Shown: piece after piece, positions 1-64,000 of the stretch | Numbering within the stretch: position 1 is the first letter of the stretch | Layout: every line of letters starts with the position of its first letter | Assembly (NCBI GenBank): GCA_047495785.1 | Contig: JBLDXI010000011.1 | Coordinates: 558,001 to 622,000, forward strand | DNA length: 64,000 nucleotides | Reading direction: 5' to 3' | From: Lepidodermella squamata | Taxonomy: Eukaryota > Animalia > Gastrotricha | Made by a program: the position numbers and the translations under genes | The notes under the pieces: generated by a model | The model's database searches: none | Told to the model about the DNA's origin: nothing | What the model saw: the letters and a program-made list of their open reading frames with translations, nothing else

Positions 1-1161
1 ACCGTGCTAAGTGGAACTGGTGGCTATCTATGCGTTCTTCTCGCCTACAAAATCTACTACAAACGCTGGTCTCTGATCGGTGGGCTGTGCGGCGGCCTCG
101 CCGGCTGCGTCGCCATTTGCGCCCCAGCCGCCGTGGTCGAGGGCTGGGCGGCGTTCTGCATCGGCATCATCGCCGGCCTCATGTACATGCTGCTGTCTTA
201 CCTGTTGCGAAAGGCGAAAATCGACGATGCGGTCGACGCGTTTCCAGTTCATTTCGGCGGCGGGTTTATTGGCGTGATATCACTGGCTTTTTTCAAAATC
301 GATACCGGCATTTTATATGCCTGGAACGAAAAATCAGGCTATGTAAGTTCGAAAATTATTCTTAAAAATAAAATTCAGGATTATTCGAGGAAATCGAGAA
401 TTTTTTAACATGTTTAAATTAAAAAATTGAAAATTCAATTTTAACATTTTTATTAAATTTTTTTTTAATTTACAAAATTAATTTGAGTTTAATTTAATTT
501 TTTACAGATGTTGGCGTGGCAATTATGCGGAGCTACAGTGACTTTTGCTTGGGCTCTGGCCAGCACGTACATTCTATGCATAATTCTGAAGCTATTCAAC
601 CTACTGCGGGTCGATCGAGATACGGAACTTGCTGGTCTCGACTACGGCCATGGCCATGAAGAGGCATACCCAGCGGCTGGCTATATCGAAGGAATCGTGC
701 CTGAATTGCTGGCTACAAGCCAACAACGCCAAGTGAGTTTCAAATCTATGTAATTCTGAAATTTCGAAAATGTCAATTTCAATTTTGAATTTTTTGAATA
801 AATTTATTTCCCAAATTTCGAAAAAAATGTAATTTTTTAAAATGTTAAAAAATCAATTTTTTCACATTTTTTTCAATTTCAGGTCACTGAGGACATTGAG
901 CCCTTGGGTGCTTATGGCGCCTATCACCCGTGGCCCGGGCGCAATAAGGACTGGTGCCTAGCTGATGCGAGTCGCTGCTCAGTCACGGTGCGAAAAGCCG
1001 GCTACAACGCCGAGAATAAAGTGGCCAATAACAGCGGAGCCGAAACGCCCATTCCAACTGCTGTTCTCGTTGATGGGCATCATGATAAGAAACCGACCAC
1101 CGAGGGTAAAATCATCCCACCGAGAACACTGCCGCCAATGACGGATGCGACGCAAGCCTAA
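1..1161 (+). CDS. amt: Ammonium transporter (Amt/Mep family), 3' part, 5'-truncated by the window edge; exons <1-342, 508-732, 883-1161
   Basis: Motifs GGLAGCVAICA, AFCIGIIAG, KIDDAVDAFPVHFGGG (conserved His) and LRVDRDTELAGLD; GT-AG introns 343-507 and 733-882 keep the frame. Confidence 0.92.
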
Positions 1162-1297
1162 AACAGCGACAAAAAATGATGGGCATCGCTGTATAAAATA
1201 TGCAATAATTTTGTAACCGAACTTGCGATATATATACTCAGCCTTTTCAATTTTTTATTGCAATGATGATGATTATTTTTCACAATTTATCAAAGCG

Positions 1298-1625
1298 TGA
1301 TGTTATAGCACCCGTAACCCGAGTGAAATAAAGAATCCCGTGCATGAAATTCGGACATTCAATTACTCCAAGAGTCTTATCCTATGAAAAACTGAGCGTT
1401 CATTCTTATATCAGAAGAAGTTGTTTGTAGTTGAAGTTTCGCCGAGTGACGAGGCCCAAAGAGAGGTACCGTTGTCTTTTGCTATCTCAGGCTGGGAAGC
1501 GATAGAATTAGGCGGCAGATAAGAGAAATGACCACCACATAATGCTCGAAAGAGTTTATTTTTCCAAGGGAAAAATATCTCATAAGATATATAACTTACG
1601 GCCAGTTTCCTATTCTTATCTCCAC
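1298..1625. repeat. Upstream block of kinase-ANK gene 1, partly duplicated at 15551-16015
   Basis: TGATGTTATAGCACCCGTAACCCGAGTGAAATAA.GAATCCCG.GCATGAAATTCGGACAT at 1298 and 15551; GCGGCAGATAA...ATAACTTACGGCC.GTTT.CT.TTCTTATC also shared. Confidence 0.8.
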
Positions 1626-1982
1626 AGAAAATTTTGGCGATTTAACATCGTAGGGAGACTAAAGCAAACCTTTCCAGAGTGCGAAGTACAGGAGGTACGG
1701 GCAAGGGTACGGGGGTATCATACCCGCAGGATGAAACCATTGTTGGTCCGAACATTAGCCTAAAATAATCCAAAAGTACCCCCGGCTCGAGAATCATACC
1801 TCGTGCACTGATCTTTTCTAATGCGTCCCGGCCACCTAAATCTGTTGGTTGAGTTTACTTTTGCTAAGCCAGAACAGATTACACCGACTTGATGAATTCT
1901 AGCATAACTTGTGTTAAGCTGTTGAACCAAAATCAGCGCATTTGTATCATTTCAGCTGTTTAAAACTGACTTTCGAACTAAA

Positions 1983-4205
1983 ATGGCGTCTACACCTTAC
2001 AAGTCTATGTCTGAGTTCACAATAGTCAAACTACTGGGCCGCGGTGGCTTCGGATCCGCGTGGCTATGCAAGCGCAAGAACGACTTTGCGGAGTATGTAG
2101 TGAAAGGAGTCAGTCTATCCGAAATTCGGCGTAGATACATGGGCAATGAAGAGTTGGCCGAAAAACTTATCAACATGGCCAGAAAAGAGGTACGATTTGT
2201 TTCAATCAAGTTCTTGAAATATTGAAGATCTGATTTCCAAAGCACCTAAATATGACGAAATTCAATCACACAAACATTGCCCGAGTCTTCGGAGCTTTTG
2301 AAAGTAATCAAATTTCCAAGATTTGAGACATTCCGGCATGATATGTTCACCCTCAGGCTTGAACGAAGACGTAGATGCTGCGAGGAAGGGCGATTTGATG
2401 TACTACCTGGTCCTGGAATTTTACGAGGGCGGCGATTTGAAGAAGTACTGCGAGAAGGCAGCCAGCCCAATACCTGAAGTGTTAATTCAGAAATGGTCAC
2501 GTCAACTCGTTTCGGCCGTCACGTTTTTGCACGACATCGAACTTGTACATCGCGACATCAAGCCGGAGAAAATTTTGTTAACTGGCGATGGGAAAAACGT
2601 GAGACTAGGCGATTTCGGGATAGCTAAAATTTTCAATCCGTAAGATAAAACCGTAAGATATAAGAGATCGCCAGCTTATCGAATTTTACTTATTGCAGGG
2701 AGGCCGCAACAACGTTTACTGGCGTGGCTACGTGGATTTACGCCGCTCCTGAGATTTTCGACGGCGAGCGACATACACCAGCGAGCGATTGGTGGTCGCT
2801 CGGCGTTACGTTGTTCGAAATCTCGAATTTCATAAAACCTGTAATTTATTTAAGATTTTGAGAAATTAAATCAGGGTTAAACTGTTTTTCAGTTTGACAC
2901 TCAACTCGCCATCATAAAGTAATTTGGTAATAATTGCGGAACCGATTATTTCGTTAAATTTGTTGCTAAGCAAACCTCCTAAACCATTCGATCAATCTCG
3001 AGGCTATTCAAGCGAATTTCGATATTTTGTCTTGTCGATGATTGAGAAAGATGTTCATCGCCGAGCGACTGCAGATCAGCTTCACAAGAGCAGTTTTCTG
3101 CTTAAAACAGCCAAGGCGGAAGCTGCTGATCGCCAGTCTGAAACTCCGGTAAAACAACCTCTTAAGCGCTTTATGGATTGTTCAAGGATTCATGTAATAA
3201 CAGGAACCAGCTATTATTTACCCTGGTAACCCACAGGTACTTTGTTGGCTCTTTGATTCTCATTGATTCTTGAGACAGCCATTGTGCGATTTACAGGTGC
3301 TCATCGAATGCGTGGCTGCGAGAAAAGACCTACCCAAATTGGTGCAACTCTTATCAGACAGGAGGCTCGGATTGAGCGCCGACTGTAAAGACAAAGACGG
3401 AAATCCGCTACTGTTACTTGCTGCTCTAAATGGCTATAATGACGTTGTGGAAACTCTGGCAGGCCAGTTTAAAGCCAATGTTGAGGCAGCCGATCAAGAT
3501 GGACGTACACCACTGTACGTCGCCGCCAGGAATGGCAACGTCGAGCTTGTGAGAACGCTGGCTGGCCGGTACAAGGCCAAAGTTGAGGCAGCTATAAGAA
3601 ATGGCTGGACACCATTGCACATCGCCGCCGCGAATGGCCATGTCGAAGTGGTGAAGACGCTGGCTGGCCAATTTAACGCCAATGTTGAGGCAACAATGAA
3701 AGACGGCTGGACGCCATTGCACATCGCCGCCAGGAATGGCAACGTCGACGTTGTGAAGACGCTGGCTGACCGGTACAAGGCCAATGTTGAGGCAGCCGAT
3801 AAAGATGGCGCAACACCACTGCACATCGCCGCCGGGAATGGCCACGTCGAGGTGGTGAAGGCACTGGCCGGCCAATTTATTGCCAATGTTGAGGTAGCTG
3901 ACATCAATGGTTTTACACCACTGCACATCGCCGCCCAGAATGGCCACGTCGAGGTGGTGAAGACACTGGCTGGCCCATTTAACGCAAATGTTGAGGCAAC
4001 CGAAAAACACGGCTTAACTCCGTTAATGGCCGCTGCGGTTTACGGCCAACACGCGGTAGTCGATACGCTGGTCAATGCATTTCGAGCAAATGTCAGAGCG
4101 GCCTGCAAAAAGGGGAAAACCGCTTTGAGCTATGCGGTTAACTGCCCCACGACTGTTACAGCCGCGAACAAGCAAAAAACAATTGATATCCTGTTAACAC
4201 TTTAA
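1983..4205 (+). CDS. NEK-like Ser/Thr kinase fused to C-terminal ankyrin repeats (copy 1, near-canonical kinase, 7 full ANK units plus caps); exons approx. 1983-2189, 2243-2303, 2357-2639, 2699-2840, 2893-2918, 2971-3148, 3204-3236, 3297-4205
   Basis: LGRGGFG, YVVK, HRDIKPEKILL, LGDFGIAK, YAAPE, SDWWSLG and YSSEF..FVLSM motifs joined in frame by ~52-60 bp GT-AG introns; 34-aa GxTPLHxAAxxGHVEVVKTL repeats. Confidence 0.9.
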
Positions 4206-4712
4206 CTGCCCAAATTAGACTGCGAGATCCGATATTTGGAATTAGGATCCAAACCTTGGGTCTGTCGAAAAGTCCTTTTTCGGGTCAGCGCTGCGTCGTA
4301 GGGCAAAATGGCCGACGGCAAAGTGTAGGCCATGACCCGGCGGTTCTTTTGACACTTGACACCGAATTTAGGGCCAAAGACTTCAAGGAACGCACAGAAA
4401 TCAACTTGTAAAAACAGTGAAATTTCGATTGTTGCGCCATAATCTGGGTCTAATAATTAGGTCCAATTCTTGGGTCTCCTTTTTGGCTCTCATCCAAAAT
4501 TTCGACGTTTTTTCACCGTCATTATCAAAGACCTGCTCAGACCTTGAGTCCCCAAATTCGGTGTCAAAAGAACCGCCGGGTCATGGCCTACACTTTGCCA
4601 TCGGCCATTTTTCCCTACGACGCATCGTTGACCAGAAAAAGGGACTTTTCGACAGACCCAGGATTTGGATCCAAATATCTGATCTCGCAGTCAAATTTTG
4701 GCAGTTAAAGTG
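4198..4712. mobile_element. Non-autonomous piggyBac-like MITE with long TIRs and TTAA target duplication
   Basis: TTAA 4194-4197 and 4713-4716; termini CACTTTAACTGCC...GGCAGTTAAAGTG; imperfect inverted arms of roughly 170 bp. Confidence 0.88.
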
Positions 4713-5541
4713 TTAACGCGGTGGGGGCTCTTCTCTTTTTAGCCAAGACCCCTTTTCAGACCTTTTGACCAACCGGGGACGATCAGAATGAGGATAAAAT
4801 TATATCTACTGGGGTCTGGGGTTCCTGTTGGCACTTGGTACAGATCACGGGCGGAATTTTCTGAAAACCCTATAAATAAGGAAACATTCATGCATGATAA
4901 TGACTAAAATGGTATTATTCATACAAGAGTTTGCCTTGGATTACACCAGTTGGGCTTTTTCACGATTCTACGTGTTTTTCCAGCCAACTCGCATAAGAAA
5001 GTGACATCCGCGGCGGGACAGACTTCCGACCAAGCTCGCCAGGGAGGCGTCCTCGGCATTACTTTCAAGCACTGCTTATGGCTCATAAAATATTCATGCC
5101 ATTCATTTATTTGCTGTATTGTGGCTTTACCGATTTTCTCAGAATCATTTCTGTTGGTTTTAATTTGCTCTCAAATTTACATGTTTAACCACTAACTTCT
5201 TTAATAAATGGAAAATATAAAAGAATTTCGTTGTAGCCGTTTGTTCTTTCCATCATTTTAGCTTTCTTAACTCCGAGATTTCTATAGCTTTCAGTCCCTG
5301 TTTTCCATTTCGCAAGATGAGTAGCGAAATTACATAGTCACCGTTTATTATGACAAGCGGCTATTTTTGAAAGCGTCAAAACCATATCAGTGCGTAGGTT
5401 GGAAAGAACCCTTAGCCCGCGCTAGCTTCTTATCATCGTAATTAACGACTATAAACATTGGTGCTCAAATTATCTACTTACGTTAACTTGCATAGCCATA
5501 GCATCCTATTAATTTTGAGAAAATTCGTCAGCTGCTTGGAG

Positions 5542-8500
5542 ATGGCATCGCCCTACTCGTTCCGATCTATAGCTGAGTTCACGGACTTTACCCGTTTGTC
5601 GAGTAACTCCGAGAAACTCCTCCGAGGCATGTGACGTAGATAGGACGCCGCACTAAGAGGTTTTCGGACACGAAAAACTGAAGTCAGACTAATAAGGGGC
5701 AAAGTTCATCTTTTCAAATTTAATAAGATGAATCATCTCATTATTTTCCACCCAAATATTTCTCTTGCTATTTCTGTGTAATTTTGAGCAGATGGTGCCA
5801 TTTCATCAGCTTAGTTCATCTTTAAAGATGCATCTCCTCTTTGTTTCGTCTCGGAAACCGCGCCAAATCACTACTTTTTGCGATCTTCGAAACTTGAACT
5901 AATTAATTTTAAATTTTTAAATTTTAATTATTAAACAATTTCAAAATGAGCCCCACCATTTTATTTTTTTTAAGCTGCAAATTATTCTGAATATTAATGA
6001 GGAAAAAAGTGAACACGTCTTCTTGTCTTCTGGCGTGCTCTGAGTGCGGCGTCCTATCTACGTCACATGCTCCGAGGTGGATATTCATGCCAACGCAATG
6101 AGTGCTATCCTTACGAGTTTGTCATTAAAAAAGCTAATTTGACCAAGCTGCAGGAGGAATTCGAGAAAGACTTTGAAACAATCGCTCGACTTCTCCGCGA
6201 AAAAGTAAGGAATGTGCATATCTTCGACATGGCATCGTTTATGCTGATTTATCCTATTTTCAGGATTCGATGATGGTAAAAATTAACCATCCAAATATTG
6301 TCCGAGTATTTGGCACGTTCGAAGGTTCGGAAATCATTCTCTCACGTAAAACTCATCCACTCGATTTGTTTTAGAGGCATACCCGGTTAGTGACGTTGCT
6401 TGTTATAAGCACTCCATGCACCATTTGGTGATGGAGTTGTGCGGCGGTGGGAGTTTCGAAACTCTGATCAAAGCTGGAGGTGAGCCGATTCGCGAAGTTA
6501 GGCTTCAAAGTTGGTCTCGCCAGCTCGTTTCGGCTTTGCATTATCTACACAAGCGAGACATGGTACATGGCAACATTAGGCCAAGCAATATTCTGCTGTC
6601 GAAGAACCAAGGCACTGTGAAACTGGGAGAACTAGGAATAATGGAAACCTTTAATCCGTAAAGCCTCCAGTTTTGATTTTTAATCTAACTTCCATCCGTA
6701 ATATTTCAGAAAATCAAAAACGAGTTCTCTATCGCAAGAAATGCGTGACTATTGGCCACCTGAAGTATGGAATGGTGCGCGAATGTCACAAGCTGGTGAT
6801 GTCTGGTCGCTGGGTGTTACGCTTTACGAACTCGCAAACTGCATAAGACCAGTATGACATTGACAAAACCACAAAACCCTAAAAGTTTAGCATAATTTAT
6901 TTTACGTAGTTCGACCTAATGCACAAGGTCATGACGTAAGTCAAATTCAGTCTTACTGCTGCAAAGTGAAAAGTGTATCTTGGTGAAATTATTTCACATT
7001 TCGAGATAAGAAATAGTTCACTGTGCCTATAGCGCCGCCCGGCGGAGGGCCTATTATAAATAAAACTAACACATGCTGAGATAAGAAAGAGTTGGTGGCC
7101 ATGGCCCGTGGCATATATCCCAAGTCTATACGCGAAAACCGATAGACGAAATACCTAGAATGATTTAGTTTTCGAACTTAGTTATGGCTCGCGAATAAAC
7201 ACTCTTAACTTTGCAGCAGTCACCTGAAATAACTCAATCTCGAATCTGCCTTGTTTAGACGCGAAGCTCAGCCTTTCGACGAGTCTCGTGGTTATTCAAC
7301 ATATTTCCAAGAATTTGTAATGTCCATGCTAACTAAAAATGCCGAGGTTCGACCGAGAACTGATCAGCTTTTAAACGACAGATTTTTTCTAAACCAACCG
7401 ACGAAAAATGTGAGATTTTGCCAGATCGAAATGAGTATTACGACGGTGCTTTCTTCCTGTTTTTTTCAGGCGGATTCCTCCACAACACCTCAACCAGATG
7501 AAAAGACTGTTCAGGTATTGAATAAACTAACGCCGAGCAAACTGATGCGTTGATTTCACTTGACAGGAGTTATTTGACTGCGTGTTGGCGAAAGATGAGT
7601 CGAAATTAGTGGAGCTGCTGATGAACAGGGAGCTCGGTCTTAGCTCTTACTGCAGAAACGAATATGGGGCTACATTACTGCATATAGCTGCTATCAAAGG
7701 CTACAACGACATTGTGGAGATCCTTGTCAGGCAATTCAACGCCAATATTGAGGCAGCCCTTGAAAATGGCACTACACCATTGTACATCGCCGCCAACAAA
7801 GGCCAAATTGAGGTTGTGAAGACATTGGCTGGCGAGTTCAACGCAAACGTTGAGGCAGCTGATAATGAGGGACGAACACCCTTGTACGTCGCCGCCCTCC
7901 AAGGCCACGTCGAAGTTGTGAAGTCACTGGCTGGCCAATTTAACGCTAATGTTGAGTCAGCAGATAAAGATGGCTGCACACCATTGTACATTGCAGCCCT
8001 CCAGGGCCATGGCGAGGTGGTGAAAATACTTGCTGGGCAGTACAGCGCCAATGTAGAGGCAGCCGATGAAGTTGGACGTTCAACACTGTTCGTCGCCGCC
8101 TTGGAAGGCCACGTCGAGGTTGTGAAGACACTGGTTGAAAGGTTCAAAGCGAATGTTGAGGCGACCAACATAAATGGTGCTACACCATTGTTCATCGCCG
8201 CCAAGAATGGACAAGTCGAAGTTGTAAAGATTCTGGCTGGCCAGTTTAACGCCAACGTAGAGGCAGCCATTGACGATGGCGCCACACCGTTGTACATCGC
8301 CGCTGAGAATGGTCATGTCGAAGTTGTGGAAACACTAGCTGGCCAGTTCAGCGCCAATGTAGAAGCGGAAACCAAATTGGGTGCTACACCGTTGCACGCC
8401 GCCGCCTTTCAAGGCCACGTCGAGGTTGTGAAGGCACTGGCTGGTAGGTTTAAGGCAAATGTGGAGGCAGCCATTAACGATGGCGCTACGCCGTTGTACA

Positions 8501-9303
8501 TCGCTGCCGAGAATGGTCATGTCGAGGTTGTGGAGATACTAGCTGGCCAGTTCAACGCCAATGTAGAAGCCGCAGCCATATTGGGTGCTACACCATTGCA
8601 CGTCGCCGCTGTCAAAGGCCACGCCGAGATAGTGAAGACACTGGCTGGTAAGTTTAAAGCCAACGTTGAGGTGGTCAATGCGAATGGCGCTACACCACTG
8701 TACTTCGCCGCTTGTTTTGGCCACGTCGAAACTGTGAAGACGCTGGCTGGCGAGTTCAGCGCAAACGTCGAGGCTGCCTACAGAGATGGCACTAGGCCTA
8801 TACACGTTGCCGCCATCCAAGGTCACATTGAGGTGGTTAAGACATTGGCTGGTCAGTTCGGGGCCAATGTTGAGGCAGCCGATGGAGATGGTCGGACAGC
8901 ATTGTTTATCGCTGCAGAAAAAGGCCACGCCGAGGTGGTGCAGACACTCGCTTCCCAGTTTAAAGCGAATGTTGAGGCGGCCAATAAATGGGGCGCTACG
9001 CCACTGTACGTCGCCGCCGGCTTCGGCCACGCCGACTTGGTGAGGATACTGGCTAGCCAGTTTGGTGCCAATGTTGAGGCAAGGGGTGAAGATGGCCTCA
9101 GACCGTTAATGGCTGCTGCTTTATTCGGTCGACACGTAGTAGTTGATATGCTGATCAATGAATTTCGAGCTGGTGTCAACGCGGCCTGCAGTGAAGGACA
9201 TACCGCGCTGCATTATGCTAATAAGCATAACTGCTGTTTGCCTGTTGCAGACGAGGACAAGCGGAAAGTAATTGAAGTCCTGAAAAAGGCGAATGCTAAA
9301 TAA
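5542..9303 (+). CDS. NEK-like pseudokinase-ankyrin fusion (copy 2, 15 ANK units); exon 1 interrupted by a MITE
   Basis: MASPYSFRS...KLLRG|GYSC, HPNIVRVFG, HGNIRPSN instead of HRD, GELG instead of DFG, YWPPE, DVWSLG; same intron positions as copy 1; open ANK exon ~7567-9303. Confidence 0.75.
5628..6069. mobile_element. 442-bp MITE with ~32-bp TIRs and 8-bp TSD (hAT- or P-like)
   Basis: TSD CTCCGAGG at 5620-5627 and 6070-6077; TIR CATGTGACGTAGATAGGACGCCGCACT / AGTGCGGCGTCCTATCTACGTCACATG. Confidence 0.93.
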
Positions 9304-10228
9304 CAATGTAATTTGACGATTGCGAAAGATTTGATTTGATTTGATTTGCCATGGCGTTTTGGAAAATTTGATTTGAAATGATTGATTAAAGAAGACCTGT
9401 GATTTACTGAATAAATGAAGACAAATCAAAGTCTCTGCTGCATTCATTGATTTTTCCAATATCAAAATTCTGAAAAGCTGAACATTGATTTTTATTCTGT
9501 TTCTACCCGGTACTCAAATTTAAACGCTGATGTTGTCTCGGACTTAATCGCCAACGATATCTAGGGCTAAAAAGTGAAAAATGTCGAAGATGAATAACTA
9601 GGTTTCACTTGTTTGCGCTTGCTATCTATTTCGCAAGATAAAATAACATTTCTTGTGATAAACATTCATTTTGTAACTATCGAACTATATGTTGTTTCCC
9701 TAAAATTGTCGGGCTGCATTCTTTAGGGCGTAGCAGCTTGAAAATATATAATAAATAAATGAACCATATCAGTGGCTCAGGTTCAAAAGTTCGCTCGCTC
9801 TAGCGTCTTATCACTGTAACATAGAGAAAAAATTATAAAATGAGAAATAGGGTCACTTTGTTCTCTATGCACTGTAACCAACGGCATAAGGAGCATTGCT
9901 GTTGATATTACCCTGCTAATTTAGCTTATATAGATTATAGATCATGCCTTTTTTATTTTGAGAAACATCTTTAGCTGCTTGGAGATGACATCGCCTTACT
10001 CGGTTGTATCAATGGCCGAATTCACGGACGTTAAACCGTTGTTGCCCTACGAGAAACTCCTCAGAAACGGATATTCATGCCGACGCAATGGGTCCGAGTT
10101 TGTCATTAAAAAAACTAATCTGACCAAGCTGCGGAAGGAATTCGACGTTGAAACAATTACTCAACTTCTTCGCAAACAAATAAGGAATACGCCTTTTTTC
10201 ATTTGCATTCTCATTTTGTGCAAAACTA

Positions 10229-10749
10229 CCGTATATGCCGAATTAATATCCTGAGTATCTTATTGTTTCAAAACAACCAAAAAACGGGGGCTTATTCAGG
10301 CTGGGGTCCAAAAATGAGCTGGGGCACTATTTATTGCAATGTAAGTTTGAAGGTTCTTAGCACAAATAGAATCAGAAGAAATTGAAAGTTCATGAAATCA
10401 AATCCCAAATTTCATCGAATCTTTCATCGAAATTTCGTTTTTTTTCATCTTCTTCCGCGTTTTTTTCGATGATCAGGAAGATTTTCTTAATTTTCCTCGC
10501 CTTAAGAGCAAAGTTCTCAAGTTTTAGATGAATTATTTCTCGCAATTAATATTCGCAAACGATCTTTCGGCCAGTTACGGGGTTCGTAATTGAAAATTAA
10601 TGCAAAATATCATTGCGCGGTGTTTCAATTTGTGTCGCGGGCTGCAATTGTAGGCGTGGGTTCTTATTGTTTCAAACGACCTGAAAACTGGGGGCTTAAA
10701 CAGGCTGGGGAATTAAATTGAGTATGGGATAATAATTCGGCATATACGG
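10229..10749. mobile_element. Tc1/mariner-pogo-like MITE with TA target duplication
   Basis: TA|CCGTATATGCCGAATTA ... TAATTCGGCATATACGG|TA; internal subterminal direct repeat TTATTGTTTCAAA...GGGGGCTTA..CAGGCTGGGG. Confidence 0.85.
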
Positions 10750-11152
10750 TAATTTCACAGGTAGTTTTTTCTTCTCCTCTGCGTCTTCATTTGCGTTTTT
10801 CATTTTCTTACTCCTTTTATTAAAAGAAACCAAGAAAACTAAGACAACTAATTTTCGATGATTATGATTAAAATTAAAGCTCTTAATAATATTTATTCAG
10901 CGATTAAGTTGGCGGCGTCAGAGAAGACTATTTTATTTGAAAATCCAGCCTCAAAACCAGTTTATTTCCGGGGTACGTGTAACAAACAAAACCGATTGCT
11001 GCATGGTTCATGGTTGAAAACTTCGTGCCGAACATTTAATAAATCGAAGTGGCCCCTAATTTCGGCGGTTTTTTAAGCAATTAGTTCGGGATTTAGTTGG
11101 GACATATTTCTTATCGAAGAAAAACTTCAGCAAACAAATAAAAACGTTTACA

Positions 11153-11225
11153 GGCTGTGGGATTTGAACCCTTCTTCACGCGTTCCACGCCCAGGCTCTC
11201 ACACAACCTACTGTCTTGGCAATTG
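11153..11225 (-). other. tRNA-derived (Pol III B-box) fragment, possible SINE head
   Basis: Reverse complement contains GGTTCAAATCCCACAGCC; no full cloverleaf recognised. Confidence 0.3.
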
Positions 11226-12725
11226 TGATCGATTTTTTGCTACTTGACTTGTGCTCCCTAAACCCTAAGCGAATAATTGATTAAGCATCGAAAACTGAAA
11301 ACTGCGTTCGGATTGCTATTGAGAAGACTTGGATGTGGACATTTTATTGTTACGTCTATTATGTTGTTTTCAGGATTTGAGTATGATGAAAATTAAGCAT
11401 CCAAACATTGTCCGAGTATTTGGCACGTTCGAAGGTTCGTTTGATATGCGCTCACGTGAAACTCATCCCAAAATTGTATTTCAGAGGAATACCGGGGTGG
11501 TGACGTCGCTTGTTCTAAGCACTGGATGCACCATTTGGTGATGGAGTTTTGCGGGGGCGGGAGTTTCAAAACTCTGATCGAAGCTGGAGGTGAACCGATT
11601 CGCGAAGTTAGGCTTCGAAGTTGGTGTCGCCAGCTCGTCTCGGCTTTGCATTATCTACAAAATCGAGGCAGTGTCCATGGCAACATTAGGCCAAGCAATA
11701 TTCTGCTATCGAAGCACCATGGCACTGTGAAACTGGCAGAGTTGGGAATTATCGAAACCTTCGACACGTAATGCCATCAGTTCAGATGTGATGATTTTAC
11801 ATCAATTTTATCTGTAACATTTCAGAAAATCAAAAACTATTCTTCTATTACAAACAATGCGCAGCTATTTATCACCCGAAGTATGGGATGGTGCGCCTAT
11901 GTCAGAAGCTACTGACGTCTGGTCGCTGGGCGCTACGTTTTACGAACTTGCTAACTTCAAAAAACCTGTATGATATTTAATTAAAGTTGAAATTTGAGCA
12001 TAAATTATTTCAAATAGTTCGACCTAATGCACCAGATCCAGACGTAAGTCTAATTCAATCTGACCGCTGCAAAGGGAAAAGTACATCGAGGCAATTTTTT
12101 TGATATTAGCTCATAGGGGTGTTGGCCATGATATCCTAAGTCTATAGTCGAAGACCATTGGTCAAATTACATCACAATGACGGAGCTATCACGTACAGAC
12201 AGAGTTGTCCATGGGTCGGGTCTTCAATTATAGACCGAGGACAACTCTGCGTACATGAGACCTACGGTGTGATTCAAAAAGGTTGCCCACCGCATCATAT
12301 AGGCACGTGTTCTAATCTTGGCTTTAGCGGCCTTTCTGATTCACACTGTACTAGGAAGCTGGTGCTAGAATCCTCCCAACCAAAAATCTCTGGCTGGACT
12401 CCATAGAATTTTATAGATTTGTGGGATCGTTGCGAATAATCTAGCCACTAGACCATTGTTTTCCCCCGCGAGATTCATTCTACAGATCGTCGACTTATAG
12501 CAGCTGATCGTCGACTTAAAAAAACTGCAAATCTTCCACAAAATTAAATTTAAAATTTAAAACACTCTTTACGCATGTGTCACTGATATCAAATTTATGA
12601 TAAAGGTCATAAGAAAGTAGGATATTAAGGGTATGTCGAGAGCGTCCATCCAGCGTTGAGAAATTAAAATCTCAGCCGTTTATTAGTCAAGAGTTTAGAT
12701 TCGTCAAGATACTGCAAGTTACACT

Positions 12726-13064
12726 CATTGTGCTTGAGCTAAATAGTAGAATTTCTGCGGGCGCGCTGATTGGTCAATCGATCGTTGCTATGACTCCCGG
12801 ATGAAACATGTTTGTTGTGCGATCCATGAAATTTTTTGCAACAAGTGTTTTTTGCCGCAGTAAATTGCTACGATTATTACGGGGTTTACGCTCGTTGTCA
12901 ATGGAAACCGTGCAGCGGGTGTGGCAAGGTCATTTTTTGCATAAATACAAAATAATTTATCAGTGGATTGCACGACTAAATTGTTTTATCCCGGAGTCGT
13001 AGCAACAATAAATTAACCGATCAGCGCGCGGGTCAAAGTGCTACTTACTACTTGAAACACAATG
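12726..13064. mobile_element. Palindromic MITE in an intron of copy 3
   Basis: Termini CATTGTG...CACAATG; inverted arms CGCGCTGATTGGTCAAT..GTTGCTATGACTCCCGGATGAAACA; absent at the homologous position of copy 2 (ACACT|CTT). Confidence 0.7.
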
Positions 13065-15025
13065 CTTGCAGCGGTCAGTTGGATAATTTAATCTTGAATC
13101 TTTCTTGTTCAGAATTGAAGCTCATGGTTTCGACAAGTCTCGTGGTTATTCAAAAGATTGCCAGCAATTCGTAATGTCCATGCTAACGAGAAACCCCAAG
13201 GATCGCCCGAAAACTGATCGTCTCATAGAAAACAGCTTTCTACTGAAATCAACAGCGCAAAAGGTGAGATTTAACGGTTCCCAAACTTTCCGGTTTTTAT
13301 GACATGGTAGTTTCCTATGACCAGGCCTAGTAGGACAAGAGTAGGGCACCATTTAAAATATTGAAATTAGATTGGAAGATGGGAGAATTTTATAAGCTAA
13401 GGATTGCTTGTTAACCTTTTCATAGCGATATTATTTATATGCAGGAGAAAACATATTTTACAGCAGATCTAGAGGTTTTCAAAGGCCCTGATCCCAATTT
13501 TGAAATCCATTTGTCTTTATCTATCACCGTTAAGACTGCACGATAACTGGCCGATCTCGGCCTATCCGCCAAGCTTTTTTCAGGCGATTTTTTGAGCACC
13601 CTAATTTCCGTGTCTGGTGCTTCCAGTTTTAAAATTTTAGATTCTAAATTACTCCCATGAATGTACATGATTCTACCTCGCTTATATCATCGAAAAAAAT
13701 TCAGTTTAAAAAGAAGTTTTGGAGGCTTAGAATTCAGATCTGAATTAAGCTTTTCCAGTTTTTCTCGCGACAGTTTTTGCGGCACAAAAATCACGCACTC
13801 CGCCTGTTTAAGTTTTGGCGGATAGGACGAATTCGGATTTCCAACTCAAATCATTAAAACAGAGGTAAATGAGACAATGGAGGACACGGCGGTATTTTTT
13901 GTTGAATCAAAAAATGATCGGAAACCTATGGATTATCTAGTTTAACCAAATCATAATTCTAATCTCAGGTTGGCTATTTTCAAATTGCTAATATGCCTTG
14001 GCCACGCAAGATAACGGTGTCCTGGTCTCAAAACCTTGTAGCCAGAATTAAAATAGAATATTCCTCAAAAGACCGATCAAGATTTCATCAAATTCAATTT
14101 TCTGCGAATTCTTAAAGTCGAAATTTAAAGATATCAACCATTTACTCATGTTATAAGCATACAAATATGGAACAATTTTAAGACAAATGTCATTGGGGAA
14201 TGTTTGTTTTTTTAAATTAAATTACCAAAAATGACAAAAGCGAGTGTTTTCTAGACATTACTTTTGGTGATTTTGGGGGTGTTAAGGGCTCGCCGTGATT
14301 GTGTCCATTCTGAAAGCATTGCGTTTCTTCAGGCCACAACGAACATATCACGACAACCGTACGAAAACGATGTTCAGGTATTGAATGAAGGAACGTAGAA
14401 CAAATTGAAAAGTTGATAGTGGTTATGCTTTACAGAAGTTATTTGCCTGCATGCGGGCGAATGATGTGTCGAAATCAGTGGAGCTGTTGGCGAACCCGAA
14501 GCTCCGTCTTGGCGCTGACTGCAGAGACACAGATGGAAAGCCTTTACTGCACATCGCCGCCCAGAATGGCCACGTCGAGATGGTGGAGACACTGGCTGGC
14601 GAGTTCAACGCCGATGTTGACGCAGCCGACATACTTGGCCTAACCCCGTTAATGGTTGCTGCATCATTCGGCCGATACGCAGTAGTCGATACTCTGATAA
14701 ATAAATTTTTTGCAGATGTCGACGCGGCAAGCAGTAAAGGATCTAATGCTCTGTACTATGCTCATTACTGCTCTACACGTGTTAAAGCCGAGGACAAGCG
14801 AAAAACAATTACACGCACTCGTTTCACGCCTACACAATAAAAGCTATACTACTGCGGTCTAGTTTTTTGTTCATTCACAAGAGGTTTTCGATTTCAAACA
14901 GCACCTCTATTTCTTATAATTGTTTTAATGCCAATCTATTCTCTGAGTTTTCTTAAAATCGTTTTTTTCAATTCAAAATCGGGATTTAGGATTTCACAAT
15001 TTGTGGGCAATTTCTTTTTAGGAAA

Positions 15026-15445
15026 ATGTCTAAGCATGAATCCGGCTCTCTGAAACGAAAAGAGAAGCGAGAGATGAGGCCGATTCAAACTTTCTTTCAA
15101 AAGTTCCAACATCATTCGCATTTGGCTTCGCTAATCTAGCCCCGCTTTCCGATGCTAATAATGAAGTCGACGTTGAACCTCAAAATAACCAATTCGAAAT
15201 TCCATCCAATCTGAAACTGGAGGTGGTGAATCAATTGAGTCCATTACAGTTAATTTAGATGACCCTTTCTTTTGGTCGCCAAATGACGCCGAGGCTTTTT
15301 TTAGAAAAGGAATTTCATCTGTTCACAAAGCCACCACTGCCAACATCGATTTTAATGCAACGAAAAGAAGTTTCGGAAACTTTTCTCGTGCTTTAACTCC
15401 TGAAATGCTGCGTTCATGTTTGCCTAATGGCGAGGAGGCGCCTTG
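15026..15445 (+). pseudogene. Possible degenerate N-terminus of a hAT (ZMYM1/TTF-type) transposase
   Basis: MSKHESGSLKRKEKR..IQTFF, LDDPFFW and CLPNGEE in shifting frames resemble hAT N-termini; recognition by eye only. Confidence 0.3.
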
Positions 15446-16239
15446 AAATTATTTGATTTTCTTTGAAATTATTTTGATTTGATTTTGATTTGATCTTCAC
15501 AAATGCTTTTTTGCTCCGTTTGCAAGTTATTTTCGGATAGCGCCAATATTTTGATGTTATAGCACCCGTAACCCGAGTGAAATAAGGAATCCCGAGCATG
15601 AAATTCGGACATACAAGGACTGCAAAAGCCTCATACCCATACGCCAATGAATAACTGGAAATGGGCCACTATCTTCAAAATTCAAGGAAGTTCAAGGGAA
15701 AATGGAAATTTCAACATTTCGATATTTGGAAAAATTGATTCTCAAAATGTCAGCAAATTTTCTACGTTTAATTCGCAAAGAAAAATGTCATTCTCCACTG
15801 TGACTGCTAAATATAAAACGGCTACGACGATGTACTGAGATGTATTGACGTTATTTCCCCGCCGCGAGTGAGAAAGTCCAACGCATTGCCTCTAACGGAT
15901 CTTTTCAAATCGTGGGCGGTTGCGAAGCGGCAGATAAAGGAAGCGAAAAGTCCGTTTTTTAGGAAAAAGATTTTTCTTATAACTTACGGCCCGTTTACTT
16001 TTCTTATCGCAGTCTTATCGCGTTGGAACCCCATCTAATCGACTAAAACAAGACTAATCATCAACAACAGGATGATTAGGATAAAGCCGACACATGTCGG
16101 AGGTGACGTCTGGCGTATAAAAGCAGTTCCAATCTAAAATATTTCGCTTCAAACTTTCAACTTAGGATGTACATTCCCGAAAGATTTTTTTCACTGCATT
16201 CACTTTTGCTTTTGCGTAGATCGCGCCTTTTAATATCAA

Positions 16240-18676
16240 GAAACTTCTTTAGCTGCTTGGAGAACTGATCAGCTTGCAAACGATAAATTTCTACTGCACC
16301 CGACAGCGAAAGAAGACATGATGGTGAGATCAGATCAGGAGGATGAGTATGATGCATTCCTCCATCTGTTTTTCAGGCGGACTCCTCTGCAACCAAAACA
16401 CTACCACAGCCAGATGAAAAGGCTGTTCAGGTATTGAATGAACTAACGTCGAAAAAACTGATGCGTTGATTGTGATTATACTTGACGAACTCGCGAACAA
16501 TAGAAGACCAGTATGTCATCGGCTTGACGTTGAAACTTTTGCGTAATTCAAGTATTTTATGCAGTTCGATCCAACGCACATGATCTTGACGTGAGTCACG
16601 GTTCAATCTGGAATAACTAAATTTTAAATATGTATTGCGTAGACTTGAAGCTCAGCCGTTCGACGCGTCTCGTGGCTATTCAACAAATTTCAAGGAATTC
16701 GTAATGCTTATGCTAACTAAAAGCGCCGAAGATCGACCTAAAACTGATCAGCTGTCAAATAACAGTTTTCTGCTGAAAGATGTGAGATTTCAGGTCAGAT
16801 CAGGATTAGGAATACAATGGTGTTTTTTCAGGTCAATTCCTCGACGACAACAGTTCCTCAACCGGACGAAAAGGCTGTTCAGGTATTGAATGGGGAAATG
16901 TCGAACAAACTGATCTTATTGCGTGATTATACTTGACAGGAATTGTTTGAAAGCGTGCGGGCGAACAATGGCTTAAAATTACAGGAGATGCTGATGAACA
17001 GGGAGCTCGGTCTTAGCTCTGACTGCATAAACAAAAACGGGGCTACAATACTGCATCTTGCTGCTCTTAGTGGCTACAACGGCATTGTGGAGATCCTAGT
17101 CAGGCAATTCAACTCGAATGTTGAGGTAGCCCTAAAAAATGGCGCTACGCCATTGTACGTCGCCGCCCTTCAAGGCCACACTCAGGTGGTAAAGACACTA
17201 GCTGGCGAGTTCAACGCAAACGTTGAGGCAGCTGATAATGATGGACGAACACCATTGTACGTCGCCGCCCTCGAAGGCCACCTCGACGTCGTAAAGATCC
17301 TGGCTGGCCAATTTAACGCTAACGTCGAGTCAGCAGATAACGAAGGCTATACGCCAGTATATGTCGCCGCCTTCGAAGACCATGACGAGGTGGTGAAGAC
17401 ACTTGCTGGCCAGTACAAGGCCAATGTAGAGGCGGCCGATGAAGACGGACGTACGCCATTGTGGATCGCCGCCGCGAAAGGCCACGTCAAAGTTGTGGAA
17501 ACACTAGCTGGCCAATTTAACGCCAATGTTGAGTCAGCAGATAAAGATGGCGCAACACCATTGTACGTCGCCGCCTTCGAAGGCCACGTCGAGGTTGTGA
17601 AGACATTGGTTGACAAGTTCAAAGCGAATGTTGAGGCAGCGAATATGAATGGCGCTACACCATTGTTTATCGCCGCCAAGAATGGGCAAATCGAGGTGGT
17701 AAAAACATTGGCTGGCGAGTTGAAAGCAAACGCGGAGGCAGCCCTTAATGATGGCGCCACACCGTTGTACATCGCTGCCGAGAATGGCCATGTCGAGGTT
17801 GTGGAGACACTGGCTGGCCAGTTCAACGCCAATGTTGTAGCGGCAACCATATTGGGTGCTACACCATTGCACGTCGCCGCCATCCAAGGCCACGTCGAGT
17901 TAGTGAAGACACTGGCTGGTATGTTTAAAGCCAATGTTGAGGTGGTCAATGCTAATGGCGCTACGCCACTGCACTGCGCCGCCTGTTTTGGCCACGTCGA
18001 AACTGTGAAGACGCTGGCTGGCGAGTTCAGCGCAAACGTCGAGGCAGCCGTGAAAAATGGCGATAGGCCTATACACGTTGCCGCCATCCAAGGTCACATC
18101 GAGGTGGTTAAGACATTGGCCGGCCAGTTCGGGGCGAATGTTGAGGCGGCCAATAACAATGGAGCTACACCATTGCACTTCGCCGCCCAGGAGGGCTACG
18201 TCGAACTCGTAAAACTGCTGGCTGGTCAGTTCGGGGCCAATGTTGAGGCAGCCGATGGAGACGGCCGGACAGCATTGTTTATCGCTGCAGAAAAAGGCCA
18301 CGCCGAGGTGGTGCAGACACTGGCTTCCCAGTTTAAAGCCAATGTTAAAGCGGCCAATAAATGGGGCGCTACGCCACTGTACGTCGCCGCCGCCTCCGGC
18401 CACGCCGAGGTGGTGAGGACACTGGCTAGCCAGTTTGGTGCCAATGTCGAGGCAGCCTGTGAAGATGGCCTCAGACCGCTAATGGCCGCTGCGTTATTCG
18501 GCCAACACGTAGTGGTCGATATGCTGATCAATGAATTTCGAGCTGATGTCAACGCGGCCTGCAGTGAAGGACATACCGCTCTGCAGTATGCTAATAAGCA
18601 TAACTGCTGTTTGCCTGTTGCAGACGAGGACAAGCGGAAAGTAATTGAAGTCCTGATAAAAGCGAATGCTAAGTAA
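16240..18676 (+). pseudogene. Rearranged kinase-ankyrin copy 4: most of the kinase deleted, intact 15-unit ANK exon (~16940-18676)
   Basis: Pre-ATG sequence AGCTGCTTGGAGA joined directly to GAGAACTGATCAGC (kinase end); second jump at ~16485 into sequence near-identical to 20771-21300; 577-aa open ANK frame resembling copy 2. Confidence 0.75.
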
Positions 18677-19925
18677 CTGAGCCACAAATGCGCATTATTT
18701 GTCATTTTCAGAATCATTTGCACAGATCGTTGATTTTACGTTTTCCTGCTAATTTCATTATAATAAGAGTTCATTATCAGAGTTGACCATCAGCTCAGAG
18801 CCGACATCGATTCAAAGTATCGATTTTTATTGATTTCGCCAATAATATAAAAATTATTGAAGGCCAAACATTGCAGTTTTTACGCAGCTAATGGGATCCC
18901 AAGTAGCTAAAAAAGGCCTGGGACACAGGAATAATCGGAATCATCCGGATTTCACAAAAAGAAATCACGAAAACAAATTATACCAGCATGCGGGCACTCC
19001 AGATTTCTGAGATGCCGATTTGGAATATGAAACGGCGTTGGATGTAAAGGATGAAAGGGATAGATGTAAGGGACTCAGACACGAAGGAGTGACGATCCCC
19101 GACTCTGACTAAGATTCTTACGGAGTTGAGAGCCCCTAGGTTGGGGCAAGAGTCGACCTGACCCGGCTAGACCTCAGAAAGTTTCCCAAGTCTAATTGAT
19201 GTTCAACCCCACTACAAACGGAATATCATCGACGTCATGATCCTCGATGTGGTTTGCTACCCACTCCTTCGCTTCGGCGGCATTCAAAGAACTATAGTTT
19301 CTTACGAGCGAGTCGTCTTGTCAACCTTTGACTTTGTCGCGGTGCTTTTGCAAGGCTTTTGTGGTACGTGAAATTATGAACCTGTTTCAGCGACAGCTTT
19401 GCTTTCTCTTGGAAACAGTCAATTCAATTTGGACAAGGTGTATTATGGTTGTCTGTTGAATGCACAGTTCAATGCTCAAGGCGCTGCATCAACGCTCAGA
19501 CGGACAAGGTCTGCAGCTTTTTCCTAACGCGCTTGAATCGTATCCGTTAAGTGAAAGATGGAATAATTATTGTTCATTCCTAGGCTGGTCAAGGTGGAGA
19601 CGCTGTCAACATCGTTGATTCAGATGAAGCGTCAGTTAACTTCAACGGATGTTTCCCGATAAATTATTAATTTTCACTTTTCACCGCTTGCGTTCTATTT
19701 CGCAAGATGAATAATAAAAACCCATCATTGCTTTGTAACACGGGACAAATTTCTCAAATATAGAAAGTCATATCAGCGGCAAGACGCCTCCGCCCTTGCT
19801 TGCTTCTTATCATCGAAACCAGCGGCAAGAAAAATTGGTGCTGATAGTATTGTCTACTATCTTTCACTTACATAGCACCGGCTTTATTGCCCTTAATTTT
19901 GAAGAAGTTCTTCACCTGCTCAGAG

Positions 19926-22754
19926 ATGGCATCGCCCTACTCGTTTGGATCAATGGCCGAGTTCACGGACGTTAGGCCGTTGTTGCTCAACGAGAAACTC
20001 CTCAGGAACGGATATTCGTGCCGACGCAATGCGTGTTACCCTTTCGACTTTGTCATTAAGAAAACTAATATGACCAGGCTGAAGAAGGAATTCGAGCAAG
20101 ACTTTGAAACAATTTCCCAGCTTCTCCGCGAAAAAGTGAGGAATTCATCCATTTTCAAGATCATTGGACTGCTAACAACTCGCCTTTCACTTCGTTTTCA
20201 GGATTCGAGAATGGTCAAAATTAACCACCCAAACATTGTCCGAGTATTTGGCACGTCGAAGGTTCGCTTGTAATGCGCTCACGTAGAACTTGCCAACAAT
20301 ATTGTTTCAGAGGAAAACCAGGGTGGTGAAGTCGCTTGTTTTAAGCACTCCATGTACCATTTGGTGATGGAGTTTTGCGGGGGCGGGAGTTTCGAAACTC
20401 TAATCAAAGCTGGCAAAGCTGGAGGTGAACCGATTCGCGAAGTTACGCTTCAAAGTTGGTCTCGCCAGCTCGTCTCGGCTTTGCATTATCTACACAGCCA
20501 AGACATTTTACATCGCAACATTAAGCCGAGCGATGTCCTGGTTTCGCAGAATCAAGGCACTGTGAAACTGGCAGAGTTAGGAATAATGGAAACTTTAAAT
20601 ACGTAAAGCCATCAGTTTGGAGTTTTAATCGAAATTCCAGCCGTAATATTTCAGAAAATCAAAAACAACTCCTCTATGGCAATCAATGTACGGCTATTTG
20701 CCTCCTGAAGTATGGAAAGGTGGATCCCTGTCACAAGCTGGTGACGTCTGGTCGCTGGGTGCTACGCTATACGAACTCGCGAACAATAGAAGACCAGTAT
20801 GTCATCGGCTTGACGTTGAAATTTTTGCGTAATTCAAGTATTTTATGCAGTTCGATCCAACGCACATGATCTTGACGTGAGTCACGGTTCAATCTGGAAT
20901 AACTAAATTTTAAATATGTATTGCGTAGACTTGAAGCTCAGCCGTTCGACGCGTCTCGTGGCTATTCAACAAATTTCAAGCAATTCGTAATGCTTATGCT
21001 AACTAAAAGCGCCGAAGATCGACCTAAAACTGATCAGCTGTTAAATAACAGTTTTCTGCTGAAAGATGTGAGATTTCAGGTCAGATCAAGATTTGGAATA
21101 CAATGATGTTTTTCAGGTCAATTCCTCGACGACAACAGTTCCTCAACCGGACAAAAAGGCTGTTCAGGTATTGAATGGGGAAATGTCGAACAAACTGATG
21201 GGCTTATTGCGTGATTATACTTGACAGGAATTGTTTGAAAGCGTGCGGGCGAACAATGGCTTGAAATTAGAGGAGTTGCTGATGAACAGGAAACTCGGTC
21301 TTCGCTCTGACTGCAGAAACATTGATGGGGTGCCTTTGCTGTTCCTCGCCGCCTACAATGGCTACGTCGAGGTTGTGAAGCTTCTAGCTGGCCAGTACAA
21401 GGCCAATGTAGAGACAGCCACGAATGATGGCAGAACACCATTTTGGACCGCCGCCTTCAATGGCCACGTCGAGGTTGTGAAGCTTCTAGCTGGCGAGTAC
21501 AAGGCCAATGTTGAGGCAGCCATGAATGATGGCAGAACACCATTGCTCGTCGCTGCCTACAATGGCCACGTCGAGGTTGTGAAGCTTCTAGCTGGCGAGT
21601 ACAAGGCCAATGTTGAGGCAGCCACGAATGATGGCGCTACACCATTGTTCGCCGCCGCCCAACAAGGCCACGTCGAGGTTGTGAAGCTTCTAGCTGGCGA
21701 ATTCAAGGCCAATGTAGAGACAGCCATGAATGATGGCGCTACACCATTGCACGTCGCCGCCTACAATGGCCACGTGGAGGTTGTGAAGCTTCTAGCTGGC
21801 CAGTACAAGGCCAATGTAGAGACAGCCATGAATGATGGCGCTACACCATTGCACGTCGCCGCCTACAATGGCCACGTGGAGGTTGTGAAGCTTCTAGCTG
21901 GCGAGTACAAGGCCAATGTTGAGGCAGCCATGAATGATGGAGCTACACCATTGCACGTCGCCGCCCAGGAAGGCCACGTCGAGGTTGTGAAGCTTCTAGC
22001 TGGCCAGTACAAGGCCAATGTTGAGGCAGCCATGAATGATGGCAGAACACCATTGCTCGTCGCTGCCTACAATGGCCACGTCGAGGTTGTGAAGCTTCTA
22101 GCTGGCCAGTACAAGGCCAATGTTGAGGCAGCCATGAATGATGGCAGAACACCATTGCTCGTCGCTGCCTACAATGGCCACGTCGAGGTTGTGAAGCTTC
22201 TAGCTGGCCAGTACAAGGCCAATGTTGAGGCAGCCATGAATGATGGCAGAACACCATTGCTCGTCGCTGCCTACAATGGCCACGTGGAGGTTGTGAAGCT
22301 TCTAGCTGGCGAGTACAAGGCCAATGTAGAGACAGCCATGAATGATGGAGCTACACCATTGCACGTCGCCGCCCAGGAAGGCCACGTCGAGGTTGTGAAG
22401 CTTCTAGCTGGCCAGTACAAGGCCAATGTTGAGACAGCCACGAAAAATGGCAGAACACCATTGTGGACCGCCGCCCAGGAAGGCCACGTCGAGGTTGTGA
22501 AGCTTCTAGCTGGCGAGTACAAGGCCAATGTTGAGGCAGCCACGAATGATGGCGCTACACCATTAATGGCCGCAGCATATAACGGCCAACACGCAGTAGT
22601 CGACACACTGATAAATGAATTCCGCGCAAATGTCAACACGGCCCGCAATGATGGACAAACCGCTCTGAATTTTGCTAACAATTGCTTGCCTCGTGTTACT
22701 ACCGAGAACAAGCGGAAAACAATCGAAATTCTCGCGAAGGCGAATGCAAGATAA
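19926..22754 (+). CDS. NEK-like pseudokinase-ankyrin copy 5 (13 highly homogenised ANK units); 1-bp deletion in exon 2
   Basis: HRNIKPSD, AELG, YLPPE, DVWSLG; exon 2 (20202-20261) is 60 nt versus 61 nt in copies 1-3; other splice sites canonical; open 507-aa ANK frame. Confidence 0.7.
21325..22650 (+). repeat. Coding 102-bp tandem repeat (ankyrin units), with three identical copies at 21972-22277
   Basis: Unit GGCCACGTCGAGGTTGTGAAGCTTCTAGCTGGC...GCCTACAAT recurs at 21972, 22074 and 22176. Confidence 0.95.
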
Positions 22755-22967
22755 ATACATCGTGTCCAAACATGTTAGTCGCAATATAAGTTGCTGCTCA
22801 TTTTGGCTCATTGCGCCTTGTTTGAAAATAACTCCGACAGCTAAGTGTAAGTGGTTGGAGACATGCTGAATGCAGTAAAGGGCGCTGATGCGAAAATAGG
22901 CATATTTTAAAGGAACGAATTTTGGTATTGTGCATTATTACCTGTATATTAATAATAATAAATATCC

Positions 22968-23410
22968 GTTGAGCAATTTTGCTCAATTGCTAAACCTGTG
23001 CTCAATTTGCTCAATGTGCGCTCAATTCGTGAACAACTAGAGCTTAACCAGAGGATGAATAATCAAAAAGTGCTCAAAATGTGCTTAACACGTCGTATGA
23101 CACGCGTTGAGCACACCAATAATTATTGAAAATATACCACGTCATTGATCAGTCAATTTCTGGTTCCGATATTAACCCGATACCAGTGGCGCAATCGATT
23201 CGATTGCAGGCCTTGATGTTCAAAGTCACTGGTTCGATTTCCGGCCCTGACGGATTTTTCTGAATTTCTTTCCAATTTTTAAAAATTAGACTGCTCACGA
23301 GTGCTTAAAGCGAAAATTGATGATTGCACAATGGGTGCGTAAATACTGCTCAAAGTGCTCAACGTTCGCTACTCGAATGCTTAGTGAGTGCTCAACGAAA
23401 TGCTTAACAG
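22968..23410. repeat. TGCTCAA/TGCTTAA-rich repeat, probably a transposon remnant, containing a tRNA-like segment (23179-23252)
   Basis: More than 10 copies of (G)TGCTYAA in both orientations; A-box-like TGGCGCAATCG and B-box-like GGTTCGATTTCC. Confidence 0.45.
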
Positions 23411-24012
23411 TGCAAAATTAATCAGCCAGCTCCAATTTCGTCAATTTTGATAGGTTCTGGACTGTGTTTTAGTGGAAAATCTTCACAATTTTCTCGCTTC
23501 TCGGTTATTCGCCAAAATAACTAGTAATTTTGGCCAATACAGCGAAAAAAAATTTTCCATCACTGGCAGCTCCTGGATCGCACCTTGTAATAGAGACCTT
23601 AAAGTAAACAATTGAACGCGACCGGTTTCTCCGCTCTAATTTGGTTGAGATTTCTTCGCTATTAGGCTAAAATCTATGCTAAAATTTCCCAGTTCTCCAC
23701 ATTTCTCTGCAAAATTAGGTCAAATTCGGTCCTAAATCTGTGCTGTTAATTAACCATCATTTTTTGCAACCAGAAATCAATCAAGTTGCGAAGATTGGAT
23801 ATAGCTCTTAAGTAAATACAGCCCATCTACATGGGTAGCAACTACTCGTCTTGAATATGTTCCCGGCGTGTCATTAATTTTTCAACAGGCTTCTGCAGAG
23901 ATTTTGCCCGCCATCAATTATTCACAATTCGCCACTCAGCTATACTGCACGCCCTATTCCCCTGCTGTGTCACAGATCAAATAATTCACGATTTTGATAC
24001 CAGCAGAAAATT

Positions 24013-26604
24013 ATGACAACGGCTCTTTCGCAGGATTATTCGAATTTTATCAAATCAGCATGCGGGCAGGAAGTTAGACTTCAGGCCTTGGGGCTAAGGA
24101 ACAGCTATTTAGCTAACAGTTCCCTCAGCCATTCAGCCCTCAACGAGCTGCTACTGCCGTTTCGCAAAAATCTCGACTCGTTCTTCCTCGTTGCTATGGG
24201 CTACTTTAATTACCGTAATCCTTTCAAAACTGTAACTGTACGTTATTTAAATTTCGATTTTTCTCAAGATATGAATATCGGCTTCATGCTGGTTGAAGTT
24301 GGACTGGTGCGGAAGAAAAATGCGACTAATACGCTGGTAAAAAACGCAACTTTCGGATGTAAGTTCGGATGTTTGGCTGATTTTTTGGATCGTCGAAAAA
24401 TAGAATTCGAGCTTGGGATAAATTCAATAAAAAATTCCCCAAGTCGGGAAAATTCTCAATTTAATTTTTTTTTTAGGCACAAAATTCCTAAATTCTGGAT
24501 TTCGGAACCGAACTGTTACCGACGGCCAATTTACCAGTTATACTTTTTTCGGAGCAAATATCGATTTTCGGTATCGATTTCAAAAATCAGTGATTTTTCC
24601 GATTTCTCGCATTTTTAAATATCAAGGGCATATTCCATATACTTCAATTTTTAAAATTTAAAATTTTAAAATAATTTGAACAGGTGGGCTAAAAATTTAA
24701 TTCTGAACTGATCAGCAATTTGATTTTTAAATTAATAAAAATTCGAAATTCCACTTCGATTTACAGTTTCTTATTCTTCGATTTTTGAGATTTTATGATT
24801 AATTTTGTAATTTTTTAGTCGTTCAAGCTTTGGCGTTTTTCGCCATCGGTTTCGGGCTCGGATTCGGCGATAGCTACAACAACGCGATAGGAACATCTTG
24901 GTTCGGCTTCAAACGAAACCCAGAAAACCCAGATTTCGCGTTATGGCTCTTCGAATACGCGTTTGCTGGAACCGCCGGCGCCATCGTGACGGGTTCCATC
25001 GCTGAACGCTGCCAACTAGCCGGCTATTTGATATACATTTTCTGGACAGCGGCCTTCACGTACCCTATGGTGGTTAGTTGGGCGTGGAACTCGGATGGCT
25101 GGCTGAAACTGGGCGGCGTCTACGAGTTCCAGGATGGAACCACTCAGCGGATTGGGTACCTGGATTTCGCTGGCTCGGGGGTTGTCCACCTTTCTGGTGC
25201 TACTTCAACAATAAGTGAGAAAAAATTTAAGTATTTCAAAAATATTAAAAAATCGTAGCTGACATTTTATTTTCATTTTTCAAAAATGTTATTCAAAAAT
25301 TCGTAATAATTTTTTTTTAATTCACAAAAATTACGGGAATCGATGTGATTAATTTGCAGTTTACCTGTTGTTTCTTGGTCCTCGAATTGGTCGGTTCAAA
25401 TCGAACGGCGAGTCGGTGGAATTTCCAGTTCGAGACTGGCCAATCGTTACATTCGGCGCCATGATTTTATTCACCGGTTTCCTCGCCTTCAATTCTGGAT
25501 CTCAGTTATCGATAAGCCGACTCGAAGACTATTCACCCGTGGCTAAAGCTACGGCTAATACATCAATAACATCATCAGCCGGATTTCTATTCGTCTTACT
25601 CGTATACAGGTATTTTGAATTTTGATTTTTTGAAAAATTTCAATTTTCCAATATTTAGGATTTCCAAATTTAAATCAGTTCGAAAAATTTCAATTGGAGA
25701 ATTTTTTTCAAGTTCTAATTTCAAAACTAAAATTATTTCGATAGTAATGCAATTTTAAAATTTCAAAAATCCAAATTTCAATTTTCTCAACAATTAATTT
25801 TATTTCGCAGATTTTATTATCGAAAATGGTCGTTGAGAGGTTCAATCGGGGGCGGTTTGACGGCCTGTGTAGCCAGCTGTTGTTCGGCCAACATTGTCGA
25901 AGGCTACGGCGCCTTCGCCATCGGAATTCTAGGCGGCCTCATGTACATTTTCATGATGTGGCTCCTCGTGAAATGCCGAATCGACGACGCAGCCGATGCC
26001 GTTCCAAGTTTGCTTGAATTCCACTTTCGTCCATCAATTTTATTTCAATTTTATTTTCAGTACATTGGGGAGGTGGATTTGTCGGAGTTTTAGCCGAAGC
26101 TTTTCTGAAACCTGATAGAGGAATCCTATACAATTGGGACCAAGCTTCAGGATACGTAAGTTTTCAACTTTTGGATTTCCCCAAATTTTTTAGAATTTTA
26201 TTTAAATTTATAAATTTTCCAAATTTGAAAATTATGATTTGAAATTTTATTTTCATGATTATTTTCATTTCTAAATTTTATTCTATTAGGTCCTAGCTTG
26301 GCAAGTGTTGGGAATGGTTGTAATCATGGTTTTCTCATCCGCCTCAACCTATTGCCTATGCGTAATCCTAAAAGCGTTCAATTTAATGCGGGTCGATCGC
26401 GAAACCGAACTCGAAGGCCTCGACATAGGCCACGGCCATGAAGAATGCTTCCAGACCGAAAAAACGCTGCTAGACACGCTATCAGAGGAAGATCTCATCA
26501 TAAACGGGCCGAAAATGCCGTGGCCTAAGTTGAGCAATGGCAACGATTGGTGCCTGGCGGATCTGAGCCGAATTTCAACGGCTTTCCGAATGAATGACCC
26601 ATAA
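24013..26604 (+). CDS. amt: Ammonium transporter paralog B, 7 exons (approx. 24013-24214, 24269-24358, 24819-25214, 25360-25609, 25811-26007, 26061-26155, 26290-26604)
   Basis: MNIGFMLVEVG, FEYAFAGTAGAIVTGSIAER, DFAGSGVVHLSG, LGPRIGRF, FLAFNSGS, IDDAADAVPIHWGGG, RVDRETELEGLD. Confidence 0.92.
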
Positions 26605-26804
26605 TAATAACCTCTGAAAATAAGCTGAAAGCAATAAAAATAAATACTCATTATTTTTTGTAAAAATCGTGTTGAAGTTACGGGAATAAAATTTGAGCAT
26701 GACTATTTTTTGCGATAATCCCTAAATAATCCTGGCTGCAAGTTTTTTTTTCACATCTTTCCTACTACCTTGACGGATTTCATGTATCATTTATTTCGTT
26801 TAAA

Positions 26805-28387
26805 ATGTGTTTAAAATTAGTGATAATTTTGGCAATGGTTTTCGGTTGTTTTCTCGATTCTTCCGAGGCTCAGGATGACCCGACCGGGTTGCGGCTCATT
26901 CACCCGAGGCTGTTAAATTGGCTATATGGCGAGACGGCGACTATGCCGACTACGACGCGATTCGCCCCAGGATCGAGCGGCGATGATACTGATAACGAGA
27001 AAAATTGTGGGAATACAACTTACCCGATTAAAGGCTACCCTTGGACGGTAAAATCCCAAATATCACACATCGAGCATCATAAAAAAAATCGGAAATTTTT
27101 CGTTGAAATTTCAGCAGATTTATAGAGAATATTTTCAGAAAATTCCCGATTTTTCAAAACAATAATTCACATTTTTTGAAATTTTTTGTCTAGGTTATGA
27201 TAGCGCTGTATTACAATCAAACTCAATGGACGTGTTCGGCAGTTTACCTGGGCAACAGGTGGTTTTTGACGAATGCCAACTGCCTAGCAAGATGGCTGTA
27301 CTTCATGTAAGGAATTGTCTTATTATTGCTTGGAAATTTTAGAAAAAAAAGAAATAAATTTCGGAAATTCAGAAATTTCAAATTTTAATATCATTATTTA
27401 AAATTTGGCAATTTATTTTAATTTTTTGGGTAAATTTAAATTTTGAAAATATTTTTTATTTAATTGTTTTAGGACCGGTTATCAAAACAAGATTCAGATA
27501 TCGCTAATTTTCCAAAACGACGCATCAGCTAGCGAAAATTTTGCCTTCGTCAACGCTCTGACAATCACGCACCCTAAATATGTCACCGAATCAGTCGACC
27601 GTGTCGCATCGCGGCAATTCGACTTTACGCTGTTGAAAACGTACGACCTGCCTAGGTACGTATTTCGAGGCCAGTTGCAACACATTTGCCTGCCGGATGA
27701 GACTGTACTGTGCAAATTGATGGAGCTGGGCGATCAAGCGTGCCAGCAAACAATTTCTACAGGGTGGCCACAAACGTCTCAATACCCGATCCCACGGCTT
27801 AATATGACAGTTTTAGGTAACATTTCATGCCTGGAACTTAATTTGAAAATCCTAATTTGAAATTTGAAATTTTCAAAATTTTTAACTTTTTCCTTTCATC
27901 GAAATTTCAAAAATATAAAAAAAATAAATAAATAAAAAATAAATAAAAAAATCCGAAATAATTTTGAATTTTTTTTTAAATTTTCTGAAAATTTCAAGTT
28001 TTTTTTGAAAAAATCATGTAAATTCAAGAAAATATTTTTTTACAATTGTTAGATAGCTTATCAATTCAGCCTCGGAGTAATTGCAACACAGCGGCCTATC
28101 AAATAAATACCGGCACGTCGCAAATTTGCACGAATTTGACGTATTCTGAATTTTTACGCTGGCCCAATCAAGCGTGGCCGCTGTATTGCAGCCGGCCAGA
28201 CGATGCGGCGTACAGTGACGGGAACACTGATTTCATCGAACGGCGTAAATTGTACGCTATAGGCTTGGCTGCTCAGGCCGTTCGATTGAGGGACAACACA
28301 ACGGTGGCTAATATGGTCTACAACAACATTTGCAACGTTCTGCCGTGGATTAAAACAACAATTGAAAATAATGACAAAAATTCGTGA
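26805..28387 (+). CDS. Secreted trypsin-fold (S1) serine protease homolog, catalytically inactive; 4 exons (approx. 26805-27047, 27193-27306, 27473-27817, ~28052-28387)
   Basis: Signal peptide; YPW, CSAVYLGNRWFLTNANC (TAAHC His to Asn), HPKY, FDFTLLK, ICLP, TGW, WPNQAWPLYC (no GDSGG), VLPWI. Confidence 0.8.
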
Positions 28388-28607
28388 CAGAAAATCTGAT
28401 TTTATGATGGTTCGATTTAAAAAATTAGATAGAATAAATCGTGGATTAGAAGCAAAAATTGGAAAAAATGAAGTGAAGCAAGGTGTATCCAAAATGTCTA
28501 CAACTGGGTCATTTTTCATCCTGTTATTCAAAATTGAAGTTTCACCGTAGTTCTCAGTTTTATTCACCGATTAATTCGAAATCTATTCAAAGGGTCGTCG
28601 AATTTTG

Positions 28608-29847
28608 TCATGTTGAGCACGATTCGAAGCTAACACCGTAAACTGTTACCGAATTCGGTACCATTTTAGCCGTTGATCCCAAATTTTGAACACTTGCACA
28701 GCAACTTTGATATGACGGGAAAGTCTGCAAGCAAAATCACATCACTCTTAATTTTTTCCTCAATTAAATATTTCGATAAAGAATTTTTCAAAATTGACCA
28801 ATCTCCAAAAAATTGAAATTTTTATAATATTCGACAGTTTTTTAAATTTCAAAAAAATGTAAAAATTTCAAAGACTCGGAATTTTGGTTCGTAAAATGGA
28901 AATATTTACCGCATCATTTGTGTCTTTGCTGACGCAAGTATCAGGAAATCGCAAGCAGTATCGTTTAGAATCAGTCGTCGAAATGCAGCGGCGATAAGCA
29001 TTGCTCACCCTGTTGTGACAGATCCCAACAACAACTGACTGGCCGTTGATGAATGCTGTCAGCGAGTCGTAGAAAGGCACCTGAACACCCAAAGCTGTTG
29101 AATTAGAATCGGCGCAACAGGCTGAAAAGCTGGTGTACGACAACATCGGAGCCTGTGGGGTTGGGAAATTCGGAATTTTCGGGTAGAAATCTGAGATTTA
29201 TTACCAGGACTGATAAGACTGGCGATGAATCGATCACGGTTTGGCAGAAGCGAATCTCCGGGACAGGTGTGGGTTGCAAATTAGCCAGCATTCGAAACAT
29301 CCAATAACGATTCTGAACAAACAAAAATGCCATAAATTTCTAGGTAATTTGTGCAAAAAATCCTGCATTCTCTACTTATTTGAATATGCAAATTAGCCTA
29401 AATTTCAGTGAATATTCAAATTAAATCGAAAAATGTTGAATATGCAAATTAAGTTTTGTGAATATTCATAATCACTCAATATGGAAATTACCCCATGTTT
29501 GGGTGAATATTCAAATATTTTAATTAATTACTGGTGCATGAATAATAATTTATTCGTGAATATGCAAATAAGGATATCTAAAATTTATGAATATTCTAAT
29601 TAGAAAACTATCTAGCAAAGAAATCTTCATTCAGTCTTACCACCGAATTTCCGCAGCTCTGTCCAGTAGAACACGTCGTGTTTGTGCTGCAAGTTTCGCC
29701 TGAAACGCATAAACTAGCCGAGCTGATACATGTTTGCGGGCTCGGGCAGTTCGCAACAGCCGGTGGGCAAGTGCTTGGGGTCGTCACAGTCACCGTACAA
29801 GCCGAAATCACTTGCAGAGTGACGCAGAAAATCGCTAGAATTTTCAT
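28608..29847 (-). CDS. Secreted Cys-rich protein CR1 of an unrecognised family; 4 phase-0 exons (approx. 29847-29641, 29312-29205, 29152-28910, 28725-28608)
   Basis: Signal peptide MKILAIFCVTLQVISA; Cys/Ser/Thr-rich exon 1; FSACC, YCLRFPDTC, YQSCC, YGVSFESC; canonical splice sites. Confidence 0.75.
29381..29601. promoter_or_regulatory. Cluster of GAATATKCAAAT motifs, including three perfect octamers ATGCAAAT, in intron 1 of CR1
   Basis: About 8 copies of TGAATAT(G/T)C(A/T)AAT-like sequence within 220 bp. Confidence 0.35.
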
Positions 29848-31782
29848 TTTTCCTCATTGAAAAAACAGAGAGCAAACACGTTTTTACCTAGCCGCAAATT
29901 CTTTGTAATGTTTTTACTCACGAGTTTGATTTTGCTGTATATGAGTAATGCTTGAACTGCTAAGCCGGATTATCCGACGCGAACTCGGTTTGCCTCGGCT
30001 GGTTGTGGCAGCAACACGACAGTTAAAATTGTCTTTACATCAATCGAGTCTTTACATTTTGAATAAGCGATTGCTAATCTTAATACTCTGAATTAGCTGA
30101 ATTAGCTGTTAAAAATTATCAAAGAGATATTTTTATTTCATTTTACTAGACTATACAGGCGCCCGCAAGCGGGCGCCCTGGATGTCGTTTCGAAAGAAAT
30201 AAACGGCTTTCATTATTCCCGTTACATCTTCCTGCATTCACTTTATTCAAGCATAAGTTCATCGAAGAGCAACTTTTTATCTGGCATGACCTGAAGGCTA
30301 CAGACAGAAGGCGCGCAACTGTATGATAAAAATGCACAAATTGCTTACAAAGTTTATTTCTTAATACTTACGATATTATCAACTTAAACAACATTATTCA
30401 ATTTTTCAAAACAGCACTGTCAAACTCTTGGTTTCAGCGTTATATATATGCTAAGCGTTTGAATTTTGATATCGCGATGCCAGTCAGCAGTCAGTCGCAT
30501 TCCAGCATTGAGTTCAGAAAGATGGCACCAACGGCAAAGCTTGCTAAGACCTGTTATTATCACAACATAGAGTGCAGCCTAGCTAAGAATCGGTGATCTT
30601 ACCTCCATGTGAATACGTAACACGGCTACAAATCAATTTAATTGAGCAACAGTTTAGCCATACTCAACTCTTTCTCATCTCCACATCACGTAACTGAGGG
30701 AGTTTTGATCACAGAGAATTCATAAAAATGATCTAAAGCCGTCAGAATTAATTAAACAACAAATAACCTAAAATTACGAACCGGTTAAGATACAATGCAT
30801 GAGTTAATTATACTTGATCAGGGACGAATACTTGTCCTGGATCTCGTACCGCCAACTCGCATATTTCATCTATATACTTTTCTTTTAAATGTTCGAATGT
30901 TTGATTTCTCAACTCAGAGATTGGTTTTATTCAACCAAGTAGCAGAGCTTATTTGTGAGAAATGAGAATAGCAGTGCAGGTAGAAAGTTTGTTTCTCTAC
31001 CGAAGGCTTATTGAGAATGAAGGATCATGAATGGATAACAGAATAGCGGAATGGAAGGTAGCCAAAGGGTCTACGTTCTAGTTGCACAATATGCCACTCT
31101 AACTCATAGCTCATAGTTAATCATAAGATCCGCGAAAGTTACGCAACCTTGTTGGAAGCAGTACTCACTTCTCACTTCATCATAGCATGCAACATGGAAC
31201 GTATCCCTTGCTATACGCTTATACTCAGTGATAAGAACATCTCACTGATCTACTATCTATAATAAGTTGAATAAGAGATAATGAGATATGATATAGATTG
31301 GCGGAGTAATAGAATTAAAACCAATGCTTGGACGAATGTTCAGACAACAGGTAACGCAAGGTCGAGATGTGATCAAGGTTATTGGTGATCTCTCAGGACT
31401 CGGGATGGGTCTTTCTGGCTTGAAATTTGCGCGGTTCTTACGCGGTCAATGTCTTTTAGGGCAATTCTTTTTAAATCTATATAAGAATTTAAACTAAGAA
31501 TAAAAGCGGTATTAAAAACGATTTTACCATTCGTTCGGCCAACGTTTCGCAGGTTTTGCGCTCCCGTCGCCTACCTGGCTGCCGACGAACGCCGCGCGCC
31601 GCGCAAAAATGTTTTGAAGGTCAAATCAAATTTTTTATTTTTAACCAAATGTGAACATCAAAAATATTGATTTCTGAAATTTTGATTATTAGTTTTCTTT
31701 GTATTTCTGGTTGCCGGTTCACCGTCACTTGTCGTTTTAGTAGTTTAGATTATTTAGCCACTGGCATTCTTTTGTGGTGAAG

Positions 31783-32908
31783 ATGAAACTCGGGCAATTT
31801 TTGCCGATTTTAAGCGTAATTTTTGGCGTCGAAAGTTGTGTAACTCCTACCACGTCGACTGCATCGTCTCCTTCGACCCCATGCCCCTCTCAGCAATCCT
31901 CCTGCCCTCCTACTACCACGTGCGGCCTGTCAACATCAGCTTGCCCATCAAGCCAAATTTGCATTAAAACAGCCACTGGCTGCCAAGGAACCGACCGATG
32001 CTCGCCAACACCTGTAAACTTCCATTTTAATAGGGAATAATTTTTCAGAACATTTTTGGATTTAGGGAAGCTTTATCCAGTGCAGCATGTCAACCAACTC
32101 CATTTCGAACCAAGCAACGTTTAAATATTGCATTCAAGGATCAAATTGCATTATTTCAGTCGCAACTCAGGTAAAAAATTTCAAACAAAACTTTGAAGTT
32201 TCACTATCTTAGTAATAATGAATTTTATTTGAAAATTTCACGTTTTAATTTTTATTCGAAATAAATTTATTATTTTTTATTATCATTTTTATAATAAATT
32301 TATTCGAAATAAATAAATAAAATCGTAAATTTAGTCAAACTGAATTTTTGAAAATTTATTCTTTTCTTTTGAATTTCTTTCAGGCTTCGACTGTAATCTA
32401 TCCGTCGATGGATACGTGTTGCCTGGCTTTGAATACGTCCACATCAGCGCCTGATATCGTCTTTGACTCATTTTATTCCCAGTCAAGCGTGACGACTTAC
32501 CTGTACTGCGTTCGCCAGAGCCTAAAATATCGGAAATGCCTATCGGTCTCTCAATCTAAGCCCTATTGCGTTCGATTCCCTGAAACATGCGCTGCTAGCG
32601 ATGCTACAAGCCCGGTAGGTGCAATAAATATGTATTATGGCCCTCGACTTGATAATATCCTCATATTCGGTTTTTTATAAATTAAAATTATTAAATAAGT
32701 TTTTGAAAAAGTTATTAAAAGTTTTTAAATTCTGGATTCGAATTATCGAAAATTTCATTTTTTTTCGATTTTTTTCAAGGTTCCCAATTCATACACTGCG
32801 TATCGAGACTGTTGTGATGCGATCATTTCGAGTTCATCAAACGGCGCCAAGTACGAACTCGATAGCAGCTTGTACGGCTTGGGCGTTGATAAATGTTCAC
32901 AAATCTAG
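31783..32908 (+). CDS. Secreted Cys-rich protein CR2 (same family, divergently oriented to CR1); exons approx. 31783-32013, 32066-32170, 32384-32614, 32780-32908
   Basis: Signal peptide MKLGQFLPILSVIFGVES; FKYC, MDTCC, YCVRFPETC, YRDCC, YGLGVDKC; four phase-0 exons. Confidence 0.78.
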
Positions 32909-33099
32909 CAGACCAAACAATGACCTACATCTCGTGACCTGTGATAATATAAAATTTATTGGATAAAGCGAAAAATCCAGGTTTATTTCCAAGTTCTATC
33001 GTTTTTAAATTATAGGTACTCTCAGCAAACGTTGAGTGATCCAGTAATATGATGAGAAAATGAGGCATTTCCCTCCGGGTCACATGTAACGATATATTA

Positions 33100-36000
33100 T
33101 TACTTCGGGAAAAAAAATCCGACGACTATGACAACACTAGCCAGGTTCATGGCAGATATTGCGATCCTCTGATGTTCCTGGTCACTGAAAATCGCCCCAG
33201 CTATGACAACTCCGGCTGCGAGGAGCAGCACAATGCCGTAGAAGCACCTCACTACATTCTGCAAGTCACTGATCGCCTCAATCTTGATCTGGAAACATGA
33301 ATCCTAAGAAAGATCAAGTACGAAAAAGCTCTCAACTTACGTTTCTTAGCACGAAAGCTAAAAAGGTTCCCCGTAACACGAGAACCGTGAAGGTTGAACA
33401 AAACAGACCAATGATGACGCTAGCTGTTAAGCCCAGGCGATACAGGTGAGTGACTTCTCTATAGGCAATCGAGTTGTCGTCGGACAAGAATTTCGGCTGG
33501 CCGATTGCTGAATACGTTTCAATGGGATCTGCCGAGAACCACACCAAAAGGAGTACCAGGCTGATAGATACGAGCCCACCAATGTACATGTAGAACTTCC
33601 TCAGGCTAGCTTTCAGTGTTACCTCCTTTGTTCGCCCGGAAATCTTACTAGCTTTCGACTTGTGAGAGAAGCTACTAATCACTGTCAAATTGTCTCCATT
33701 TCGCTTCTTACCACCCTGCGCTTGAAACTGAAGATTGCCGAACTCTAGCTTGAATACAAGGCCCAGTAATATGAACATAATGCCCAACAGCAGAAACGAA
33801 AATGAAGCCATGTAACAAGCGGCCAATTTCGCGACGGCAATTTGAGGTAACAACAAGTTCGAAATAGTGAGAAATACGCTGCCAACGAAGATAAGTATTG
33901 AAGATTTCCGGCGAATCGCTGAATACGTGGATAAGACCACAGAGATTGTCAATTCTAAAGAGCTGAAAACTGTTATAGTGACGTAAGATTCAAACGAAAG
34001 CAACGGCTTCAAAATTTCGAAAATCTTCGCGGAATCACTAGGAGCGGAACCTGTCTTGGTTTGCCACTTCATTTTACCAGGGATAAAGTCGATTTTCCCG
34101 CTACGGCTGTTGAGTTTAGCAATTGGTATCATGTCCAATCTGAGAGATCCTGGGACAGGTTGGTACTGGAATACCCCTGTTACGACATTTCCTGCTGTAT
34201 TCAAAGTAGTTTCTCTTTCAAAACCGATATCTCCGATTTTGCTGGAGATTCTAGTCGAGAATAATGCTTCCTTCATTTTACCAACAATCGAAGAACCAGT
34301 ACTCCGAAATCTTTCTCCATTCGTAAGCCAATCTGTCAGTGATTGGTTTTCTTTCCCAAGAAGTTCCTGAGTAGAATTGAGTACATGAGCCGCGAGAAGA
34401 ACGCTGTCGTAGCAGTAATGACGAAGGCCCCATCCGTTCCGTAACTGCGGATTGTCGAGTCTCGCCAGCAAAGTTTCATCGAAATCCGATCCAGAATTTC
34501 CGAAAGAGTCCACCGCAGCCATTTGATCCAGTGCCATCATGTTCGAGTATCCAAAGGCGATGAAACTTTGCAGTACTTCCCTGAGCATTGTCTCAGTGCA
34601 CCAGGGTGAAAATCGCAGCGGGTCATTCGGGTTGAACGCAGTAAGGGTCGATGAGAAAATAACGTAACTAGGGCCGAAGAGTTTGTAGCGGTGCAGCCAG
34701 CACGCGATTCGAACAGCGGAGCTTGAGACTATGATGATAATTCTATGATCGGTCTTACTCATCTCCTCAACAGCTGCCCGAATGCTTTCAGAATCCGGTA
34801 GAGGGCCATTTACTAGCGGGATTTTGTAGAGCCCTGAGATGGTGATATTGAACTTTTTCTCGACAAGACTGGTGAATGTGTTATCGGAAATCAGCGTTGA
34901 ATCCCGTATGTCGGAAATCATCGCGAGTTTCCGCCATTTCATCACAGCCATGAATGCTGCTATGGATTCTTGAATTTCGTTGAGAGAGGGCGATGTTACG
35001 AAGAAGTTTTGAAAACGCCCACGTTTCGTAAATATTTCCGGCGGGACAGTGAATGGCGCAAACTAAAGGTATGAAAAGAATAAGGAATTTGAACTTTCAT
35101 TAGTAAAAAAATAAAATCAATAAATCAATAAAATAAAGGGTCGTTATATTCCTGCTTAAATAAGTACGCGTTTTTTGATATCCATACTTAAATAAGCACG
35201 CGTTATTTGATATTCGTACTTAAGCAGCTTTCCGCTTACGTAATATTCGAATTTTTTCGACGAAAATATTCAGCTTTTAAAACTGTGTAAGAATCATATC
35301 TCACCCAGGAAGCTGGGATAACTTGGACTTGTCAAATTTGATGGCAAAATCTGGGGTTTCTCCCTATTTTCATCAAGTTGGATCTAAGGTTCAGGACCTT
35401 TTAGGTTTCCTGAGCTTTCCAACCCTAATTTCATGTTTTTGGATGCAAATTTGACAAGTCCAAGTTATCTTAGCTTCCTGGGTGAGATATGATTCTTACA
35501 CAGTTTTAAAAGCTGAATATTATGGTCGAAAAATTTCGAATATTACGTAAGCGGAAAGCTGCTTAAGTACGAATATCAAAAAATGCGTACTTATTTAAGT
35601 ACGAATATCAAAAAATGCGTGCTTATTTAAGTACGAATATCCACTCCGTAAAATAATTAGTTAACAAAATTAGAAAATTAATAAAATTAGTTAATAAATA
35701 AAATTAATCAATTATCGAAAGCGTTCGGCTAGAGGCTGGAGCGAGCATTCAAGATATAGGTATCAATGAAATAAATAAAAAGGAACTTACACTAATGACA
35801 TTGAAATGCTGCAGAGTTTGAGCCAGGCCGTAGTGAACGGAACACGAGGCGAATAGGTAGATGGGCAGCCGGTCGCTGGCGAATTCGTTCGCCGACATTT
35901 CCGCAAAGAACCTGCGCATTGCCGTTGGTTCGTTGCACTATAAAATACGATTCATGTCAAATCTTCATTTCTATTCCAAGCTCACCATATCATCGATTGG

Positions 36001-36273
36001 ATCGATTACCAGCTCGATATCGGTCAGAAAGTTCGGCATTCGTTTGATGCTGTCGAGAGCGTATCGTACGCCTTCCGTACATATTGGACCGAGTGGATTC
36101 GTGAAGCCAGCGTAGTTGCAAGACAGTGGTATGCTGACGGTTGTGCGGCTCGCGTTGTAGCCAGTGGCGGTGATTCTACGCGGTATGGACGCATTCAGCG
36201 CAATTTTCGTCTGCGAATGTCCTATTTCGACATGCGTGAGGATAAGTATAACAGTTATCAGTCGTGGTGACAT
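33100..36273 (-). CDS. Class C GPCR-like receptor (Venus flytrap plus 7TM, GABA-B-like); 4 exons
   Basis: Signal peptide, VFT-like region (KWRKLAMI, DHRIII, YCYDSV, WQTKTGSAPSD), seven hydrophobic segments ending GFFFPK*; exons approx. 36273-35986, 35938-35791, 35062-33341, 33289-33100. Confidence 0.75.
35137..35648. mobile_element. Foldback MITE with ~200-bp TIRs and ~31-bp subterminal tandem repeats, in a GPCR intron
   Basis: Arms GATATTCGTACTTAAGCAGCTTTCCGCTTACGTAATATTCG...GGACTTGTCAAATTTG and their reverse complement; possible TAAAATAA target duplication. Confidence 0.85.
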
Positions 36274-36900
36274 TTCAACTATGTCAGAGATCAGAGAAAA
36301 TGGGAAGATTCGCGTGTTATATCGAACAAGAAACTAGGGGCAGGAAGTAATAACTGACGCATTATCGCGTGCGCGTCTTTGAGTGTCTGTGTTGTGTTAA
36401 GCTAATGAAGGCGTGGCAAACTGAACGCTGATGGTAATCGGAAATGGGGCATGGGGACATTGCGATGGGTATTACATTCGAACGTTGTGTCGAATGAATT
36501 CACGAGTCTTTTCCGTAAACCAGTCGTGAAATTCTTTCCTCGGAAGTTACTTACTCAGTCATTCATCAACTGATTTTCCTGTCACAGGATAGTCTGTGTT
36601 TCAATCCGCTCAGCACGTGGGCCGCTAAAAGCCCGTTGTCATTATGTGTACTGGCTTGAAGCCAAGCTGTCCTTCATATAAGGATTATGTATGATACTAA
36701 AATCGAAATGATTATCACAGAGAGCGAAGCATGACAGCCGAACTGGTGAGGATAAGGGAAATCGCCCCCCTTTGACTGAGTTCACCTATTGAACTGGTAG
36801 GGATGATCCCTAACATCCCTAGTGGCACTTCGCTCCCTAGATTATCAGATTCGGAACATGTATCCCCTGCCCAAAGAGCATCCCCAAAGAGAATCACCGA

Positions 36901-37010
36901 ACTAAGGGGTATTTTCGGGGCCTAATTTTATGACCGAAAAGTCTGTGGTTTTTTTTTTGGGGGGGGGGGGGGTTCACTTTGGCATTGCGAACTGGGGGTA
37001 CGATACCCCC
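36901..37010. repeat. Dispersed ~110-bp repeat, second copy at ~60667-60772
   Basis: ACTA.GGGGTATTTTCGGG.CC...TTTATGACC...GAACT.GGGGGTACGATACCCC present at both sites. Confidence 0.7.
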
Positions 37011-37283
37011 ATTTCGATGCCCTTACAGATGCCCTTACAGGATCTCATAGACTTATCATATCTTACAACTCAAACTTTCATTGAACTTTCATTACAACTC
37101 AAACTGATGATTCCCAACTGAAATACCGGAAAAATTCGGTATGTTTTGTTGTTTATTTCGAACCGACATGAAATGTGTTACTAAAATGATGTATTCCAAT
37201 AACGCTGATCGAGTAAATAGTTCATGAATTAGGCATTCAAAGGTAAAATAGTTGAAAATTCATTGGAAAATGGTGAACAAATG

Positions 37284-38499
37284 TCAGACTTCGACGAATC
37301 GTTCGCAAATGGCGGCGTCGATTTTTTCGATGCAAGCGCTGCTTTTCAAGTAGTAGCCAGCCGCATAGCCATCGTAGGGCTTGAAAAAGCGGTACAGGCC
37401 ACACGCACGGCCCTTTTTCGGCTCATCAGGGCCCCATTGGTAGGTGAGCGGCGTGAAATCAGCGCCGTCAATCCAGCCGTAAACTTTGAACTCGACATAC
37501 TTCAAGCCGATCCAGGCCGATTTCAAGTGAGAGTGTTTCAAAATCGATTGAATTGCCGCGTGTTCTTCTTTTGTTTTAACAGTTGCTAGTTGGCCGTTCT
37601 GATCGACACATTTCGCCTTGGCTTCGTACCAGTTGAGGCGCGATTTGATGAGGAAATAGCCCTTTTCAGCTGTCTGGCATGAATTGAACGTTTTGAAGAC
37701 GATGTTAGGCGGGAATTGGTATTCGAAGTTGCTGAAACAGCCGGTTGAATTTGAACGGCAAATTACTGTGCCATCATACGAGACGCATCGATCGAACCCA
37801 ATCTGGTGCCAAGGACAGATTGTAAAAAATTGCACAATTGTTTCGATTAAAAAAATTCAAAAATATGTATTTATTTTTTTAATTAACTAATAAATTCACT
37901 TAATTTAAATAATTAAAATTAAAAAAATTAATCAAATAATTTGAAGATGAGATTTTTAGAATACCTTATAAATTTTCAAAATTTTCCTAAAAATGTGAGA
38001 GGATTTTGTTTAATTACCTAAGAAATACTTTTATGAAAATCCCAATTGCTTAAAAAATGTGAGAGCATTATTCAATTTATGGAAATTAAACTAAATTCTG
38101 GTGTCGAGTTTAAATTTTCTTTAAAAATTCCTTAAAACTCCCCTACCCGTTAAATTAATTTTTCTTAATTTCCGATTAAAAAATCAAATAATCGAAAATA
38201 TTTTATAACGAATTATTTCATACCTCTGGCGTTGTAGTTGTCGATTCAACGGGTGTTGTCGTTTCGCATGTCGGGTGTTCGTCCCAAAACTTCGGTGATT
38301 TTCCGATGTTGATGCGGTTTATATTGCGGCTTTTGTTCTTAATCTTGATGTTAATCGCATTCGGTCTCACGGCCTGTTCGAAAACTGATAGGAAATAAAA
38401 ACCAGGTAATTAATTACTTAACAAAAAATTAGAAAATAATTTTTTACCGCAAATTGCAGGGCCGATAACAAAAACCAGATAAAACAGTGAAAGCTTCAT
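37284..38499 (-). CDS. Secreted C-type lectin domain protein; 3 exons (approx. 38499-38448, 38384-38224, ~37802-37284)
   Basis: Signal peptide MKLSLFYLVFVIGPAIC, Thr-rich linker, CTLD motifs WYEAKAKC, LATV, WIGL, WIDG, WGPDEP, ICE; no EPN/QPD or WND. Confidence 0.82.
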
Positions 38500-38799
38500 T
38501 GAAATTAAACGATGTAAAATTTAAAACGATACAAAAAGTAATAACTGCGGTTAGTAACTAAATAATTGCTAAAATGATTTAAATTGCTCAGTTTTAAGGT
38601 GTTTTTCAATTGGCATGTCGCGTGCCAATTTGTGGACCAGCCACACGATCATTGATAACCTAGATTTTGCCACTGTAAGTGCAATAAAATTTATTTACAC
38701 CCATTTTACGCAGCCAATTTATGAATGAAAAATTAAATTTTTTCCCCAATTTTTCAACATTTTATTCAGAGTTTTCTGATGAGAAATAAATATTCGGCA

Positions 38800-41172
38800 T
38801 CATTGTGTTAGTGTGCACAGTTTCTGATTAATTACGGCCATAATGTCGCGACCAAACGTCAACGCGAAGGACGTGATTGAAATCAATAAAGCTACAACAG
38901 CATTCAAAATTTGCTGTGAAATCACGTCATTTATCACAAAATTCAGCATTACAGCAGCTGCGAGTAGCGTTGAAGTATTAACCACAGCCAAACTCAACGG
39001 TTTGATATCCCCACGTTTTCTATTCCGAAACTGCACGACTACGGCTGCGAAGAAAACAATGGCCTGTAAGGCGATAACAGCTCCAAGCCAGATTTCAAAA
39101 TTTGTGCTCAAACAGGTCTCAACCTTTAGATCAAGGTAGAAATCGTTGTTTGAATCGTATATGTAGATAGGGCCATTCTTCAGACTAATTGTTTGCGTAA
39201 TAGGCCGGTCGAATCCTAGCCAAAAGGTCCCAATCAAAAAGAAAAAGAGCCAGATCGAAACCGTACAAAGAATCTGAGCCTTTCGTAAATTTTGGTAAAT
39301 TGCCAATGGAATCAGTTCCAATTGGCTGGTACTTATTGGGTTCAGCTGTATTGAAGCTCGGTATAAGGACTGCCGTCTTGGGTCAGGCCTAAATGCGGTA
39401 TCCACAGCTAAACTTGGAGATCGATGCATTATGTTACCTATACTTGGCCTGGCTTGGGACATTCGAAGGTCGATTCGAGCCAGGCGAATTAGGACTTGGA
39501 AGAAGATTCCAAGACCTTGGAACGCTAATGAAGCTAGGATACAAGCAATCCTCAAGGAGCATAGGCTATCATCGGAATTATGGACCAAAACTATGGCGGA
39601 AATGTTGGCGAGCAAGAGAGCGGTCAAAAAGCTGAATTTTGCCAAAAATTCAAGCGAATAGTATCGATGGTTATCGTGGCTGACGATGGCGCCTCTCCAG
39701 AGCATGAAAAATACTAAAATCTCCAATAAGCTCAAACCAGAGGCCAAACACTCGAAAGTAGTCACTACCTCCCTCGCAACAAACGATTCCTCAACAAAAG
39801 TAGGAGGGAAAGATATAGGAGGATTGCCATCCTTACTCTGCCAAGGCATTCTAGCGACCAGTTTAGTTACCGAATAGCTGCTTGGGTCTAAACAGTTTCG
39901 TGATGGGTCGCGGTTCACCAGGGCGAGGACTTCGTAAATTCCTTGGTCCTGAGACCAGTGAACTACCGACTGAGGCTCGTCATCAGGTTCCAACCGCCTC
40001 GACCACCTCTGTTGCCCGGTTCGAATTACGAATGGCTCTAGTTTTGCCGTAGTCGCATTAGCAATATCGGATACAAGTTTAGGATTGGTCGAGTAATCAT
40101 GCAAGGTCAAATTCAATCTCGCGAGATTTTTCTCAGTTTCGTGAAGAGAAAGTATTGCATTCAGCATTGCATCATGGCAGGTCTCTCTTATCGAGAAATC
40201 CTGCGATAAATCAGCGCCTGGACCATATTTTGCATCTAACATGGCTTCAAACTCAACGTTATCGTAGCCTAGACTCGTTTTGCCGTAGTTTTTGTGAGCA
40301 AACATGCTTTGCGATATCATAATCGTGTATTGCAGCTGTTCGATGATCATTAGCCTGGTGCAGCCTTTGATCAGGGTTGGCAGAACTCCGTCTGGGTAGA
40401 ACATAATGCTGGTCGTAGTCAAAAACACGTACCTAGCCCCAGTGAGGCCATTCAAGTAGGAAACACATAGGAACCGGATGACCAGTTCCATTGTCGAAGT
40501 CTCAACAGCAATTATTCGCAAATCGCTCGAAATGATAGATTTTATGACATTTTGGTCGAAATCCGCCACTGCGTTGATCCAAGGTACGGCTACTCCGTTA
40601 GCTATTAGGAGATTCTGCAACTCAACAGCTCCTCTGTAATCCCGAAAACTCGAAGCTGTAGTCAGAATAGCAATTCTGTCCCATTTTCCGATTTGTTTGA
40701 TGAAAACCAGCCTGGAGAATATTACAACATCTGTTGTAGCTCTCACGTGGTACAGATTGGGGTAGGTCACCCTATCTCCAGCCATGGCTGAACAACCCGT
40801 CGCGATACTGATCGTGTTGAAGTAGTGAAAGGTCGCAGCTGCTCTCTGGCAGCCAGTTGAAGACCACGGTCCAACTATAACAGGAGCTGCAATCTTCTCG
40901 AAAGCCCTCTGGAAATTTGCGATTTCTCTCAAAGCGACTAAAGAGTTGGACCCTTCATCTTTGAAAATAGGGACGATGTTGTATTCGGGTAAGATGTCTG
41001 ATCGATTGTTTGCCACATCAACAGCGACTTGCATAGCTGCCTGGCATAGTTTCCCGTTTCTAGGCTCACTGCCAGTGAATGTTATCAGCGATAATACAGC
41101 CAGGTCTCCTGGTTTTTTCAGCGATTTGGAAATTGCGAATAGAAGACAGAAGCTTAGAAAACGAGCGAGCAT
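38800..41172 (-). CDS. Intronless class C GPCR-like receptor (GABA-B-like VFT plus 7TM), twin A
   Basis: 790-aa ORF: signal peptide, AMQVAVDVANNRSDILPEY, IVGPWSS, DRVTYPNLYH, WDRIAIL, DLRII, WQSKDGNPP, 7 hydrophobic segments. Confidence 0.85.
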   Translation of the reverse strand: MLARFLSFCLLFAISKSLKKPGDLAVLSLITFTGSEPRNGKLCQAAMQVAVDVANNRSDILPEYNIVPIFKDEGSNSLVALREIANFQRAFEKIAAPVIVGPWSSTGCQRAAATFHYFNTISIATGCSAMAGDRVTYPNLYHVRATTDVVIFSRLVFIKQIGKWDRIAILTTASSFRDYRGAVELQNLLIANGVAVPWINAVADFDQNVIKSIISSDLRIIAVETSTMELVIRFLCVSYLNGLTGARYVFLTTTSIMFYPDGVLPTLIKGCTRLMIIEQLQYTIMISQSMFAHKNYGKTSLGYDNVEFEAMLDAKYGPGADLSQDFSIRETCHDAMLNAILSLHETEKNLARLNLTLHDYSTNPKLVSDIANATTAKLEPFVIRTGQQRWSRRLEPDDEPQSVVHWSQDQGIYEVLALVNRDPSRNCLDPSSYSVTKLVARMPWQSKDGNPPISFPPTFVEESFVAREVVTTFECLASGLSLLEILVFFMLWRGAIVSHDNHRYYSLEFLAKFSFLTALLLANISAIVLVHNSDDSLCSLRIACILASLAFQGLGIFFQVLIRLARIDLRMSQARPSIGNIMHRSPSLAVDTAFRPDPRRQSLYRASIQLNPISTSQLELIPLAIYQNLRKAQILCTVSIWLFFFLIGTFWLGFDRPITQTISLKNGPIYIYDSNNDFYLDLKVETCLSTNFEIWLGAVIALQAIVFFAAVVVQFRNRKRGDIKPLSLAVVNTSTLLAAAVMLNFVINDVISQQILNAVVALLISITSFALTFGRDIMAVINQKLCTLTQ

Positions 41173-43186
41173 TTGAGAGCATTGAAAACAATGAACTTGA
41201 ACTTTATCGCATTTAATAGCTATATCTTACCATATGCTAGACTATGAATTTTTTCTGGCTTTTTTGATGGAACGAAAGATCATGCGATCTCAGGAAGGAA
41301 ACGCTGGCATGTGCACTTTGAAACGTCTGGACATTTACGGCAGGAAATATCATTTTACAGTTGAGTGACTTGAGTTTCACACGAATTGTGCAACAATTTG
41401 AGAAAAACGATGGCTGAATCTACTCTGAAGTTGTGCATGATTTTTTTTGTATATAGCAGCCAAGATATGCGAGACAATATCATTGTTCTGAATGTCGACA
41501 TTATTTGCGACATTACAGAAAATGACGAGTCATTGAAACTTAGACGAAATTTTAAAAGTCTATATATGCATATATGTCTATAGTCTATATTTACTACAAA
41601 GCCTTGTTACGTAACTTTCCAAATTTGTTATCAAAAATGGCCCTTGAATGTTTGCGTTTGGTAAAAAGATGATAATGTCCCAAAAATCCAAATTTAAATG
41701 TGATCAATTGTTGACCAAGTGAGCTTTGAGTTAGTCTTGGGTTAGCCCTGACTGAAAAATGAGCCAACAGAGAAGCTCTGCCTTTTGTTGAGCCTTCTGC
41801 CCTTTCCCTGATGGAATCTGGAATCTGTATGAATATCATAGATTAGATTTATTTCAACACAAAAGATCAAACTGAAGTTTCCATGAGTTACAAAACAGCA
41901 GATGTATTGTTAAGATTGGGCCCAGACAATTCTGAGCTCCTTCATCAAATTAACAAAAATGGGCAACGTTAATGGATCTCGGATTTTGGTTATGCATGGA
42001 CACTTATCATAACGCACCACGTTTCCGACTTCATCGATCCCCCGCGCTGCTTTTCTTGTTCATAGAACGAACTGCAATGTTCATTCTCGACAATCCCTGC
42101 ACTTGCAGCACTTATTCATTCATTCCCACGAAGAGCAGCTGCCAAAAAAAAACAATCAACGTGTTTTCTACATACCAGCATAACGACGTTTATTTGATCG
42201 GAAATGAAAGAATGCGGACTGGGGTTTATTGATACAGCGCGGTGAGTAAGTTATCACATGACAACCTTCCGAAGCGCGCATCTGAAAAAACCGCAAAACG
42301 TTTGTTGACCTAAATAGAAATGCTCGTTAGATTCCACGCCGTTCTGTATCATTTTTTGTTGTAAATTTCGAATTTCCACGTTCAATACCTCAAATATTCC
42401 CCATTCTCCTTAAACAACGGAAAGCTCCATAGTATTAAAGGCATGTCTTACCGTTCGAGGTTACATTGGAGACGCCAGCTTGATTCTGCTGCCATTTTTA
42501 ATAAACAATGATGCTTCAGAGTTCAGAGACAATCGGCAGATAGTAGAAAGAATTTTTAACTGATACAAGAGCAATTGAAATTCAACATTTAAATTGTTCA
42601 AAACTCACTCTGTCAACATTGATGGCTATTAGCAGTAATTATCTCCATAATATGACATTTGACAAGCGAAAAGTGGGGTTTGGCGAATTTTTTGAAATTT
42701 CAGGACAATTCCAAAGAAAAGATTATTGAACCTCTTGAAGCTTTTTATAACTGCTTCCATAATTTCTAATTATAGAACTTCATAGACCCTAGAGGCTAGA
42801 TCCCGAATGATTGGCTGATTGAAACATTTCAAAATTTTCGAGGTGTCTCGTGCCAGGCAGGTGCCTGCATTTTCTCCAAATCCTCCACAATTTTGACCTT
42901 TTCAACTTCGATTTGACTCCAAAATCCGTCCGGTTTAGAGAGTCCGGTTTAGACGGGCAAAATGATCCACACATCGGATAAGGCCACCCGAAAACGTCCG
43001 GTTTAGACAACTTTCACTGTGGTAAGGTTCCAAACTTTCTTTACTGATCTTCAAAGCAACATGACACTCACACAATCTGCTATCCCGCCTTTCACTTGTT
43101 ATAACGGTCTTATATATAGGAAAATTATTTATAAGTGCAGAATTCGTGACCGAAATATATCAATCTGCAGTTGCTACAAAGAAGAG

Positions 43187-44383
43187 ATGGTTTTAGCAAG
43201 AACTTTCGGACCAGTTCTGATGATCATCGCGCTGGTACCTATAGCTAGCAAGGCGGATCTCGAATTCGAGACGAGCGAACTATTGCTGCGAACCTTCCGT
43301 GAATCGTGCCCATACGCTTTCTACAAGTGGCTGCCCATCTATCGATTTAATGGCTTCACAACAAGGCCCATTTATGTCGGACCGACCGTGTCGCTGAAAA
43401 AACCTGTTGATATCCGCGAAACAAGCCGTCAAATGGGAGTTCTCGCTCTCTTTGAAGTGATGTGGTATTGGCCGTGCAATATAACTGATTTCTGTGCAAA
43501 GCTTGCGCCGGTCAACATTACTGATTGCTCTGCCCCGGATGATATAGATTTCCGAATAGACGTACCGACCGACGAGGTTTGGGTTCCAAGTTTTTCCCAC
43601 ATGAACGCAGTGTCCGGGGTTAAGGCATTGACTGAGTGAGTTAGTACGTATTTTCTTCGACTGTAAATTGCCCTTTTGTTCAGGTTTAATACCCAGTCGA
43701 AGGTTAAAATCTTCCCGTTTTCCTCTACGTCAAGATGGGGCACTTCAGCCAAACTGGAATCTCAATGCTCGGAAAACACTGAAATATCTAAATTTCCGTT
43801 CGATACCTTCGAATGCACTATCGACTTTATGGGCAGGGCTACTGCTATCATAGACAGATATTCAGTCGAAATTGAATTTAAGCAAGACGAGGCAGTCAGC
43901 AGTGTTTGGACTTACAGGCGTTTTCAAAATCATTCAGATGATGGAATTAGCATCAATATTCAGTTGTCATTCAAACGCAGGCCGGGGTTCGTCGTTCAAC
44001 AAGTAATTGTGCCCTGTTACATCTTAGCCGTGCTTCAAATTCTAGGCCTGATAATGCCTGCTAAAATGCCAGACCGGCCTGTTTACAGCATCACAGTCGT
44101 CCTAGCGTTTTTCGTCATTCTCGGTATGATTTTCGAAGCGATTCCTCCCTCACCAGAGCCAATTTACCTGGTATTACTCGTCGAGGCAAAAATTAGTATC
44201 GGAGGTTTGATCACTCTGTACACACTCGTCACACTACGCTATGCGAAGCGGAAGCTATCGAATGTAGTGCTGGTGCAAGCGTTGCCTATTTCATTGGAGA
44301 GACTGGATTTAGTTGCAGCCATCGCATTTGTTGCCGTCTCTTGCATAATCGATGGAGTTCTGTTCAGAAAAATGATGGAGTGA
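43187..44383 (+). CDS. Divergent Cys-loop (pentameric) ligand-gated ion channel subunit; intron 43636-43683
   Basis: Signal peptide, VWVP, C...FPFDTFEC loop, FKRRP before M1, VPCYIL (M1), four TM segments, very short M3-M4 loop. Confidence 0.85.
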
Positions 44384-44511
44384 AACCGAGAATCATTGTT
44401 TATCTGTAATCTAATTGATTTTCTGGCAATAGATTTGATTCAATGTTTAAAATAAAAAAAAGCTCACCGCTGTCCAGGGATATCTTTGATAACTTTGGAC
44501 AATTCGGCTTA

Positions 44512-45358
44512 TGTTACGTTCACAAACTGCTTCGGAGACGCGTCCGAAGTTTCAGCCTCCGAAGTTTCGTAATCGCTCTCCAAAGTTGCGTAATCGCTGA
44601 CCGAAGTTTGATATTTTCGTTCACAAACGCGCGCACTTCGGACTGCGCGCCCGAAGTGAGAACAATAGGCGGCGCGCACGCACTGAACAAAGGACGCGCA
44701 CAAACTTCGGTTCGGAGGCGCTTCGGAGAGCAGTTGTGGGCCTCTCCGAACCGAAGTTTGTGCGTGTCCGAAGTTACTACGTACGCACGCGCGCGCGGCC
44801 ACTTGACCGCGCGAGGTAGGGCGACGACATAAATTAACTGTTCCTGTGGCATCTTTAATTCATATTATTGACTATAATTGACGAAAATGACGAAAATTTC
44901 AATTATACGGAACGCGCGCAGTAAAATCCTTGTTTTCACAAAAAAATGTCAATATAGAAATTATCGGGTGCCCTTAAAAATAGCTTATAGTGCGCGTTGA
45001 AAAAATCAATTTAATTTTTTATTTATTCTGAAAAATGGTGAATTTCGCGTCGAAATTTAGCTTTTTGTTATCGTCGTGGCATTTCGCATCTTATTATTTA
45101 GGAATTTTGAGAATTCAAGTGAAATTGAAAAAAATGTGTGTCTACCCTGCGGCCCCTTCTCTAGTTTGAGCGCGCTCGCACTCCTGTGCGCGCACTCGAA
45201 ATCTTCGGCCCGCAAACAATAGAAACTTAGGACGACTCATGCCGCGCGCGCGCGGAAATTGCCACTGATAACGTCACCGAAGTTTCGCTTGAGTGTTCCG
45301 AAGTTTCAAGTTCGGCCTCCGAAGACACCCTCTCCGAAGTTAATTTGTGGACGCACCA
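44512..45358. mobile_element. Non-autonomous DNA transposon with CCGAAGTT subterminal repeats (possibly PIF/Harbinger-like)
   Basis: Imperfect TIRs TGTTACGTTCACAAAC..CTTCGGAGA / TCTCCGAAGTTAATTTGTGGACGCACCA; many CCGAAGTT copies at both ends. Confidence 0.65.
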
Positions 45359-45876
45359 GTAGCAGGCGAATAGATTTCCAACGGCGATTGATGCTACTTG
45401 GCGCTGGCATTCTCATAGCGCTGATCTCCCAGTTTTCGAAACTTTCCGTGATGCGACAAAATTTGTTCCTGAAGCCGCGAGCCGCGAGTTTCGAAAATCC
45501 TCAGGTTCTCCAAAAGACATGACGTCAAGTTCGCTTCATGTCAGATTCTAGGATTCTCATTCATTTTTTCTGTATTTACGCGCAGAATTTCCAACCCGAA
45601 GCACGTTTTGAGAGAGGCAGACGATCACAACTCCAAGTCCCGATATAATGGTGAACATTCTATGCACAAGTTGGTTTCTATTGAATTTCTGACGAATTCT
45701 GACGGCAGGGAAATTAGGCTGACTAATGAGACAGAAATTACCCGCGCTCGTGCTTTTTCGAGCACTCATTAGACGCCGTGAAACAAGCGGTACAACCAAT
45801 TATAATGAAAGTCAGACAGAAATTTCGCACTACCCATCACACTAGTGCTATTATTTGTCACTCGATATAAGAGAAT

Positions 45877-48243
45877 ATGAAGACAATTTTGCTCACCTAC
45901 ATTTTTCTTCACGTTTCGATTGCCGCAAAGCCGAACAACATTGCCATCCTATCGCTGATAACATTCACTGGCAGTGAGCCTAGAAATGGGAAACTATGCC
46001 AAGCGGCTATGCAGGTCGCTGTTGACGTGGCAAATAATCGATCCGATATCCTACCCGACTACAACATCGTCCCTATTTTCAAAGATGAAGGATCCAACTC
46101 TTTGGTCGCTCTCAGAGAAATCGCGAATTACCAGAGAGCTTTCGTGAAGATCGCAGCTCCTGTGATAGTTGGACCGTGGTCTTCAACTGGCTGCCAGAGA
46201 GCAGCTGCGACCTTTCACTACTTCAACACGATCAGTATCGCGACGGGTTGTTCAGCCATGGCTGGAGATAGGGTGACCTACCCCAATCTGTACCACGTGA
46301 GAGCTACAACAGATGTCGTAATCTTCTCCAGGCTGGTTTTTATCAAGCAAATCGGGAAATGGGACAGAATTGCTATTCTGACTACAGCTTCGAGTTTTCG
46401 GGATTACAGAGGAGCTGTTGAGTTGCAGAATCTCCTAATAGCTAACGGAGTAGCCGTACCTTGGATCAACGCAGTGGCGGATTTCGACCAAAATGTCATC
46501 AAATCTATCATTTCGAGTGATTTACGAATAATTGCTGTGGAGACATCGACAATGGAACTAGTCATTCGGTTCCTATGTGTTTCCTACTTGAACGGCCTCA
46601 CTGGGGCTAGGTACCTGTTCCTCACTACGACCAGCATCATGTTCTACCCAGAAGGAGCACTGCCATCCCTGATCAAAGGCTGCACCAGGCAAATGATCAT
46701 CGAACAGCTGAAATACACGATTATGATATCGCAAAGCATGTTTGCTCACAAAAACTACGGCAAAACGAGTCTGGGGTACGATAAGGTGGAGTTTGAAGCC
46801 ATGTTGGATGCGAAATACGGCCCAGGCGCTGATTTGTCTCAGGATTTCTCGATAAGAGAGACTTGCCACGATGCAATGCTGAATGCGATCACATCCCTTC
46901 ACGAAACTGAGAAGAATCTCGCGAGATTAAATCTAACCTTGCATGATTACGCGACTCGTCCTAAACTTGTATCCGATATCGCTAATTCAACCGTTGCTAA
47001 GTTGGAGCCATTTGTCATTCGAACTGGGCAACAGAGGTGGTCTAGACGTTTGGAACCTGATGACGAACCTCAGTCGGTAGTTCACTGGTCACAAGACCAA
47101 GGTCGTTATGAAGTTCTCGCACTGGTGAATCACGATCCTTCGAGGGACTATTTCGACCCTGACAGCTACTCAGTAACTAAATTGGTCGCTCAAATGCCAT
47201 GGCAGACTAAGGATGGCAATCCCCCTATGTCGTTTCCTTCTACAATCATTAAGGAATCCTTTCTAGCGAGGGAGATCGTGACTGCTTTCGAGTGCATATC
47301 CACCGCTTTGAGTTTAACTCAAATCTTAGCATTCCTCATCCTCTGGAGGTATCAACTGCGATCTACGGACGATTCGCGTCCTTGCACGCTGAGATTGATT
47401 GCAAATCTGAGTTTCCTCGTATCACTCTTACTCGCAAATGTCTCAGCCATTGCTTTCGCCGAGATTGTAAATAACGGAACATGCTCTCTAAGATTAGCAA
47501 GCTGCCTTTTCAGCCTTGGTCTACACGCCCTCGGCTTGTTAGCGCAGATTCACGTGAAGCTTGTACAAAATAACTACAACATAGCACGAACGAGCAGCCC
47601 CGCATCACGTTTCGCCACAAATCTAGCATCAACATATCGTGATCGAGCGGCGACCTATTCCGTCCCGCGACAGAGTCGACCGAGATCATTCACCCAAGTT
47701 ACTCCTATCCTTACTCGGCCTGAAATCAAATTGTTCAACAAACAATTCAGAAGGACAAGAATTTCTACTTCAATTGTTTTCATAATTATCTTATCGATAA
47801 GTTTCTTCGTTCTTGCTGGGATTTGGCTTGCAGTTGATCGGCCTATCCCCACTAAGGTTAGCACAACGAATGGACCAATCTACATTTATGACTCGAACAA
47901 CGATTTCTATCTCGATTTGCAAGTTGAAACGTGTGAAAGCCGGAGCTTTATGACATGGCTCGGGCTCGTTTGCTATCTTCAAGCCATGGCTTTTCTCGCA
48001 GCTGTTGTAGTTCAATATCGAAACAGACGTCGCGGAGATATCAAACCGCTGACAGTGGCGATGGTTAATACTACAACCCTTCTGGCAGCGGCTGTTATGT
48101 TGAATTTCGTAATCAAGGAACCGATTTCAATTCAAATACTGAACTCGGTCTTTGCGCTGCTAATTTCTACTTCTTCGTTCGGGATAACCTTTGCTCGGGA
48201 GATTCGCAACTTATTGGAGCATAATTCTGAGTCAAATCAATAA
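45877..48243 (+). CDS. Intronless class C GPCR-like receptor, twin B (inverted duplicate of 38800-41172)
   Basis: 788-aa ORF; VFT almost identical to twin A; 7TM and intracellular loop divergent. Confidence 0.85.
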   Translation: MKTILLTYIFLHVSIAAKPNNIAILSLITFTGSEPRNGKLCQAAMQVAVDVANNRSDILPDYNIVPIFKDEGSNSLVALREIANYQRAFVKIAAPVIVGPWSSTGCQRAAATFHYFNTISIATGCSAMAGDRVTYPNLYHVRATTDVVIFSRLVFIKQIGKWDRIAILTTASSFRDYRGAVELQNLLIANGVAVPWINAVADFDQNVIKSIISSDLRIIAVETSTMELVIRFLCVSYLNGLTGARYLFLTTTSIMFYPEGALPSLIKGCTRQMIIEQLKYTIMISQSMFAHKNYGKTSLGYDKVEFEAMLDAKYGPGADLSQDFSIRETCHDAMLNAITSLHETEKNLARLNLTLHDYATRPKLVSDIANSTVAKLEPFVIRTGQQRWSRRLEPDDEPQSVVHWSQDQGRYEVLALVNHDPSRDYFDPDSYSVTKLVAQMPWQTKDGNPPMSFPSTIIKESFLAREIVTAFECISTALSLTQILAFLILWRYQLRSTDDSRPCTLRLIANLSFLVSLLLANVSAIAFAEIVNNGTCSLRLASCLFSLGLHALGLLAQIHVKLVQNNYNIARTSSPASRFATNLASTYRDRAATYSVPRQSRPRSFTQVTPILTRPEIKLFNKQFRRTRISTSIVFIIILSISFFVLAGIWLAVDRPIPTKVSTTNGPIYIYDSNNDFYLDLQVETCESRSFMTWLGLVCYLQAMAFLAAVVVQYRNRRRGDIKPLTVAMVNTTTLLAAAVMLNFVIKEPISIQILNSVFALLISTSSFGITFAREIRNLLEHNSESNQ

Positions 48244-48789
48244 ATTTTCACTGGAAGGCTGAACAAAATAGAAATGAGCTTGACCATAATTTGCAAAAAT
48301 AATCCTTCAAAAATTAGAGTAAAAAATCAGTCTTACTCCTACATAAATTTGAAAATCATTTAAAAAATAGGTCGCTTGAAAAAACCTTAAAAAATGAGAG
48401 AAAAATAAAATAGAAAATAGAAAAATATGCCAGAGAAATGTAAAAATATCACTAGTATGCTTCGCCCGCATTCCAAATTCTATTCCAAACTCAATGTCAT
48501 TAGGAAAAATCGAACTTCAATAGGAGCAAACAGCTGGCGTTCAATTCTTCGCTCCCATCATTGTCGAGCTTTTTCCTTCATTTGACAAATTCTTTCAGGA
48601 CATCAACTAGGCCTCCCTAATCTCTCGCTCACTTGTTCATAAAAAAAATTGAAAAACTACAAAAAAAATGAAAATATAGAGGTCAACTTGGACAGATTTA
48701 TTGGTTCGAACTCATGTGAACAAAACAGAAAAGTGACAACACATCACGGCTTCTTAGACGCGCGCGCACCCCATCAGCTGTCATCCGCA

Positions 48790-49089
48790 TCAGGCCACCC
48801 AGCAGAATTTGTTATTCAGAATCGGCGGCAGAACGTCGCAATCGTCATTGCTCGAGCACGACCGATCAAGGCCGATGTAACAGAAACGGCGCGACATGGC
48901 AGTCTCACGGCATCGCCACTGGCACAAATTCACAGTTGGATTACAGCCTGGTTGGAAGGTCGACCGACACGGGATCATGATTGTCCCGCCCAATCCTTGA
49001 GAGGCAGCTCTAACGTATCGAGGCGAGGCTACGACCAAAGTCACGTAAAGCAACGAGGCGAAAAATAAATAGCTGTAGGAGTGTTGCAT
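48790..49089 (-). CDS. Small secreted Cys-rich peptide precursor (8 Cys)
   Basis: ATG start, hydrophobic signal peptide, RYVR convertase-like site, even number of Cys in the mature region. Confidence 0.5.
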   Translation of the reverse strand: MQHSYSYLFFASLLYVTLVVASPRYVRAASQGLGGTIMIPCRSTFQPGCNPTVNLCQWRCRETAMSRRFCYIGLDRSCSSNDDCDVLPPILNNKFCWVA

Positions 49090-49834
49090 GATTGTGGACC
49101 AAAAAAAATCAGCTTTCAGCTTTAAAATGTGACGAATGACAACTCGGATTCTGAGGCTGTGCCTAGGCCTGATTAACTCAGCGGGGCAGGTATTTACTTT
49201 TTTTTAGGTGGCTAATGTGTCGCTAATAGCTTTTTTGTTTATTGTAAACAACGCGCACTTGACGTTCGACTTTTCGTGCAATAAAAGTGCGGAAGGCAAT
49301 ATTATATGTGCGCGCGCACTCGCCAAAAGAGGCGAGCGATGAATTTCGGTTTTCATTTTTTCCATTATATTAATTGCAGGCTGGACGATTATGCCCAGCG
49401 GATATGATAGGCAGTAGAATCAGAACGCGCCATCGCATCATCAGGTCCATTCCCAGGAAAAAAAACATTTAAACTCAAAAAGCGCCGCGAAAACATAGGA
49501 GTATTCATTGTGGTACGCCCTACGTGGGAATCTATTAGAATTATATTTAAATTAAGTGTCTTTATGATGCAAAGATGTATTTAACCCGTTCAAGGCCATA
49601 AAGACAATTTCGGAAATTTGTATTTGATGAATCTATGATCTCCCTAGTGAGCAATAATAGTTTTTAACGTTGGCTACAAGACTTTGAAACAATAATACCA
49701 CACATTTCACTCCGCTTCGAAATTATGGCCATTTTGAAACGGGTAGTCATGAAAAATATCGAGTTGTTTCAAATTGAAATGAAGAAAACATAATTTCATC
49801 ATCCGGTCATACAAAAAATACTATTTCGCAAGGC

Positions 49835-50030
49835 ATATCGTCAGCGACGTTGAATAACTCGGATTTTGGCATGTTTACATCCGTTTCAAGGTCACGGGTG
49901 ACAAATAAAAAGCGGCTTTTTAAACGTGAATGAAGAGGCAAAGGAACTTTACTTGTCACCTATCACCTTAAAATGGAAGTAAGCAGGCCTAAATCCGAGT
50001 TATTCAACATTCAATGTCGCTAACGATATT
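49835..50030. repeat. Imperfect inverted repeat (MITE-like)
   Basis: CGTCAGCGACGTTGAATAACTCGGATTT...GGTGACAA versus TTGTCACC...AAATCCGAGTTATTCAAC...GTCGCTAACG. Confidence 0.6.
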
Positions 50031-51399
50031 ATCATGATATGTGTGTCAATTGAAGGACTCAACCAGGACTCAACCAGGACTCAATTGAAAACCCAGAGCA
50101 ACTATTTTTTCACAGATAAAAAAAATCGTTCGCGAAAGGGTCAAATCCGTAAAATCACGTGACCACGTAGCACAATAAGGTCTAAAGGCTATACGGCTGG
50201 TTGGAGGCCATGTGGGAAACATATTATACCGATTCGTTTTTTCGGTCCAGCAGAAAAACCGCGTGGTGACTTTTCACGTGCTCTCCATAGGGCATTAGTC
50301 CCAAGGAAAAAATTGTCTGATTAAATACGAGAAAATCTGTTTTTAGTATTCCCCTGATATTTGCATGGGGTCGGCATCCACAACGCGATTGCGTCCATCG
50401 AGGATTGATTTATAGACGGCTTCTGATGAGATAATGATGAATCATGCTGCTTACCAATTTTTCTCTCAGAGGTGATTGTAGAGGGTTGCCATAAACTAAG
50501 AATACCCGGAGTGAATGAATTTGACAATTAACACATGGTTTAATTAATTAGGAACATTTCCAATGTAAGATACCTCCAAATATACTTTCAATATCACAAT
50601 TTTTGAAATGTAAAATGGGTCGCAAAGGGAGGGTGCATCTCTTATTATCATGTTTGTACTATAAACGCTAATGCTTCTTAATTATAGAGTGCTGTAGGTA
50701 AAAAACTATTGAAATCCGACAGTGAGAGGCTCGAAGGTGTCACACACCGGACGGCATTCGGTCAAAAAGCAACTTTGAAAACGTGACGAAGCTAATTAGA
50801 GTTTCTCAGAGGGTAGGATACAGACGCAGGTAAACACAAAGATCGATATTTTCGGGCTGTTACTCATTTTCTGAAACGTCGTATTACAAGGAAATCCTAA
50901 ATCATTTCCAAATACTCCACACGATTAAGGAATCCATCACCTGGAACACCCACCATTGTAACTCACTCAATTTGGCGTATTAATCGTTTATAGTACAATG
51001 TATCAACACGATCTCGTTCACCAGAGTTTAATGGAGTCCTTTTTGATGGATTTAGTTTCAGTGATCGAGCATGTGACCAAGTTCCCAAAACCGTTGCTAA
51101 GTAAACAGGGTGTAAATTCTCCAATAACGAATTGTTAAATGACTCCCCAAGTACAAACCAGTGTGGAAAATGTCGGAAAGATTTTTTTTATCTAATTCGT
51201 TCATCACTGACGTCTGTGAAAATTGTTAGCAGTCAAATAGTTCTGAAACGGTGTTTACCGGCTTGAGACAGAACTAAGAGACGTGTGATTCCCTTGAGTC
51301 GAAACATCTCACAATCCAACAACCCACGCTACTTCGCCGTCAAAGCTAATTACTTCGTTAAGAAGGCATCAGAAGTCTGTTACGCCGCCATCATTTACG

Positions 51400-54393
51400 A
51401 TGCGGCTCGTTTTTCTGTGCTTGCTACTCTCCCTCCCTTCCGAGGCAAGAAAACCCGTGACGATGAAATTGCTGGAGATTCTACCACTGACCGGCAACTT
51501 GCCTCGAACTGGCTATGAATGCTTCGCTGCGTCTCAAATCCTGGTCGATTTGGTCAACAATCGATCCGATATCCTACCCGACTATCACATCGAGCTAGTT
51601 GCAGGCGATGAGTTCACTGATGGCCAGAAAGAGACCCAAACAGCTCTGACCTTCGCTCGCAGCTTTGAAAACCAAGATTATTCCAACGATCAAGTAGTTA
51701 TGGCACCCCTTGTCATAACTGGGTTCTTCACAACCGGCTGCAAAGCCTTGGCTCGAGTTCTTCACTACATGAACCTCGCCTCGGTTTCAATCGCGTGTTC
51801 CGGCGCGGTGCTGGTCGATAAAACCAAATATCCGAACTTGTACCTGAACCGCATCACGAGTGGCGTAGTCGCCCATGCCCAACTGGCATTCATTCGGTCG
51901 ATCGGCAAATGGCGCCGTATTGCGATCATTGGCTACCTTGGCAATGCGAACGACTACGGCACGGCTGAGGCGATGCTGAAATCGGCGCTTCAGAACAACG
52001 TTTCAGTCGCCTACTACGATGCTGTCCTCGATTTCGATGATCCATCCACTATGTTAGCGCTCAAACGGAGCGATGCGAGAATTATTGTCACTTGGACAAG
52101 CCAGGTTAGTGTATGATTTTATGAATTCAGATGAACAGTGGTGATCGGTGAAGTAGGATAGCCCCAGGGCCCTAATCGAGGGGAGCTCACAAGCTAACAG
52201 CCCATTTTTTCTAATGTACTTATGCAACCAGTTTCACGCACTACCACGATTTCTGTCTGGTCCGTTGTTTCACGTGATTCTTAAAAAATCAGCCCATGCG
52301 CGGTTTTGCACGATCACAGACGACAAATTACCTTACATCTATCGCAGTAATAAAGCTAATTATTAGTCTGAACCCATCGAGCAAAAGTAAATAGACTTGA
52401 GCTACTTTCTCAAGAGCCCGTGACTTAAGTGGGCGTTTCGGCATTCGTAAATTGTCAAATTTACCTGAAGCCAGCGTGTCATTTTTCTTAGACCCGTGAG
52501 TCTGGTAGGAAATAAGCGGGCGATCTGGGGTAAGCTAATGAGACACGGCCTCACCACGCATTTTGATTCTTTACTTTAACGTTCTAATTAAGCCTTGGAA
52601 GGCGCGAGAAGTGAAATTTGAGGCAGGGAAGATGGAAGCCCGAGTCATGAGGAGAACTTAATTCAATATATTTTAGGATGAGTCAGATCTGAAAAATAGG
52701 AATCCAAAAAATAAAATCCCCGAACTATTTGATAAATAGAAAATAACAAGTTCTTTAGAAACCAGAGGGAAATGAATCAAATGTGTTACAGGTATCTACC
52801 CAGCGCCAGTTTCTTTGTGAAGCCTATCACCACGGTCTCACTGGTAGCCGCTATGTCTTCGTGATGTTCCAGTCCATCCTGGTCGAGGCGAAATCACTAC
52901 CAGACCCTGTTCTACCCGGCTGCAGTCGGGCTGTTCTACTCGAGCAGTACAAATACACGATTGGCTTCGGGAACCCTCAACTACCAGCCGATAGAAGTGC
53001 CCCATCCTTACTCGGCCTTGATGCGAATGCTTTCGACTTGATTTTCGATGAAGCGACCAAAAGCGCAAGAGGTTTTGACTACGCCTCCCGTTTCCAATGT
53101 CATGACGGAGCAGCTACGGCTCTCATGGCCATGGATGCAGCGGATCGGTACTTGAAACGAATTTCAAATCAAACTTTGATCACTGCGAGTCGAGACGAGG
53201 TAATGGCAGCAGTAAATTCTTCAATAGCCGCTACTGATTACGTTGGACTTCGATTAGGTAGAATGAGGTACTCTCGAGAGTCAGGCGAGCTAGCGACAGA
53301 TTACACGACTCTGACGTATCTGGGTGACAGCTCCAAGGGTTCAGTCACTCTGGGCGCAGTTCGACAGCGCCCGGACACCTCAGGCCGGCTGAATGATGAC
53401 TACGAGGTTAGATTGACTGTGAAAGTGCCTTGGCTCACAAAGAACGGCCAACCGCCCCGCGATTCTTCACTGGTAATCCGCAGTACATCCTCGGTTCCGA
53501 TAAGTGTTTTCGGAGTTGTAGTCACCCTGAATGGACTTTCAGTTATCTACGCTCTTATTGGGATCTTCAGGGCTTTGAAAAATACAGCTGACCCTACTTC
53601 GATATTCAGATCGATCTATTTCGACGACGCGCATTTCAGGATCAATCTAAGCTGTATCATTCTGAGCATAGCATCGATTTTGTTTTCCCTGCCAGAGAAT
53701 CGATTGAATTTGGCAATTTTATCGCATTTCAGGACTATCTTTCTAGTTTTAGGCGTATTTGGCCTAACATCAACAACTTTTGCGAAATTAATGTGTAGCT
53801 ACCGAGTTGCGACATCGGAAGCTGCGAAAATGCGCAGCAGAACTTCGACCAGTCAATTTCGATCTACACCGCATCAATCACTGCGCAACATACACAACGT
53901 GTTGAAATCTGCGAAAAATTCCAACTCGAAGGTTACAGTGATTTCCGGTCCCATTTTTCTAACTGGAATAATCATTTTGATAGCTTGGCTGATTACTGAT
54001 CCATTAATTTGCCTGACCTTTAATGGAAATCCCGATTTCCACCCTGAAATAGATACTTACTATCGAAATGTTGTCGATATTTGCTTTTCGGCCAATCAAT
54101 CTTCTTGGATTATCGCTCTTCTCGCAATTAACCTCCTTACATTGATTTCCGGTTGCTTTCTGGTCTTCGACATCAAAATGCGAGGTCTGCAGGGGGTGAT
54201 ACCGAGATTCGGCGCAATGGCGACATCGCTTACAAATTCGCTAACGATTTTGCCGATATCGATTGCTGTCGTGATTTTGCTGAAAAATTACACGGAGAAA
54301 GACATAGCTATCGCATTTGCAACGATGTGGCTAGGATTCAGCACCAGCGTAATTTGGAACCGCAACGTTTTTCGTAAAGTTCACCCGGCATGA
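51400..54393 (+). CDS. Class C GPCR-like receptor (GABA-B-like), 2 exons (51400-52104, 52792-54393)
   Basis: Signal peptide, VNNRSDILPDY, DKTKYPNLY, KWRRIAII, SDARII, LCEAYHHGLTGSRYVF, WLTKNGQPPRD, 7TM with WLITDP; phase-0 GT-AG intron. Confidence 0.87.
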
Positions 54394-54405
54394 ATAACTG
54401 ATGAT

Positions 54406-55855
54406 TTAAATTCTCAAAATGATCATTGTAAAAATTATTAACAACTGCGAATAAATTGGTCTGAGACTCTTGTTCCTAGGTGATTTGAAGTAATCAGCTG
54501 GTCCGAGTTTCCACAGCCATTTTTGATGAGGATTGGTAGAATCGCACGATGTCACCCATAGAATCTCGCTATCCTTAGCTTCGACACATTTTCCCAATTT
54601 TTTGTTGAAAATTGATTTGTCCTGCGAAAAATTAAGGATATAAAAATCAATTAATGGAGTATAGGAATCTAACTGGTCGAAATTCAAATTTTGATAGCTC
54701 ATCGTCGATATCACACGAGCCCGCTTGAACCAGATCACCAGAGATTTTCCAACACACATTGTCACGTCGAATCATGGCTGTGCTTTCTGAGAGATACCAC
54801 TTTTGAGCATCTGGAAAGCGTGAAATTTACTATGAAATCTGTAAGGATGTGACCCAGCTTACATTTCGACGAGCAGCTCACTTGCCCAACCCAATTAGAC
54901 CCGACTACAATCTCGAGACATTTCCCTGTGCCCTTGTTTTTGATAGGGCCAGAATTTTTCACTCTAATTGGGTCGAAACCTTCCGGAAACACTGTCTCCA
55001 TGTACCATGAGAAAGACTTACACCTCAAATTGTTTCTTAATTCTTTTCGAGCAGTAACATTCACGTCGTAGTTAACAGGAATCCATGGGATGACTTCCTT
55101 ATAGAAATACCATCGGTAGTCATCCATCCAAACCTCGGCCAATCTGACGTTGTTTTGAATGAAAGACAGCTTGGATGCCGAGTAGGGATGAGCGTGTGGG
55201 AAAATTCTTGGTAAAGGCCGCAGGGCTGAGTAGATGTGACCTATCCTACTGCATGGTAAGATTTCTAAACGACCACCACACATCCAGACTTTGAGGCTGA
55301 TTTCCAGATTTTCAGTACCCCAAACTTCGAAACCAGGGTCGTAACGGCCGAGTTTCTCGAAAAAATCGCGACGGATGGCGAAATGGCCACCTAGCATTGT
55401 CGGACTTTCGAAAGGATCGGCTGGACTTTTCCTAGATTTTTTCCTCCATTCAGCCATCTAAAATGTAAGATATGTCTCAACTAAGTATAGCTGCAAAATT
55501 TTACACAGAAATTGGTTAAACTAGTTTTCCGAAAGTTAATCAGCAAGTAGGAAATTATCTTAATCCCATCTCTATTGTGAGCTCTGACTACATTCTACCC
55601 CAACTTAACCTGCTACCAAACCATAACCATAACCGTAACCGTAAGCGCTAATCCTAATCCTAATCCTAACCTCTGGTTAGGCCTAACCCTTACCCAGACT
55701 CTAACCCTAACCCCTATCCTAATCCTAACCTTAACCCCAAGTTTAACTCTATCACCTATCCTCCGCCCTCTAACCACATCCCTTCCCTTTTTTCTTAGTC
55801 CTAAAGCTAGCTAGCTCCTAAAGCTGATTTTTGGATGAATTGATAAACTACAACT

Positions 55856-55903
<48 letters not shown>

Positions 55904-56765
55904 AGTTGTATATATTCAAACTCACTTTAAAATGGTCGAAAAGTAGATAAAGTCCATAATCGAATCCCCAAATTTTGCTCTCAGCATCGCTGCTATGAAA
56001 CTGCATCGTCCCAGAATCGATCATGTCAACAACCGGCGAAACAAGAACTTTCGGATCCACCCAAATCCTCTCAAGTAACGGCTCGAGCCAACCTGGCGTC
56101 ACCTCAATATGGCTATCCAAAAACAGCAGAACGTCGCCCTTCGCCTTTTCTGCAACAAAGTTATGCGCCCTAATCAAACCCATCCGCTCCTCGGCTCTAA
56201 ACAACTTGACCATTGGTAAATTGCTTCGAAGATAAGTTTCCAGAGGTGACTTTAAGAAGTCGAAGGTGGACATATCGTCGAATAAAATGATTTCTTCGAT
56301 CAACTCAGGAGGAGATCGGTCAACAACAGAGTGGATAGATCTCAGCAAAACAGACCAAGCTTCATTGTGGAAACACATCAAAATCGAAGCTTTAGGCAAC
56401 TGGTCCAATCGATATCGATTCGATTTACAATCCTCGTGCCTGTAGTCTGGTAAGGACCGGTGGAAAGACATTGCATCTGATGCGAATCGTGAGAAGAAAT
56501 GAGTGAAAATTCCCTCGGTGTATCTCCGCATATCAACTCGATCTAAACGCCATTTATCAATTGTAACTCCATCGCCGTTTTTCCCATGTAAATCAGGCAC
56601 GTCTATCGATTGGTTGTAAGGGTCGTGCAGTAAGAAATGTTGCCGTTCTTGCTGCTGAAGCGATATCCATTCGATGACAGCCTGGGGTAGGTAGTACAGC
56701 CATACTGCGATGATTAGGATGAGCAGCTTAATTAGCCGACGGCGTGTTGATAATTGAAAAAGCAT
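54406..56765 (-). CDS. GALNT: Polypeptide N-acetylgalactosaminyltransferase (GT27) with ricin-type lectin domain; exons approx. 56765-55926, 55457-54863, 54810-54674, 54622-54406
   Basis: N-terminal TM, RSLPDYR, FHNEAWSVLLRS, EIILFDD, FLDSH (DxH), WLEPLL, YDPGFEVWGTENLEISLKVWMCGG, PCSRIGH, AEVWMDDY, LRCKSFSWY, CLE...QKW repeats. Confidence 0.93.
55600..55775. repeat. Degenerate (CCTAAC/CCTAAT)n telomere-like tract in GALNT intron
   Basis: AACCATAACCATAACCGTAACCGT...CTAATCCTAATCCTAATCCTAACC...CTAACCCTAACCCC. Confidence 0.7.
55849..55910. repeat. (TA)n microsatellite inside a perfect palindrome
   Basis: TACAACTGG-(TA)n-CCAGTTGTA. Confidence 0.9.
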
Positions 56766-57192
56766 GGCTTTTACTTGCAACACGCAACACGGCTGCAACA
56801 TGCCATGTGCTGCTCATGTTATTAGTGAGCTATTCTTCTTCACGTTGTTATTTATTATATTGTTTTTATGCGTTGATGTTAAAATTTTGCTCATGGCACT
56901 GCACTAAAACTGTGATGCTGCCAATGTTTACCATTTACCAAACCGAAGCTGGATGCAAGCAAATATTGCATGCTGATGAGAGTTGCCTTTTAATCAAGTC
57001 AGCGCGTGAGCTGAACAACTTTCGAAATTGTATTGCTTGTGGTAATGTTTTTCCAGATTTCTCCAAAATTTTCTATAATGTATGCTTACAAGTACCTATG
57101 TACAACACTAAGAATTGACTGGGAGCAGCATACAACAACAAGGTAATAAAAAATTTGGATCATTCTCCCGTTTTGGTTAATGTATTAACACC

Positions 57193-57539
57193 CTAGCTAT
57201 GAGTTCTCAGGGACTCCGAAGGGAACACACTATAGGCCACTATGACTACTTTATAGCTATGTAGAGTATGTTGGCTGTTTAGGTTACTGGTTACTAGTAG
57301 GCGGTAGGGTACGGACCGATTCCAGACCGGCCAGGTACATTTTGGTTCTCGCTGTTCGACAGATTTTTGGGTAGAGCAGTGTAATAATAGGCCTTCCATA
57401 AGGTCCCCAAGACTAATACCCTAGTCCCGGAGGTTTCCTGAGAGATACCTGCCGATATTCCTTTTTCAATTATAACGAAGCTATTCCAAAATTCTCCAAG
57501 CATATGGATTTTAAAAGTCATAATAACCAGGCATAACAA
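57193..57539 (-). mobile_element. Possible degenerate LINE reverse-transcriptase fragment
   Basis: ISAGISQ...LGTLWKAYY and VIVAY resemble RT GVPQGS.LGP.LW and YADD regions; weak. Confidence 0.25.
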
Positions 57540-58198
57540 GACATTGGAGTCGTTCTGATTGAATTAACCGGACGTCTTGCGCGACTGCCAACTAGTTACG
57601 GTTTTATTTAAACCTTCTATAAAGCTAGCTAGATTTTGTACAGTTTTTAAGAACGTTTTTCCGATAAGCGATGCTATTATTGCACATAACATTCAAGCTA
57701 GGGTTGACAGCCTCCTGGATGTAAAATGTTTACGGACTTAAAAGTCGGTTTTGGGTTTATGGCAAAAATAGCGAGGTAAACAGGTTCGGCAGTCTGCGGA
57801 ATCGCCTCATGCCGAAAATCATGCCGAAAATGACCGAAAGCGCGAGCAGGACTGTGACGCTGTAAACAGGCCTGTCTGCCATTCGAGCGAGCTTAAGATT
57901 TGAATTTCAGCGAAAATTTGCGATTATCTGTCAATTAAATCGCATTCTGAAATTCGAAACTTCAAAAGCCTCAGCGTTGGTGAAAGTTATTGACAATCGT
58001 TGGGTGTCACCGCACTGCTTGAGAATTAGAAAATGCGAGAATTCGATAAAGCTCACTGTTCACTTATTTACTAATCAAGGTTGCTTCTTCAATAATCTAA
58101 TTCTTCTCCACTATATCATAGGTTTTCTAGTGTAAAAACAAAGCTGTTATTAGCACGGTCGGTTGTTTTTGAAAGTACGGCAAGGTTCCAGTGTCACT

Positions 58199-59236
58199 TC
58201 ACGGAGTGCGGCACGTCTCAAAATTGATGCCATAGGCATTTCCTGTTCCATATGTTACCGGATTCGGCGATAGTAACATGCAGCATTGTAGGTACGATAA
58301 TGCTTCAAATGTTGAGCCTTTTGTTGTCTAAAACGATATGAAAAAACATCAATAAAAAATTCATCTTAGATAGAAATCTACCAATGTGGGAGGGGCATCA
58401 GCTGTCCCAATTATTGAGGTGTAAGGGAAGCGAAAACATAATGAACTTTTGGTTCCATCCATGTTTGTCACAGTTTGTATTGGGTATGGGCTTTTAGCGT
58501 CGGATGAATCTGTTCCAATGCACGCCATTACCGGCGGGGAGCCAGGAATTATCTCGTAGGTTATATCTTTAGCTCCCTTCGCAGCAGTGCAACAGTCGGC
58601 GAATGTCGAGAACGAATTTGATGCTGCGGAAGATGGCTGAAAAAAACATTCAAGTTGGCAAGCGGATTATACATATAGTTATCAAGTAATTGTTACCCCT
58701 GCTCCGCTTGTCAGGACTGAATTGCATGCCCCAGTGTTCGCCATGCAGAATTTAACATTAAATACTCGCCGTGGCCCTGTTGTCTGTGTCTGAAAAATCT
58801 CGCACAACTTGTAGGTGGCCTGTAGTTCAACAGCAATTCACAGTCAATAACATTTCTGGTTAAGAGGGCTGACTAAAATTACCGGGCTCGTGCAAGTTTG
58901 ATCGCCAGGACAAGAATTTTCCGACAAGCCAATGCACTTTTACGAAGATAAATCGCAAACATTGGCGGTCGGCGTGCAAGTTTGGCCACTCGGACAAGAG
59001 CCACCCTTCGCCACGCAACTGCTGGTGGCTGCGTCGCATACGTTAGCTGCTGCAACGCAGGATGATCCAGAATTGCAAGGGTTCGATGTGGTATAACAGG
59101 CTTGGCCATTCGGGCAGGTTCCAGGCGATTCAGAGGCTGTTGCCGATCGCGGACAGGAGGTTGTCGATGATGCTGGGCAAGCTGTAGCAGCAGAGCATGC
59201 CGCAGCCAGAAGAGCGAGCTGATTAAGATATTGCAT
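58199..59236 (-). pseudogene. Cys-rich family member CR3 with a nonsense codon in exon 1
   Basis: Signal peptide MQYLNQLALLAAACSAATA; TAA at 58940-58942 where CR4 has AAA; downstream exons intact (VKFC, FADCC, LCFRFPYT, YLQCC, YGINFETC). Confidence 0.75.
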
Positions 59237-59564
59237 GGCTTCGAGTAAGTCTGAAGATGAAACGTCGAAAGCAGCCTGTGCTCGATCGCTTAAATACCAT
59301 AGTTTTGTCCGAATCTCGGGACAAAATTTGCAGTTCGCACTCGAGATGAAGTGTCGTGATGAACTTGGAACGACGTGACGACCGTCACAGCTGGTTGCGT
59401 TTGAGAGGCGGGCAGGCGTTCGACGCGGCCAGTCCAGCTAACGATCGTCAAATGCATACGCCTGTCTTGCATCAACCCAGTGATCCCAGCCGCATCCATA
59501 TAGCAATGAATGGCAGCAGAGATAGTCATTAGCCTCTTCTACAGCCATGAATGTAAAAAACTCA

Positions 59565-59770
59565 CGGCTATGATATAGGCGAAGTCAGAAAAGCACGTAA
59601 AAACATCGAATAATAAGTTTAGATACGGTGGTGAGATATCCAAGCTATTGTGCGCTCGGCTTGCCCGAAGATAATTAGCAGCGAAACATTAACAAAAAAC
59701 ACATAGTGTTTGCTGCGTTATAGCATTGAATCACAGACAAATAGTAAGAAGCTGCGCACTCACGTTTAGC
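59565..59770. repeat. Upstream repeat of the CR3/CR4 duplication unit; further copies at ~61205-61420 and ~63845-64000
   Basis: AGCACGTAAA(A)ACATC.AAT.A...TAGATAC.GT.G.GAGATA...GCTA/GTGTGCGCTCG shared by all three. Confidence 0.8.
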
Positions 59771-62552
59771 TAATACTGCCGAATGCAAGAATTTTGTTTC
59801 ATTCGCGCATACTTTGTTTGTGGCCTCACTGCAAGGTCAATTATTTTCATGTTGCGGAGATAAACTTCACAATCTATTGTGAATTTTCATTCTCTATTCA
59901 TCCATCTAAATGTCGAAGCTGTATAGCATACAAATTTCGCCGAAAACTCTGCATCGATCATATTGGGATCATTTTGGAACATGAGCTGGCGCAGATTGAA
60001 ACGCAGGCTGTCAACGTTTTGTGGTCGCCTTTCGATTTCGTGGTGGCGCAGGTCTTGGCTTCACATCTGCAGGTTGGAAATCAGCCATCGTAAAGTGCGC
60101 CCAAGAAATTTAGGCTACAGTTTTTCGCCTACCATTCCATCAATTCGAGGAGATATTCCTGGAGGCTACATCCGCTCGAAAGAAGATTCTCGCCTGTTTT
60201 TCTCTCGCTCGATGTTGCGAGCAGTGAAAGCGAATTGGCAGAGTGTTAAAACTACCGGGCCGCGGTTGCTGAGGCAACCTTCGCCGCAGTCTATTTGGAA
60301 TCTCGGAAGTTTGAAGGCGCCTCGAAGTCGGCTGGGCTCAGTTTGATGAACAGTGATAGACGCGATGCCGTCCGATGATTCATTAATGAAATTTTATTTA
60401 TATTTAAATTTAAACGATTCATATATTTATTTTTTCGGCGACTAAACAACACTTTTTGAATCGAGGTAGTCCGAAATGGTGATCATTTGATGAATTGCTG
60501 AAATAAAGCATTTACAATAAAGCGTATGATCATAACCCGGCAGCGAATTTCACATGTTAACGCGGAATTTTAACGAAAAATCTCAGTTTTGAAATTGTCA
60601 GAATTTCATTAGCATACTACGTGTGAACCCGTATGATGCATCCAGTGCGTGAAGTAGGATTGTCGAACTAGGGGGTATTTTCGGGCCCAAAGTTTATGAC
60701 CAAAGGGTCCCCCCTGTTGTTTTTTTTGGGATTTTCCACTTTGGCCTTGTGAACTAGGGGGTACGATACCCCTCATCCCCACTGGATGCATCCGAATGAT
60801 ACGTGGAAACACATTTTTCGCCTAACCCGTATACACATTCAGTCAAACACGTCGCCTGATAGCTAAAGAGTTAACTTGAAGAATTTTTGTATGTTATATT
60901 TAAAAGCGGAATAATTTGTCGCTATTGTAAGATTTGAAACAATCATACCCATGCAAATTGTTTAGTTTTTAACGCTCTACACGATGGTGTCAAGCCGCAG
61001 TGAGAAATCGCTATTTTTTCTTTGTAAATCAGCGAAAAATGTGCAACATTTCTTTTTATGGCCTCCTAATACCCCATATTACGGCAACCCACCCCCAAAT
61101 TGAAAAGGCTAGATAAACCCTTGCGTCAACGTAGTGTCAAGCTAGGCAAGCATCTATTGCAATTGATGGCAACAATTATTAGATTTTCTTAATCCATGAA
61201 AAGCCATGACAATGATATACCTAGCTCATGTCAGCTATAGCACGTAAAAACATCGAATAATAAGTATAGATACCGTGGGGAGATATCCAAGCTGGTGCGC
61301 GCTCGTCTTGCACGAAGGCAATTAGCTGCGAAATACATTGACAAAACACCTAAAATACTGTGTTTGCTGCGTTATTGCATTGAATAACTCACAAATGAAG
61401 TAATTAACTGCACACTCGCCATTTTTAATAATGTTGTAATCGAAGATTTTTTTTTCAAACGCCAGTACTCAGTTCTACCGGTCAGAAGCCGGAAAACTTA
61501 TCAAGCCGACTCGCAAACACTTTGATTACCATCAGGAAGCAAAAGGCGAAAAAAAATCAGTTGAGCCTGAAATCCAGCAGGCTGAAACCATGATGAACGA
61601 ATTGATCATCATGCGGTCCAGTTATGGCACAAAACGGATCAACCTCGGAGAACCAGCCATCCTAATCCTAATTTGGCGCAGATTCATCATCAGATTTTGC
61701 TAATTAACAATTTCATACAATATTTGCATCGGGATTCGAGACCAGCTTGAACCGAAGCGACCTCGTCCCTACAAGGTGACTACATCGCATCTACTTTCCG
61801 AGTAGTCCTTATAAAGGAAAAGAAACCGCCTGTTGATCATTGATCAGCTTGGACTCGATGAAGATCAAGGCGGGCCTCTTGACCTGGTCGTTTCAGATGG
61901 CGAAGAAACTGAGTTGAGCGAGGAAGAGCAGGGCTAAGATTAATTACTGTTTTCTTTATGTTTTGATTCTACTTGTTACTAGCTTTCACCTCTGAGATGT
62001 TCTTATATTGACGAAATTAAAAGCATTTTACGAATCGATCTCTCTGTTAGTTTAACTTGTTACTACAAGGTCACGAAATAGTTTCAAAAATAATCATTTT
62101 AATTTAAAATTGTTGAAAGATTACGAAATGTTCTGTTACGAATTTGCGAGGACTTGCTATTCACCATTTAATTTAAGAATTGGTTCGCGGCATGGAAGTG
62201 CCAAAGCGATCCTTATGATGTCTTAAACTGGCATTTGATTCGAGGAGTTCTGGAGCAATTTCGGACAACTCCTGCGAAAAACGATTGGTAGCTTTTTTGG
62301 ATTATGGACTTTTCAAGAAAATGGCGGAATTCGACAATTGTTTCGGTTCGCAACAACACATTAATTTGATTTGTTAGAAGTTAGAATAAGCTAAAAATTC
62401 GACAAAACCCACTTGTCACCTGTCAACAATTCTTTATTGTCCGGATGTAAGCGAAATTTTACTTAGGGCATGATGCCTACTGCAATATGTATTTTTGAAT
62501 TAAGAAAAAAGCTGTTTTAAAATTCGGCAGCAGCATCCAGTCAAGTGTCGCT

Positions 62553-63585
62553 TCACGGGCTCATGCATTTCTCAAAATTATTGACGCCATAGGCGCTTTC
62601 CGTCAAGTATCGTACAGGACCCGGCGACAGCTGCATGCAGCATTCTAGGTAAGATTTGCCATCATAAAGACCGTCTTTTGTTGTCTAGAACGATGAGAAG
62701 AAACATATCTTAGAAGAATTTTAAATGAAAATATCTATTCATACCAATGATGTAGCTTCAGTCGCCTCAGCTCTTGAGGTGTAAGGGAAGCGGAAGCAAA
62801 ATGAAAATGTAAAAGAAAGGATCGAAATAGCGTGTATCGCGTATGGATTGTCGGATGGATCGGACGAAATGCACGCCAACACAGGCGGGGAGCTAGGAAT
62901 CATCTCGTACACTAAACTGCCAGTTCCCTTCGCAGCATTACAACAGGCGGCAAATGTTGGAAATGTATTCGCCGCTGCGGAAGATTGCTGAAAATCAATC
63001 AAGTTTGCAAGCTGATATACGAGATCATGAGGCAAATTTCACCGTTGTTCCACTTGTAAGGATTGAATTGCACGCCCCAGTGTTAGCCATGCAGAATTTA
63101 AGATTATCTTTCCTTCGGGCCGGTGCCGCTTGTGTCTGCGTAATTTCGCAAAGGTTGTAATTCCCAACAGTGGCCTGCAATTCAACAACAATTCACAGAT
63201 AAACGAGATTTCTGAATAAAATTGACTAAACCTACGGGGCTCGTGCAAGTTTGATCGACAGGACAAGAATTTTCCGACAAGCCAATGCACTTTTTCGAAG
63301 ATAAATCGCAAACATTGGCGGTCGGCGTGCACGTTTGCCCACTCGGACAAGAGCCACCCTTCGCCACGCAACTGCTGGTGGCTGCGTCGCATACGTTAGC
63401 TGCTGCAACGCAGGATGATCCAGAATTGCAAGGGTTCGATGTGGTATAGCAGGCTTGGCCATTCGGGCAGGTTCCAGGCGATTCAGAGGCTGGTGCCGAT
63501 CTCGGACAGGAGGTTGTCGATGATGCTGGGCAAGCTGTAGCAGCAGAGCATGCCGCAGAAGAGCGAGCTGAGTAAGATATTGCAT
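62553..63585 (-). pseudogene. Cys-rich family member CR4 with a 4-bp deletion in the signal-peptide coding region
   Basis: CTTCTGCGGCATGC versus CTTCTGGCTGCGGCATGC in CR3; downstream exons intact (LKFC, FAACC, FCFRFPYT, YLECC, YGVNNFEKC); upstream ATG at 63637 is in frame with the mature part. Confidence 0.72.
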
Positions 63586-64000
63586 GGCTTCGAGTAAGTC
63601 TGAAGATGTAACGTCGAAACGATCGCTTAAATACCATAATTTTGTCCGAATCGTTACGTCAGGTGCCTAGTTCGAACCCGAGATGGCGTGTCGTGTTGAA
63701 CTCGGAACCACGTGACGACCGCCACAGCTGGTTGCGTTTGAGAGGCGTTGACGCGGCCGGGCTGCCTAATGATCGCTAATTCATTGCAGTGAAAGGCAGC
63801 AGAGATATTCAAATGACTTTTCTTCAATCATGAAATTACAGAAAACTTACGACAATGATATACCTAGCTTAAGTCAGCTATAGCACGTAAACATCAAATT
63901 AAATGTTTAGATACGGTCGTGAGATAACGAGGCTATTGTGTGCTCGGCCTACAAACATATGCAACTAACTGCGAAACACTACCAAAACGCCTAGTGTTTT

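What the first reader, a model, noticed from the sequence alone, without database searches (positions are those of the whole stretch)
1983..22754. Tandem NEK-kinase/pseudokinase-ankyrin array resembling a variable intracellular receptor system
Seen: five tandem paralogs with a shared intron-exon pattern. Copy 1 has GxGxxG, HRD, DFG and APE. Copies 2, 3 and 5 lack the Gly loop and have HGN/HRN and ELG, so they are pseudokinases; copy 4 has lost most of the kinase. All ANK units sit in one exon as 34-aa modules numbering 7, 15, 2, 15 and 13. Known: NEK-ankyrin fusions with many inactive kinases are a hallmark of Giardia, whereas typical animal kinase-ANK proteins (RIPK4, ANKK1, ILK, DAPK) are not NEKs. 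Inference: a lineage-specific sensor (pseudokinase-ANK) and executor (active kinase) family, possibly innate immune or allorecognition, arising convergently in an animal.
Basis: partly seen in the sequence, partly recalled or inferred. Interest (0 to 1): 0.9.

Follow-up and report, generated by a model that had tools for sequence, protein, structure and literature searches.

The report
NEK-like kinase/pseudokinase-ankyrin tandem gene array
Five neighbouring genes of a tiny invertebrate (probably the gastrotrich Lepidodermella squamata) join a NEK-like kinase or a dead copy of it to a variable row of ankyrin repeats that swap modules between genes, a design so far described mainly in the parasite Giardia; most copies here are damaged, and an immune role is a guess.

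Summary
The array is real: five paralogs with one eight-exon plan, each ending in a single-exon ankyrin array of 7, 15, 2, 15 and 13 full 34-aa modules. Copies 2, 3 and 5 encode dead kinases. Only copy 1 has an unbroken frame, and it has Lys in place of the Mg-binding Asn (HRDIKPEK), so 'active executor' is doubtful. Copy 2 has a polymorphic transposon in exon 1, yet spliced transcripts exist. Copy 3 has lost a splice donor, copy 5 has a 1-nt deletion, and copy 4 is a three-part mosaic. The ankyrin framework is conserved (dN/dS 0.22). Binding-face positions change about 3.5 times faster, but at about the neutral rate (0.78); only copy 5 hints at an excess (p about 0.04). Modules and whole cassettes move between paralogs. 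NEK origin rests on one database relative (best solved hit NEK1); an exon-only tree is unresolved. Best reading: a birth-and-death family of variable-binder kinase adaptors. Immunity and sensor/executor pairing are untested. The scan met this family before at many other loci of this genome.

The parts
1983..4205 (+). Copy 1: 8 exons (1983-2189, 2243-2303, 2357-2639, 2699-2840, 2893-2918, 2971-3148, 3204-3236, 3297-4205), open frame of 612 aa; NEK-like kinase with Gly loop, beta3 Lys, HRD, DFG, APE but Lys at the catalytic-loop Asn; 7 ANK modules plus caps
   Evidence: splicing inferred from signals and paralogy, not seen in RNA
2569..2571 (+). Lys codon in place of the conserved Mg-binding Asn of HRDxKxxN in copy 1
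   Evidence: relative P0157 has Asn there
4198..4712 (.). Multicopy non-autonomous TIR element with TTAA target duplication; it supplies copy 1's stop codon
   Evidence: summed depth 11,000-13,000 against 46-80 in single-copy DNA
5542..9303 (+). Copy 2: pseudokinase (HGN, ELG, no Gly loop) plus 15 ANK modules; 885 aa if the exon-1 insertion is absent or removed; exons 6-7-8 (7259-7409, 7470-7514, 7567-) seen spliced at 100% identity
   Evidence: run X2, record 14
5620..6077 (.). TIR element (5628-6069) with 8-bp target duplication inside copy 2 exon 1; gives an early stop if retained; its right end offers an in-frame ATG at 6067; a GC..AG splice would remove it exactly; an empty-site version exists in run X1
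   Evidence: (joint 5619-6070, 8 shared letters)
9985..14840 (+). Copy 3: pseudokinase (HGN, ELG) plus 2 ANK modules; intron-1 donor at 10180 is AT; three introns swollen to over 1 kb; C-terminus altered; probable pseudogene
16245..18676 (+). Copy 4: mosaic remnant. The leader is joined to the end of exon 6 and exon 7 of a copy-2-like gene (16245-16486), then a 98-100% copy of copy 5's exon 4 end to exon 8 start (16487 to about 17000), then a copy-2-type ANK exon with 15 modules; no start codon
19926..22754 (+). Copy 5: pseudokinase (HRN, ELG) plus 13 highly homogenised ANK modules; exon 2 (20202-20261) is one base short, which shifts the frame unless a second AG two bases downstream is used as acceptor

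Best explanation
A lineage-specific, birth-and-death family of cytosolic 'variable-binder' kinase adaptors. SHOWN: each gene joins a NEK-like kinase or pseudokinase to a capped ankyrin solenoid whose framework is conserved while the beta-hairpin and inner-helix positions vary. Modules are gained, lost and exchanged, and a whole ANK exon has moved onto another kinase chassis (copy 4). Copies die by transposon insertion, splice-site loss and frameshift. INFERRED: the solenoid's concave face binds a partner protein that differs between paralogs. The dead kinase domain acts as a scaffold or switch that passes binding on by dimerising with a catalytically competent family member. That member need not be copy 1 and may be encoded elsewhere in the genome. 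The partners most likely change fast (proteins of intracellular parasites or microbes), which would explain why new binding faces keep arising and old ones are discarded.
For: Framework dN/dS is 0.22 against 0.78 at the six binding-face positions in 13 paired modules of copies 2 and 4 (surface vs framework p about 3e-7). Variable positions lie in the hairpin loop and helix 1 of the model. Module gain, loss and cross-gene matches and the cassette swap are visible in the sequence. Pseudokinase exons were under purifying selection (dN/dS 0.44-0.57, p<0.02). Copy 2 is transcribed and spliced. Copy 5's near-identical modules show more surface replacements than silent changes per site (10 vs 7 events, p about 0.04). 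The same signature marks fungal NLR ANK domains (PMC4986451).
Against: Surface dN/dS does not exceed 1 in the cleaner test (0.78, not different from neutral). The copy-5 excess is marginal and inflated by multi-base block exchanges. Four of five copies carry lesions in this haplotype. The branch counts for copies 3 and 5 look near-neutral (20:7 and 13:5 replacement:silent). No ligand, partner, induction or population data exist. No NB-ARC/NACHT or death domain was found in the exons scanned.
Confidence: 0.4

Rival explanations
1. Mostly neutral turnover. One or a few functional kinase-ANK genes keep duplicating. Single-exon repeat arrays recombine for mechanical reasons, surface residues vary only because they are less constrained, and this cluster is largely a graveyard.
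For: Surface dN/dS 0.78; lesions in copies 2-5 and Asn-to-Lys plus a TE-derived end in copy 1; near-neutral branch counts in copies 3 and 5; of the 16 listed coding differences of a second copy-1 version in X1, 12 are replacements (a partial list).
Against: The dead-kinase lineage is old (long branch, 100/100 clade), and its exons stayed under purifying selection after losing catalysis. The ANK frames are all open with strongly conserved frameworks, and copy 2 is expressed.
Confidence: 0.28
2. Endogenous targeting. The ankyrin array is a built-in localisation or activation subunit, as ANKS6, ANKS3 and INVS (MLT-2, -3, -4) are for animal NEKs in trans and as proposed for Giardia Nek-ANKs. Paralogs address different sites in cilia, cuticle-forming epidermis or cytoskeleton.
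For: NEK kinases need ankyrin-repeat partners for localisation in C. elegans and mammals (PMC7048319). Deleting an ANK repeat relocalises a dead Giardia Nek (PMC3218828). The family's best solved relative is NEK1.
Against: Endogenous partners should fix the binding face and the repeat number. Here modules are homogenised, shuffled and lost fast, and most local copies are broken.
Confidence: 0.25
3. The lesions and the mosaic copy 4 are artefacts of whole-genome amplification or assembly.
For: If the source is the L. squamata assembly, it came from one MDA-amplified animal, and MDA forms chimeras (PMC11660948). Copy 4's junctions have 2-4 nt microhomologies, and I could not lay reads across them.
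Against: Copy 4 differs from both local 'donors' (1-2% from copy 5; 4-20% and different module content from copy 2). The transposons have clean target duplications. RNA contigs match copy 2 at 100%. The paper found no chimeric contig in that assembly.
Confidence: 0.07

Closest known systems
Giardia lamblia Nek/ankyrin expansion (Manning et al. 2011, PMC3218828)
   Same: N-terminal Nek-like domain plus runs of ankyrin repeats; most copies catalytically dead; rapid gain, loss and pseudogenes (GL4 subfamily).
   Different: Animal host, intron-containing genes, 34-aa modules of another consensus, no sequence link to Giardia found. That paper saw the Nek-ankyrin association in no other species, so convergence is inferred; no tree tested it.
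Fungal NLR ANK domains with high internal conservation (Dyrka et al. 2014, PMC4986451)
   Same: Homogenised ANK arrays, repeat-number differences, variation on the concave face and hairpin.
   Different: No NACHT/NB-ARC domain here. Positive selection and repeat-number polymorphism between individuals were shown in Podospora but not here.
Animal NEK-ankyrin partner complexes (NEK8-ANKS6-INVS; NEKL-MLT, PMC7048319)
   Same: A NEK kinase working with ankyrin repeats.
   Different: There the parts are separate, conserved, single-copy genes; here they are fused, multiplied and partly dead.
RIPK4, ANKK1, DAPK1, ILK, RNase L (own knowledge)
   Same: Kinase or pseudokinase fused to ankyrin repeats; RNase L and ILK couple ANK binding to a pseudokinase scaffold.
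   Different: Other kinase groups, fixed repeat numbers, single-copy; ILK and RNase L have the ANK part at the N-terminus. None ranked among the top kinase hits.
Cereal tandem kinase proteins with integrated domains; Arabidopsis ZED1/RKS1 and Toxoplasma ROP5/ROP18 (own knowledge)
   Same: Kinase-pseudokinase cooperation in recognition; clustered, variable pseudokinase genes.
   Different: Unrelated kinase families, no ankyrin arrays; function shown there, only analogy here.
DARPins (engineered)
   Same: Capped consensus-like ANK solenoid with variation at the same positions; among the best solved matches.
   Different: Artificial, 33-aa modules; natural ankyrin-1 fits the model at least as well, so the fold match itself is generic.

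Membership tests
NEK (NIMA-related) kinases | Kinase domain is closer to NEKs than to other groups in best-hit tests | tested here: inconclusive
   Relative P0157: best solved hit NEK1 at 88 bits, next GCN2 at 72; best named hits are NEKs at 34-39%. The window's own exons tie NEK1 with Chk1, CDPK and others.
NEK (NIMA-related) kinases | Groups inside the NEK clade in a kinase-domain tree | tested here: inconclusive
   Exon-3-only tree with 92 columns: backbone unresolved. The whole-domain tree needs the joined model and was left out.
Active protein kinase (copy 1) | beta3 Lys, HRD Asp, DFG Asp, Gly loop, alphaC Glu | tested here: met
Active protein kinase (copy 1) | Mg-binding Asn of HRDxKxxN | tested here: not met
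   Lys at codon 2569-2571; whether other alleles have Asn could not be read
Active protein kinase (copy 1) | Measured phosphotransfer | not testable with these tools
   needs an assay
Pseudokinase (copies 2, 3, 5) | Loss of catalytic Asp and DFG Asp | tested here: met
   HGN/HGN/HRN and ELG, no Gly loop
Pseudokinase (copies 2, 3, 5) | Maintained and expressed as protein rather than a pseudogene | tested here: inconclusive
   dN/dS 0.44-0.57 and spliced copy-2 RNA contigs, but each copy has a 5' lesion in this haplotype
RIPK4/ANKK1-type kinase-ANK orthogroup | TKL/RIPK-type kinase domain | tested here: not met
   No RIPK among the top 60 solved hits for exons 1, 3, 4 or P0157; ANKK1 hit only through its ANK part and dropped out of the exon-3 set
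Giardia Nek-ANK family | Orthology with diplomonad Neks and TALM-type ankyrins | tested here: inconclusive
NLR-type immune receptor | NACHT or NB-ARC domain | tested here: not met
   Pfam finds only kinase and ANK families in the exons scanned
Diversifying recognition receptor | dN/dS above 1 at binding-face codons | tested here: inconclusive
   0.78 in the copy 2/4 module pairs; copy 5 excess p about 0.04
Diversifying recognition receptor | Allelic or repeat-number polymorphism between individuals | tested here: inconclusive
   Versions 2-4% divergent and an empty transposon site occur in X1, but contigs cannot separate alleles from near paralogs or count repeats
Diversifying recognition receptor | Ligand binding or induction by microbes | not testable with these tools
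   no data

The most novel reading that the evidence does not exclude
Gastrotrichs have an NLR-independent intracellular recognition system. A germline library of natural DARPin-like binders, renewed by module and cassette exchange, sits on NEK-derived pseudokinases that signal through an active family kinase. It would have arisen independently of the Giardia expansion.
Probability: 0.2. Interest if true: 0.85.

Novelty: new variant of a known kind. Interest (0 to 1): 0.5.

Why it matters
The Giardia kinome paper reported the Nek-ankyrin association in no other species, and its function is still open. A culturable animal with an apparently independent, intron-containing version gives a comparative handle on why this design expands. 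If the arrays bind non-self ligands, this would be an undescribed kind of invertebrate intracellular receptor and a natural source of shuffled ankyrin binders, in a phylum for which my paper search found no study of immune gene families. If not, it remains a clear case of pseudokinase birth and death.

Tried and rejected
ANK-exon search: only generic ankyrin proteins, at most about 49% identical; no close kinase-ANK relative. Exon-3 search of 1.84 billion representatives: one family member only, P0157 from a Logan contig, which shares the intron-3 position. The contig ends before any ANK exon, so the fusion is unproven there, and its sample could not be identified. Metagenome scan: six unrelated kinases. 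A neighbouring GalNAc-transferase did not identify the taxon. The exon-3 tree was unresolved, and its paired RSK rows are near-duplicate pieces and should be ignored. All-against-all module dN/dS was set aside because the pairs are not independent. 'Copy 1 has seven exons' was rejected after finding the 33-nt exon. Efficient splicing-out of the copy-2 element was judged possible but unlikely: it needs a GC donor and a GAG acceptor, and none of 31 modelled acceptors is GAG; no such joint was among the 15 of 79 joints shown.
Full report
Source. The window is animal DNA with introns of about 50-60 nt and 42% GC. It probably comes from the gastrotrich Lepidodermella squamata. The scan lists 1993 windows on 147 pieces, and the published assembly is 122 Mb in 157 contigs at 43% GC (PMC11660948). 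The best run, X1, shares a 2024 study with a 101-Mb run of another organism, which fits that paper's second species, C. elegans. This is inference, not a sequence match. If it is right, X1 is the source read set of one amplified animal and is not independent support.

Observation. Five same-strand paralogs sit between two ammonium-transporter genes. They share an eight-exon plan. The last exon holds an N-cap, then 7, 15, 2, 15 or 13 full 34-aa ankyrin modules, then a C-cap. The model of copy 1's ANK exon is a confident solenoid (pLDDT 93.5) that matches ankyrins and DARPins. Copies 2, 3 and 5 lack the Gly loop and have HGN, HGN or HRN and ELG; they form one clade on a long branch (100/100).

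State of each copy. Copy 1 is the only unbroken frame (612 aa). It passes the usual three-residue test for activity, but it has Lys where HRDxKxxN has the Mg-binding Asn, and AT for GT in the P+1 loop. From established kinase chemistry this should weaken or abolish catalysis. Its stop codon lies in a TTAA-flanked TIR element. Copy 2 has a 442-nt TIR element with an 8-bp duplication in exon 1. X1 holds a version without it (joint 5619-6070, 2 differences in 257 nt), so the insertion is probably polymorphic. Run X2, guessed to be RNA, has a contig that joins exons 6, 7 and 8 with no mismatch in the two listed pieces (record 14), so copy 2 is transcribed and spliced. How exon 1 is handled is unknown. 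Copy 3 has an AT donor and enlarged introns. Copy 5 lacks one base in exon 2; a second AG two bases into exon 3 would restore an 814-aa frame, but its use is untested. Copy 4 has no start codon. It is a mosaic of a copy-2-like tail, a 98-100% copy of copy 5's exons 4-8 start, and a copy-2-type ANK exon, with the switch near 17000.

How the arrays evolve. Copies 2 and 4 both have 15 modules but different ones: copy 2 has a two-module duplication, and copy 4 has two extra modules, one closest to copy 5's. Copy 5's modules are up to 100% identical. Variation concentrates at module positions 1-3 and 5 (hairpin) and 9, 13 and 14 (inner helix region), largely the positions randomised in DARPins (own knowledge). 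In 13 paired modules of copies 2 and 4, dN/dS is 0.22 in the framework and 0.78 at the six pre-chosen surface positions. The contrast is strong (p about 3e-7), but the surface rate does not differ from the silent rate (p 0.26). In copy 5, surface replacements exceed silent changes per site (10 vs 7 events, p 0.04), but several are multi-base block changes that suggest conversion, so the count is inflated. The dead-kinase exons have dN/dS of 0.44-0.57. By branch, copy 2 looks constrained (11:9) and copies 3 and 5 look relaxed (20:7 and 13:5; small numbers). X1 has versions 2-4% divergent from copies 1 and 2, while a 613-nt intergenic piece differs at one site. Contigs cannot tell alleles from near paralogs.

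Kinase group and relatives. No close relative is annotated. One Logan protein, P0157, is the best match to exons 1-3, has an intact catalytic loop and shares intron 3's position and phase. So the kinase family occurs in at least one other sample, apparently another species. Its best solved hit is NEK1 (88 vs 72 bits) and its best named hits are NEKs. The window's own exons do not separate NEK from other groups, and the exon-3 tree is unresolved. 'NEK-like' is fair; membership is not proven. RIPK-type origin is not supported.

Mechanism. Shown: variable ankyrin solenoids on kinase or dead-kinase domains, renewed by duplication, module exchange and cassette swapping, and lost by transposons and small lesions. 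Inferred (0.40): the solenoid binds a paralog-specific and probably fast-changing partner, and the dead kinase relays this by pairing with an active relative. That relative may lie elsewhere: earlier scan notes, unchecked by me, describe intact-kinase and kinase-pseudokinase-ANK genes at other loci. Rivals: neutral turnover with relaxed surfaces (0.28); endogenous targeting, as with the NEK-ANKS6/MLT partners (PMC7048319) and Giardia Nek localisation (PMC3218828) (0.25); amplification artefact (0.07).

Comparison and novelty. The closest known case is the Giardia Nek-ankyrin expansion, with 71% dead Neks and fast turnover; its authors saw the association in no other species. The repeat dynamics resemble fungal NLR ANK domains (PMC4986451), but the genes have no NOD domain, and the selection and polymorphism shown in fungi are not shown here. 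I found no paper describing such a family in an animal. Verdict: real, a new variant of a known kind, function untested; the sensor/executor immune model is a hypothesis, and this cluster is largely decaying. The scan has reported the same family at many other loci of this genome.

Noticed in passing
window:5620-6077: TIR element starting CATG with an 8-bp target duplication. Its ends form a GC donor and an AG acceptor that would remove it exactly (introner-like), and its right end gives an in-frame ATG. Summed depth in X1 suggests dozens of copies.
   Followed up: partly
window:5525-5541, 9968-9984, 16245-16262, 1950-1982: A conserved pyrimidine-rich AG lies about 10 nt (27 nt in copy 1) before the start codon; possible trans-splice acceptor. 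In copy 5 it is changed to AC, with a new AG just before the ATG.
   Followed up: no
window:4681-5175: Intergenic DNA between copies 1 and 2 is held at 100% identity in the RNA-guess run X2: a long 3' UTR, an outron or DNA carry-over.
   Followed up: no
window:1-1200 and 23998-26601: Ammonium-transporter genes flank the array on both sides on the same strand; the array may have grown inside an older tandem.
   Followed up: partly
window:33335-35062, 38803-41226, 45871-48240, 51298-54390: Several nearly intronless class-C GPCR-like genes (ANF_receptor, 7tm_3), two of them near-identical at the start and on opposite strands: a local receptor expansion.
   Followed up: partly
window:43007-44380 and 27447-28384: Open frames with no Pfam match.
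   Followed up: partly
window:31744-32677, 58364-59437, 62742-63666: Cys-rich, probably secreted multi-exon genes, repeated at least three times.
   Followed up: no
L001:1-602: In the relative's contig the kinase starts about 120 nt after the stop of an upstream intron-containing gene (operon-like spacing) and lacks introns 1 and 2 of the window's copies.
   Followed up: partly
window:2072-7857 (run X1): Window-like contigs have depth about 46 and divergent ones 65-80; heterozygosity, polyploidy or near-identical paralog clusters could each explain this.
   Followed up: no

Follow-up and report, generated by a model that had tools for sequence, protein, structure and literature searches.

Tandem kinase-like and ankyrin-array genes of the gastrotrich Lepidodermella squamata, a lineage-restricted family whose groove columns may diversify within arrays

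The window, a stretch of 64,000 nucleotides from the genome of the gastrotrich Lepidodermella squamata, contains on its + strand three open reading frames (7582–9303, 16943–18676 and 21231–22754) that are ankyrin arrays in perfect register, the first of them with Pfam matches to Ank_2 (E=3e-143) and Ank (1.2e-106). A first-pass annotation had read these arrays as a natural library resembling designed ankyrin repeat proteins (DARPins), with an almost invariant scaffold and diversifying selection on a ligand-binding surface. The locus raises two questions: what kind of gene the arrays belong to, and whether the residues that differ between their units have been driven apart by selection or vary as they do in any ankyrin protein.

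The ankyrin-repeat stretches are the last (3′) exons of five tandem paralogues, A to E, which occupy 2398–22754. The layout of the family is an N-terminal Ser/Thr kinase-like domain, then a short micro-exon that encodes a linker, then the ankyrin array, which occupies a single exon and has its own N-cap and C-cap. Kinase exons lie 5′ of the ankyrin exon and on the same strand in the window copies and at the majority of sampled loci, and the splice acceptor CAG directly 5′ of the ankyrin exon is kept in all copies. The exons 5′ of the array encode Pkinase, and no NACHT or NB-ARC domain. This kinase or pseudokinase context had been missed by the first-pass annotation. An ATG at 16704 was considered as the start of an ankyrin-only gene, a model that was abandoned because the exon at this position proved to be kinase subdomain XI. 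The features of the five copies are as follows.

2398..3106, + strand: copy A kinase-like exons, equivalents of exons 3, 4 and 6 (tblastn with copy B exon peptides)
3267..4205, + strand: copy A ankyrin array in a single exon, 7 units of 34 aa between N-cap and C-cap (ORF, register, Pfam Ank_2 8.7e-59)
5542..7514, + strand: copy B kinase-like exons, the first with its ATG at 5542 and the last being the linker micro-exon, 7470–7514 (exon pieces)
5620..6069, + strand: 450-nt insertion in copy B exon 1 (alignment of B with E exon 1)
7564..9303, + strand: copy B ankyrin exon, in which 16 units of 34 aa are preceded by the N-cap and followed by a stop codon (ORF, register, Pfam)
10060..13245, + strand: copy C kinase-like exons with HGN and ELG motifs, spaced apart by extra sequence (tblastn, motifs)
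14408..14840, + strand: copy C ankyrin exon, very short, consisting of N-cap, a single unit, penultimate unit and C-cap (register)
16485..16882, + strand: copy D remnant, comprising the last kinase exon (about 16647–16781) and the linker micro-exon (16832–16882) (tblastn, alignment)
16940..18676, + strand: copy D ankyrin exon, 16 units, chimera (ORF, register, alignment)
19926..21167, + strand: copy E kinase-like exons, the first with its ATG at 19926 and the last being the linker micro-exon, 21117–21167 (Pkinase match, exon pieces)
21225..22754, + strand: copy E homogenised ankyrin exon, 14 units (ORF, register, identity)

The family extends well beyond the window. Our sample, drawn from 318 kb of the genome, comprises 596 units in 53 ORFs, the family-specific C-cap is present at at least 48 loci genome-wide, and the number of units per array ranges between paralogues from 2 to 34. 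A search of 5.8 billion proteins matched only generic ankyrin proteins, all at 45% identity or less; the kinase-ankyrin family is a lineage-restricted one, found in an animal.

The kinase-like domain occurs in both intact and degenerate states. The HRD motif reads HRD in 14 of 32 family copies, HRN in 7, HRA in 6, HGN in 4 and RRN in 1, so that its Asp is missing in 18, while the DFG motif reads DFG in 14, GFG in 6, ELG in 5 and DLG in 5. The pair HRD...DFG is kept in copy A, whose aligned motifs read VHRDIKP...GDFG, and in 13 other sampled copies (about 40%). Pkinase matches fall on 6416–6661 in copy B (4.4e-15) and on 11526–11771 in copy C. The motifs of copy B are HGN and ELG, on account of which it is a predicted pseudokinase, and those of copy E are HRN and ELG; in B, C and E the catalytic Asp of HRD and the Asp of DFG are both absent. 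In single-exon searches against the PDB the exon-3 profile scored 76.4 bits with NEK1, 73.5 with NEK7, 71.1 with ULK3 and 70.9 with NEK2, which would place the domain nearest to the NEK kinases by a small margin of 5 bits in one exon.

Within the cluster copy A alone appears plainly intact, as mapped over its equivalents of exons 3, 4 and 6. Copy B is split by the insertion in exon 1, which consists of a 434-nt MITE (5628–6061) and one copy of the target duplication; the terminal inverted repeats of the element are 26 nt long and its target duplication, CTCCGAGG, is 8 nt long. It has dozens of copies in the genome, two of them at 100% identity, and the insertion is therefore very recent. Copy C is degenerate, and copy D is truncated at its 5′ end: its remnant is 93–100% identical to copy E and the homology ends at 16485, while further 3′ the copy is a mosaic, E-like to about 16990 and B-like (85–95%) from about 17000. 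Compared with B and C, copy E has lost 1 nt from exon 2. The reads covered were assembled contigs of two runs. As transcript evidence, run X1 contains the GT..AG joint 16781>16832 and the exon 2–3 junction, both of which fit D as well as E because the 5′ parts of these copies are at least 98% identical; read variant positions in D, which may represent cross-mapping between paralogues, were left out of the analysis.

As four of the five copies have 5′ lesions, the local arrays may no longer yield full-length protein. On one reading B to E are decaying duplicates, their open ankyrin exons being leftovers or, at best, silent sources of sequence for recombination into intact members, and the variation in their arrays would then tell us little about present function. 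The distinct nature of each lesion (MITE in B; exons spread out and shortened in C; truncated chimera in D; 1-nt deletion in E) and the loss of catalytic residues from B, C and E speak for decay. However, the ankyrin exons retain open frames of 507–577 codons and their scaffold is conserved at the codon level (dN/dS of 0.18 between B and D, 0.23–0.31 within arrays), the MITE struck B very recently, and an AG acceptor lying 2 nt downstream could compensate for the deletion in E. The dead motifs are also common to whole subfamilies with a conserved kinase fold, as is typical of functional pseudokinases. We consider general decay of B to E quite improbable.

The repeat period is 102 nt, or 34 aa, in nearly all 596 sampled units. 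This departs from the 33-residue ankyrin norm; the additional residue relative to generic ankyrin units aligns at column 28 (F/Y) and leaves the fold unaffected. Copies B, D and E contain 16, 16 and 14 units, 46 in all, including degenerate C-cap units (in B the last, unit 16), together with one N-cap helix each; the 52 units counted previously are approached only if caps and the fragment in copy C are included. The N-cap helix and C-cap are kept in all copies, as had been proposed, and across the genome-wide family. An almost invariant scaffold describes copy E, whose internal units average 85% aa and 90% nt identity and differ mostly at the hypervariable columns. It does not describe B and D, with 62–63% aa and 69% nt identity. 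Two further arrays, L011 and L012, have about 89–90% nt identity. Unit B5 is a hybrid of D5 and D6, and the arrays evolve as units are gained and lost and as copies recombine with one another.

Using the unit numbering A1 D2 N3 E4 G5 x6 T7 P8 L9 x10 x11 A12 A13 x14 x15 G16 H17, the variable columns are 2, 3, 4, 6, 10, 11, 14 and 15. The window entropy is 3.3 bits at column 14, 2.8 at 2, 2.5 at 3, 2.3 at 15, 2.1 at 10, 1.9 at 4 and 1.8 at 11. Column 6 has 1.7 bits, below columns 18, 23 and 29 in the window, but ranks second in the 596-unit family; columns 2 and 3 are more variable than 4 and 6, and column 1 is almost fixed as A (0.66 bits). The six positions first listed as variable do vary, and every pair reported for columns 14 and 15 was found (LQ, LE, KN, EN, FQ, CF, IQ, QE, YN, AK and GF).

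To place these columns on a structure we used an AlphaFold2 model of units 2–8 of copy E, calculated from this 7-unit segment with a 61-row family alignment. It has a pLDDT of 98.2 and helices at columns 8–15 and 18–27; it replaced a model of the whole copy D exon without alignment, which was unusable (pLDDT 43.8). In Foldseek the E model superposes on ankyrin-B, ankyrin-G, ankyrin-1 and a DARPin with TM scores of 0.90–0.94 and rmsd of 0.8–1.4 Å. The arrays are thus predicted to fold as canonical ankyrin solenoids with two helices per 34-aa unit, and the hypervariable columns map to the beta-turn/loop (2, 3, 4 and 6) and the first helix (10, 11, 14 and 15).

The DARPin module of Binz et al. 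2003 is reportedly randomised at positions 2, 3, 5, 13, 14 and 33. DARPin positions were chosen for their variability in natural ankyrin repeats, so some resemblance to natural arrays is expected and any argument from position is circular. These positions correspond to columns 3, 4, 6, 14 and 15 and to column 1 of the next unit; in DARPins all six lie on the concave face (PMC3602593). Both systems have a consensus-like framework, dedicated N- and C-caps, and variation at the beta-turn and at the end of helix 1, and the E model superposes on DARPin M_R12 with a TM score of 0.91, rmsd of 1.4 Å and 45% identity. The proposed match of positions holds in part: five of the six vary here, the exception being position 33, whose counterpart is an almost fixed Ala, and columns 2, 10 and 11 (D1, H9 and L10, fixed in DARPins) vary as well; the module itself is 34 residues long rather than 33. 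Likeness to DARPin positions is no evidence of selection.

Nor does entropy set the family apart. The diversifying idea had been made to depend on entropy at the concave-surface positions being higher than in ordinary ankyrin proteins, and by this measure it fails: 482 units from 120 unrelated ankyrin proteins have the same profile as the window (Spearman 0.74–0.75), with a mean at the hypervariable columns of 3.20 bits compared with 2.29 in the window. The profile is what would be expected without positive selection, if the arrays followed the ordinary ankyrin pattern in which a weakly constrained groove surface drifts over a conserved, fold-determining scaffold, and recent amplification and gene conversion made that scaffold seem invariant. 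Such an account is possible but on balance doubtful, and the codon tests bear on it from both sides.

Some of these tests agree with drift. At the hypervariable columns dN/dS is 0.53–0.67 between matching units of B and D, omega is 0.76–0.93 in 174 independent nearest-unit pairs, with confidence intervals that touch 1, and pairwise values overall lie at 0.5–0.97. With all window units pooled the maximum likelihood (ML) omega of 1.24 is not different from 1 (2ΔlnL 1.0). Fits to partitions were unstable: with branch lengths left free, IQ-TREE GY fits to small sets of columns yielded negative LRTs and omegas that contradicted one another, and they were discarded. The beta/alpha fits given below were made with fixed branch lengths and were calibrated by simulation.

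Within arrays, however, the result differs. Neutrality predicts that piN(hv) equals piS under any conversion history, whereas in array E the ratio is 3.2 (column bootstrap 1.6–7.5); by ML, beta/alpha is 8.3 in E (LRT 5.2, p 0.02), 2.1 in D (p 0.02) and 1.6 in B (p 0.16). Of the 11 arrays tested, 10 have beta/alpha above 1 at the hypervariable columns, with nominal significance in five, while one array, L040, has the opposite sign; the p-values are mostly nominal (0.003–0.05). The unit trees are based on 102 nt. Neutral simulations, which covered free recombination between columns rather than all conversion scenarios, gave 2–4% false positives with or without such recombination. The ratio piN(hv)/piS is also above 1 in eight of the nine most homogenised arrays, and an omega of 0.5 can be rejected for the window units (2ΔlnL 17.5). 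The scaffold, with dN/dS ranging overall from 0.18 to 0.36, is under purifying selection.

The claim of diversifying selection thus finds partial support: inside an array the hypervariable columns outpace silent sites, above all where the array is young and homogenised as in E, whereas in the older pair, B and D, units at matching positions retain most of their residues at these columns. The excess within arrays together with the lower pairwise values indicates diversification among the units of an array and not ongoing change everywhere. Taken as a whole, the locus is probably best explained as a tandem kinase/pseudokinase-ankyrin family with within-array diversification of groove columns. 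The array would act as a putative protein-binding face that diversifies after unit duplication and whose residues are then held, and the kinase or dead-kinase domain may serve as an output or scaffold module.

Fast-evolving recognition systems, such as fungal NLRs, lamprey VLRs and plant LRR receptors, are characterised by homogenised arrays whose variation is limited to the binding face. Fungal NLR-type (STAND) proteins carry ANK, TPR or WD repeats of high internal conservation, with positive selection at five concave-face ANK positions, and repeats of this kind are uncommon in metazoans (0.8%) (Dyrka et al. 2014, PMC4986451). The family described here shares with them near-identical repeats within one protein (here in some arrays, such as E), variation in repeat number, reshuffling between repeats and loci (here between paralogues), and variation and, by the within-array tests, positive selection restricted to few concave ankyrin positions. 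It differs in its animal host, its 34-aa units and a kinase or pseudokinase partner in place of NACHT or NB-ARC, and against the fungal threshold (at least 85% identity over at least 100 aa) E is borderline with its mean of 85% aa, B and D falling below. By analogy, the family might correspond, in an animal, to the repeat-shuffling receptors of fungi. The germline would then carry a repertoire of dozens of kinase/pseudokinase-ankyrin proteins that act inside the cell; their grooves, diversified by unit duplication, inter-copy recombination and positive selection, would recognise changing non-self or allogeneic ligands while the kinase-like domain signals. We regard this as unlikely.

A parallel in layout is the Nek expansion of Giardia, in which an N-terminal kinase precedes 1–26 ankyrin repeats of a distinct TALM class and 71% of members are without catalytic residues; the study describing it found the Nek-ANK pairing in Giardia alone (Manning et al. 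2011, PMC3218828). Both families combine a kinase with a variable ankyrin array, massive expansion and fast turnover, and in both most members are catalytically incomplete (here 18 of 32 by the HRD Asp); NEK1, NEK7 and NEK2 are among our best matches, a weak assignment. The repeat motif here is TPL[YHFLW] rather than TALM, and common descent is unlikely. Kinase or pseudokinase and ankyrin domains are joined in other animal proteins, RIPK4, ANKK1 and the pseudokinase ILK, which are single-copy conserved genes with about 4–11 divergent repeats and, in ILK, an N-terminal ankyrin domain; in the PDB our kinase exon matches NEK and ULK best, not RIPK. In a limited literature search we found no description of this kind of pairing between a kinase or dead kinase and an ankyrin array for any animal.

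At least 48 loci in a small-genome invertebrate join variable ankyrin arrays to a kinase or dead kinase. If the selection signal is true, they would be tractable candidates for a new repertoire of innate recognition or signalling and a natural test of ankyrin paratope evolution; even if it is false, the gene models are corrected to kinase genes rather than ankyrin-only genes. The genome itself is 121 Mb, with introns of about 50 nt and TTTTCAG acceptors, and a GPCR gene is found among the neighbours of the cluster.

The larger point of the analysis goes beyond the DARPin resemblance of the arrays and concerns the kinase-ankyrin (kinase-ANK) gene family itself. The window lies on contig C11 of a 121-Mb animal genome and is low in ORF density. 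Its ankyrin arrays are genuine and fall in five tandem copies, A to E:

3267-4205, + strand: array A, a further ankyrin array
7582-9303, + strand: array B ORF, ankyrin array (Pfam Ank_2, 3e-143)
14408-14840, + strand: fragment C, a short ankyrin fragment
16943-18676, + strand: array D ORF, ankyrin array
21231-22754, + strand: array E ORF, ankyrin array

All units share one register exactly, repeating every 102 nt, and each is therefore 34 amino acids long, compared with the canonical 33. We numbered the unit A1 D2 N3 E4 G5 x6 T7 P8 L9 x10 x11 A12 A13 x14 x15 G16 H17 in its first half and V18 E19 V20 V21 K22 x23 L24 A25 G26 x27 F28 x29 A30 N31 V32 E33 A34 in its second. For comparison we used 482 generic ANK units cut from the 120 best matches of a large protein search, which are unrelated ANK proteins of at most 45% identity. 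When aligned to the unit profile, 39% of these have a gap at column 28 (F/Y), which places the extra residue there. Arrays B, D and E together hold 46 units plus caps, instead of the 52 units counted in the first-pass annotation.

None of the ANK ORFs has an ATG start. Each is preceded by a ~55-nt intron that ends in a conserved CAG acceptor and, before that, by a micro-exon of 45-51 nt; the exons further upstream match Pkinase and are conserved between copies. With the exon peptides of copy B as tblastn queries, same-strand kinase exons were located immediately 5' of the ANK exon in every window copy and at 31 of 40 further loci. These 40 loci were fetched as a family sample, and 596 units from 53 ORFs were extracted. 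The ankyrin arrays thus belong to kinase genes, a context that the first-pass annotation missed. Evidence of splicing comes from a sequencing run (X1), with a GT..AG joint at 16781>16832 and a junction between exons 2 and 3; both fit D and E equally. The catalytic motifs read HGN...ELG in B and C and HRN...ELG in E, so that these copies have lost both the HRD Asp and the DFG Asp. HRD...DFG is kept in copy A as well as in 13 further sampled copies, and another subfamily carries HRA...GFG. Kinase searches were run exon by exon; a profile built from exon 3 of intact members gave NEK1 (76 bits), NEK7 (73), NEK2 (71) and ULK3 (71) as the best PDB matches, suggesting a kinase domain that is NEK-like by a small margin on this exon.

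The family comprises at least 48 loci with a family-specific penultimate unit and C-cap (150 of 1127 candidates scored), and sampled arrays range from 2 to 34 or more units. The large protein search returned no relative outside this genome above 45% identity, and limited literature searches turned up no account of an animal counterpart. The closest architecture is the Giardia Nek expansion, in which the kinase precedes 1-26 ANK repeats in 67% of members and 71% of members are catalytically dead; its authors report the Nek-ANK association in no other species (PMC3218828). Nothing shows homology between the two. The closest evolutionary mode is that of fungal NLRs whose repeats are highly conserved internally. 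Their near-identical ANK, TPR or WD repeats are polymorphic in repeat number, and in the ANK repeats five positions of the concave face are under positive selection; repeats of this kind are rare in metazoans, at 0.8% (PMC4986451). Unlike NLRs, the kinase-ANK family has no NOD domain, and it is therefore not an NLR. Two sets of identical or near-identical family copies were also seen: an inverted pair 20 kb apart on one contig (G000:C78:705-1868, -, and C78:20705-21868, +), and a pair on different contigs (C32:108500-112500 and C7:2297500-2301500) that may be explained by haplotigs or by a recent segmental duplication.

The variable positions named in the first-pass annotation are borne out by per-column entropy, with columns 2 and 3 more variable still.

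Entropy of the most variable columns in the 37 internal units of arrays B, D and E (bits)
Column 14: 3.34
Column 2: 2.76
Column 3: 2.47
Column 15: 2.31
Column 10: 2.12
Column 4: 1.87
Column 11: 1.81

Column 6 reaches 1.66 bits in the window, below columns 18, 23 and 29, and is second in the 596-unit family at 3.50 bits. G5, A12, A13, V21, L24, A30 and N31 are invariant in the 37 internal units. In the same 37 units column 10 holds Y (13), H (11), F (6), L (4) or W (3), and the canonical His of TPLH is mostly replaced. The near-invariant scaffold previously described holds for E, whose internal units are 85% identical in amino acids and 90% in nucleotides, but not for B and D (62-63% in amino acids).

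The per-column entropy of the generic ANK units has a Spearman correlation of 0.75 with the window units and 0.74 with the genome-wide family of 596 units. At the eight hypervariable columns (2, 3, 4, 6, 10, 11, 14 and 15) the window units are less variable than the generic ones, with 2.29 bits against 3.20 bits. The real difference lies in the scaffold, whose entropy is 0.63 bits in window units and 1.58 bits in generic ones. The positions randomised in DARPins were chosen from natural ankyrin variability, so matching them is no evidence of selection; their exact list reportedly goes back to Binz et al. in 2003. The match is also incomplete, as DARPin position 33 is randomised while column 1, its equivalent, is nearly fixed in window units. 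Each DARPin repeat has six randomised positions, which lie on the concave face (PMC3602593). The variability pattern as such is not special, and the DARPin resemblance is generic.

An AlphaFold2 model of seven E units, made with a 61-row family alignment, has a pLDDT of 98.2 and a pTM of 0.92, with helices at columns 8-15 and 18-27. Foldseek superposes it on ankyrin-B, -G and -1 (TM 0.90-0.94, rmsd 0.8-3.3 Å) and on DARPin M_R12 (TM 0.91, rmsd 1.4 Å, 45% identity). Together these place columns 2, 3, 4 and 6 in the beta-turn or loop and columns 10, 11, 14 and 15 in the first, inner helix; from established ANK and DARPin structures it follows that the hypervariable columns would face the concave groove. 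The pLDDT of 98 is reached despite replacement of the column 10 His in most units.

In codon tests on 14 unit pairs that are positional orthologues between B and D (≥75% nucleotide identity), dN/dS is 0.53-0.67 at variable columns, against 0.18 at the others. Across 174 independent nearest-unit pairs, variable columns have an omega of 0.76 using their own dS, or 0.93 using global dS, and the remaining columns one of 0.36. Maximum likelihood (GY94) on 51 window units gave omega of 1.24 at variable columns and 0.33 elsewhere; for the variable columns omega = 1 was not rejected (2dlnL 1.0), while 0.5 and 2 both were. A custom FEL-type fit to 173 units of the closest subfamily gave beta > alpha at columns 2, 3, 4, 6, 11, 14, 15 and 18 (column 4, p 0.0013; column 6, p 0.033) and strong purifying selection on scaffold columns.

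Within array E, the ratio of variable-column piN to piS is 3.2 (column bootstrap 1.55-7.5). It is close to 1 in B and D, where both quantities are nearly saturated. Among 35 arrays the ratio exceeds 1 in eight of the nine most homogenised (≥0.81 nucleotide identity), with values of 1.35-3.83, and is scattered between 0.5 and 1.75 in older arrays; the scaffold ratio stays at 0.16-0.43 throughout. Eleven arrays, including several sampled elsewhere in the genome (L numbers), were fitted individually.

Maximum-likelihood beta/alpha at variable columns per array, with fixed branch lengths taken from the global fit
E: 8.3, p 0.022
L011: 7.4, p 0.0095
L015: 5.6, p 0.05
L032: very large, p 0.003
D: 2.1, p 0.022
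B: 1.6, p 0.16
Four other arrays: 1.3-1.6, not significant
L040: 0.26, p 0.014

With neutral variable columns simulated on the E tree and the whole pipeline rerun, false positives (LRT >3.84) arose in 2% of 45 runs without recombination and 4% of 45 runs with free between-column recombination. The results are moderate, not decisive, support for post-duplication diversification: after duplication within an array, the groove positions of units would diverge faster than silent sites, and established groove residues would then mostly be retained between orthologous units. Diversifying selection, as first proposed, finds moderate support from codon tests in E, D and the young arrays of the family, and is not supported in B or between orthologous units.

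The local copies differ in their state. Copy A looks intact across its mapped part. An insertion at 5620-6069, within exon 1 of copy B, is a 434-nt MITE with terminal inverted repeats of 26 nt and a target duplication of 8 nt, CTCCGAGG. Dozens of copies of the element occur in the genome, with two of 100% identity; the insertion in B is therefore very recent, as is the activity of the element family. Copy C is spread out, with no more than two or three units left. Copy D has no kinase exon except the last and is a recombinant chimera (16480-17010): its 5' 500 nt, at 16480-16990, are 93-100% identical to E, while from ~17000 its identity is 85-95% with B and only 58-75% with E, the breakpoint falling within the N-cap coding sequence. 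Exon 2 of copy E has a 1-nt deletion, for which use of an AG acceptor 2 nt further on could compensate. Unit B5 (8062-8163) looks hybrid, its first half like that of D5 and its second half like that of D6 (D5 and D6, 17435-17638), and extra units are present in B (B8, B9) and D (D12); these are footprints of unequal crossing-over between units.

The window also contains clustered paralogues of class C GPCRs (38800-54393, both strands), long single-exon ORFs with an ANF_receptor ligand-binding domain, one of them with 7tm_3, as well as two other coding features:

24830-25258: ammonium-transporter exon (PF00909, 8.7e-25)
38800-41172, - strand: class C GPCR paralogue, ANF_receptor cluster
45877-48243, + strand: class C GPCR paralogue, ANF_receptor cluster
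51400-52116, + strand: class C GPCR paralogue, ANF_receptor cluster
52783-54393, + strand: class C GPCR paralogue, ANF_receptor cluster
55848-56801: single-exon family-2 glycosyltransferase ORF (PF00535, 5.5e-25)

Follow-up and report, generated by a model that had tools for sequence, protein, structure and literature searches.

Single lesions in pseudokinase-ankyrin genes of a tandem array in the gastrotrich Lepidodermella squamata

The array and its gene model

The window considered here, a stretch of 64,000 nucleotides from contig JBLDXI010000011.1 of L. squamata, carries gene copies arranged as a same-strand tandem array in which the number of ankyrin (ANK) repeats varies by copy (Table 1). 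Copies 2-5 are members of a dead-kinase (pseudokinase)-ankyrin family, in which a kinase fold followed by ANK repeats is encoded by one spliced gene. Pfam Ank families match all ANK exons, Pfam Pkinase matches exon pieces of copy 1, and the kinase core of copies 2-5 can be aligned to copy 1 and to paralogs elsewhere. Copies 2, 3, and 5, like every paralog, have lost the catalytic motifs: the HRD site reads HGN or HRN, and the DFG site reads (A/G)ELG or similar. Copy 1, which retains both HRD and DFG, is a diverged member of the array, with ~42% identity to the kinase core of copy 5 and ANK units 77-82% identical to those of the others, and served only as a local control.

A reference model of eight exons was built from intact paralogs, and exons were mapped against one of these, C40b, whose model is open. 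Within the family, a methionine in exon 2 is conserved in 13 of 13 genes with a kinase part, and most paralogs carry a (T/C)AG 10 nt upstream of the ATG. The same contig also holds multi-copy units in which a conserved stretch of ~30 nt is followed by GTATGT, resembling spliced leader genes.

Table 1. Positions, within the window, of the gene copies and of the features discussed in the text.
Feature	Position	Strand	Description
Copy 1	1983..4205	+	active-looking kinase, ~8 ANK repeats; Pfam Pkinase and Ank matches, exon pieces read
Copy 2	5542..9303	+	eight-exon dead-kinase-ANK gene, mapped against C40b
Copy 2, exon 1	5542-5627 and 6078-6204		split by the MITE
Copy 2, target duplication	5620-5627 and 6070-6077		8 bp
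Copy 2, MITE	5628-6069	.	442 bp; 33-nt inverted ends (97%)
Copy 2, TGA	5632-5634		brought in frame by the MITE
Copy 2, exons 2-7	between 6264 and 7514
Copy 2, ANK exon	7567-9303
Copy 3	9985..14840	+	eight-exon gene; reading frame open through every exon (1,308 nt)
Copy 3, start of intron 1	10180-10181		AT; exon 1 ends at 10179
Copy 3, intronic repeat insertions	10227-10751, 10751-11263, 12724-13066, 13410-14125
Copy 3, ANK exon	14436-14840		2-3 repeats only
Copy 4	16250..18676	+	rearranged gene, two microhomology deletion junctions
Copy 4, acceptor	16250-16252		TAG
Copy 4, first junction	16263/16264		start codon through mid exon 6 lost
Copy 4, second junction	~16486		exon 6'-7' remnant runs to 16430
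Copy 4, copy-5-like tract	16485-17033		96.7% identical to copy 5
Copy 4, hypothetical open frame	ATG 16318, 16377-16430, 16565-16590, 16643-16781, 16832-16882, 16940-18676
Copy 4, ANK exon	16940-18676		copy 2 type
Copy 5	19926..22754	+	eight-exon gene
Copy 5, exon 2	20202-20261		60 nt; one T missing at ~20255
Copy 5, ANK exon	21228-22754
Copy 5, young ANK units	21513-22430		98-100% identical to sister unit

Lesions in copies 2 to 5

Compared with intact paralogs, each of copies 2-5 bears one disabling event, and the four events are those named in the initial annotation of this DNA. In copy 2, the reported MITE in exon 1 is borne out by its inverted ends, its target duplication, and its genomic copies. 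The element is a MITE, a non-autonomous DNA transposon with an 8-bp target duplication at three independent sites; in copy 2 this duplication is perfect (CTCCGAGG). At least 40 copies of ~440 bp are present in the genome, the longest open frame on the strand read being at most 56 codons. Two of these are 100% identical to the element in copy 2 (0/442 differences) yet lie within unrelated flanks and have 8-bp duplications of their own; they are therefore independent recent insertions, and the insertion into copy 2 is accordingly very young. Once the MITE is removed, exon 1 measures 213 nt and is open, and exons 2-8 form a single open frame in which every intron is GT-AG.

The GT-to-AT change at the intron-1 donor of copy 3 was likewise confirmed, as GT occupies this position in copies 2 and 5 and in 10 of 10 paralogs with a kinase part. 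Introns 1, 5, and 6 of this gene are long (~1.1-1.2 kb) because repeats have inserted into them; two of the four insertions are merely 70-80% identical to their relatives. In the short ANK exon the final nine codons are diverged without a frameshift. Of all genes compared, copy 3 shows the most changes at invariant residues, with 6 of 27 changed or deleted in exon 1 versus 4 of 86 changed in exons 2-6.

Copy 4 has indeed lost its kinase through deletion. Beyond the segment missing at the first junction, at the second junction the exon 6'-7' remnant meets sequence of copy-5 type beginning inside exon 4, and microhomology is present at both. A hypothetical spliced frame nevertheless runs through the rearranged gene: downstream of the TAG acceptor, a leader of 65 nt free of ATG precedes a start codon and 670 codons with no internal stop, all splice sites being GT-AG. 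Of the ANK-only products proposed in the initial annotation, copy 4 could thus conceivably make an ANK-rich one, while the premise that ANK sequence had been specially preserved was not upheld (see below).

In copy 5, the predicted 1-nt deletion in exon 2 is evident from the length of that exon, which is 61 nt in 12 of 12 other genes. The canonical frame stops at codon 109, and the coding sequence is wholly open once a placeholder fills the missing base. On the natural sequence, use of the second AG in the CAGAG of exon 3 as an acceptor, 2 nt further on, would restore the frame.

Errors of amplification or assembly have to be weighed for any of these lesions. The published L. squamata assembly, which is the probable source of this sequence, derives from one animal whose DNA was amplified by MDA, a procedure in which chimeras form at short homologies, and was built from 83x HiFi reads with a heterozygosity of 2.987% (PMC11660948). 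One or more of the lesions could thus be artefactual, the copy 4 junctions, both with microhomology, representing an MDA template-switch chimera or the copy 5 deletion a consensus error. Against this stand the depth of HiFi coverage and the absence of any chimeric contig seen by the authors of that assembly (PMC11660948), as well as features of the lesions themselves: the base missing from copy 5 lies in a TT dinucleotide and not in a long homopolymer, the MITE has its perfect target duplication, and the change in copy 3 is a plain transition. Moreover, copies 4 and 5 differ by 3.3% across the copy-5-like tract, which is therefore an old genomic segment and not a fresh chimera. We consider an artefactual origin very unlikely.

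Integrity, divergence, and exchange of ankyrin and dead-kinase exons

The ANK exons of copies 2-5 total 5,406 nt and contain no in-frame stop, versus 5-45 stops per exon in the two alternative forward frames, in agreement with the ~5.3 kb of ANK sequence first described as free of stops and frameshifts. All begin at a phase-0 acceptor, also as described, so splicing across copies would stay in frame. The suggestion that the ANK exons were kept while the 5' parts decayed did not survive, however. Copy 2 exons 2-7, copy 3 exons 1-7, and, bar the one missing base, copy 5 exons 1-7 are open as well, and splice sites are canonical at 41 of 42 positions when copies 2, 3, and 5 are set against the eight-exon model. 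These three copies retain the upstream acceptor, the start codon, and all eight exons, copy 4 alone being truncated. The dead-kinase exons and splice sites past the lesions are thus as intact as the ANK exons, and there is no differential preservation to explain. To judge by this exon structure, copies 2-5 are complete genes with one lesion each, not promoterless cassettes.

Divergence between the copies bears on the age of the lesions. Pairwise dS is 0.31-0.37 and dN/dS 0.40-0.58 when copies 2, 3, and 5 are compared over their kinase parts, while the ANK arrays of copies 2 and 4 differ by a dS of 0.16-0.43 at a dN/dS of ~0.3, falling to 0.11 at framework positions. The copies spent nearly all of their history under purifying selection, before the lesions arose. 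Neutral decay over the observed dS would have left tens of disruptions per gene, and the lesions are therefore recent relative to the copies. Since ~2.8% of substitutions in ANK exons (4.2% in kinase exons) create a stop, and assuming 0.05-0.15 indels per substitution, 5.4 kb stays open at P ≥ 0.05 only below ~0.4-0.8% neutral divergence. The open ANK exons fit young lesions, and special maintenance is not needed. Codon changes private to one copy run nonsynonymous to synonymous at 21:13 in copy 2, 26:10 in copy 3, and 17:9 in copy 5, compared with ratios of 0.5 to 8, from small counts, in other paralogs.

Sequence exchange between copies, proposed in the initial annotation as gene conversion or shuffling of ANK exons, is observed between germline copies, while nothing points to programmed or somatic use. 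Tracts of exchange were found between copies 4 and 5, between copies 2 and 4, and between paralogs C40b and C40c. Within the ANK exon, copies 2 and 4 differ by a dS of 0.16 in a 3' block versus 0.43 in a 5' block, and their similarity stops at the stop codon. Intact C40b and lesioned C40c show an ANK dS of 0.026 versus a kinase dS of 0.27. In addition, the near-identity of sister ANK units in copy 5 indicates that ~0.9 kb of its ANK exon is very young sequence. By tract size and age, which are usual for a tandem family, the exchange of ANK sequence is, as far as its traces allow it to be read, ordinary germline concerted evolution.

Chicken pseudo-V donors, lamprey VLR cassettes, and trypanosome VSG arrays are conversion-donor systems, in which the donors are incomplete segments lacking promoter-proximal parts, leader exons, or splice signals, with reading frames preserved well after their inactivation. 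The array resembles these systems in its tandem variable repeat-coding segments, in the exchange between copies, which includes that of an intact with a lesioned gene (C40b/C40c), and in having some copies that yield no full product; its ANK exons also share a phase-0 acceptor. By analogy, the lesioned copies might be dedicated donor cassettes copied, somatically or by programme, into an expressed acceptor gene. The copies differ from such donors in being full genes, with an upstream acceptor and 5' end of their own, seven introns, and intact dead-kinase exons (copy 4 alone being truncated), each with one young lesion. Their ANK exons are in no better condition than other parts of the genes, and in one paralog, C29b, the lesion lies within the ANK exon itself. 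Furthermore, no acceptor locus or single acceptor gene is evident, copy 1 being diverged, and the tracts of exchange, which are germline, have the size and age usual for a tandem family. Dedicated donor cassettes are thus extremely improbable. Hardly any likelihood attaches either to the broader proposal that the lesioned copies form a standing reservoir of ANK binding-surface variants, copied into expressed members or read after leader addition at the phase-0 ANK acceptor; were it true, it would amount to cassette-style diversification of a family of intracellular binding proteins. The VLR- or VSG-like reservoir that had been suggested finds no support here, and cassettes were set aside on the ground that whole genes, not ANK exons alone, are intact apart from one young lesion each.

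Origin and consequences of the lesions

The explanation we favor, to which we give about an even chance of being correct, is that each of copies 2-5 is a null allele created recently by a single hit, in a tandem family that turns over fast and exchanges ANK sequence by ordinary germline conversion. As ordinary members of a large tandem dead-kinase-ANK family, the copies would each have been struck once, recently, and independently: a currently active MITE would have inserted into copy 2, a G-to-A change would have altered a splice donor in copy 3, microhomology-mediated deletions would have fused two gene remnants in copy 4, and copy 5 would have lost 1 nt. On this account the ANK exons are open because there has been too little time for a second lesion anywhere in the genes, while unequal crossing-over within repeat arrays, together with conversion between neighbors, would keep renewing the ANK sequence. 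The sequenced animal is probably a single individual, ~3% heterozygous, so each lesion most likely represents a null allele of the haplotype that was assembled, with the second haplotype sheltering it. We infer that the genes are inactivated by the lesions, which would be heterozygous, and that further selection is absent.

Birth-and-death tandem families, such as olfactory receptor, NLR, and KIR-type arrays, carry segregating null alleles and undergo interlocus gene conversion. Similarly, the copies described here are tandem genes diverging under selection, about half of whose subfamily is single-hit, with exchange between neighbors and recent repeat amplification; the differences lie in the pairing of a dead kinase with ANK repeats in a gastrotrich-like genome, and in a clustering of lesions in exons 1-2 that the birth-and-death model does not predict. 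In addition to copies 2-5, the lesioned genes of the subfamily are C40c (TAG in exon 2), C29b (1-nt deletion in the ANK exon), and C40e (kinase deletion), such that 7 of 15 genes have a single lesion and 0 of 15 have two. A one-parameter neutral model in which all 15 genes are free to decay, at ~0.3% divergence, yields this pattern at P ~0.09.

Several observations stand against reading the lesions as young nulls. Exons 1-2 account for 10-20% of each coding sequence and contain four of the subfamily's five point lesions (P = 0.002 if lesions were uniform, in a post hoc test with n = 5), a clustering that plain neutral decay does not predict. The ~12 kb of coding sequence in the lesioned copies lacks any second lesion, which requires all seven to be very young; exons 2-8 of copy 3 are clean despite a decaying exon 1 and four intronic insertions; and copy 4 retains its complete path from acceptor through ATG to open frame.

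The same observations can be used to argue that the lesions are bypassed, such that the part from exon 2 onward, or in copy 4 the ANK-rich part, is still expressed and selected. Acceptors in this genome appear to receive a spliced leader, and addition of the leader at an internal acceptor (that of exon 2, with its conserved methionine, or that of copy 4) could give rise to dead-kinase-ANK or ANK-rich proteins shortened at the N terminus. For copy 5, rescue could come from the acceptor 2 nt downstream, with which it is fully open; in copy 3, trans-splicing could act at exon 2, or a cryptic donor that lies in frame 51 nt downstream could be used. Three of the four point lesions in exons 1-2 precede the exon-2 methionine, no second lesions lie downstream, and the loss of invariant residues in copy 3 is concentrated in exon 1. 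The (T/C)AG before the ATG in most paralogs, together with the leader-like units on the contig, is consistent with such a route, and internal acceptors for the leader occur commonly in the flatworm Schistosoma mansoni (PMC5832876). Leader addition in that species offers a likeness, as a route to N-terminally shortened products, to the leader-like genes and the acceptor before start codons in L. squamata; for the gastrotrich genes, the mechanism is suggested by analogy only, and a literature search turned up no study of leader addition in gastrotrichs.

Other evidence speaks against a bypass of this kind. In copy 5 it would rely on a GAG-type second acceptor and in copy 3 on a GTATAT donor, both of them weak sites; exon 1 of copy 2 with its MITE would still be cis-spliced and is rich in ATGs; and the deletion in copy 5 lies downstream of the exon-2 methionine. 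The clustering comes from five lesions and was noticed afterwards, and in-frame paths arise fairly often by chance, exons 7' and 7 and the ANK exon of copy 4 all being of phase 0. A public protein collection, covered in three length ranges, contained no member of the dead-kinase-ANK family, a result that is uninformative on expression either way. Bypass is a serious alternative, though a less probable one than young null alleles. If lesions in exons 1-2 were tolerated via internal leader addition, trans-splicing would buffer 5' gene damage, and kinase-less ANK proteins would be real products of the family. Young null alleles, on the other hand, raise the question of whether a very large family is losing members fast in a clonal, highly heterozygous animal.

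A comparable expansion is that of the Nek kinase-ankyrin genes of Giardia, most of which are catalytically dead (PMC3218828). That lineage is unrelated, and the gastrotrich genes are spliced, eight-exon, and tandem; in both, however, kinase or dead-kinase domains coupled to ANK arrays of variable length have undergone a large lineage-specific expansion.

Gene model and composition of the array

The array comprises five same-strand genes encoding a kinase and ankyrin (ANK) repeats, each repeat measuring exactly 102 nt, and is flanked by two ammonium-transporter gene pieces. Copy 1 keeps the HRD and DFG motifs and shares ~42% kinase-core identity with the other copies; copies 2-5 form part of a subfamily in which the kinase is, judged by motif, catalytically dead, with HGN/HRN for HRD and (A/G)ELG for DFG. 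Within the assembly analyzed here (121.2 Mb in 151 contigs; window G000:C11:558001-622000), the kinase core has at least 150 matches, and 11 close paralogs, which were aligned with the window copies, occupy three further arrays on contig 29 (n = 3), contig 40 (n = 6, one without the kinase part) and contig 17 (n = 2). One intact paralog of contig 40, C40b, provided a fully open eight-exon model in which every site is GT-AG. This model was mapped onto each copy, and joined reading frames were computed from the window sequence with an N placed at the gap in copy 5. Outside the genes, the ~525 bp right after the copy 1 stop codon form a long imperfect palindrome (75% identity to their own reverse complement), and 83 nt of the spacer before copy 4 are 89% identical to a segment upstream of copy 1.

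Coordinates and dimensions of the features discussed (bare coordinates are window positions)
Feature	Coordinates	Strand	Details
Ammonium-transporter gene piece	4-408		Pfam match
Ammonium-transporter gene piece	24830-25258
Copy 1	1983-4205	+
Palindrome after copy 1	4193-4717
Segment before copy 4; its relative	15552-15634; 1298-1380
Copy 2 MITE	5628-6069		442 bp
Copy 2 ANK exon	7567-9303	+
Copy 3 ANK exon	14436-14840	+
Copy 4 ANK exon	16940-18676	+
Copy 5 ANK exon	21228-22754	+
Copy 5 homogenised ANK array	21513-22430
Copy 3 intron insertion	10227-10751		96% identity to relatives
Copy 3 intron insertion	10751-11263		~72% identity to relatives
Copy 3 intron insertion	12724-13066		~95% identity to relatives
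Copy 3 intron insertion	13410-14125		~80% identity to relatives
Copy 4 segment of copy 5 type	16485-17033
C40b	G000:C40:115224-117486		intact paralog
C40c	G000:C40:119573-121839		TAG in exon 2
C40e	G000:C40:138183-139054		kinase-less; decayed exon 1 remnant joined to last 20 nt of intron 7
C29b			1-nt deletion early in ANK exon
Identical MITE copies	G000:C54:86749-87190; G000:C43:137727-138168
Exon 1 (C40b model)			210 nt
Exon 2			61 nt
Exon 3			271-292 nt
Exon 4			142-151 nt
Exon 5			26 nt
Exon 6			~139-163 nt
Exon 7			45-54 nt; both ends phase 0
Exon 8			variable length; single long ANK exon, phase-0 start
L015, repeated units	G000:C11:1405001-1414000		five units, near 491, 1558, 4066, 4717 and 7384

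Single lesions in otherwise intact genes

The initial annotation described a different 5' lesion in each of copies 2-5, and all four were confirmed. Specifically, exon 1 of copy 2 is interrupted by a MITE whose inverted ends measure 33 nt and whose 8-bp target duplication is perfect, and which puts a TGA in frame; intron 1 of copy 3 begins with AT at 10180, where all other kinase-part genes have GT; and exon 2 of copy 5 measures 60 nt versus 61 because a TT dinucleotide has lost one T at ~20255, such that the canonical frame ends in a stop at codon 109. Copy 4 has lost everything from the start codon through mid exon 6 (junction 16263/16264), and at a second junction (~16486) an exon 6'-7' remnant is joined to a piece starting within exon 4, with a few bases of microhomology at both junctions. 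Likewise upheld were the openness of the four ANK exons, which hold 0 in-frame stops over 5,406 nt (the remaining forward frames hold 5-45 each), and their common start in phase 0.

The supposed decay of the 5' part beside a selectively preserved ANK exon was not borne out, since the rest of each gene proved as intact as its ANK exon, with one hit per gene. Exons 2-8 of copy 2 form a single open frame with canonical splice sites, and leaving out the MITE and one duplication gives it an open exon 1 as well; all eight exons of copy 3 are open and in frame (1,308 nt); copy 5 is open over the whole gene with a placeholder bridging the gap; and 41 of the 42 splice sites across copies 2, 3 and 5 are canonical. 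A frameshift in the C-terminal tail of copy 3 was ruled out, the tail being of the same length with its last 9 codons substituted. Splicing out the MITE as a GC-AG intron at 5627-6076, which would take out 450 nt and restore the frame, is unlikely: the acceptor would be GAG after a weak polypyrimidine tract, in contrast to the TTTCAG/TTTTAG usual in the dead-kinase-ANK family. Poly(A) hexamers follow copies 2 and 5 only and are uninformative. Three introns of copy 3, which measure 45-260 nt in most paralogs, host four insertions of dispersed repeats, which differ widely in age.

A similar distribution is seen across the subfamily (n = 15), in which seven genes carry exactly one lesion, seven are apparently intact and none carries two; the remaining gene, C17a, was counted in neither class. 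The single-lesion genes are copies 2-5 together with C40c, C29b and C40e, the last being another member that lacks the kinase and retaining an open ANK exon of 237 codons in a frame that differs from that of exon 1. This distribution is tolerably accounted for by a one-parameter neutral model in which all 15 genes are free to decay over ~0.3% divergence (by our own arithmetic, P ~0.09 for no double hit among seven). Such a neutral regime could arise if the second haplotype of a clonal, 3% heterozygous animal shelters the hits; a near-identical second copy of the array was not found in the assembly. The lesions are, in our judgment, very unlikely to be artefacts of amplification or assembly. 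A published L. squamata assembly (122 Mb, 157 contigs) derives from one MDA-amplified animal at 83x HiFi coverage, with heterozygosity of 2.987% (PMC11660948). The reading that we favor, to which we give about an even chance, is that copies 2-5 are null alleles of a birth-and-death family, each of them young and carrying a single hit.

Age, selection and exchange of ANK exons

The MITE of copy 2 belongs to a family of at least 40 copies in the genome and is 100% identical over 442 bp to two others. The flanks of these two are unrelated and each has its own 8-bp duplication, and therefore the three represent independent insertions with zero substitutions among them. Identity of at least three copies at unrelated sites indicates that the family was mobile very recently, and an autonomous partner may thus still be active.

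Selection was assessed by pairwise NG86 estimates and by counting how each copy departs from two sister copies. Among copies 2, 3 and 5, the kinase exons gave pairwise NG86 dS of 0.31-0.37 and dN/dS of 0.40-0.58; between copies 2 and 4, overall dN/dS in the ANK array was ~0.3, and for its framework positions it was 0.11. Stop-creating substitutions amount to ~2.8% in ANK exons and 4.2% in kinase exons, and, assuming 0.05-0.15 indels per substitution, the probability that 5.4 kb of neutral ANK sequence remains open drops below 0.05 once divergence exceeds ~0.4-0.8%. Beside the MITE insertions the genes are old, and these data imply either that the copies were selected for nearly their whole history and the hits are recent, or that the hits leave the downstream part under selection. 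Per-repeat scores against a profile from intact paralogs were dropped as evidence of decay, being biased toward the training genes.

Within the ANK exon of copy 5, ~0.9 kb is made up of units that share 98-100% identity with a sister unit, which points to very recent unit amplification, and this homogenised sequence is too young to be informative. Units 6 and 7 of this array match at 100% across their 102 nt, and several further units reach 98-99% identity to a sister; within-array unit identity in copies 2 and 4 is only 71-91%.

Exchange between copies is evident from three patterns. Firstly, copy 4 is a mosaic, in which a segment reaching from the exon 4 end through the first 95 nt of the ANK exon is 96.7% identical to copy 5 and the remaining ANK exon is of copy 2 type, its likeness to copy 2 stopping exactly at the stop codon. 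Secondly, dS between the ANK exons of copies 2 and 4 falls from 0.43 in the 5' block to 0.16 in the 3' block. Thirdly, the neighbors C40b and C40c differ by dS of 0.026 in the ANK exon versus 0.27 in the kinase, which points to recent conversion between an intact gene and a TAG-bearing one, with only the ANK exon affected. Together these patterns establish that ANK exons undergo conversion or unequal crossing-over in the germline, lesioned copies included. Exchange of this kind is ordinary behavior of tandem repeat-containing families, and it could help to hold the ANK exon of a lesioned copy open. The initial annotation had likened the ANK exons of copies 2-5 to VLR or VSG cassettes, or else proposed ANK-only products. 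What survives of that proposal is exchange in the germline and, for copy 4, a possible ANK-rich product; the cassette analogy finds no support, the genes being whole bar one hit each, and dedicated donor cassettes appear very improbable.

Possible expression from downstream of the lesions

A serious rival to the reading as young null alleles, which we consider possible but distinctly less probable and for which we infer every step, is that the hits are tolerated and the downstream part is still expressed, for example via a spliced leader added at an internal acceptor. Of the subfamily's five point lesions, four fall in exon 1, its donor or exon 2, which make up 10-20% of each CDS (P = 0.002 under uniform lesions, a post hoc value from n = 5). 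For each of them a route of bypass is conceivable. Exon 2 encodes a Met in 13 of 13 kinase-part genes, and three of the four exon 1-2 lesions lie upstream of it. Shifting the exon 3 acceptor to the second AG of CAGAG, at 20313, would open copy 5 completely. In copy 3, an in-frame GTATAT lies at 10231, 51 nt downstream of the dead donor, and otherwise invariant residues are lost at 6 of 27 positions in exon 1 versus 4 of 86 in exons 2-6. In copy 4, the TAG acceptor that most paralogs have before the start codon is retained and is followed by a 65-nt leader lacking ATG and then ATGATG at 16318; a hypothetical GT-AG path from there via exons 7', 5, 6, 7 and ANK would give 670 open codons and hence a possible ANK-rich product.

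Further points consistent with this rival are a conserved (T/C)AG 10 nt upstream of the ATG and multi-copy units on the window's contig with ~30 conserved nt followed by GTATGT. Internal acceptors often receive a leader in the flatworm Schistosoma (PMC5832876); we found no paper on leader addition in gastrotrichs. The 3' end of the candidate leader joined to the family 5' UTR had no match in the animal's own genome, at ≤2 mismatches, or in metagenome contigs. Word searches of a protein collection matched the copy 2 ANK exon best to generic ANK proteins (≤53% identity) and returned no match for the last 169 residues of that exon or for copy 2 exon 3; the collection holds no dead-kinase-ANK family member in the length ranges searched. 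The multi-copy units at locus L015 number five, with ~30 nt ending in TCTAAG; GTATGT follows in four, an arrangement resembling spliced-leader RNA genes, and the unit near 4717 runs into unrelated sequence.

Follow-up and report, generated by a model that had tools for sequence, protein, structure and literature searches.

Can a coding exon that has received a transposon still be read? Exon 1 of a gene in a 64,000-nucleotide stretch of DNA from Lepidodermella squamata (the window) is split by a short element whose edges could permit its exact removal from RNA as an intron, and whose last bases supply a start codon in frame with the rest of the exon. The question raised by this locus is whether the gene is rescued by either of these routes or has been disrupted.

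On either side of the insert stands CTCCGAGG (5620-5627 and 6070-6077), a perfect 8-bp direct repeat that is its target-site duplication. The element between the two copies occupies 5628-6069 (442 bp) and both begins and ends with CATG. Its inverted arms, 5627-5659 and 6038-6070, are 33 nt long and 97% complementary, with 32 nt counted within the element. The longest ATG-initiated ORF inside it has 36 codons, as befits a non-coding MITE, and an Rfam scan of 5400-7600 gave no matches. The features of the insert are as follows.

5620-5627, no strand: target-site duplication, left copy, CTCCGAGG (direct-repeat reading)
5628-6069, + strand: non-autonomous P-superfamily element (MITE), 442 bp (family copies, ends, P-type relatives)
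5628-5659, + strand: left terminal inverted repeat, beginning with CATG (inverted-repeat search; stem partner in the RNA fold)
5632-5634, + strand: native-frame stop codon, TGA, within the left terminal repeat (translation)
6038-6069, - strand: right terminal inverted repeat, finishing with CATG (inverted-repeat search; RNA fold)
6067-6069, + strand: in-frame ATG from the terminal CATG of the element, with 7 ATGs upstream (translation)
6070-6077, no strand: target-site duplication, right copy (direct-repeat reading)
5627-6076, + strand: hypothetical 450-nt GC-AG intron proposed in the first-pass annotation (geometry only; weak signals, donor in an RNA stem)

Read from the ATG at 5542, the native frame yields 29 native residues and one more (...EKLLRGM) before it meets the TGA at 5632-5634. 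The ATG at 6067 is in frame with the downstream exon and reads MLRGGYSC..., and deletion of either 5627-6076 (450 bp, GC...AG) or 5628-6077 restores ...KLLRG-GYSC. The first-pass annotation had described this arrangement, and its description holds: the arms, the duplication and the uninterrupted exons of the paralogs show that a coding exon here holds a transposon with its 8-bp duplication, the geometry of exact removal of 5627-6076 to KLLRG-GYSC is correct, and translation recovers both the native stop at 5632-5634 and the in-frame ATG at 6067 (MLRGGYSC).

The gene that carries the insert is otherwise complete. Its exons were searched one by one and were joined by script only to check the open frame.

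5542-5627, + strand: exon 1 before the insert, MASPYSF...EKLLRG, start codon at 5542 (conserved in 11 paralogs)
6078-6204, + strand: exon 1 after the insert, GYSC...LLREK, with the glycine-loop and VAIK-like region (paralogs, translation)
6264-6324, 6375-6657, 6710-6851, 6910-6935, 7259-7409 and 7470-7514, + strand: further exons (open, GT-AG introns)
7567-9303, + strand: last exon, ankyrin array (open; the remaining gene spans 6264-9303)

Gene copies related to this one are numerous, and the exon piece that follows the insert has 31 matches elsewhere in the genome. In 11 of the 11 closest paralogs, exon 1 (M-A/T-SPYSF...EKL, then LR.AY.C...) runs uninterrupted through the insertion point, so the insert interrupts true coding sequence rather than marking the site of an old intron. 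For exon 3 there is a Pkinase match (E=1e-15). Within the kinase domain (6377-6655), HGN replaces HRD and GELG replaces DFG, and these motifs predict a pseudokinase, that is, a dead kinase. When the element and one copy of the duplication are removed, the eight exons form 885 codons without a stop, separated by seven introns that are all GT-AG (59, 50, 52, 58, 323, 60 and 52 nt). The MITE is thus the only lesion in the gene. Because this frame is intact despite a nearest paralog that is only about 80% identical, the copy appears to have been under constraint until recently. Outside the genome, searches of a protein collection, with fragments of 150-315 aa outside the search, returned only generic ankyrin proteins for the ankyrin exon (at most 53% identity) and zero candidates for the open frame of exon 1.

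Two other features of the gene are worth recording. Intron 5 (6936-7258) is 323 nt long, against 50-60 nt elsewhere, and holds an insert with imperfect 32-nt inverted arms at 6955-6986 and 7189-7220. The core of that insert (7019-7082; 55-62 bp) contains the motif TATAAATA and a GC-rich near-palindrome and recurs across the genome as a dispersed repeat, in at least 40 copies at 89-100% identity; the arms are not repeated, and there is no Rfam match. At the other end of the gene, all paralogs carry an acceptor-like, T-rich TTTTCAG about 10 nt before the start codon (5520-5541 in the window), and the upstream frame of every copy reads ...(F)SCLE-M, with a weaker acceptor (score -3.8) in copy 1. 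This pattern suggests that the 5' end of the mRNA may be set by a 3' splice site, either that of a spliced leader or that of a 5'-UTR intron.

The element itself belongs to a family. Genome searches covered the assembly from which the window is taken (121.2 Mb in 151 contigs), which holds at least 40 related copies of the 442-bp element. Its 22-nt terminal pattern has 157 matches at two or fewer mismatches, versus 0 for a reversed control. These two counts mark the insert as a genuine transposon, as opposed to a repeat that arose by chance. Of the 23 complete (two-ended) copies, 16 are bordered by perfect 8-bp duplications, each with its own sequence. The window copy is 100% identical over 442 bp to the copies at C54:86749 and C43:137727, and the three occupy unrelated sites, each with a different duplication; the remaining copies are 77-95% identical. 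Complete identity at three unrelated sites indicates that the family moved very recently and that the window insertion is among its youngest. To judge from these sequences, the MITE family is active now or was so very recently. An allelic contig with the empty site was sought in the assembly, and both flanks matched paralogs only, at 80% identity or less.

Where does the mobility of this non-coding element come from? A coding element with exactly the ends of the MITE was sought in the genome, and none was found. A sister terminal repeat is present, with 20 of 22 bases the same as in the repeat of the MITE and 70 matches in the genome, and it bounds elements of 4405, 4733 and 5763 bp on three contigs.

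C25:65184-69588: sister-repeat P-type element, 4405 bp (perfect 8-bp duplication)
C46:547609-552341: sister-repeat P-type element, 4733 bp (perfect 8-bp duplication)
C29:3635535-3641297: sister-repeat P-type element, 5763 bp (flanks match only at a one-base offset)

The ORFs of the 4733- and 5763-bp elements, the two that were tested, match PF12017 (the P-transposase HTH), PF21787 (the RNase H N-terminal part) and PF21788 (the GTP-binding insertion) above the cut-offs of Pfam. A genome-wide count gives 26 matches to PF21787, the P-type RNase H domain. Over its first 120 bp the MITE is 74-78% identical to the subterminal region of the sister-repeat coding elements. Since the sister repeat bounds P-transposase elements, the MITE is a non-autonomous member of a P-superfamily lineage, and this assignment to the P superfamily, made from ends and relatives, is new here. 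As in that superfamily, of which the Drosophila P element is the type, the target duplication is 8 bp, the terminal repeats are about 31-32 nt long and start with CATG, and a short non-coding form exists beside relatives with nearly the same ends, whose transposase has the P-type HTH, RNase H and GTP-binding insertion domains. The MITE departs from this picture in that its repeat and that of the coding elements found disagree at 2 of 22 bases, its interior is unrelated to theirs past about 120 bp, and its host is a gastrotrich-like invertebrate.

Each of the two sister-repeat elements examined has two adjacent long ORFs, one of 419-473 codons and the other of 426-437 codons, and the break between them divides the transposase, with the RNase H domain on one side and the GTP-binding insertion domain on the other. 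The sister-repeat elements may be intact and may be the source of transposase for the MITEs. Several other candidates for an autonomous partner were set aside. Pairs of the MITE's own repeat 1.3-2.2 kb apart contain no transposase, a P-transposase fragment on contig C10, which lies 5 kb from a solitary end, lacks a matching left end, and nine solitary perfect ends are truncated copies or copies broken by other elements. A separate P-type family of 4.28 kb has CATAGAC...GTCTATG ends and 8-bp duplications (read for two copies). It is represented by C9:3972231-3976517 and by copies on contigs C23 and C31; comparison of three of its four copies gave 99.9% identity, and this family, too, is recently active.

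The fate of the interrupted gene depends on what happens to its transcript. If the spliceosome were to remove 5627-6076 exactly, the gene would go on making its full-length protein. The GC donor would be formed by the final G of the duplication and the first C of the element, the AG would lie within the second duplication, and the 32-bp stem of the terminal repeats might juxtapose the two ends. Several features fit such an event. The span 5627-6076 is the only one of nine registers that gives GY...AG, the exact GC-AG pair scores best among the 26 in-frame splice options enumerated, and the host gene already splices a 323-nt intron holding another insert. The RNA fold pairs the two ends of the element. 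The same fold tells against the donor, which is buried in the 32-bp stem: the terminal repeats form a long stem that includes it (MFE -145.6 kcal/mol, z = -6.7). Splice sites were scored with simple position matrices built from 39 introns, partly paralogous and of the same gene family, and the scores are indicative only. The donor context GAG/GCATGT, minus the GC, scores 0.9. This ranks at the 94th percentile among all GT sites of the window but at the 8th among the 39 real donors, every one of which is GT and not the proposed GC.

The acceptor is weak. The first-pass annotation had conceded as much of its GAG, and the scores bear this out, since the site falls below all 39 real family acceptors (-10.5, where real acceptors average 8.8 and go down to -8.6) and stands at the 47th percentile of random AGs. 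The base at -3 is a G, which occurs in 0 of the 39 real sites (C in 28, T in 8 and A in 3), and there is no T-rich tract. Better acceptors inside the element, ending at 5727 (score 3.2) and 5974 (score 2.0), would compete with it, and both leave stop codons. The six other introns of the host gene are only 50-60 nt long. Chance alone would produce the geometry in 5-10% of insertions, and it is not over-represented in the family. Exact splicing that preserves the protein is therefore unlikely.

The absence of a family excess follows from a comparison of insertion sites. Exact GY-AG removal is possible for 5.4% of random 8-mers and for 9.7% of 8-mers in the coding sequence of the host gene, and among the 16 copies with perfect duplications, the exact geometry on either strand occurs in 2, versus about 1.7 expected. 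The element itself contributes only the C of the GC; the remainder comes from a target that ends in AGG, and the element carries no splice site of its own. The family has no fixed register between the element ends or duplication and the GY...AG sites. A preference for AG/G targets was sought in the 16 perfect-duplication copies and none was seen, the targets being heterogeneous. Insertion into genes was assessed by ORFs, with the 23 insertion sites set against local control sites 250-1000 bp away at the same loci. A spanning ORF of at least 150 codons is present at 8.7% (2/23) of insertion sites versus 26.6% of controls (Fisher p=0.055), and the median spanning ORF is 91 codons at insertion sites versus 95 at controls (Mann-Whitney p=0.22).

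The first-pass annotation had likened the element to an introner and had suggested a check for enrichment in exons at AG/G sites; neither an enrichment in long ORFs nor an AG/G preference is seen, and with the geometry at chance and the acceptor weak, the introner-like function is not upheld. It had also named depletion of family copies from exons as an outcome that would speak against its idea. The counts lean that way, but with 23 sites and p=0.055 they fall short of significance. Only one other copy is clearly exonic. It lies at C15:2335198-2335639, is 93% identical and older, and has the same orientation relative to its gene. Its host ORF has 326 codons, is rich in membrane-spanning segments, and remains open in both halves; the ORF upstream of it matches ANF_receptor weakly, and the host looks like a class-C-GPCR-type gene. 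This copy was considered as a fixed "intron" and, because it has no exact GY-AG geometry (the nearest option deletes 5 nt), was rejected as support for an introner.

Transposons in exons are known to be partly spliced, which produces leaky alleles. Examples are Ds and dSpm in the wx and adh1 genes of maize and the P and 412 elements of Drosophila, where splicing is modified by su(s). In these cases splicing has been shown experimentally and is usually imprecise, with use of cryptic sites inside the ends of the element. The window MITE resembles them as an exonic cut-and-paste element with donor- and acceptor-like sequences at or near its ends. It differs in that its internal cryptic acceptors would leave stop codons and in that its own splicing is hypothetical.

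The term introner denotes a family whose members really are introns, spread over many unrelated genes, with element ends and splice sites in one constant register (PMC9860276). Described families include those that take both splice sites from the target (the Florenciella type) and those with many GC donors (PMC9860276). Like the introners of Micromonas, Aureococcus, Symbiodinium and Florenciella, the window MITE is a short inverted-end DNA transposon with a duplication in a coding exon, and the duplication could supply splice bases and leave the mRNA unchanged, as in Florenciella, where both sites also come from the target. Unlike them, it belongs to a family with 2 of 23 copies in long ORFs and with splice geometry at chance, and its removal as an intron is hypothetical. 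MITE-derived non-canonical introns whose inverted ends pair are also described in Fritillaria and in euglenids (PMC11282704). The inverted ends that pair in RNA and the duplication-like repeats at the junctions are shared with the introns of Fritillaria borealis and the euglenids (PMC11282704). Those organisms have thousands of such introns and an adapted spliceosome or other machinery, whereas every one of the 39 introns sampled here is of the ordinary short GT-AG kind.

The strongest version of the splicing idea is that of an intron caught at birth, in which an active P-type MITE landed on a ...AGG target, its stem would aid exact GC-AG removal, the gene would stay functional, and P-type MITEs would be a source of new introns in the phylum. 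If true, it would be a rare direct observation of the birth of an intron from a DNA transposon in an animal. The evidence on splice signals and on the family makes it very unlikely.

Rescue could also come at translation, from the ATG at 6067, which would give a protein without its first 27 residues. This ATG is in frame, and the ORF then runs on to its end. An unspliced full-length transcript has seven earlier ATGs, so a start at 6067 would need a transcript that begins in the last ~70 nt of the element. Such a transcript would have to start in the 3' part of the element, either from a promoter in the element or from a trans-spliced leader joined at a cryptic acceptor. There is a fair acceptor at 5974, and the acceptor-like TTTTCAG before the start codon in all the paralogs is in keeping with a leader. 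However, a transcript from 5975 still holds the ATG at 5997, whose -3 base is an A where that of the ATG at 6067 is a C, and the 34-codon ORF that starts at 5997 overlaps 6067. The loss of residues would delete part of the first beta-strand ahead of the glycine loop. Moreover, any element that ends in CATG gives an outward ATG, and one time in three it will be in frame. Use of this start codon is quite unlikely. Finally, the insertion might be absent from the animal and be a chimera of whole-genome amplification or of assembly. The published Lepidodermella squamata assembly was made from multiple-displacement-amplified DNA of tiny input, a method that makes chimeric reads (PMC11660948). Against this, a perfect 8-bp duplication around complete inverted ends is the signature of transposition, and 15 other copies are alike; the duplication and the complete ends thus argue for transposition and make a chimera extremely improbable.

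What remains is disruption of one gene copy, and this is the likely reading: a young loss-of-function insertion into one copy of a fast-turnover pseudokinase-ankyrin family. A non-autonomous P-type element would have been moved by a P transposase supplied in trans from another genomic locus. By a very recent cut-and-paste event it would have entered codon 28/29 of exon 1, in the glycine-loop region of one pseudokinase-ankyrin copy. Insertion generated the usual 8-bp duplication, and the native frame now ends two codons into the element. This one copy would be left as a null or strongly reduced allele, with no dedicated mechanism of rescue. Such a loss would be tolerated because the gene family has many paralogs and turns over quickly. 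This account starts from direct observations: how the element is built, the family and the P-type relatives it has, its place in an exon, its young age, and a gene that is otherwise intact. From these we infer a disrupted copy without rescue at the level of RNA or translation. The intact downstream ORF is expected of a young insertion and fits equally well a tolerated insertion that is spliced. Two further points count against disruption: the top score of the exact GC-AG pair among the 26 options, and the older exonic copy on C15, whose host ORF is open in both halves.

Disruption of one copy would be an ordinary event, in which a young MITE knocks out one member of a redundant and fast-evolving gene family. 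The locus offers a clean, dated insertion with the geometry for exact excision. It also documents current or very recent activity of P-superfamily MITEs, together with their likely transposase-bearing relatives, in a little-studied animal phylum.
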